A DNA stretch of 36,125 bases. It comes from Welwitschia mirabilis (lineage: Eukaryota). The stretch is taken from assembly GCA_051453625.1 (NCBI GenBank), contig JBOZIK010000001.1:31671451-31707575 (forward strand), in the 5' to 3' direction. The translations under genes were made by a program, and so were the position numbers. A model generated the notes under the pieces. It made no database searches and had not been told where the DNA came from. It was given only the letters and a program-made list of their open reading frames with translations. Below are positions 1 to 36,125 of this stretch, one piece after another; the first letter of the stretch is position 1; each line of letters begins with the position of its first letter.

Positions 1-149
1 TTAATGCATCAATTCTGGATGAGAATTACACTTTTTTGAGATTTCCGCTTATATCTCCAAAATCCTCAGAATTGCATCTAAACCTGTATAAAAGTCCTAT
101 AAAATAACTCATAAAACCCATTAAATAACTGTAAATTGGCAGTGCAACA
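1..149 (-). mobile_element. 5' end of an Athila-like (Ty3/gypsy) LTR, truncated by the window edge
   Basis: Reverse complement starts TGTTGCACTGCCAATTTACAGTTATTTAATGGGTTTTATGAG. It aligns by eye with the LTR start at 20323 (cGTTGTGATGCCAAATTGTGTGTTTTTTATGGGTTATATTGAG) and with the LTR ends at 5373 and 12246. Confidence 0.7.
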
Positions 150-3100
150 ATGGCTATGATGTACATTTATGGATTTAATCAAGATTTTTTTGATAAAGTG
201 CATGTTTCTTTTCAAAATCAAGATAAATAAGATGCATGAAAAGCCATTAATATTAAGCTTACATAGATAATGTGAAAATCAATGACTACTCCACATAAAA
301 AGTAGGTTAATAGCTACATTCTATTACTTCATACAAGTAAATAACTATATAATATGAACTTTAACACACTCAGTAAGGATCTTACTTCCACATGATCATA
401 ATTTAATTTCACAAGCTCTTTGTCTTTTGATGCAGCATTCAAAGTTTCTCATTCTTATGGCTCGCCTTATCAATCTAAATAATCTACCAATAAATTATAT
501 CTGTAAAAGGAATCACACTATCATAAGAATTAGGCACTATAAAAATATCAAAATAAGAAGTCTAATCACACTAAAAAAAATGAGAATTAAGTTGAAAATA
601 TTGCCATCTCTAAGAAGAACATATATTAGTGCTCATGATACATAAGATAAGGTTATACCTTGGACTCTTGTAGGATACCTTGGGACAAGATCAATTCTAC
701 ATCTATGGTAAGTAAAATTACTAAAATATCTAATTTTATTAATGATATTAAAACATTTGAGTTAAATGAAATCTTTGATAACTTTAACTTTGTGGATATA
801 AGTGAGCACATACCTTATGATGAGACATGGGTTTTTGATAGAGGCACAACTCATCACATGATTTATCAGCATGATTATTTTAATAACTTTGTTAAAGTAC
901 CAAGTCAAGTTTATTTGGTAGACAGACTCTAGTTCTAATTAAATTTTATGATGTAGTTAGCTTTAACTTCACATTGCTCTCTCCATAGAGTATTTCTCAT
1001 GTCCTATATGTTTCCTTTCTGAGGTTTCATCTTTTATTACTTTTCACTCTAGTATAAGAAGATCATTCAATTTCTTTGATAAAGTAATTAAGAAATAATT
1101 ATCATAATAATTAGTAACTAATAATGAAAGGCTATATGGAAGGAAAGCTCATTTATCTTCATGATTGTATTTAAATGTAAAAGATCACTTGCATAGATTT
1201 CTAAGATGAGATGACATCCTACTCCTTGCATGATGAATGCTATGTATGAGAATGCCCACTAACTTCTTATAAAGATTTCATGGAATTTTCTTCAGTGTGA
1301 AGTACGTATTATGGATAAAGTGACTCAATAGTAATTTGGATCAAATAAATGACATGCTAATTCAAATATTCTACTTATTCATAATGATCTATGTAAACCT
1401 ATGTCAGTTTCCATTCTCCATGGATTTTGTTATTTTATCCCTTTTATTGATAACTACTCCTAGATGACTTGGTTGTATTTTATCAAATCCAAATCTTAAA
1501 CTTTAAACATCTTTAACAAGTTTGAAACTAAAGTGGAAAAAAAAACTAACTATTAGATTAAAAGTTTCCACTCAGATAATCATGATAAGTACATCTTTAT
1601 TGAGTTTAAGGATTTTCTCACTTCTAAAGAAATTTGACATTTGAATACTTTCCTGAGATACCTTAATAAAATGATATTATTAAGTTATTTAATCATAATA
1701 TCATAGATATGATTCATTTCATGATGTATTATAGTGGTTGTAATACCTATCTATGGGATAAAGTAGTGAATATAATAGTTCATCTTAATAACTACATTGG
1801 TCGATATACTAGAAAATGAGTATCTCTATTTAAAACTTGGTATGAATACAAGCTAAAGTTGAATCATTTCATGTTTTTAATTATAAGTATTATATCCATA
1901 TTTCACATAAAATATCATGATAAAATTTTAAACACATGCTTCTATCAGCATCTTAGTGAAATATTCAACCAACTAGAAGGGTTATCAAGTGTATCTCACA
2001 TAGCATCATAAGACCATTATTTCTCATGATATCATATTTTTAGAGACTTGACACAATAATTATTAACTTAATCCTTTAAAGCTTCTTTCTTATTATAATC
2101 TAATTAAATGCTTAATGTCTTATGGTTGATAGGGAAGACCTAGCCACAATTCATGCTTTAGTTTTTTATATTGGTAAAACTACTTTGCAACCTATAGGAA
2201 TTAAGTAATTTGATTCTCTAAACATGCTTCTCCAACTAAAGAAGATGATACTATCCAAAGATAGCATTGAAGTACTTGATTACATTCTATGTTCTAAGAT
2301 GTTTATTATGATGATTAGGGTAAAACTATAACTAGACATCGCTCACATACATCTCATGATGATGATGATAATAAGCTTTACTTAACTTTTTATGGTGAGT
2401 TAACCTCATTTAAAAATGATATTCAACATGATCATTGGATAAATTTATTGCAAGAATAATATAATATAATTAATGAAAATAGTACTTGGGAGTTGGTAGA
2501 CTTTCTATTAGGACACACAAACATTACCTAGTAAATTTATTTTATGCAATAAGTATAATGTGAATAATACTCTTGAGTGACATAAAGCTCAGCTTATTGC
2601 TATAGGCCTATGATAGAAGAAAGAACTTAACTACAATAAAGTATTTAATTTAATAACAAAATGGACTACCATTAGAATAGTAATTAACTTGGTAGCACAA
2701 AAAGAATGGAAGCTTCATAAATTGGACATAAAGTCTATCTTTCTCTATGGAGACTTAAATGAAGAAATCTACATGATGCAATCAAAGGTTTTTAAAAAAA
2801 AGGAAAATAATACAAGATGTATAAATTGATCAACTCTCTATATGAGCTAAAATATGCATTAACATCTGTTGGATTCAGAGTATGTGATTATCAAGATGTG
2901 GATGCCATGTTATTCATAAAATCTAATGGATATAAACCTACATACATAGTGATTTATGTAGATAATATGATGATAATTGAATGTAATGAAGAAGATGTAA
3001 AATGAAGAAAAATTACTTTAAGTAAGACATTTAAATTTATAATCTTGGGTTAGCCAAATTATACCTAAGTGAGAAATTATTTAGGAAAAGGATGGAGTCT

Positions 3101-5766
3101 TCTTAACTAAAAAGTAGTACATTGGAGATTTCATCCAAAATTATACACTAGAAGATATAAAAAAAGCTATAATACCTTTAGAGAAGAATGCTAAGATATT
3201 TATTGATGAAGACTCCAAATCTAAAAATAAAATAAAATATAAAAGAATAGTAAGAATTTTGATTTATGTAGCCAACAATAAACCAGGCATATCATACATT
3301 GTTAGTGTATTAACAAGGGATCTTCATGTACCTAACATCACTCATCTCAATGCTGAAAAAAGAGCACTAAGATAACTAAATAAGATAAAATATTTGAGTG
3401 TAACCTATAAAAGAAAATATTATTTCATCTTCAAGGCATACTTTGACTCGGATTTCAAAAAAAAAACTAATACCTAATTATCAACATTAGGGTATGTTAT
3501 AATGTGTATTTATACAAATGGTTATGCTCTTAAGAAGATCCTGTAATTTATCAATAAATATAGATTTTACACAACATAATGTACTAATATTAATGGAAGT
3601 GATTCAAACATCATATTCTCATTAAAGGCATAGGCGAGAAGAAAGATAATTAATTTCAAGAATGAAAAACTTATGTATATTAATAGTAAAAAATAAAGAA
3701 CAATAAAGAAAATAACGATGCAAACACACTTATGCAAATGAATGAAAAATTTAAACTAAGTGCAACTTTTATTTGATTATTGAATCAACTTATCATAGAG
3801 ATCAATCCTATATAATCTAGATTAATTATGAAATGTTTTCATTGGATCAAGATCAACCTAATCTATCAGGTACGTTGAATAGAATACAAAGTTATGCAAA
3901 GTTAATCTAGAATAAAATATAATGCATCTAAACTAACAATGCTCAATCTTAACAAAGGTTGCCCTAATAATCTATATTACTAAAGAATCTATCACATAAT
4001 TAGAAATAACATAAACTATAAGGGATATGAACAAAATAAGCATATGAAAATAAAAAAGAGTTTTTTGAATTAGATTTGAACCAACATCTATGTTACAAAG
4101 TAGCAGCACCTCAATGAAGGATGGACAGTCCAACACTAAGAAAGATGTCTTTTTCAAATAATAAGAATGAATCTTTGACCCTTTAATATCTTGTTACAAT
4201 AATTTCTATTGCAAATAAAAATTAGCAAGAGTTAAAGATGGAGGCAACATTTATTAACAAAAATAGACACATAAACAAATAAGACAAACAGACATGTGCA
4301 AAATCCTAACAACTAGACAGAAAACTGAGAGACAAATGGCCAAAATTAGGTGAATTTTAGTGAACTAGTATTTTAGGTATCATTCTGTAAGTCACTTGGA
4401 TGATACCAAAGATGATGCAATCACATAAAAATTATATATCCTCTACCAGNNNNNNNNNNNNNNNNNNNNNNNNNNNNNNNNNNNNNNNNNNNNNNNNNNN
4501 NNNNNNNNNNNNNNNNNNNNNNNNNNNNNNNNNNNNNNNNNNNNNNNNNNNNNNNNNNNNNNNNNNNNNNNNNNNNNNNNNNNNNNNNNNNNNNNNNNNN
4601 NNNNNNNNNNNNNNNNNNNNNNNNNNNNNNNNNNNNNNNNNNNNNNNNNNNNNNNNNNNNNNNNNNNNNNNNNNNNNNNNNNNNNNNNNNNNNNNNNNNN
4701 NNNNNNNNNNNNNNNNNNNNNNNNNNNNNNNNNNNNNNNNNNNNNNNNNNNNNNNNNNNNNNNNNNNNNNNNNNNNNNNNNNNNNNNNNNNNNNNNNNNN
4801 NNNNNNNNNNNNNNNNNNNNNNNNNNNNNNNNNNNNNNNNNNNNNNNNNNNNNNNNNNNNNNNNNNNNNNNNNNNNNNNNNNNNNNNNNNNNNNNNNNNN
4901 NNNNNNNNNNNNNNNNNNNNNNNNNNNNNNNNNNNNNNNNNNNNNNNNNNNNNNNNNNNNNNNNNNNNNNNNNNNNNNNNNNNNNNNNNNNNNNNNNNNN
5001 NNNNNNNNNNNNNNNNNNNNNNNNNNNNNNNNNNNNNNNNNNNNNNNNNNNNNNNNNNNNNNNNNNNNNNNNNNNNNNNNNNNNNNNNNNNNNNNNNNNN
5101 NNNNNNNNNNNNNNNNNNNNNNNNNNNNNNNNNNNNNNNNNNNNNNNNNNNNNNNNNNNNNTTTTTTAACCTTAAATGTTTGCATGAATTTTACTTAAAA
5201 ATAGAAAATATTATAAAGTTTTTCAAATGTTATAAAATATAATGAATATTACATGTTTTTGTATCATTCATCTCATCTCTCCATCATCATAGGAATTTAG
5301 CATAAACCTATCTAATATCCTATAAAACTACTCAAAATACCCTATCAAATACATACAAGTTGATAGCACAATATGGTATATCATATTCTTGGAAACATCA
5401 TCTCTATCTTGATGGTCAACACATTAGAAAAATATAAAGCAATCTTCTATTGAAGCTAAATACATAGCCCCTTTCGAAGCATATAGATAACTTAAATGGC
5501 TAGGAAAATTATTAGAAGTAATAAACTTAAAATGGACTAAGGAAACAAAACTATTGATTACTAAATAGTCAGAAATTTGCATGGTAAAAGATATAGTACA
5601 AAATGACAAGATAAAACACTTTTGTATTGGGATTTACAAAATTAAAAAAATAATCTAAAATGAAGTTATTATGTCAATATACTATCTAATAATAGAAAAA
5701 ATCATTAATATTCTTACTAAATAACTTAATCAAGAAAAAGTTCTAGTATTTCCAATTTAGGATTAG
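150..5766 (+). pseudogene. gag-pol: Degenerate Ty1/copia gag-pol (PR-INT-RT-RH), many stops and frameshifts, split by a solo LTR
   Basis: Protease WVFDRGTTHHM (~826-860). Integrase LIHNDLCKPM, YFIPFIDNYS*MTWLYFIKSKS and SDNHDKY (~1374-1592). RT STWELVD (~2481) and IYVDNM (~2953-2970). RNase H YFDSDF (~3439), STLG|YIIFL, SSIEAKYIA, KWLGKLL and NILTK*L (to ~5730). The INT-before-RT order is diagnostic of copia. Confidence 0.92.
3495..5373 (-). mobile_element. Athila-like solo LTR (partly N-gap) inserted in copia RNase H
   Basis: Both ends are homologous to the ends of LTR 20323-21763. Termini TG (3495) and degraded ...cacaATA (5373). Flanks GGGTA (3490-3494) and TGGTA (5374-5378) are a 4/5 TSD. 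Excision restores the in-frame copia sequence STLGYIIFL. Confidence 0.85.
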
Positions 5767-5852
5767 ATTGATAGTGAATTAATTTAAACTAATTCTTTCT
5801 TTTACATTGTGGACTTCATTTGACTTTTGAATCTCTAATTGAAGTTACTTCT

Positions 5853-5985
5853 AATCCTAGTATTATAGGATGTGTACTACAATTATAATCTAATATTACA
5901 GGATGTGTAGTACATGTTTTGGCCTAGTATTATGGGATATGCAATGCACATAATAAGATCTATCTACTATGGGATGTGAGCAATA
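5853..5985 (+). repeat. Four tandem ~33-37 bp units in the copia 3' UTR, core ATCCTAGTATTAYRGGATGTGTAGTACA
   Basis: Units at ~5853, ~5887, ~5922 and ~5958, lying between the end of RNase H and the PPT. Confidence 0.75.
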
Positions 5986-6099
5986 AATTGAATACTTCTT
6001 TAATAAAGTAGTTTCCTCACATGACAACTACTTTAAGGAGGTTTTTATTGTAGGATACATTTTAAAGGTATTTCTGTTAGAAGAGAACATATTTTTGCA

Positions 6100-6295
6100 T
6101 TGAGGGGAAATTACTAAGTTTTATTTGCACATTGTGGTAATGCACGTAGGGATATATGAAATCCTTATAAAACCTTAATGTATACTTGCCTTTATAAGTA
6201 AGCTCTTTAATGTAATAAGAATAGAAGGAGAAATAACATTTTAATTTTGGATTTTTTTTCTTTTTTTTCCAGTAATATCATATTACTTATTAACA
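6100..6295 (+). mobile_element. Copia PPT (TTGAGGGGAAA) and short putative 3' LTR; right boundary uncertain
   Basis: Purine tract of the TTGAGGGGG type follows the 3' UTR. The second copy reads TTGAGGGGGGGA at ~8372-8383. No 5' LTR is visible in the window for comparison. Confidence 0.6.
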
Positions 6296-6539
6296 TCTCT
6301 TAGAATGATATTCAATGTCTTAAAATTTAGGGTTATTATTTTGACATCAACCAAAAATCTTCTGATAATTAAGTTGTAGGATAATATACCTTATAATTCT
6401 TATTGGGAATTCTTACTAATTTTAACTAAAAATATTCTTAATACAATAAAGGCCATTAATCACTTTTAATATCTTACATCTTCGCATGTAAAAATTATTC
6501 ATCTTATTCAAAAGATAGATGACTTATATATTACATTTA

Positions 6540-7874
6540 TTAATAAATAACTTTTTAACCATTGCAGGACCTCATGTGCTGAGGAACACATTTCTATGAT
6601 CTAATGATCTTATTCATTTATTATTAATAAAATTTAATAAATTAAAATTTTATTAATTTATTTCATTTTAAATAACTTTATCATATGTAGTTGCTAATGC
6701 ATGATTATTATCTTCTAGATAATCTTTGTATAATTACTTAACTTTAGCTATTAAGAAAAATTTATTATCTATTAAAATTATATTGTTCTTCCAAAATTAT
6801 ACTAATAATTATCTTGATATTATTCAAAATTTTCACTATCTAATAAATTGATAACTTTAAATACCTTAGATTTACTTAAATACATCCTTTAGAATTCCTT
6901 TAGTTCATGAGTACCACTAAAAAAAATCTTTATGAGGTCATCTTTGGGCATTTGTTATCTAGGAATTTTATTAATGCTTACCATTCCTAGCATTATATAC
7001 TAGATGTTTAATACAATAGACATCTAAGATCAAAGTGGTTTGATCTAGGAGCATTTAACATTAAATATTGTATGTGTACAAAAGCTTGTAACTCTAGAAC
7101 AATGGATTTAAACATAAAATGCCTAATGTTTTACAAATATATTATCTTGATCTTTGTTGTTTTTATTTCTACAACCTCTCTAAGTAATTAGAAATGCCTT
7201 CGCATGAAATTTTAACCTCTAGAAAAAAAATTTAAAACTCATTTCTTAGAATTTAAATTAGTAATATGATACTTAAATTAAATGAAGATAGTTTTAAAAT
7301 CTAACAATGTACATTTCTTAATTATATAGTTATATTATTAAATATCTAGATAAATAATACTATTCTTATTAAGTGTGTCTTCAATTATTGTATTTATAAC
7401 TTCTTTAAAAGTTAAAATATTTAATAAAATAAAAGGATTTTNNNNNNNNNNACTTATGCCAATGATTGGTTGCTAGAGTGATAAGGTCACAAACACATGG
7501 ATCCAGAGGTCCAAAGTTTAAACCTTAGTAGTGACGAGGAATACAAATGGAATAAATTTAATAAGTCCATGTGACACTGGGCATTTATGTGATACAAACT
7601 TACCTATCCACTATTGACAAGAAATATAGAATAGATTCCATATGCCCAAGCATCACTAGGTATTTGCATGACATAAAATTACCTACTTGCTATCTTTTAC
7701 AAAAAATTAATAAGGACTTGTATTTATCCTATATAGCTATTAGAAAAAATGTATGTACATGTAGAATTCATAGCAATCATATTTTATTTCATTAAAAATA
7801 AAGAATGAATGTCCTTAATGGATATTAAAATTAGATTTATAGAATTATTATGTAATGTAATTTATCTCAAAGTA
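6540..7874 (+). pseudogene. L1-clade LINE ORF2 remnant, copy 1 (5' portion, ends at a gap)
   Basis: Collinear with 8780-9890. Contains ILKLDL*N at ~7823, equivalent to the L1 RT motif KLDL.KA. Confidence 0.65.
7452..7706 (+). mobile_element. Putative tRNA-derived SINE inserted in block copy 1
   Basis: Absent from copies 2 and 3. A-box-like TGCTAGAGTGAT (~7471) and B-box-like AGTTTAAACC (~7515) at tRNA-like spacing, with an A-run at 7701-7706 after which homology to the other copies resumes. The left flank is in a 10-N gap, so no TSD can be seen. Confidence 0.55.
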
Positions 7875-7974
7875 NNNNNNNNNNNNNNNNNNNNNNNNNN
7901 NNNNNNNNNNNNNNNNNNNNNNNNNNNNNNNNNNNNNNNNNNNNNNNNNNNNNNNNNNNNNNNNNNNNNNNNNN

Positions 7975-8578
7975 ATCACTTGGTCAAAAGAAGTTTTAGT
8001 ATTTTCAATCTAGAATTGGATTGATAATTCATTCATTTAAACTCATTCTTTTTATACATTATGGACCTCATTTGACTTTTAAGTATCTAATTGGAGTTAC
8101 TCTTAATCCTTGTGCTACGGGATGTGTAGTATAATAATGCCCTAATACTACAAGATTTGTAGTACATGTTTTATCCTAGCATTATGGGATGTATAATGCA
8201 CATAATAATCCCTATTTGCTATGGGATGTGTGGTAGTAAATTAAATGCTTCTTTAATGAACCCGTTTTCTTACATGGTAACTCCTTTAAAGAGGTTTCAT
8301 TATAGACTATATTTTCAAGCTTTTTTCCTTAGGTACTTTCAATTTTTCTTAGAAGAGAGAATTTTCCAACTTTGAGGGGGGGATTACTAAGGTGTATATG
8401 CACATTAAGGTTATACATCTAGGGATACATGAAAATCATATTAAAATCGTAATGATGCACTTTCCTTGATAAATAAGCTATTCAATGTAATAAGAAATGG
8501 AGAAGAAATAAAATTTCAATTTGGGAAATCTTGATCTTACTCCTTTATTTCCTAGTAATATCATATTACTTATTAACA
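7975..8578 (+). mobile_element. Second copy of the copia 3' end (RNase H tip, 3' UTR repeats, PPT, putative LTR)
   Basis: Collinear with ~5722-6295. Tandem units at 8105-8240 and PPT at ~8372-8383. Confidence 0.8.
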
Positions 8579-8779
8579 TATCTAATAATGTTATTCAATG
8601 TCTTAAAATTTAGGGTTGTCAATTTAACTTCAATAAAAAGTTTTATGCTAACTAAGTTATAGGCTAGTATACCTAATAATTCTTATCAAGGATTCTTAGT
8701 AATTTTAACTGAGAATCTTTTTGATACAACAAAAGTCATTGATTACTTTTAATTTCTTTACATCTTTCCATGTGAAACA

Positions 8780-11340
8780 TTTGTTATTAAATGCTTTCTT
8801 GAACATTGTAGAACCTCATGTGTTGAGGAATACATTTCTACCATCTAATGATCTTATTCATTTATTATTAATAAAATCAAAAAATTAAAAATTTTTAATT
8901 TATTTCATGTTACAATAACTTTATCATAAGTAGTTGCTAATGCATTATTATTCTCTTTTAGATAATCTTCGTACAGTTACTCAACTTTTGCTACCAAGAA
9001 AATTTTATTATTTATTAAAATTACATTCTTCTTCCAAACTTATACCAATAATTATCTTAATATTAAACAAAATTTTTACTATTTACTATATTGATAACTT
9101 TGAAAAACTTAGATTTACTTAAATTCATTATTTAGAATTCTTTTAATTAATGAGCTATTGAAAACTCTTTTCTCTACAGTAGGAAAATTTGTATGAGGTT
9201 GTTCTTAGGCATTTGATACCTAGGAATTTTATTAATTCTTAACATTCCTAGCATTATATACTAGATGTTATGGACATTTAAGATTGAATTGGTCTAATCT
9301 AAGTCATCTAAAATTGGATATTTTGTATGTACAAAAGCTTTTAACACTAGAAAAAAATCTTTAAACATAAAATGCTAAATTTTGTACAAATATTATCTTG
9401 ATCTTTGTTCTTTGCATTTTCACAACCTCTCTAAGTAATTTGAAATGCTTTTGCATGGAATTTTAACCTCTACATAAATTTTTTAAAACTAATTTATTAG
9501 CATTTAAATTAATACTATGATATTTAAGTCAAATGAAGATAGCATTAAAACCTAAAATATGCATTTCTTAATTCTTTCATTATATTATTAAATATCTAGA
9601 TGGATGATACTATTCTTCTTATTAGTCTTCAATAATCAAATTTATAGCTTCTTTGAAAGTTAAAATCTTTAATAAAATAAAAGGTATTTTTAATTAGTAC
9701 TAAAATAGAGTATGTTATTTATAATTATTAATGACTTGTGTTCACCCTAAATAGCTATTTAGAAAGAGGTGGATACATATATAATTCATAGCTATCATAT
9801 TTTATTTCATTAAATTTAAAGAATAACTATCCTTAATTCATATTAAAATTAGATTTATAAAATTATTATGTAATGTAGTTTATCTAGAAAGAAAGAAAAT
9901 GGTAAGTTTAGATTTTTCATTCATTCTTAGTTCATAGATGATATATTCTCATTTTTTAAAGCATCATAAGATTAAATACAAAATATGAAATAATGACTTA
10001 TTAATTTCAAATGAGCCACTATGTTAAAAGTGAATTTTATGAAGAGAAAACTTGTGGATTTAGTATAAAAATATTAATTTAAACAAATGTGCAAATCAGT
10101 TATATTATGACTTGGATTAATTTCCTACAAAATACTTGGAAATGTCTATTTTGTTTAATAGAATGAGTTAAATTCATAAGGAGGAGGTGATTCTTAAAGT
10201 TAAATAATACTTTAATGGATGAAAAGCCAAACTTCTATCTCAAACTGGGATACTTTAACTACTTTAAAGTACCTTTAAAATATACTCATATCTCTTATGT
10301 GCTTTTTTAAGGCCTTATGTATAGTTCTCAAGTACATTAAGAAGGCTAAAAGATAATTATTTTTAAAGTTAGAATAGTAGTAACCTTACATATTTTATCA
10401 TGGAAAAAATTAAATGGAGATAAAATTATTGTAGGTTAAGCTATTAAGAATATTTTAGCTTTAAATATAGATCTGTTCAACAATTTGATTAGACAACTTT
10501 ATAATATTAGTAAACCATGGATCCAAATCATGAAAAAAAATACTTATATAATGATATAAATTTTATAGATTATTTCAAAATTATTCTTAAATCCATCAAG
10601 TGAAGAGATTTTAAAAAAGAAAGAATTGATAATTAAATATTATCAAAGAAGATAAGAAATCATGTAGTGAAAGAATATTATGTTACTATACATACACCTT
10701 AAAAAATCCTTTCTAAAAATGTTTTAAGTGGTATTTACTCCCTAAAAATTGTGTTTTTATTTGTAAAGTTCTATTAAAGAAGATACCCACAAAATCCTAT
10801 TTAGAATAAAGGATAATAATGATTCTCAGTGCATGTAAATTTTCTAATAATTATGAAATAATTGGTTATATTTTTCTTGATTGTACTTATATCAAGAAAT
10901 TTTATGAAACAGTGGAGATTCTTACATGTTTTAAACTTCAAGAAGCATAATTTAGAATGTTCTTGAAAGGTGAAAAGTAAATAGTAATGATGAAAAACAA
11001 TGCTCTTCATGGATACTTTTATTTATAACCCTATGGTATAAGATTTTGAGGGAATACAATTGAAGGAGTTTTTAAATAAAAATAAAATTGAAATAGCTAA
11101 TTTGTCTCTCGTCCTTTAGGAATATAAAAATTTAGTAAGTGTTCAGATAAGAAGTTTAGCCTCTAGTATATTTGGATATCATCTTTTACTAATTCATGAA
11201 ACTAAATTATATAATAGTAATAGTGAGAAATTTCATATTGTAGTACAAATTGAGATAGAACAAAAGAAACAGTGGGAAATTATAGCTATTCTAATTTCAA
11301 ACATAAAAAAGACAGTATAATTCATCTATCTAACTTTTCT
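8780..11340 (+). pseudogene. L1-clade LINE ORF2 remnant, copy 2 (EN?-RT-zf-RVT), internally deleted
   Basis: ILKLDL* (~9840), FIDDIF (~9931, FADD motif), FPTKYL (~10121), G*KAKLLSQTG (~10217), SWKKL (~10398), KPWIQIMK (~10512), KIPTKSYL and zf-RVT-like ACKFSNNYEIIGYIFLDC (~10830-10885). Confidence 0.85.
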
Positions 11341-11385
11341 TAGGACTTTTCTTATTATGAAGATGTTGTAGTTTAATGAAAAAGG

Positions 11386-11610
11386 GGTTTTTAGTTTCTC
11401 ATCAAAACAAAAAGTCTAAATTTTTTTATAATGCATACTAGTTTATATTTACATTTTGAGTTTGTAACTTAGGTATTGTATTATTTTTAAAGTTCTTTAG
11501 GTTTTTTTCCCTTATCAAAACAAGCCTAAATTTCATCTTACTTCATACTACTTTAAATATCCATTTTAAGTTTATAACTTAGGATATTGTATTATTTATA
11601 ATGTTATTTT
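11386..11610. repeat. Two-unit ~120 bp tandem repeat, also present at ~14895-15120
   Basis: Repeated TTTTCTCATCAAAACAAAAAGTCTAAATTT...CATACTA.TTTA.AT...CATTTT.AGTTT.TAACTTAGG.TATTGTATTATTT. Confidence 0.7.
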
Positions 11611-12160
11611 CATTTTATTAATTACCAAGGTTTACTTCTTCATTTAATTATTTAATATATTACATGAAATATTATATGTAATGAAATTAAAATTTATATA
11701 TAATTACTATTAATAATGGGCTTTCAAATAATGATGAATAATAAATATTAGTAATTATAACATAAGAAGTCAAAAATAAGCAAGATACATGAGTATGAGT
11801 TCACCATCTTGAGGAAGAATCACATGTATGATTTGACATGTCTAGATCAATATGAGTTACCCATGGATTTTCATTTAATTAAGAAGCATAATAATCCTAG
11901 TTAATGTTAAAGTTTTCCATTAATTAACTTCTTCATATATTAAAATAAATAAATAAATATGAGTTTAAAAAAAAAGATGGATTATGTCTAACCCTCACTA
12001 AAGGTTTTGAAGTCTTATGTTCAGGATTCAAAATGTTTTGTAAACTTAATCAATACTAANNNNNNNNNNNNNNNNNNNNNNNNNNNNNNNNNNNNNNNNN
12101 NNNNNNNNNNNNNNNNNNNNNNNNNNNNNNNNNNNNNNNNNNNNNNNNNNNNNNNNNNNT

Positions 12161-12246
12161 CATAGAAACTGAGCATTTATCTGTTAGCTTATCTGCAAAA
12201 CAACTCAAAATACCCTATCAAATACACTTAAGTTGGTGTCACAACA
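12161..12246 (-). mobile_element. 5' end of another Athila-like LTR next to a gap
   Basis: Reverse complement TGTTGTGACACCAACTTAAGTGTATTTGATAGGGTATTTTGAGTTG closely matches 5325-5373. Confidence 0.75.
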
Positions 12247-12255
12247 TATATTACC

Positions 12256-14790
12256 TTTGTTATTAAATTCTTGCTTGAACATTGTAGAACCTTATCTGGT
12301 GAGGAACACATTACAACCATCTAATGATATTATTTATTTATTATTAATAAAATAGAATAAATCTAAATTTTATTAATTTATTTCATGTTATAATAACTTT
12401 ATCATATGTAGTTGCTAATGCATTGTTATTATCTTTTAGATAGCCTTTGTATAATTACTTACCTTTAGCTACCAAGAAAATTTTATTATCCATTAAAATT
12501 ATATTATTCTTCTAGAATTCTACCAGTAATTATCTTAATATTAATCAAAGTTTTTAGTACCTAATATATTGATATCTTTAGAAAACTTAGATTTTCTTAA
12601 ATTCATCTTTCAAATTCTTTTTATTCATGAGATACTAAAATCTCTTTCCTTTATGGTAGAAAAATTTGTATGAGGTCTTTCTTAGGAATTTGATATCTAG
12701 GAATTTTATTAATTCTTACCATTCCTAGAATTATATACTAGATGTTCAATACTATGCACATCTAAGATCAAAGTGGTCTAATCTAAGGGAATCTAAAATT
12801 GGATATTATATGTGTACAAAAGCTTGTAACTCTAGAACAATAGCTTTAAACATAAAATGCTAAATTTTATACAAATATTATCTTGATATTTGTTCTTTTT
12901 ATTTTCACAACCTCTATAACTAATTGGAAATGCCTTTGCATGGGATTTTAACCTCTATATAAAATTTTAAAACTAATTTATTAGCATTTAAATTAATACT
13001 ATTATATTTAAATCAAATGAAGAAAGTATTAAAACCTAAAATATGCATTTTTTAATTTTGTGATTATATTATTAAATAACTAGATGAATACTAATATTAT
13101 TATTAATTATGTATTCAATCATTGTATTTATAACTTCTTTGAAAGTTAAAAACTTTAATAAAATAAAAGCGATTTTTAGTTATTACTAAAATATATTATG
13201 CTATTTATAATTATTGATAAGGTCTTGTGTTCACCCTCAATAGATATTAAGAAAGAAGTGGATACATATATAATTCATAGATATCATATTTTATTTCATT
13301 AAAAATAAATAATGAGTATTCTTAATGCATATTAAAATTAAATTTGTAAAATTATTATGTAATATAGTTTATCTAGAAAAATAAAATGGTAAGTTTAGAT
13401 TTTTCATCTATTCTCAGTTCATGGATGATATATTCTAATTTTTCAAAGAATTATAAGATTAAATTAAAATTATGAAATAATGAATTATTAATTTCAAATA
13501 ATCCAGTAGGTTAAAAGTGAATTTTATAAAGAGAGAACGTTATGAATTTAGTATGAAAATGTTAACTTGAATAAGTGTGGGAATTAGTTATATTGTGACT
13601 TGGACTAATTTCCTACAAAATACTTGGGAATGGCTATTTCATTTAATAGAATGAGTTAAATTCATTAGGAGGAGATGATTCTTAAAGTTAAATAATACTT
13701 TAATGGATGAAAAGTAAAACTTGTGTCTCAAACTAGGATGTTTTAACTACTTTAAAGTATCATTAGAATCTACTCATGTCTCTTATGTTCTTTTTTGAGG
13801 TGTTATGTATAGTTTTCAAGTACATTAAGAAGGTTAAAAGATAATTCTTTTAAAAGTTATAAGAGTAGTAACCTTACATATTTTATCATGGAATAAATTA
13901 GATAGAGATAAAAGCATTGGAGGTTAGGCTATTAGGAATCTTTTAGCTTTAAATATGAATCTGTTTAACAATTTTTGATTGGGTAACATTATAATACTAG
14001 TAAACCATGGATCAAAATCATGAAAAAAATAATTATATAATGATATAAAGATTATAAACTATTTTAAAAGTTTTCATAAATCCATCATGTCAAGAAATTT
14101 TTAAAAAATTAAGAATTGATATTTGAACATTATGTGGAGAAGACAAAAAAATGTGTGGTAAAAGAATCTTATGTTACTATACATACACTTAAAAAATATT
14201 TTCTAAAAACTTTTTAAGTGGTATTTACTCCCTAAAAATTTCATTTTTATTTGTAAAGTCCTTTTAAATAAGATAACCAAAAAATCCTATTTAAAATAAA
14301 GAGGAATAATGATTCTTAGTTTATGTACCTTTTCTAATAATTATGAAACAATTGGTTATATTTTTCTTGATTACATGTTTTGAAATTCAATAAACATAAT
14401 TTAGAATTTGCCTGAACAGTGAAAAGTAAGAAGTAATGATGAAAAACAGTTCTCTTCATGGAGACTTCTACTCATAATCCTATGATATAATATTTAGAGG
14501 AAATAAAATTAAAGGAGTTTTTAAACAAAAATAAAATTAAAATATCTCATTGGCCTCTCATCCTTTGGGAATGTAAAAATTTAATAAACATTTAGTTAGG
14601 AATTTTGGCCTCCAATATATTTTGGTATTTTCTTTACTAATGCATGAAACTAAATTAAATAATAGTAATAGTGAGAAATTTCATGTTGTAGTACAAATTG
14701 GGATAGAACAAAAGAAATAGTGGGAAATTATAGCTATTCTAATTTCAATCATAAAAATGATAGTATGATTCATTTATCTACCTTTTTCTA
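12256..14790 (+). pseudogene. L1-clade LINE ORF2 remnant, copy 3
   Basis: Collinear with 8780-11340. SQFMDDIF (~13412), FPTKYLGMAI (~13609), G*KVKLVSQTR (~13705). Confidence 0.85.
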
Positions 14791-16849
14791 GGAGTTTTCT
14801 TTTTAGCCTATCAACTTGATGCTTTGATATGTTTAGTTTGTTAGCTTTATAATCCTATTTCTCATTATGAATATGTTGTGGTTTAATGAAAAAGGAGTTT
14901 TCATTTTCTCATCATAACAAAAAGTCTAAATTTCTTCCTAATCCATACTAATTTAAATTTACATTTTGAGTTTGTAACTTGGGATATTACATTATTTTTA
15001 AAGTTCTTTAGGTTTTCATTTTCTTATCAAAATAAGTCTAAATTTCTTCCTACTACATACTACTTTAAATATCCATTTTAAGTTTATGACTTAGGATATT
15101 ATATTATTTTTAATGTTATTTCAATTTTATTATTCACCAAGGATTACTTATTCATTTAATTGTTAATATATTACATGAAATATTTCATATGCAATGAAAT
15201 TAAAATTCTATATATAATTAATAATTAATTATGATCTTTTAAACAGTGATGAATAATAAATATTACTAATTATAATATAAGAAGTTAAAAATAAGCAATA
15301 TATATGGGCATGGGTTCACCATCTTGAGGAAGAGTCATATGTATAATTTTGACGTGTCTAAATTAGTATGAGTTACCCATGGATTTTCATTTAATTAAGA
15401 AGCATAATAATCCTAGTGAATGTTAAAATTTCCCATGAATTAACTTCTACATATATTAAAATAAATAAATAAATTAATAGTTTAAGAAAAGGTGGATGAT
15501 TCCTAATCCTTATTAAAGGTTTTAAAGTTTTATGTTAGGATTTAGAATATTTTGTAAACTTAGTCAACACTAAAAATTGTGTATCAAGCTTATAGTTATC
15601 CATGAATTAAGTTAAAATAAGATATTAGATATAAATAATTTATTATTAAACATAAGTGGTCCATTAAAAGATAATAAAGTTTTTTTTAAGGGTCAAACTA
15701 CTACAGTATNNNNNNNNNNNNNNNNNNNNNNNNNNNNNNNNNNNNNNNNNNNNNNNNNNNNNNNNNNNNNNNNNNNNNNNNNNNNNNNNNNNNNNNNNNN
15801 NNNNNNNNNATAATTTATTATTGAACATAAGTGATCTATTAAAAGGCAATAACCTTTTTTGTAAGAGTCAAACTAGTATATTATTTTCAACAAATAAGTT
15901 TTAAATGATATAATAAACACACATTTAAGCATTGTAATAAATAAATGTCATGCAAAATTTAGAATGTAATATCATTTTGCAATATTAGAAAGCTAATTGT
16001 TCATTAAAATAAACTTTTAAGAAAATGACTATTTAATACATGAATTGAGAGGAAATTATTGTAAGTTAAACAAAATTTTCTAACAATATCTAAGAATATC
16101 AAGTACATTACAAATTACAGGAATACGAAAAGTAAAACCTATAGTTAAACAATACAAAGAGGACAACTTTGTGCTACCTTTCTGATTCTAGACTTTATGT
16201 ATCTGGAGCACTACACCAATTTGAAATTTTAGTAATGCATACTTTATAATAGGAGATGCAGGAGTCTTTCATAGAAATCGACCACTTTTTATAGCCTTTT
16301 TTACACAATGAATTTGGAACTTAACACTTAACAAAACCCTTCAAATCTTTTTTCTTAGGAAGGAAGATGTAGTAGAGGTCTTGAAGAAGACAAAATTCTT
16401 GCAACTTTAATGTGAAAAAAAAGGCATAAAAAAATGGAAACCATAAGATAAAACTCAATTAAAATTACAACGTTTCTTATAATGTAATGTACTAAGATGG
16501 AATCCTCTTGATTAAAGCTAGAATTTGTAAGAGAAAAATGTTTTAGATGTTAGTTGTAGAGGCTCTAAACTAGAACCACCACTACTTGCAATTTTTGTTT
16601 AGATATTCTATTGTTTTTTATATAATGGCTCTAGAATTAGACAATGTTAGGATTTTTCTTCTTAAGAATAAAAATGCATAGAAGTTGAACTAGAAGTTGA
16701 AATTAATGCCTCAATGTTGAATCCCCTATGTATAAGAAAAAAGGAACTCAGGAAGAGAAATGGGATCTAATGGAAAAGGAGAAGTTTTTAATGCAACTTA
16801 ACATTTATTTAAAAGATCCTTAAATAAGGTTGCAACAATAACTAATTTT

Positions 16850-17740
16850 GATATTGATGATCATGATTTGGTTATGAAAAACTACACTTGCTTTGATATA
16901 TTAATATTGGAGCTAACCATTTATTAAATAGAAAAATGCATAATAGATATCATTCTATTATTATCTATATTTCTTTTTCATGTCTTATCCAACTACCAAA
17001 TCTAATGTTGCTATAAGAATTTCTACCTTTTACTCATTGATCTTTACTTGCATTTTGTTCTGATACCAATTGCTTTTTGGTCTAATTTAATATAATTTCT
17101 ATGACATTGTTATGTTTTTTTCTTTTTTGATTAAGTAATTTTCTCTAATGTAGTGTGCAAATAGTTCTTAGTAGTAGCAATGTTATATGAACAACACAGT
17201 CAATGATCATACAAAGGTATAGAAAATATTTTGCTAAAGATATATTCGAAAAGATAAATGTTGTTGGCCTATTTGGATTATTCTAATAGGGAATCTTATT
17301 AAATCTAGTTAGTAATCATATTCTAATGGAGATTCAATGTCTACATACTTTTAGATTCTTACTCTCACTCCTAATGTATGAAAAAATAAAATAAGAAAGG
17401 TAATGAACCTCAAATCTAGTTGCATATAATTATTTTTTCAATTTATAGATGCATTATGAAATAAATTTGCATAAAAATGGGAATTATCTATTCAAAACTA
17501 GAATTTTTTGTTAGTAATTCTACTGATCCAACTTTTATGTTTGAGTATTGATCAAATGATATCTTGAATCACTCTCCTCCACTACACATCGCATTCCAGT
17601 AATATTTGAGGGACTTACTATGATTATGCAATAGCAATGGAAAGATATATTTGAGAGAATATCTCTTCACTTAAGAAAGGAGTATGAAAGCCTGATTTCC
17701 TCCAAATTTTTTATGATCTTAACACTTTAAATAAATGATC
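16850..17740 (+). pseudogene. Possible highly decayed Mutator (MULE) transposase remnant
   Basis: Weak motif-like fragments in the expected order: AFCSDTNCF (C-x4-C DNA-binding region), GDSMSTYF, VMNLKSS (NPGS-like), TDPTFM (DGTHL-like), LTMIMQ*QWKDI (LTIISDRQKG-like). Not conclusive. Confidence 0.25.
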
Positions 17741-17756
17741 AAATAAACATTTACAT

Positions 17757-20322
17757 TGAAATTTAACAATTAAGTTGCAAGATGTGTATTAAGATTTTAT
17801 GTTTTATGCCATAAAGTTAAGATATTAAACTAGGCTTAATATTGTATTATAGGAAAGATAAATTCGTACAAGAAAATATGCTTTTATTATTCACTATCTT
17901 ATAAGCACTAAGCCATACTTTTAAAGATAAACTTTTTAGATTTTATAATATAAGTCTTTAAATAATAGATAATTTAAAGGTAATAGCTATAGTAATTAAA
18001 TTTAACAATTATGCCCTTAATGTCATATCAATATTCTCCTTAAACTCTTCCTTGACATTAAGGATACAAGCATGTAAAATGTACTTGTAATTTGAGATCT
18101 AAAAAGAAATCACATGTCACATAGATGCATAAACCATAGCAAACAAGAATTTAAAATAAATGCTATCACATTTATAGTTGAGGTCATTTCAACCTTTTGT
18201 GTGAGTTTTGACCTTATGTCTCTCCCTTGACCTTAATGTCAAGGGTCATATATCTCTCCCTCAATTCTTGGAATCTTGCCTTATTATAGATTTTATTAAA
18301 AATCTAAAAATTGTANNNNNNNNNNNNNNNNNNNNNNNNNNNNNNNNNNNNNNNNNNNNNNNNNNNNNNNNNNNNNNNNNNNNNNNNNNNNNNNNNNNNN
18401 NNNNNNNNNNNNNNNNNNNNNNNNNNNNNNNNNNNNNNNNNNNNNNNNNNNNNNNNNNNNNNNNNNNNNNCATCAACTAGAATTTTAAAATCTTCAAAGA
18501 GTTTATTAACTAATACTAGTTATTAGATTACTAAATGAATTGCCATATACTCAAGTTTGGTAGTAAAAAAGCAACACAAGATTTTTTTTAATTTTTTCCT
18601 TGCCTAAGAAAAAAGGCTTCCACCAAGAAGCATTTCATATTTTGTTATACTCTTTTGATTATCAAGCTTGCCTACCCAATTTGCATCCACATAATACACA
18701 AGTTGTGTATTATTATTAGCCTTATAAAAAAACCAAAATATAATGTACCTTTAACATTATGTAATATTATCTTTACAAGATCAAGCTGAAACTTTCTTGA
18801 GTAAGTTATAGATCTAAACATCAAGCTAATTCCACATTGAATGTTAGCATGAGTTAGAGCTAAATGCATCAATATTTCTATCATAGATCTATAAATTCAT
18901 TCATCAACCTCATCTCCCTTCATGTCTCTCTTGATTTTGTGATTGGTTGATAAGGGAGTATAAATGGATTTGAATTCCTACATATTAAACATTTTTAACA
19001 TATCAAAATTATATTTACCTTTTCAAGAATATGCCCCTGAGATTTGTTGAATTTGGAGCTTAGCATAGTATGAGAGGTGGTCAAGATCTATCATTGAAAA
19101 TTCTCCTTTCATGTAAACATTAAATTTGTTAATTAAATTCTTGTTTATGCCAGCAGAGATTATATCATCAACATAGATCAATATAAAAATTTAATTACAT
19201 TTGTTTATTTTCTCATATAAAATATTTTAAGAATGATATTTTTTGTATTCATGATTTTATAAATAAGAATTGAGTCTAGAAAACCAAGCCCTTAGGGCTT
19301 GTTTCAAACCATACTTGTGGTTGTAAGATTATACTTCTTCTTTAAGAACCCCATTTAGGAAAGAATATTTAACATCCATCTATCAAATAATCATATGATT
19401 TTTAGAAGCATATGCAAGAAGGACTCTCATGAATTAAAGGTGTGTAATAGAAGTATATGTTTCACCATAATCTATGCCTGCTTCCTACACATAATCAAGA
19501 GCAATAGGACAAGTCTTATACTCATTAATTATATCATCAAAATTATATTTAGTTCTATAAATCCACTTGGTACCAATGATATTTTTATTTTCTACCCTAG
19601 GAATAAGAATCCAGGTCTTTTTCTTTTCAATTTAGGAAATTTCTTCCTCCATTGCTTTCACCCAATTGTAGGTATTTTATTGATTTCTTAAAGCAAACAA
19701 GATCTTCATTTAAATATTTACAAAATAATGCAAAATAATCTTTTAGAATGTCATTGCATAGCTTAGCTTCTATGATTGCAATAAAATTTTGTTGTCTTAT
19801 TGTCCTCATAGGAGCATCACTAGGATCTATGATGTTGGATTGATCATGATAAGAGGTTATCCTCTTATGTTGTGGTTGATTGTCAATATTTTTATCTAGT
19901 AATTCAGATAGATTTCTAGAGTTATTTTCACTTCGATCTTATTCAAGAATGAGCACTTGAGTTACATTAGAATTTATGCCATCAACTATAGTTTGCTTAG
20001 GTTTCCTTTCATCGTCATCATCTTTAGATTCATTGGATTCAACATCACAAGAGTCATAAACATTATCATTAGTTGTAGATAAAGGATTTGATGATTTAAA
20101 ATGCATGAATTTAACATTAATGCATTCTACATTTTTTAAAGATTAGGATCATAACATCTATATTATCTTCTTTAGCTAGAATATCCAAGAAATATGAATG
20201 GCATAGATCTAGATTCTAACTTTTCTTGACCAAGTTTTTTATTTTTAATAAAATAATTAGATTTCAAATTTTTTAAATGTGATAAATTGGGTTTAACACC
20301 ATAACATTGTTCATATGGGATG
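17757..20322 (-). mobile_element. pol: 3' part of a second Ty1/copia element (INT C-terminus, RT, RNase H, PPT, putative 3' LTR); SIRE-like features
   Basis: Minus-strand PYEQCYGVKPNLSHL...KLESRSMPFIFLGYS...YRCYDP (~20320-20145), IIGTKWI and RLVLLLDYV*EAGIDYGET (~19580-19460), LIYVDDII (~19180-19160), RNase H region ~18700-18480, RFQELRER (~18275-18252). Several AAGGGAGAGA/AAGGAGAA purine tracts precede a putative LTR starting ~18033. The far LTR boundary is a guess. Confidence 0.85.
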
Positions 20323-21763
20323 CGTTGTGATGCCAAATTGTGTGTTTTTTATGGGTTATATTGAGTAGTTTCAAAGGACATTTAGACAAGTTTAAGAATA
20401 AATTAACAGTTATTGAGAGTTAAGAAGAGAATCATGAAAATGCACAAATACCTATAATTTTAAAGGAATTTTGGATAAATTATAATACTTCACATTTTGA
20501 GGAAGAATTAATGAGCTCTAAGGTCAATTTAATTTAATAAAGATATTTAAGAATGCTATTGTCCTTGNNNNNNNNNNNNNNNNNNNNNNNNNNNNNNNNN
20601 NNNNNNNNNNNNNNNNNNNNNNNNNNNNNNNNNNNNNNNNNNNNNNNNNNNNNNNNNNNNNNNNNNNAAATACCTATAATTTTGAAGGCATTTTGGATAA
20701 ATTATAATACTTCACATTTTGAGAAATAATTAATGAGCTCTAAGGTCAATTTAATTTAATAAAGATCTTTAAGAATGCTATTGTCCTTGTCATCATCTGG
20801 AGGACATACTAGGACAATACCACTTACATGATGACTAGGATGCTAACTAGACTAATATAAAGGATAAAAATAGAACTCTGTTAATATGGCATCATCCCTA
20901 CCATCGTTTATATGATAATTCAAATGACCATCTAATTTTAGTGAATTTATCAAACTCCACCAAAATTCTGCAATGTGTCATGCACTTTTTTCTATAGTTG
21001 TTATGGTTTTGCTTATGCTTGTTAGTCTTTTTTATTTGTTAGTCTATCTTTGTTAATAAATATTGAATTAACCCTTGACTTAGATCATCTTCATTTACAC
21101 TAGAAATTATCATGACAGAGATTGAAGGGCCAGAGATCCATCCTTATAGTTGTAAGGAAACATCTTCTTTGGTGTTATGTGGAACTTCCTTCATTTAAAT
21201 GCTGCTACTTTGTAATGAGATGTTGGCTTGATTTTTAAGAAAATATTCTTTAGTTTTTATGTGCATCTCCCTTATAGTTTATGTTTCTTCTAATTTTTGT
21301 AACAACTTCTTTATTAATATATATCATGAGTGCAACCTTTATTAAGGTTGAAATCATTAATTTAGAATCTTGCATTGCATTTTATATTTCATTGGATATT
21401 TTCATATTTTTTCCCATGCACTTGGTAACTTATGTTGATTTTGATTAGAAACAGTTTTATTGATTGATCTAGATTATGCAGGGATGATTTTGGTGATAAA
21501 GATTTAATAGTCAGATAGATATTGCATTTAGGATAGTTACATTTGCATTTGCATTACATGTTTATTTTTCTTAGATTGTTGATTTTCACTCTTGAATCTT
21601 TATTTTATGAAAAGTAGTTCTCTATCTTCAAGCATAGTTCCTTCAATGGATTATGACATTCAGATCAACTCCCATCTATATTAGTGTGTTGTGTTTGTAA
21701 AAATATTTGTGATTGATAGGATTCTACTATGGATGTAATGCTGCATAAATATGTAGAACAACA
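20323..21763 (+). mobile_element. 5' LTR of an Athila-like Ty3/gypsy element (~1.2 kb after removing the gap-flanking overlap)
   Basis: Starts cGTTGTGATGCC exactly where the copia integrase is cut, ends ...GAACAACA, is followed by a PBS, and is homologous to solo LTR 3495-5373. Confidence 0.85.
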
Positions 21764-21766
21764 TTT

Positions 21767-21781
21767 TGGCACCATCGTTAA
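21767..21781 (+). promoter_or_regulatory. Primer binding site, tRNA-Asp type (Athila TGGCGCCGTYG, deaminated)
   Basis: TTT-TGGCACCATCGTT immediately after the LTR's terminal CA. Confidence 0.75.
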
Positions 21782-22150
21782 AAAAGGATGCAAGAAGATT
21801 AAGGATTGTCATTATCTAGATAAGTGCTTTGAATATTGATTCAGGTATTTTTTTTGTGGTAGCATTGTATTTTTACTGTAAATACTTTAGTTTTTCTTTT
21901 TGCATTTTTTTCATGTTTTTATTTTTCAATCTACATTTTTTTGAATTCTATCGTCTTGTTGGTCATTCCCGTGAAATTACTAGATGATAGTCTAGGATTA
22001 TGATTTTCTATACTTATAGGTTTATTTTTAGTTTTCCACCATGTAATAAGTTAATTTCATCTCCTCTATCATCTGGATGGGACTAGAAGATGATTGATAT
22101 TGTGTTTTTATTCTAGTTTTCAGTTTTTTCTATTTTCTATTTTCTATTTT

Positions 22151-22556
22151 TATAATGTTTCAAAATCATTAATTAAATAATGATGTATGTTAAACACTAA
22201 TGAAACATGGTTAACAAGAGAAATAAATGGATGTAACTCAAATATGTAAAGATGTGTTTCTTTATTATGTAATATAAGCCTATGGAATTAGGTGAAGGTG
22301 GATAGACTGGGTGGATGTAATCGACAACAAACTTGCCTAATCCTTAAGGATTCCATGAGGGAGACTAAGGTCTTAGTCCATGTCTTTACCTATAACTACT
22401 AGTCCAAGTATTTTTACTAATGATGTAAAATTTAATCTAATGCTATCAATAATAAAATCCTTATTCTCTCTCAATTATTCCTATGAATCCTAGCATAATA
22501 TTTTAAATGTTTCTTTTTATGTAAGTAATCTAAAAATAGTAAAATAAAACATTAAA
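22151..22556 (+). repeat. Chromovirus 5' LTR (406 bp)
   Basis: TATAAT...CATTAAA (degraded TGTAA...TTACA); collinear with 32069-32485. Confidence 0.9.
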
Positions 22557-22558
22557 TT

Positions 22559-22571
22559 TGGTATTAGAGCC
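22559..22571 (+). promoter_or_regulatory. Primer binding site, initiator tRNA-Met
   Basis: TGGTATTAGAGCC (canonical TGGTATCAGAGC), 2 nt after the LTR end. Confidence 0.9.
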
Positions 22572-23289
22572 AACAACAAGTGGTAAACTGCTACTTTAGG
22601 AAAAACAAGAAAGAAACTAGTTTATAAATTAAATATCCCAAGGCCAAATAGTACATCAAAGAACAGAAATATGATGATCAGATGAAATAAGGTGCCAGTG
22701 AAAATAGGGCTCANNNNNNNNNNNNNNNNNNNNNNNNNNNNNNNNNNNNNNNNNNNNNNNNNNNNNNNNNNNNNNNNNNNNNNNNNNNNNNNNNNNNNNN
22801 NNNNNNNNNNNNNNNNNNNNNNNNNNNNNNNNNNNNNNNNNNNNNNNNNNNNNNNNNNNNNNNNNNNNNNNNNNNNNNNNNNNNNNNNNNNNNNNNNNNN
22901 NNNNNNNNNNNNNNNNNNNNNNNNNNNNNNNNNNNNNNNNNNNNNNNNNNNNNNNNNNNNNNNNNNNNNNNNNNNNNNNNNNNNNNNNNNNNNNNNNNNN
23001 NNNNNNNNNNNNNNNNNNNNNNNNNNNNTTATAAATTGAATATCCCAAGGCCAAATAGTACATCAAAGAACAGAAATATGATGATCAGAGGAAATAAGGT
23101 GCCAGTGAAAATAGGGCTCATGAAACCTTGATAAGGGAAAATCAAACATCACTTCTTAGAAGGAAGGAGATCCTCCACGAAGAAGGTAATAGCATTGTAA
23201 CCCTTCTAGCCTAGGATAGGAGGCTTCATGACACCTAGAACTACTTCCATTCTAATAGGTTGTGTAGGAACTGCAACAGTGCTAAATTA

Positions 23290-25654
23290 AATAAAAGAAG
23301 AAGCCACTATAGAGTCTACCCTTGTAATAGAATACAGCTACTTATAGAGATTTATATGAATCTTATTATAAGTCATAAAAGTCCCCAATAGATATTAATT
23401 TGATATCACCCCATCATGTATAATAAATTGATGTCCTCAATAGTAATGGCCAGATGATCCACATAAGTCTAAATCATCCTCTCCTTCTTTTCTAGTCAAG
23501 AAGATAAGGCAGTCTAATTTTATTCTATTACAGTCATACGTGAAGCATTTGACCATGATTTCTTCTCTGACAAATGCATGTTCTCCACCTCATTCTCTAG
23601 CATTTAAAGGAAATCACTTATGAACTCCCACTCTTCAATCTCATGATGGATCATGTAGTAAAATAACTCCATCATATCAATTACATCATAAAAATCTAGG
23701 AGTGGAATAGGCCATTATCATTATGGAGTATAATAGAAACTAAAATGAGTAGAATGGGTGTGTTCGAAGCCTCGTGGTACATCTACTACCTTGGATCAAT
23801 GATGGATGTAGATATCATCTAACTGTAAAGGATGCATGACCTATGCATNNNNNNNNNNNNNNNNNNNNNNNNNNNNNNNNNNNNNNNNNNNNNNNNNNNN
23901 NNNNNNNNNNNNNNNNNNNNNNNNNNNNNNNNNNNNNNNNNNNNNNNNAATGGCTGTGTTCGAAGCCTCGTGGTACATCTACTATCTTGGATCAATGATA
24001 GGTGTAGATGTCATCTAACTATGAAGGATGCATAACCTGTGCATGCAAAAGACTAGAAAGGGACTAGTAATCTAGTGTTTGATCTATCAACTCCTTAACC
24101 TTAAGGTATAAGATCTTCATCGTTGAGAGAGTTGATCAATGTGATAAGATACTTGGCCTTGTTCATTTACAATTGATTATGGAGCTACATGTGGATGGTG
24201 AGAAGGCTATAAAAAAGGGCAAGTAATAGGAGGACTTTGATATGATGGCTAAAAATAGAAGGATGGAATAGGACATATCCTCATAATCCATTAAATTATT
24301 AAAATCATTAAGTACCTTTTCCCCTTGAGATTTGGAAGGGAATAATAAATTCATGAAGGGGCCAGTGGAGGGATTAGAAGAAAAAGTTCCACTTACAATG
24401 ATGCACTCCTCTCTTAGCTGCCAAAGAAAGAGCTTCTTTGGAGGCCATAGGATAAAATCCATGTCCTCCTTGACCAAAGTTTCTACACGAGGAACGTAAA
24501 ATAAAACAAGAAAATGACTATGTCAAGAAGAAGAAGAAGAAGAAGAAGAAGAAGAAGAAGAAGAAAAGAGAAAAGAGATTATAATAGATAATACCCCACA
24601 GGGCCAATGTCACCAAGAAGAGTTAAGGGATGCATTCTCTTCATCTTTTGATTTAAGACATAAGGCAATTCACTAGATCTTTGTTCGATTTTTGGCAGAA
24701 GAATGATGATATCTTGAAGACTCATCTGCAAAAAACCAAATTCCAAAAACCAGATTTATCAAAAATATACTTAACAATAAGATCCTTCAGCAAAATCCAT
24801 ACCTTAGATGGAATAGAAAAAGCACCTTGAGATGTTTCTGTAGGATCATAACTCCCAGAGCCTTTATCCTTCATAGATGAAGAAGAATGAGAATGTGATA
24901 AAAACTGAGTAGGACTTTCATAAGAAAATAAAACATAAGAGGAATCTATAAAAATAGCCTTAAATGGTTGTAGACCCCTTAAACCTATTGAAGCAAAATA
25001 TAAATCTAATAAGATACTACCACAGAAACACTTTTTCCTATCCTCATTCCTCTTCAAGTGGGTCAACTGGGAAAGAGTAGAAGAACAAATAACTAAGGCC
25101 CAATTAAAAGAAACTCCACTAATCAGAAAGAAAAAAAAGTAAATTATGTAGGTAGAAATATCACTTACCTAATCATGAAGGAAGATCCTATCAATAGTAA
25201 GCTCCCCATAAGCTACAGAATATGGAGTGGTAAAATTGACTGTAGAGATCCTATGGCAATATGTATCCACCTCCCACACATATTCAAAATCATCCAAGTA
25301 ATTGGATAAGAAGTAATAAAAGTCCTCATCAGAATGAGAGACTTTAGGAGGCATATGATCATCTTCACTTATCTTAAAGACTACCTAGATGCTCTCCTCT
25401 AAAATTTGAATTAAACCATGATAGAGATGGATAATGGTATTAGTATTTGGATTAAAGGAGGAATATAATAAATCTGGGATGAAAAGAGCAATGGAATGAC
25501 AAAGACAAAAAGATGAAAAACCAAAAAGATCTAAGAGATTATAGGAGAAGATCTAAGAGAACCCTTTCTCTAAAGTGTGTTGTTGTATTTCTAACTCTAT
25601 AGAGTTGACATTGATAGAATGCCAAGAAATTGCAAGGTAAAGTTTGGAAGCCAT
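23290..25654 (-). pseudogene. Antisense accessory gene in the chromovirus 5' region: PMD/Transposase_32-like N-terminus, Ser-rich linker, coiled-coil-like C-terminus; probable intron 24726-24825
   Basis: ATG at 25654 is in frame with track ORFs 25169-25354 and 24722-25066. Removing 24825-24726 (AG|GTGCTT...TTTTTTGCAG|) joins it in frame to ORF 24163-24477 and on to ~23290. Internal stops are consistent with CAA/CAG/CGA deamination. Confidence 0.7.
24525..24563. repeat. (AAG)13 microsatellite, reading as poly-Ser in the antisense gene frame
   Basis: Counted directly. Confidence 0.95.
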
Positions 25655-27686
25655 ACTTTAACCAGAAGCAGACATGTATTTACAAATGATAAAGGGGAAT
25701 TATATTAATAGGTAAAAATAGGTTGTGGAAGGACCTGCATAAAAAATAAGAAAAGTAAAAAAAAAACATTAAAATAAAAGGAAACAGAAAAGTAAAAATA
25801 TCAAAGAAAGAGGTAAGTAAAAGAATAAATAAAAGAATTACCAATTTAACTATGGAGGCACATGATAAAAGAAGTAAGAAATGAGGGGACCATGAAGATA
25901 TTTGTAGTGTTGGACCAGGGTTTAACCTAACCCTAAAATAATAGTTAACTATAGTTAATTAAACCTTAGTTAAATACAAATANNNNNNNNNNNNNNNNNN
26001 NNNNNNNNNNNNNNNNNNNNNNNNNNNNNNNNNNNNNNNNNNNNNNNNNNNNNNNNNNNNNNNNNNNNNNNNNNNNNNNNNNAACCAAAACGATCTAAGA
26101 GATTAGAGGAGAAGATCTAAGATAATCCTTTCTCTAAAGTGTGTTGTTGTATTTCCAACTCTATAGAGTTGACATTAATAGAATGTCAAGAAATTGCAAG
26201 GTAAAGTTTGGAAGCCATACTTTAACCAGAAGCAGACATGCATTTACAAATGATGGAGGGGAATTATATTAATAGGTAAAAATAGGTTGTGAAAGGACCT
26301 ACATAAAAAATAAGAAAAGGAAAAAAAAACATTAAAATAAAAGGAAACGGAAAAATAAAAATATCAAAGAAAGAGGTAAGTAAAAGAATAAATAAAAGAA
26401 TTGCCAATTTAACTATGGAGGCACATGATAAAAGAAGTAAGAAATGAGGGGACCATGAAGATATTTGTAGTTCTAGACCAGGGTTTAACCTAACCCTAAA
26501 ATAATAGTTAACTATAGTTAACTAAACCTTAGTTAAATACAAATAACTAACTCCGATTAACTATAAAAAAATCAAGACCGTGAACTTTGTGAACTGAAGG
26601 CCGATGTTGCACTTCCATATGGCTAACATTACACTTCAAAGATCAATGTCATACTTACCCTCCATAGGCGTAGATTTGTCATTTTTCGAAATAAATCACC
26701 TTTTCTACCTACTTGTCTAAGGAATCTCGATGTAGCATTTGGATGGCTGAGGTCGCACTTNNNNNNNNNNNNNNNNNNNNNNNNNNNNNNNNNNNNNNNN
26801 NNNNNNNNNNNNNNNNNNNNNNNNNNNNNNNNNNNNNNNNNNNNNNNNNNNNNNNNNNNNNNNNNNNNNNNNNNNNNNNNNNNNNNNNNNNNNNNNNNNN
26901 NNNNNNNNNNNNNNNNNNNNNNNNNNNNNNNNNNNNNNNNNNNNNNNNNNNNNNNNNNNNNNNNNNNNNNNNNNNNNNNNNNNNNNNNNNNNNNNNNNNN
27001 NNNNNNNNNNNNNNNNNNNNNNNNNNNNNNNNNNNNNNNNNNNNNNNNNNNNNNNNNNNNNNNNNNNNNNNNNNNNNNNNNNNNNNNNNNNNNNNNNNNN
27101 NNNNNNNNNNNNNNNNNNNNNNNNNNNNNNNNNNNNNNNNNNNNNNNNNNNNNNNNNNNNNNNNNNNNNNNNNNNNCATTTGTAGTTGGCCACATTAGCA
27201 AGTTTATTATGATAACTACTAGAAACTATTTTCTCTAATCATTTTCTTAACTACCAGGTGGTTGTAAGTCCCCAGCTATCATCTATAATACTATAAAAAG
27301 ATAGCACCATTAGAGGAAAGTATAAGAAGAGTAAGAGAACACTTGTAGAATAAGGTAGAGGCATATGAGTTCAAGAGGACGTCAAACCCACTGGTGTATC
27401 ATGGAACATAGGGTTAATGAGTGAATCAATGCACTAGAAGATTACATTGATAGTATCCACTTATAAAATGCATAGAAAACTAATAGAATTGATATCCTTA
27501 TTTCTCTCTTAAAGAAAGACCTATAGAACATAATCTAAGGACATCTCAAGAACCATCATCTACATTAGGAGAACATACTTCTATAGTCGATATTAACCTT
27601 TAAAACATTCAAATCATGTTATTAAACATGGAGGCCAATCTTTAATCTCTTCTGACAAATAGAACCAATTATTCTAACATTAAACA

Positions 27687-30600
27687 ATGGGAAAAAGAAT
27701 AAATTGTAAAAGATGATACATTTAAAAACCTATAAAGGTAAGGCTAAAATAAGTGAAGAAGCTATATCATGGACCCCATAATTGAAAAACTATTTTAAAC
27801 TTCAAAATATACATCCAAAAAGATATTATGTATATGTTGCTACATTTCTTAAAGGAAAGACACAAGAATAGTGGTTTAGGTATCAATAAAAATACCTACA
27901 CAGGATAGCATGGGATACTTTTATTAAAGAGTTTAAAATGAAGTTCATTCCAGAAGATTTTATTGTAGGTCAAATGGTGGAATTTTAATGCCTATGCCTA
28001 TTAGATGAATATTATTTAGAATTTTAACACCTTATAAAGTACTAAAAGAATTTTTCAGAAAAGAAGCTAATTAATAGTTTTATTGGAACTTTGCCACCCA
28101 CACTTCAAAGTCTTNNNNNNNNNNNNNNNNNNNNNNNNNNNNNNNNNNNNNNNNNNNNNNNNNNNNNNNNNNNNNNNNNNNNNNNNNNNNNNNNNNNNNN
28201 NNNNNNNNNNNNNNNNNNNNNNNNNNNNNNNNNNNNNNNNNNNNNNNNNNNNNNNNNNNNNNNNNNNNNNNNNNNNNNNNNNNNNNNNNNNNNNNNNNNN
28301 NNNNNNNNNNNNNNNNNNNNNNNNNNNNNNNNNNNNNNNNNNNNNNNNNNNNNNNNNNNNNNNNNNNNNNNNNNNNNNNNNNNNNNNNNNNNNNNNNNNN
28401 NNNNNNNNNNNNNNNNNNNNNNNNNNNNNNNNNNNNNNNNNNNNNNNNNNNNNNNNNNNNNNNNNNNNNNNNNNNNNNNNNNNNNNNNNNNNNNNNNNNN
28501 NNNNNNNNNNNNNNNNNNNTTCATCATCTTTATTTTACAAATTAAATATCATTCTTTTCAAAGAATAAGTCTACCATAAGAGTTGTAGAGGGTAATGTTC
28601 TGACACAAGATGGGACTACTACTCTTATTACTTTTACCATTTATAACTTATAGTTTAGGGATAAGTTTTATGTCTTTCAAATTTGAGAATACCATGATAT
28701 TCTAAGAATCCCTTTCTTAGTTAAATTTAATGTTTAAATTAACTTTCACCAAAGAACCCTATAGCTATCTCATTAATTTAAAGAACAAATTTTTATAAGG
28801 GAGGGAAAGAGTAAGGAAATATTTTTAACCTCATCCAAATAAACAACAAAAGCTATAAAAAAAGAAATAGGAGTTTATTACTTTAGTACAGGTAGAAGAT
28901 CATAAAGAAGATCCTTTTATACTAGAAGAACTAAAGGAACTTTCAAATGTATTTAAGGATTAAAAAGTACTACCATCCCAGATAAAATTATAACATGTCA
29001 TAGATTTAATCTCTAAAGTGCAGTCAATAGCCAGAGCACCTTACTGTTTCTCAGTAGTAGAACTAAGAAAACTGAAGTTATAGATCAAACAACTATTATT
29101 GAAAGGAAAGATTCACGTAATGTATTATCATGGAGGGAACCAATGTTATTTATTAAGAAAAATGATGGTACCTTGTGGCTCTGCATTGACTATAGATAAC
29201 TTAATAAAGTAATCATTAAGAACATATACTCACTACCATAGATGGATGACCAATTGGATCAACTGCAAAAAGCCAAGTACTTCTTAAATACCAATTAAAA
29301 ATTTGACTATCATCAAATCTGCATCAAGGATGAATACATCTACAAGGTTGCTTTTAAAATAAGATATAGATATTATGAATTTACAATAATACCTTTTGGT
29401 TTGAAAAAAGCATCAATCAATTTTATGAGTTTAATGAATGATTTTTTTTAACTATACTTGGATAAATTTATGGATTTTTTTTAACTATACTTGGATAAAT
29501 TTATGGTTTTAATTTTAGATGATATTCTAATATGTTCTAAAAAACAGGATGAACATGTCACAGATTTGAAGAAAGTTCTATAGGCTCTTTTGAAGCATAA
29601 ATTCAAAACAAAATTAAGCAAATGGAAGTTATTCTAGATAAAAATTAGTTATCTTGGATATATCATCTCTAATAAAGGAATTACACTAGACTCAGCTGAA
29701 GTACAAGTCATAAGGAAATGGCTAGAATTAAAAGATACCACTCAAGTATGAAGTTTCTTAGGATTGGATAGCTTTTATTAAAAATTTATTCTAGGATTTT
29801 TTCAACTTGTAGCACCATTAATAGGCTTGACTAAAGTAATAAATACTTTCCACTTTAATGACAAATGAAAGGAGGAATTTCTTAGATTAAAGTTATTACT
29901 TATAATAGCATTGATCCTCAAAATTATATATGTAAACAAACCATTTATAGTTATCAAAATGCTTCTACTCAAGGAATAGGAGTCATACTCAGCCAAGATG
30001 ATCAAGTAATTGCATATGAATCATGAAAACTGAATGAGCATAAGAAGAACTATTCCATACATGACTTGAAACTATTATACATAGTGTATGCCTTGAAAGT
30101 TCAGAGGCATTATCTTCTAGCAAGAAAATTCCTCCTCAAAATAAATCATAAAATCTTAGAGTATTTTTAAAAAAAATCACTTTTAAATATGTGATAAGAG
30201 GAAATGGAGTGAGTTACATATATAATATGACTTCAAGTTGTAGTACACCACTAGAAAAGAGAATAAAGTAGCAAATACTTTGAGTAATATGTGGTGTATC
30301 TTAGCTATCATTGTCACATTCAACTTATTCATCTTTATCAAAAATTCTTTGGTTGATGACCCATACTTCAAGGTTATATACTAATAGGTTCAAGAAGAAA
30401 AGGAATTAGATAAGTACATGATCTCATAGGATGAATTTCTCTTGAAAAGAAGATGATTTTGAATTTCATAAGGCCCATGAAAAAGGAAGCTAATGTTTGA
30501 ACTAAATGAAGATTCTCATGAAGGACATCCAAGATTTATTAAAAATTACTACCAATTGTGGAAATACTACTTTTAATCTATAATGAAGGCAAATTTAGGA

Positions 30601-31880
30601 ATATATCTACAATTGTCCCTTATGCTAATAAATGAAAATCAACTAAGGAAAATCCACTAAACTCCTTCAGCCATTAGGAATACCACAATGGAAATGAAAA
30701 GAAATATCTATGAATTTCATCACTAGGTTACCCCTCACTAATAAATAGCATGATGCAATCTTTATTTATATAGATAGGTTAACCAANNNNNNNNNNNNNN
30801 NNNNNNNNNNNNNNNNNNNNNNNNNNNNNNNNNNNNNNNNNNNNNNNNNNNNNNTAGTATTTAGATTACATGATACACCTTAGGTCATGGTATCCGATCA
30901 AAATCCAAGGTTCTTATCTGAATTTTGATAAAGCCTCTTTCACCACTTAGGTACCAAGCTCATTTTTAGTACTACATATCACCTAGAAATAGATGGTCAA
31001 ACAGAAAGGATAAATCATATATTGGAAGACAATCTAAGGTGCTATGTAGCAGAAAGTCCTAAACAATGGAAGAACTACTTACATTTGGTAGAATTTGCTT
31101 ACAACTAGAAATTTTCTAAACTTCCATTAGCTATTCATCATCTAAAGCAATGTATGGAAGAATCTATTTTACACCTATTACATGGTCNNNNNNNNNNNNN
31201 NNNNNNNNNNNNNNNNNNNNNNNNNNNNNNNNNNNNNNNNNNNNNNNNNNNNNNNNNNNNNNNNNNNNNNNNNNNNNNNNNNNNNNNTGGAAGAATCTAT
31301 TTTACACCTATTACATGGTCAGATCCTTTATAAAGATCAAGAAAGACAACACCTTCATAATTAAAGATGATGAAAGAAGTAATCAATAAAATAAAAAGAT
31401 AGCTATAGGTAGTACAAGATCGATATAAGAAGTATTATGCTCAGAAGCATTAGACCTACATATTCCAGATAGGCAAACAAGTGCTATTAAAAATTAAGTA
31501 GAAAAAAAAACCTTGAAATTGGGAAAGTATAAAAAACTAGTACTATGATTCTACGGTCCCTTTAAGATTAGTGAAAATTTTGGGGATCTAGCATACAAAC
31601 TAAAGCTTCCTTTCCAAATGTCTTGAATACATCCAGTTTTTTGTGTGAGCGCTATGAAACATATCATAAAGATAGAAACCAAGACTACACCTCGAACCAG
31701 TAACATATCATGCTCAAACCCAATTTTACTTTTGTGGTTCAACTAGAAAAAGCCTTAAGTACTGAATCTAGGAAACTAAGAAATAAAATTATAAATGAAG
31801 TACTTATTCAATGGACCCATTGTAATAAGCAAATATGGGAAAATAGGGAGTACATGTAGGAGACCTTTCTTAAACTTTTT
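27687..31880 (+). pseudogene. gag-pol: Degenerate Ty3/gypsy gag-pol with C-terminal chromodomain
   Basis: Gag (FLKGKTQE*W, IAWDTFIKEFKMKFIPE). RT ([51 protein letters not shown] ~29512-29542). RNase H (NYSIHDLKLLYIVYALK). Integrase (WK*KEISMNFITRLP, STTYHLEIDGQTERINHILED, FYGPFKI). Chromodomain (RKLRNKIINEVLIQWTHCNKQIWENREYM*ETFLKLF, 31740-31880). Confidence 0.93.
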
Positions 31881-32055
31881 AATAAAGCCCGATATACCAT
31901 TTTTGTATTGTATTATTAATGTACCTATTAATTAAATGATATCTTCTCTTTTCTGCTATGTCTTGTAGATCATACAAAAAATAATTCAAAGGAGCATGAC
32001 TTCAAAAATAATGCAAATCAAGGAGAGACCATACTTAAGGATGAGCATGATTCCT

Positions 32056-32068
32056 AAGAGGAAGGAAA
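32056..32068 (+). promoter_or_regulatory. Polypurine tract
   Basis: AAGAGGAAGGAAA directly before the 3' LTR. Confidence 0.85.
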
Positions 32069-32485
32069 CGTAATATTCTAAAATCATTAATTGAATAATG
32101 ATATGTGTTAAGTGCTAATTAACTATGATTAAGAAGAGATGTGAATGGATGTGATTCAAATATGTAAAAATGTATCCCTTTATTATGTAACATAAGCTCA
32201 TGCCATTAGGTAGAGCTGAATAGAATGGGTGGATATAACCAATAACAACCTTGGCTAATTCCCAAGGATCCCAGGAGGGAAACTAAGGTCGTAGTTCTTT
32301 TTTTTTTACCTATAACCATTAGTTCAAGGTTATTTTCTAAGAACGTAGAATGTAATCTGCTACTATCAATAATAAAAATCTTATTCTCTCTAAATTGTTC
32401 CTTGTTATTCCTATGAATCCTGACATATTATTTTAAATGTGCTTTTTATGCAAGTAATCTGGAAATAGTAAAATCAGACATTATA
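32069..32485 (+). repeat. Chromovirus 3' LTR (417 bp)
   Basis: CGTAAT...CATTATA; collinear with 22151-22556. Confidence 0.9.
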
Positions 32486-32925
32486 GTTTTCTATTTTTTG
32501 TTTTCTCTATTTTTTTTCTGTTTTCTCTATTTTTTGTTTTCTTTGTTTTCTATTTCCTTTGTTTTCTATTTTCTAATTTTTTTCTATTTTTTATTTTTTT
32601 CATTTTCTGTTTTCTATTTTTGTTTTCTATTTTTTCTATTTTCTTTTTTCGCCTATTTTCTTTGTTTTCTATTTTCTATTTTTGTTTTTTTAACATTTTG
32701 TTTTGTTTGTTTTCTCTCTTTTCTATTTTTTGTTTTCTTCATTTTTTATTTCTTGTTTTCTCTATTTTCTATTTTTATGTTTTTTGTTTTCTCTATTTTC
32801 TTTTTTTTGTTTTCTATTTTTTCTATTTTCTATTTTTTTTGTTTTCTATGTTTTCTATTTTTTTTGTTTTCTCTATTTTCTTTATTTTTGTTCTCTCTAT
32901 TTTTTGTTTCTTGTTTTTATTTTCT
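32486..32925 (+). repeat. Low-complexity TTTTCTA/TTTTTG degenerate tandem array in the Athila-like leader, continuing from 22110-22150
   Basis: The same motif lies on both sides of the chromovirus insertion. It generates spurious Phe-rich ORFs. Confidence 0.85.
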
Positions 32926-35900
32926 TATCATCCCAAATATCATTCGGATGATGACTGAGATGACAAATAGGCAAATATTTTACTAAGCATGCAAGGATTA
33001 GAAAAAAAGGTTTTTTAAAAAGTAGAAACATCTAAGGGAATGAATCCTACTCAAAAAATATTAGAAAAGGCTTGCTTGATGAGGGAAATAAAGGGTATGC
33101 ACATCCCAAGTACATAATTTTTAAGATTTAAAGAAATTTTATTCTACTTTTATGATTCTTAAACCAAATCTTTTAAATAGGAGTAGTGAAAATAATCGGA
33201 TAAGAGAAAAAATCATTTTATTATTTTCTTTTTAACGAGTAGCATCGCTTAATACAAACATGATAAATCCTCTAATTCAAATGCAAACATTACCAAAAAA
33301 TAGATAATTANNNNNNNNNNNNNNNNNNNNNNNNNNNNNNNNNNNNNNNNNNNNNNNNNNNNNNNNNNNNNNNNNNNNNNNNNNNNNNNNNNNNNNNNNN
33401 NNNNNNNNNNAAATCTTTCAAATAGGAGTAGTGAAAATAATTGGATAAGAGAAAAAATCATTTTATTCTTTTCTTTTTAACGAGTAGCATCGCTTAATAC
33501 AAACATGATAGATCCTCTAATTCAAATGCAAACATTACCATAAAATAGATAATTATTAGAATAAGATATAAAAGATAAAAATATTATAACTTATTTTCTA
33601 ATGATGATCTAGGAGTTAAAAACATGAATTTTTCTTGCTCATCCTTCCCATACACTATTAAGAATAATGATAAAAGACTACTTCAATAAATATTAGCTAA
33701 AATTAGAGCTAAAGAAAGAAGGAGAACATATCGAAATTTTGAGAGTAATGGAAATAAAGCAATTAAAGAAATATTTCAAGAACAATTCTGGGAAACTTCG
33801 AATGATGTAGAGATTAAAAATTCTTCCCATTTTCAAACTTCAAATAAAAATGATAGTGATGAATTGCAACATTTTGGGAGTTCCACATTATCTATCAAAA
33901 CATCATATAATCATTTTAGTGAATCCCAAGAAATCTCCCATGAGTTATTATGAATAACAATCATCTCACATCCATTATTATGAAACACAAGATCCATCTA
34001 CCACAAGTTACTACAAAGAAAGAAATAATTCTATAATAAAAATGCTTAAGGAAATGAAAATAAGACAAGATAACACTAATAAGAACTTAGAAAATTTGTC
34101 TGAAATGTTTTTACAAAATTAATTGCAATCTCAAGGTTCTTTCTTTAACATAGAAAATGAAAGTATGGATTAAACTACAACATCAAACTTATTAAGAGAT
34201 GAACAACAAAAGAAAAATAGTAATGATTCAACTCCATTCTTTAACAACAAGGATGAAGATGATTATTTCTTAGATGATGACATTGAAATGTTAAATCATA
34301 TCCTTTGTTTTCAATTACTTTCTAATGAGGATAAAGGATTTCAACCTCTAAAATAAGTTTAACATATGAGATTAAAGGAGAATTTAAGTAATGAAAAAAA
34401 TTGATGAAGAATTTACATTATGAGGGAAGTTGTCCACTCCTATTGTTCTAATGATAGTATATGATGATAGTTAAATAAGGATTACAGTTTAGAATTAACA
34501 AAATTATTCAATAGAGAGGAAGAAGAGTCAACTCATGAAATATCAGAAAATCTTCCATCACACAATGAAAACATTTTTTTTAATAATTTTTTAATGATCT
34601 TTTTAATGAATCCACCTACTTAGAAAATGAAAATTATTCTTAACAAAATAATAATGAGTTTATTAAATAAGAGGGAGGTATTACTAGAGAACATAAAAAG
34701 AGCATTCAACCAAGTAATGATGAAGTCAACAATGAGGAGGAGATGAATAANNNNNNNNNNNNNNNNNNNNNNNNNNNNNNNNNNNNNNNNNNNNNNNNNN
34801 NNNNNNNNNNNNNNNNNNNNNNNNNNNNNNNNNNNNNNNNNNNNNNNNNNNNNNNNNNNNNNNNNNNNNNNNNNNNNNNNNNNNNNNNNNNNNNNNNNNN
34901 NNNNNNNNNNNNNNNNNNNNNNNNNNNNNNNNNNNNNNNNNNNNNNNNNNNNNNNNNNNNNNNNNNNNNNNNNNNNNNNNNNNNNNNNNNNNNNNNNNNN
35001 NNNNNNNNNNNNNNNNNNNNNNNNNNNNNNNNNNNNNNNNNNNNNNNNNNNNNNNNNNNNNNNNNNNNNNNNNNNNNNNNNNNNNNNNNNNNNNNNNNNN
35101 NNNNNNNNNNNNNNNNNNNNNNNNNNNNNNNNNNNNNNNNNNNNNNNNNNNNNNNNNNNNNNNNNNNNNNNNNNNNNNNNNNNNNNNNNNNNNNNNNNNN
35201 NNNNNNNNNNNNNNNNNNNNNNNNNNNNNNNNNNNNNNNNNNNNNNNNNNNNNNNNNNNNNNNNNNNNNNNNNNNNNNNNNNNNNNNNNNNNNNNNNNNN
35301 NNNNNNNNNNNNNNNNNNNNNNNNNNNNNNNNNNNNNNNNNNNNNNNNNNNNNNNNNNNNNNNNNNNNNNNNNNNNNNNNNNNNNNNNNNNNNNNNNNNN
35401 NNNNNNNNNNNNNNNNNNNNNNNNNNNNNNNNNNNNNNNNNNNNNNNNNNNNNNNNNNNNNNNNNNNNNNNNNNNNNNNNNNNNNNNNNNNNNNNNNNNN
35501 NNNNNNNNNNNNNNNNNNNNNNNNNNNNNNNNNNNNNNNNNNNNNNNNNNNNNNNNNNNNNNNNNNNNNNNNNNNNNNNNNNNNNNNNNNNNNNNNNNNN
35601 NNNNNNNNNNNNNNNNNNNNNNNNNNNNNNNNCTTTGAATGAAATAAGCTAACTTAAAGAGTTTACTTATGCTTCTCCATTACTTTCACTTGTACCTTCA
35701 TGCTTCCACATTATCTTGTGATCTTGATAATGATAACCTTTTTCCCTCTCTCCGATTTGAAATTTCAAGAAATTCTTCAAATCACATCTCTCTTCATGAA
35801 TTTAATGAAACACATCATCTTGAGAAATATACTCCAAAAATCTCTCAATCTTTTCTTTCTAAAAATTCATGTGCTANNNAAAGTAACATCTTTTCTCTTT

Positions 35901-36125
35901 TATAAAGTCAACTCTACCTTGTATTTTTAATGATTATTCTTTTCAAAAACAAGAACTGGGATATCTTGAAACTCTAAATTGGGATAAATCTTATCTTCTT
36001 GATCCAAATCCATGCTTCAAAGTAAATGTTTAGGAGCTTTTTAAGTATGTTAAAACTATCTTAATCACTCACTCTAAGAAGTTTCTTTCAAAGCCGTGGC
36101 TTCTAAATAATCCCATTATTGTCTC
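32926..36125 (+). mobile_element. Continuation of the Athila-like internal region, with a decayed N/E/D-rich coding-like stretch (~33690-34750)
   Basis: Follows the leader repeat. Stop-poor acidic segments such as SIIKMLKEMKIRQDNTNKNLENLSEMF and NNKDEDDYFLDDDIEML. FKVNV*ELFKY at ~36016 weakly resembles the Athila integrase C-terminal FKVNGQRLK.Y. Confidence 0.5.

Follow-up and report, generated by a model that had tools for sequence, protein, structure and literature searches.

The leader of a dead Ty3/gypsy copy may hold the remains of an extra gene that was carried by the element and lay opposite to gag-pol; we regard the case for this reading as evenly balanced. Central to it is ORF-A, a minus-strand frame of 311 codons between the site of primer binding (PBS) and gag. 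In the window (the whole stretch of DNA analysed, 36 125 nt) this frame has few stops in comparison with the other frames, and no shuffled sequence was as open or as periodic; therefore, ORF-A is a former coding region. Judged from sequence, it would represent a real accessory gene matching no known protein rather than a demonstrated 'plant mobile domain' (PMD) gene; the initial annotation was partly confirmed.

Table 1. Features of the retrotransposon copy and of its leader (positions in the window)
Feature	Position	Strand	Basis or remark
5' LTR	22153..22554	+	Matches 32071-32483 (blastn 78% over 414)
PBS TGGTATTAGAGCC	22559..22571	+	Sequence inspection
'Heptad tail' MLENEVENMHLSEKK...LEKKERMI, not supported as coding	23290..23848	-	Chance-level stops
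ORF-B, 119 open codons, frame differs from ORF-A; possible downstream exon	24163..24522	-	Weak
(GAA)n microsatellite	24525..24566	.	Sequence
ORF-A, decayed antisense coding region, 311 codons, no known family	24722..25654	-	Stop counts, shuffles, periodicity
Gap-flank duplicate (464 nt; contains ORF-A start and 330 nt upstream)	25519..25982 = 26083-26545	.	95% identical
Other gap-flank duplicates	20446-20567/20668-20789, 22622-22713/23029-23120, 23753-23848/23949-24044, 33166-33310/33411-33555
gag (decayed)	27365..28114	+	ATG at 27365, runs into N gap
pol (protease region, RT, RNase H, integrase, SH3), heavily decayed	28522..31677	+	Pfam, tblastn
Chromodomain-like C-terminal tail	31680..31901	+	Aligns with P0001 residues 1468-1543, E 1e-4
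Polypurine tract (PPT) AAGAGGAAGGAAACG	32056..32070	+	Read in sequence, directly abuts 3' LTR
3' LTR	32071..32483	+	blastn and global alignment with 5' LTR

Coding character of the antisense frame

ORF-A begins with MASKLYLAISW and ends at a TGA; it is interrupted by three TAG codons (25555-25553, 25387-25385 and 25171-25169), the longest uninterrupted piece having 148 codons. Counting the terminal stop, we saw 4 stops in 311 codons. The two remaining minus frames contain 21/310 and 29/310; the plus frames over the same interval had 20–30 stops, with ∼19 predicted from composition. Among 1000 dinucleotide-preserving shuffles of 24045-25982, none gave a 311-codon stretch with ≤3 stops in any frame (the best stretches had 11.4 stops on average and 4 at minimum). 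ORF-A was also the sole N-free 311-codon stretch with ≤6 stops in all 36 kb of the window. Its codon-position periodicity (chi2 37–38, p 1.5e-6) was reached by none of 500 shuffles. Position 2 had A.31, T.35, C.22 and G.12, with G peaking at position 1; such values are typical of coding sequence, and they fit the minus strand as the coding strand. The predicted protein is rich in Ser, Leu, Ile and Phe.

Under a neutral model scaled to d 0.113, half the distance between the LTRs, ORF-A should have gained 4.7 stops and ORF-B 1.8; the internal stops observed numbered three and zero, respectively. We infer that ORF-A was open when the copy inserted and then decayed neutrally, gaining its three TAG stops. 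Stops were fewer in ORF-A than in pol of the same copy (3/310 versus 30/709, Fisher p 0.006, about four-fold per codon), and in pol they amounted to 2.4 times the neutral expectation (30 versus 12.3). This gap could mean either that the segment is younger than the element or that pol was already damaged at insertion.

The initial annotation had described one frame of ∼650–700 aa, running from MASKLYLAISW to a heptad-like tail, MLENEVENMHLSEKK...LEKKERMI. A 311-codon minus frame with this start does lie inside the LTR pair, but the single long frame is absent: ORF-A, ORF-B and the tail are in three different frames. Nor is there a coiled-coil tail to speak of, as its frame, the third, has 4 stops within ∼50 codons; the interval proposed for it has 11–18 stops per 186 codons in every minus frame (the chance level), with no Pfam family and no codon periodicity (p 0.12). 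An N gap at 23849-23948, with duplicated flanks, separates the tail from ORF-B.

The length of ORF-B is mildly unusual (19 of 1000 shuffles of 24045-24721 gave an ORF of at least 119 codons), and its codons show no periodicity (p 0.53). The ∼200 nt separating it from ORF-A, around the microsatellite that had been read as a Ser/Arg-rich linker, contain stops in all three frames. Splice-like signals on the minus strand, a donor AG/GTATGG at 24802 and an acceptor at 24418, join ORF-A to ORF-B in frame; a further minus-strand GT..AG interval is 24802-24726 (77 nt). We rejected AG/GTAAGT at 25168 as a donor removing the third stop, since the TAG sits on the exon side. The gene would have been at least 311 codons long, and perhaps ∼370–430 codons with ORF-B as a downstream exon.

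Pfam searches covered every frame of 23029-25982. The PMD/Transposase_32 assignment made earlier found no backing in them: PF10536 and PF20167 were unmatched by ORF-A, its stop-free pieces and ORF-B at E≤10, and by the other frames at E≤1. In the same searches neither PF03078 (Athila ORF-1) nor PF04195 (Transposase_28) matched any frame, and the rows obtained for ORF-A and ORF-B were at chance level only (Spore_III_AE, E 0.013–0.025; TRAP-gamma, 0.034; Pox_A30L, 0.16; BA14K, 0.25). With phmmer, ORF-A had no match at E≤0.001 among 1.84 billion protein representatives, a collection that includes proteins of plants and other eukaryotes, as seen in a pol search. A word-indexed search of 5.8 billion clusters returned nothing for ORF-A against proteins of 171–545 aa and nothing for ORF-B against longer proteins; there was no match of ORF-A to PDB sequences at E≤10. 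AlphaFold2, given the single read-through ORF-A sequence, produced no confident fold (mean pLDDT 31.4, pTM 0.21). In these searches the ORF-A protein is an orphan, and the PMD label should not be carried forward.

The host retrotransposon and the gaps in its leader

A single old and defunct member of a Ty3/gypsy (chromovirus-like) family of very high copy number lies in the window, with an LTR pair, a PBS, a PPT and gag followed by PR-RT-RH-INT in this order. In a global alignment of the LTRs, 324 of 401 aligned positions were identical (81%), with 51 transitions and 26 transversions (K2P 0.227). LTRs as short as 0.4 kb are, we assume, no particular pointer to Tekay; the PBS presumably resembles the tRNA-Met-type PBS of plant LTR elements. 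From PBS to gag the leader spans ∼3.2 kb once the gaps and their duplicated flanks are subtracted.

Residues 157–242 of the gag read-through matched Retrotrans_gag in Pfam (E 3e-5), and pol matched RVT_1 (E 7e-9), RT_RNaseH (E 3e-17) and SH3_Tf2-1 (E 2e-12). The polyprotein of the nearest relative, P0001, aligned colinearly by tblastn in seven pieces, with 30 in-frame stops over 709 aligned positions. As to the claim that the element bears a chromodomain, the tail downstream of pol does align with the chromodomain-like end of P0001; however, Pfam Chromo had no match at E≤1 on 31680-31901 of the window. The C-terminus of P0001 itself had a sub-threshold Chromo match (E 2.5e-4, 21.4 bits versus a cut-off of 25.1), and BLASTP of the tail against the clear chromodomain of P0007 gave E 2.9 only. 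The target site duplication (TSD) reported around the element turned out to be unreadable, because both flanks are the same T-rich TTTTCTA-like minisatellite.

At no fewer than five gaps the sequence preceding the gap recurs after it with 91–98% identity; we judged these duplicates to be an artefact of scaffolding or assembly. The pair that includes the ORF-A start was considered as LTRs of a nested element and rejected, since the same duplication before and after a gap occurs at four other gaps at least.

Origin and possible expression of the segment

In 22555-27400 we found no LTR, TIR or TSD belonging to the segment itself: the direct repeats were gap-flank duplicates only, and the inverted repeats were pairs of 15–20 nt, the two best of them inside gap-flank duplicates. 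The earlier description of an antisense gene between PBS and gag without termini of its own therefore stood as to position and as to what is visible, but the four N gaps between PBS and gag (931 N in total) could conceal the termini of a nested element.

The plus strand is A-rich in ORF-A (A.41, T.26) as well as in pol (A.39, T.32), while in the LTRs and flanks A is about equal to T. This A bias of the plus strand is common to the segment and the whole internal region. The sense strand of the ORF is therefore T-rich, which would be unexpected for an independent gene or a transposable element (TE) inserted backwards. CpG is absent from the 933 nt of ORF-A, a depletion like that in pol (o/e 0.10). 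The GC content, 0.33–0.37 in the segment versus 0.29 in gag-pol, was counted against family membership.

Logan contigs from two DNA runs (27 614 and 29 891 records) were mapped at ≥85%, and 24514-24576 was omitted as repeat from contig and read mapping. Summed contig depth in X1, which is no measure of copy number, was 384–2338 over 23344-25509 versus 192–2217 over gag-pol; variant contigs per position numbered 34–106 in the segment versus 28–96 in pol. The segment was thus about as deep as gag-pol. The mapping left 1080 joints and 7507 loose ends, among which there may be siblings that lack the segment. Segment and family alike are highly repeated, the family being very high-copy and present under two organism labels. 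Sibling loci with ORF-A were looked for in metagenome, viral and genome contigs, where 593, 110 and 600 pattern matches, respectively, yielded none confirmed by tblastn. In the P0001 cluster, polyproteins of 1545 aa are on contigs of 4876–6693 nt; a 3-kb leader would hardly fit on these, and the segment is therefore no feature of the whole lineage. For this one decayed copy in a gapped assembly, the evidence favours an antisense ORF borne by the element over a later nested insertion, and the ORF may have been a part of the transposing element and may belong to the family.

The extra gene would then have been carried by the transposing element, open at insertion and decayed afterwards. Grande, RIRE2 and Retand have antisense extra ORFs, and on their analogy its transcription would most likely have started at an internal promoter on the antisense strand; a TATA-like ATTAATATAA is situated 46–55 nt upstream of an ATGGCT start. 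Introns, if there were any, would survive retrotransposition, since the gene runs antisense to the genomic RNA. Its product, on the same analogy, might be an accessory protein or an antisense RNA modulating expression or silencing of the element itself; an anti-silencing function is pure conjecture. In two RNA runs, both under the same one of these organism labels and each read to roughly a quarter, depth over 22983-25509 was 0 to 0.11; reads mapped only to short stretches that were A-rich or close to an LTR, and 87–97% of what was mapped ran into unlike sequence. A search of sequencing runs listed no RNA run as carrying the sequence, and the absence of any homologue counted against a protein being made.

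One could speculate further that ORF-A is a fixed orphan antisense gene of the 5' leader in a very high-copy chromovirus family, selected during amplification and, in the lineage of this copy, kept open while pol was already being damaged; we find this doubtful. Such an orphan might be a de novo gene of the A-poor strand, perhaps with introns. If true, an accessory gene would have been selected during amplification besides gag-pol, and it might modulate silencing or expression, also serving non-autonomous copies.

Rather unlikely, in our estimate, is that the segment is a nested or captured foreign piece, either a repeat or host-gene fragment inserted backwards after integration, or an unrelated abundant repeat present here. 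With such an origin would agree the four-fold lower interruption of ORF-A per codon in comparison with pol, the higher GC of the segment, its uneven depth (384 to 2338 in X1), the compact contigs of distant relatives and the minus-strand splice-like signals (24802/24418 and 24802-24726), which would fit a captured intron-bearing gene; the termini could hide in the four N gaps. Against it, gap-flank duplicates aside, the segment shows neither LTR nor TIR nor direct repeats peculiar to it; it has the strand asymmetry of the host element, which would give the putative gene a T-rich sense strand, and its complete loss of CpG is like that of equally old sequence. Moreover, it resembles no TE or cellular protein family searched, and its stop count agrees with that of an ORF still open when the element inserted.

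That ORF-A descends from a diverged PMD/Transposase_32-like gene, kin to MAIN/MAIL1 and to the extra ORFs with a PMD in Ogre elements and MULEs, we consider very unlikely. The resemblance is at motif level only, with FNPNTNTIIHLYHGLIQILEESI followed ∼115 residues later by FNWALVICSSTLSQL...CGSILLDLYF, which we take to be the order and spacing of two PMD signature blocks. Neither Pfam at the thresholds given above nor phmmer among 1.84 billion representatives (E≤0.001) detected any relationship. Ogre is a non-chromovirus, and its PMD extra ORFs, although also 5', are in sense orientation. PMD is the commonest extra domain in plant gypsy elements (PMC9289625, PMC6317226). The least probable reading, which we would hardly expect to hold, dispenses with a gene: composition alone would account for the open frame, or else it would be the shadow that a former ORF on the sense strand has left. 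With A at.26 the minus strand is poor in A, lowering stop frequency to 0.062 per codon; there is neither a homologue nor a confident fold, ORF-B and the tail are at or near chance, and the periodicity, being strand-symmetric, does not by itself tell the coding strand. However, none of the 1000 shuffles was as open and none of the 500 as periodic, and there are 21 and 29 stops in the other two minus frames, whose composition is equal. In the in-phase plus frame we counted 20 stops, a number that does not fall below chance and exceeds the 4.6 expected by the decay model for a decaying ORF; a shadow of a sense ORF is therefore unlikely.

Comparison with known extra ORFs

Extra genes are frequent in plant LTR retrotransposons; most are orphans, and their functions are unexplained. 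ORF-A has the size of an aORF/eORF in the sense of PMC7264820 and PMC6317226 (at least 250 codons when read through its three stops), is internal, lies outside gag-pol and is not a tandem array; PMC6317226 would name it an eORF-5'R. Extra ORFs that are 5' and reverse-oriented already have a class there (Neumann et al. 2019), 5' extra ORFs are typical of Tekay elements in sunflower and Poaceae according to PMC11728184, and antisense extra ORFs without database matches have been described in PMC7264820. The suggestion of an undescribed family with a gene 5' of gag was, then, overstated (PMC11728184, PMC6317226). Only the antisense orientation looks unusual: supplementary tables of PMC6317226 aside, the literature searched contained no description of a chromovirus with an antisense ORF between its PBS and gag.

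The closest likeness in position is to the 5' aORFs of Tekay, reported for sunflower group 2 ('Tekay 13-2 5'aORF') and, in Poaceae, for RIRE3, RIRE8, Retrosat-2, FRetro3 and Sb7 (PMC11728184). In the accessible part of that paper they resemble ORF-A in having ∼400 codons, in lying between 5' LTR/PBS and gag of a Ty3/gypsy element (chromodomain-bearing in their case, chromovirus-like here), in having no Pfam domain and in being dissimilar between plant groups. The sunflower aORF is, however, an ORF(+), sense to gag-pol, and is kept in 500 of 523 copies (PMC11728184), while ORF-A is antisense and known from one copy. Compared by description only, Tekay aORF proteins are Pro-rich and largely disordered, with nuclear localisation signals, whereas that of ORF-A is rich in Ser, Leu, Ile and Phe.

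The antisense ORFs of Grande (gene23), RIRE2 and Retand (ORF4, Transposase_28) are, like ORF-A, inside the LTR pair and mostly unmatched (PMC7264820, PMC11963269, as far as the accessible text goes). For Grande an own internal promoter was shown; the role proposed for these ORFs is regulation of the element (same sources). These ORFs are located between pol and the 3' LTR in the non-chromovirus Tat lineage, in contrast to ORF-A, 5' of gag; the Transposase_28 family (PF04195) of Retand ORF4 was unmatched in all frames here. The PMD ORF of Ogre, another plant Ty3/gypsy element, is likewise additional and situated upstream of gag, but it carries PF10536, which is present in 57% of Ogre elements (PMC6317226) and has no match in ORF-A. 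By analogy only, HTLV-1 HBZ and HIV-1 ASP are comparable as well: they are opposite to gag-pol of a reverse-transcribing element, on its A-poor strand, though at the 3' end or overlapping env, and in animal retroviruses (PMC7264820, PMC11963269, in part).

As the sense strand of ORF-A is the A-poor strand of the element, it would be a candidate for gene birth on the antisense strand of a retroelement. With one decayed copy in a gapped assembly, the case is a lead for TE annotators of this species, not a result. The antisense extras known to date sit in the Tat lineage, 3' of pol, and those known at the 5' side, in Tekay chromoviruses, are sense; an antisense 5'-leader gene in a chromovirus-like family would add a new arrangement to these.

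Antisense reading frame in the leader

Between the PBS and gag of an old, chromovirus-like Ty3/gypsy element with gag-pol on the plus strand, there is a real, albeit decayed, antisense ORF of ∼310 codons (ORF-A; see table). This leader covers 4.8 kb, or ∼3.2 kb once 931 N and the 652 nt in duplicated gap flanks are taken off. Four stops were counted in the ORF-A frame, 21 and 29 in the other minus-strand frames and 20, 24 and 30 in the plus-strand frames. When the N-free interval 24045-25982 was shuffled 1000 times with dinucleotides preserved, no shuffle contained a 311-codon run with three stops or fewer (mean of the best, 11.4); the whole window contains no other N-free 311-codon run with six stops or fewer. 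Base composition of ORF-A differs strongly by codon position (χ2 ∼38, reached by 0 of 500 shuffles, the most open frame of every shuffle being scored); codon periodicity by itself, though, does not tell the coding strand. A simple decay model predicts 4.7 internal stops for a frame open at insertion, versus three observed in ORF-A; the plus-strand frame in phase with it has 20 stops, which is not below chance and is four times the prediction. Therefore, it was the minus strand that carried an ORF here, and this ORF was probably still open when the element copy integrated.

The window is AT-rich (GC 0.20-0.35) and interrupted by 17 N gaps. For at least five of them, the preceding 92-464 nt recur directly behind the gap with 91-98% identity. 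We read these duplicates as a systematic scaffolding artefact, contig ends left unmerged, which creates false direct repeats and inflates apparent lengths.

Coordinates of the element, its antisense frames and the gap-flank duplicates
Feature	Positions	Strand	Details
LTR pair	22153-22554 and 32071-32483		direct repeat
PBS	starts 22559		TGGTATTAGAGCC
Polypurine tract	32056-32070		adjoins 3′ LTR
gag	start ATG 27365		Retrotrans_gag E 3e-5
ORF-A	25654-24722	minus	311 codons, one frame; three internal TAG, terminal TGA
ORF-B	24522-24163	minus	119 codons, frame differs from ORF-A
Gap-flank duplicate pair	20446-20567/20668-20789		
Gap-flank duplicate pair	22622-22713/23029-23120		
Gap-flank duplicate pair	23753-23848/23949-24044		
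Gap-flank duplicate pair	25519-25982/26083-26545		
Gap-flank duplicate pair	33166-33310/33411-33555		

The initial annotation had assembled a single antisense gene of 650-700 aa, with a ‘heptad tail’ (23290-23848, minus strand) as its C-terminal part. Such a gene falls apart, as ORF-B is in another frame than ORF-A and the tail is in a third one, with a chance-level stop count and on the far side of an N gap. ORF-B is only mildly unusual (its length was matched or exceeded in 19 of 1000 shuffles) and has no codon periodicity; the 200 nt separating it from ORF-A hold a (GAA)n microsatellite with stops in every frame. On the minus strand, a splice-like AAG/GTATGG at 24802 has a putative partner in TTTTTTGCAG/ at 24726, by which ORF-A would gain 48 codons in frame; the same donor with an acceptor at 24418 would make a candidate intron joining ORF-A to ORF-B in frame; putative splice pairs of this kind are frequent in AT-rich DNA. 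Extension of the antisense ORF to ∼430 codons is doubtful.

In one DNA contig from X1, one of two sequencing runs, 24459 is joined to 24794; the 334 nt passed over (24460-24793) take in the microsatellite and the last part of ORF-A. The two sides of the joint happen to be in frame with ORF-A and ORF-B, and the skipped stretch may have been replaced rather than deleted. The ATGGCT start of ORF-A is preceded, at 46-55 nt, by a TATA-like ATTAATATAA. Some 275 nt upstream of this start there is a single occurrence of AACCCTAAAA (25929-25938, again at 26493-26502 in the duplicate), which we take to resemble the plant telomere-repeat or telo-box motif.

Host element and neighboring repeats

The LTRs are identical at 324 of 401 aligned positions (51 transitions, 26 transversions; K2P 0.227). 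Since both flanks of the element are the same TTTTCTA-like minisatellite, a TSD is unreadable. Pfam domains of pol are RVT_1, RT_RNaseH and integrase SH3_Tf2-1; pol is colinear with the nearest polyprotein relative, P0001 (1545 aa), the RT part being 52% identical. Decay of the copy is severe: the 709 codons aligned to P0001 contain 30 in-frame stops. Pfam Chromo had no match in the window; the element's last 74 codons align (E 1e-4) with the C-terminus of P0001, for which Chromo scores below threshold. A chromodomain is therefore likely but short of certain. In RT, a tandem duplication of a 33-nt unit (29440-29510; 2.2 copies, 97% matches) shifts the pol frame; it is private to the present copy or to a subfamily, because some sibling Logan DNA contigs skip 44 nt there (joint 29449>29494).

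The T-rich minisatellite (TCTATTTTTTGTTTTC-like units of 16-23 nt) lies on both sides of the element, at 22094-22150 and 32484-32925; it gives rise to a spurious ORF of 189 aa on the plus strand (32417-32986). A 93-aa open stretch at 651-932 (plus strand; weak, sub-threshold Pol_BBD match, E 2e-4) is probably a polyprotein remnant of another LTR retrotransposon, possibly Ty1/copia-like. The interval 5800-15200 holds a 2.2-3.5 kb unit in three to four tandem-like copies (75-91% identity between them), with a 112-nt internal tandem repeat at 14897-15121. An inverted pair of ∼800 nt (3549-4358 and 20952-21718; 68% identity, 16.6 kb apart) may be two diverged, opposite copies of another repeat.

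Origin and product of the antisense ORF

Logan contigs of the two DNA runs (two organism labels) gave 27 614 and 29 891 records at ≥85% over 21900-32700; thus, the family is very abundant. Summed X1 depth, which is not a copy number, is 384-2338 in the ORF region, comparable in magnitude to gag-pol (192-2217) and lower than in the LTRs (up to 8229). Variant contigs per position number 34-106 in the segment, much like pol (28-96). With a minority of the Logan joints and loose ends to go by, sibling copies without the segment may exist; no sibling loci of ORF-A were recovered from metagenome, viral and genome contig collections.

Judged by composition and contig coverage, the segment probably belongs to the family, and we consider an element-borne antisense ORF an evenly balanced proposition. 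The plus strand is A-rich across the whole internal region, the segment and its non-coding parts included, but not in LTRs and flanks. The sense strand of ORF-A is thus rich in T (T.41, A.26). A gene that had long sat in antisense orientation within a retroelement should look like this; a gene or TE that landed there backwards should not. This shared bias, CpG loss as complete as in pol (0 CpG in the 933 nt of ORF-A) and the segment's lack of detectable terminal repeats of its own argue against a nested or unrelated piece, which we see as rather unlikely. In its favour, ORF-A carries far fewer interruptions than pol in this copy (Fisher p 0.006), the segment is somewhat GC-richer, and N gaps could hide its termini. 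The excess of stops in pol (30 observed, 12.3 by the decay model) may instead reflect damage that pol carried before this copy arose. That no gene existed here, in the face of the stop counts, is very improbable.

The ORF encodes nothing recognisable. The plant mobile domain (PMD) or Transposase_32-like identity suggested earlier found no backing in the Pfam scan: PF10536 (PMD), PF20167 (Transposase_32), PF04195 and PF03078 were unmatched in all pieces and frames, the only matches being at chance level, to unrelated families. Phmmer with ORF-A against 1.84 billion representatives gave 0 hits at E≤0.001, word-indexed protein searches with ORF-A and ORF-B gave no homologue, and PDB sequences gave no match at E≤10; an AlphaFold2 model from the single sequence had pLDDT 31. 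Two motifs quoted in the initial annotation appear to resemble PMD signature blocks in order and spacing; with Pfam and protein searches against it, a diverged PMD gene, a reading that concerns the identity of the ORF and not its origin, is improbable.

Comparison with known extra ORFs

Extra ORFs of plant Ty3/gypsy elements are described in PMC6317226 as frequent and very heterogeneous, with a known domain in only about one-fifth and PMD in 57% of Ogre elements; 5′/3′ and forward/reverse classes are set apart. Antisense extra ORFs are also described for Grande, RIRE2 and Retand (PMC7264820 and PMC11963269); they sit downstream of pol, ahead of the 3′ LTR, and most have no database match. The Grande ORF is driven by a promoter of its own, and its product is nuclear. 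According to PMC11728184, 5′ extra ORFs are typical of Tekay elements in sunflower and Poaceae, and 500 of 523 sunflower Tekay group-2 copies have one, written ORF(+). Our literature search, with supplementary extra-ORF tables outside its reach, found no description of an antisense ORF between PBS and gag of a chromovirus. With Tekay 5′ extra ORFs already described, a gene added 5′ of gag is nothing new in a chromovirus. ORF-A shares this position with the sunflower ORF(+) but is antisense; it shares antisense orientation with the Grande, RIRE2 and Retand ORFs, whereas it lies between PBS and gag. Antisense orientation 5′ of gag is the unusual point.
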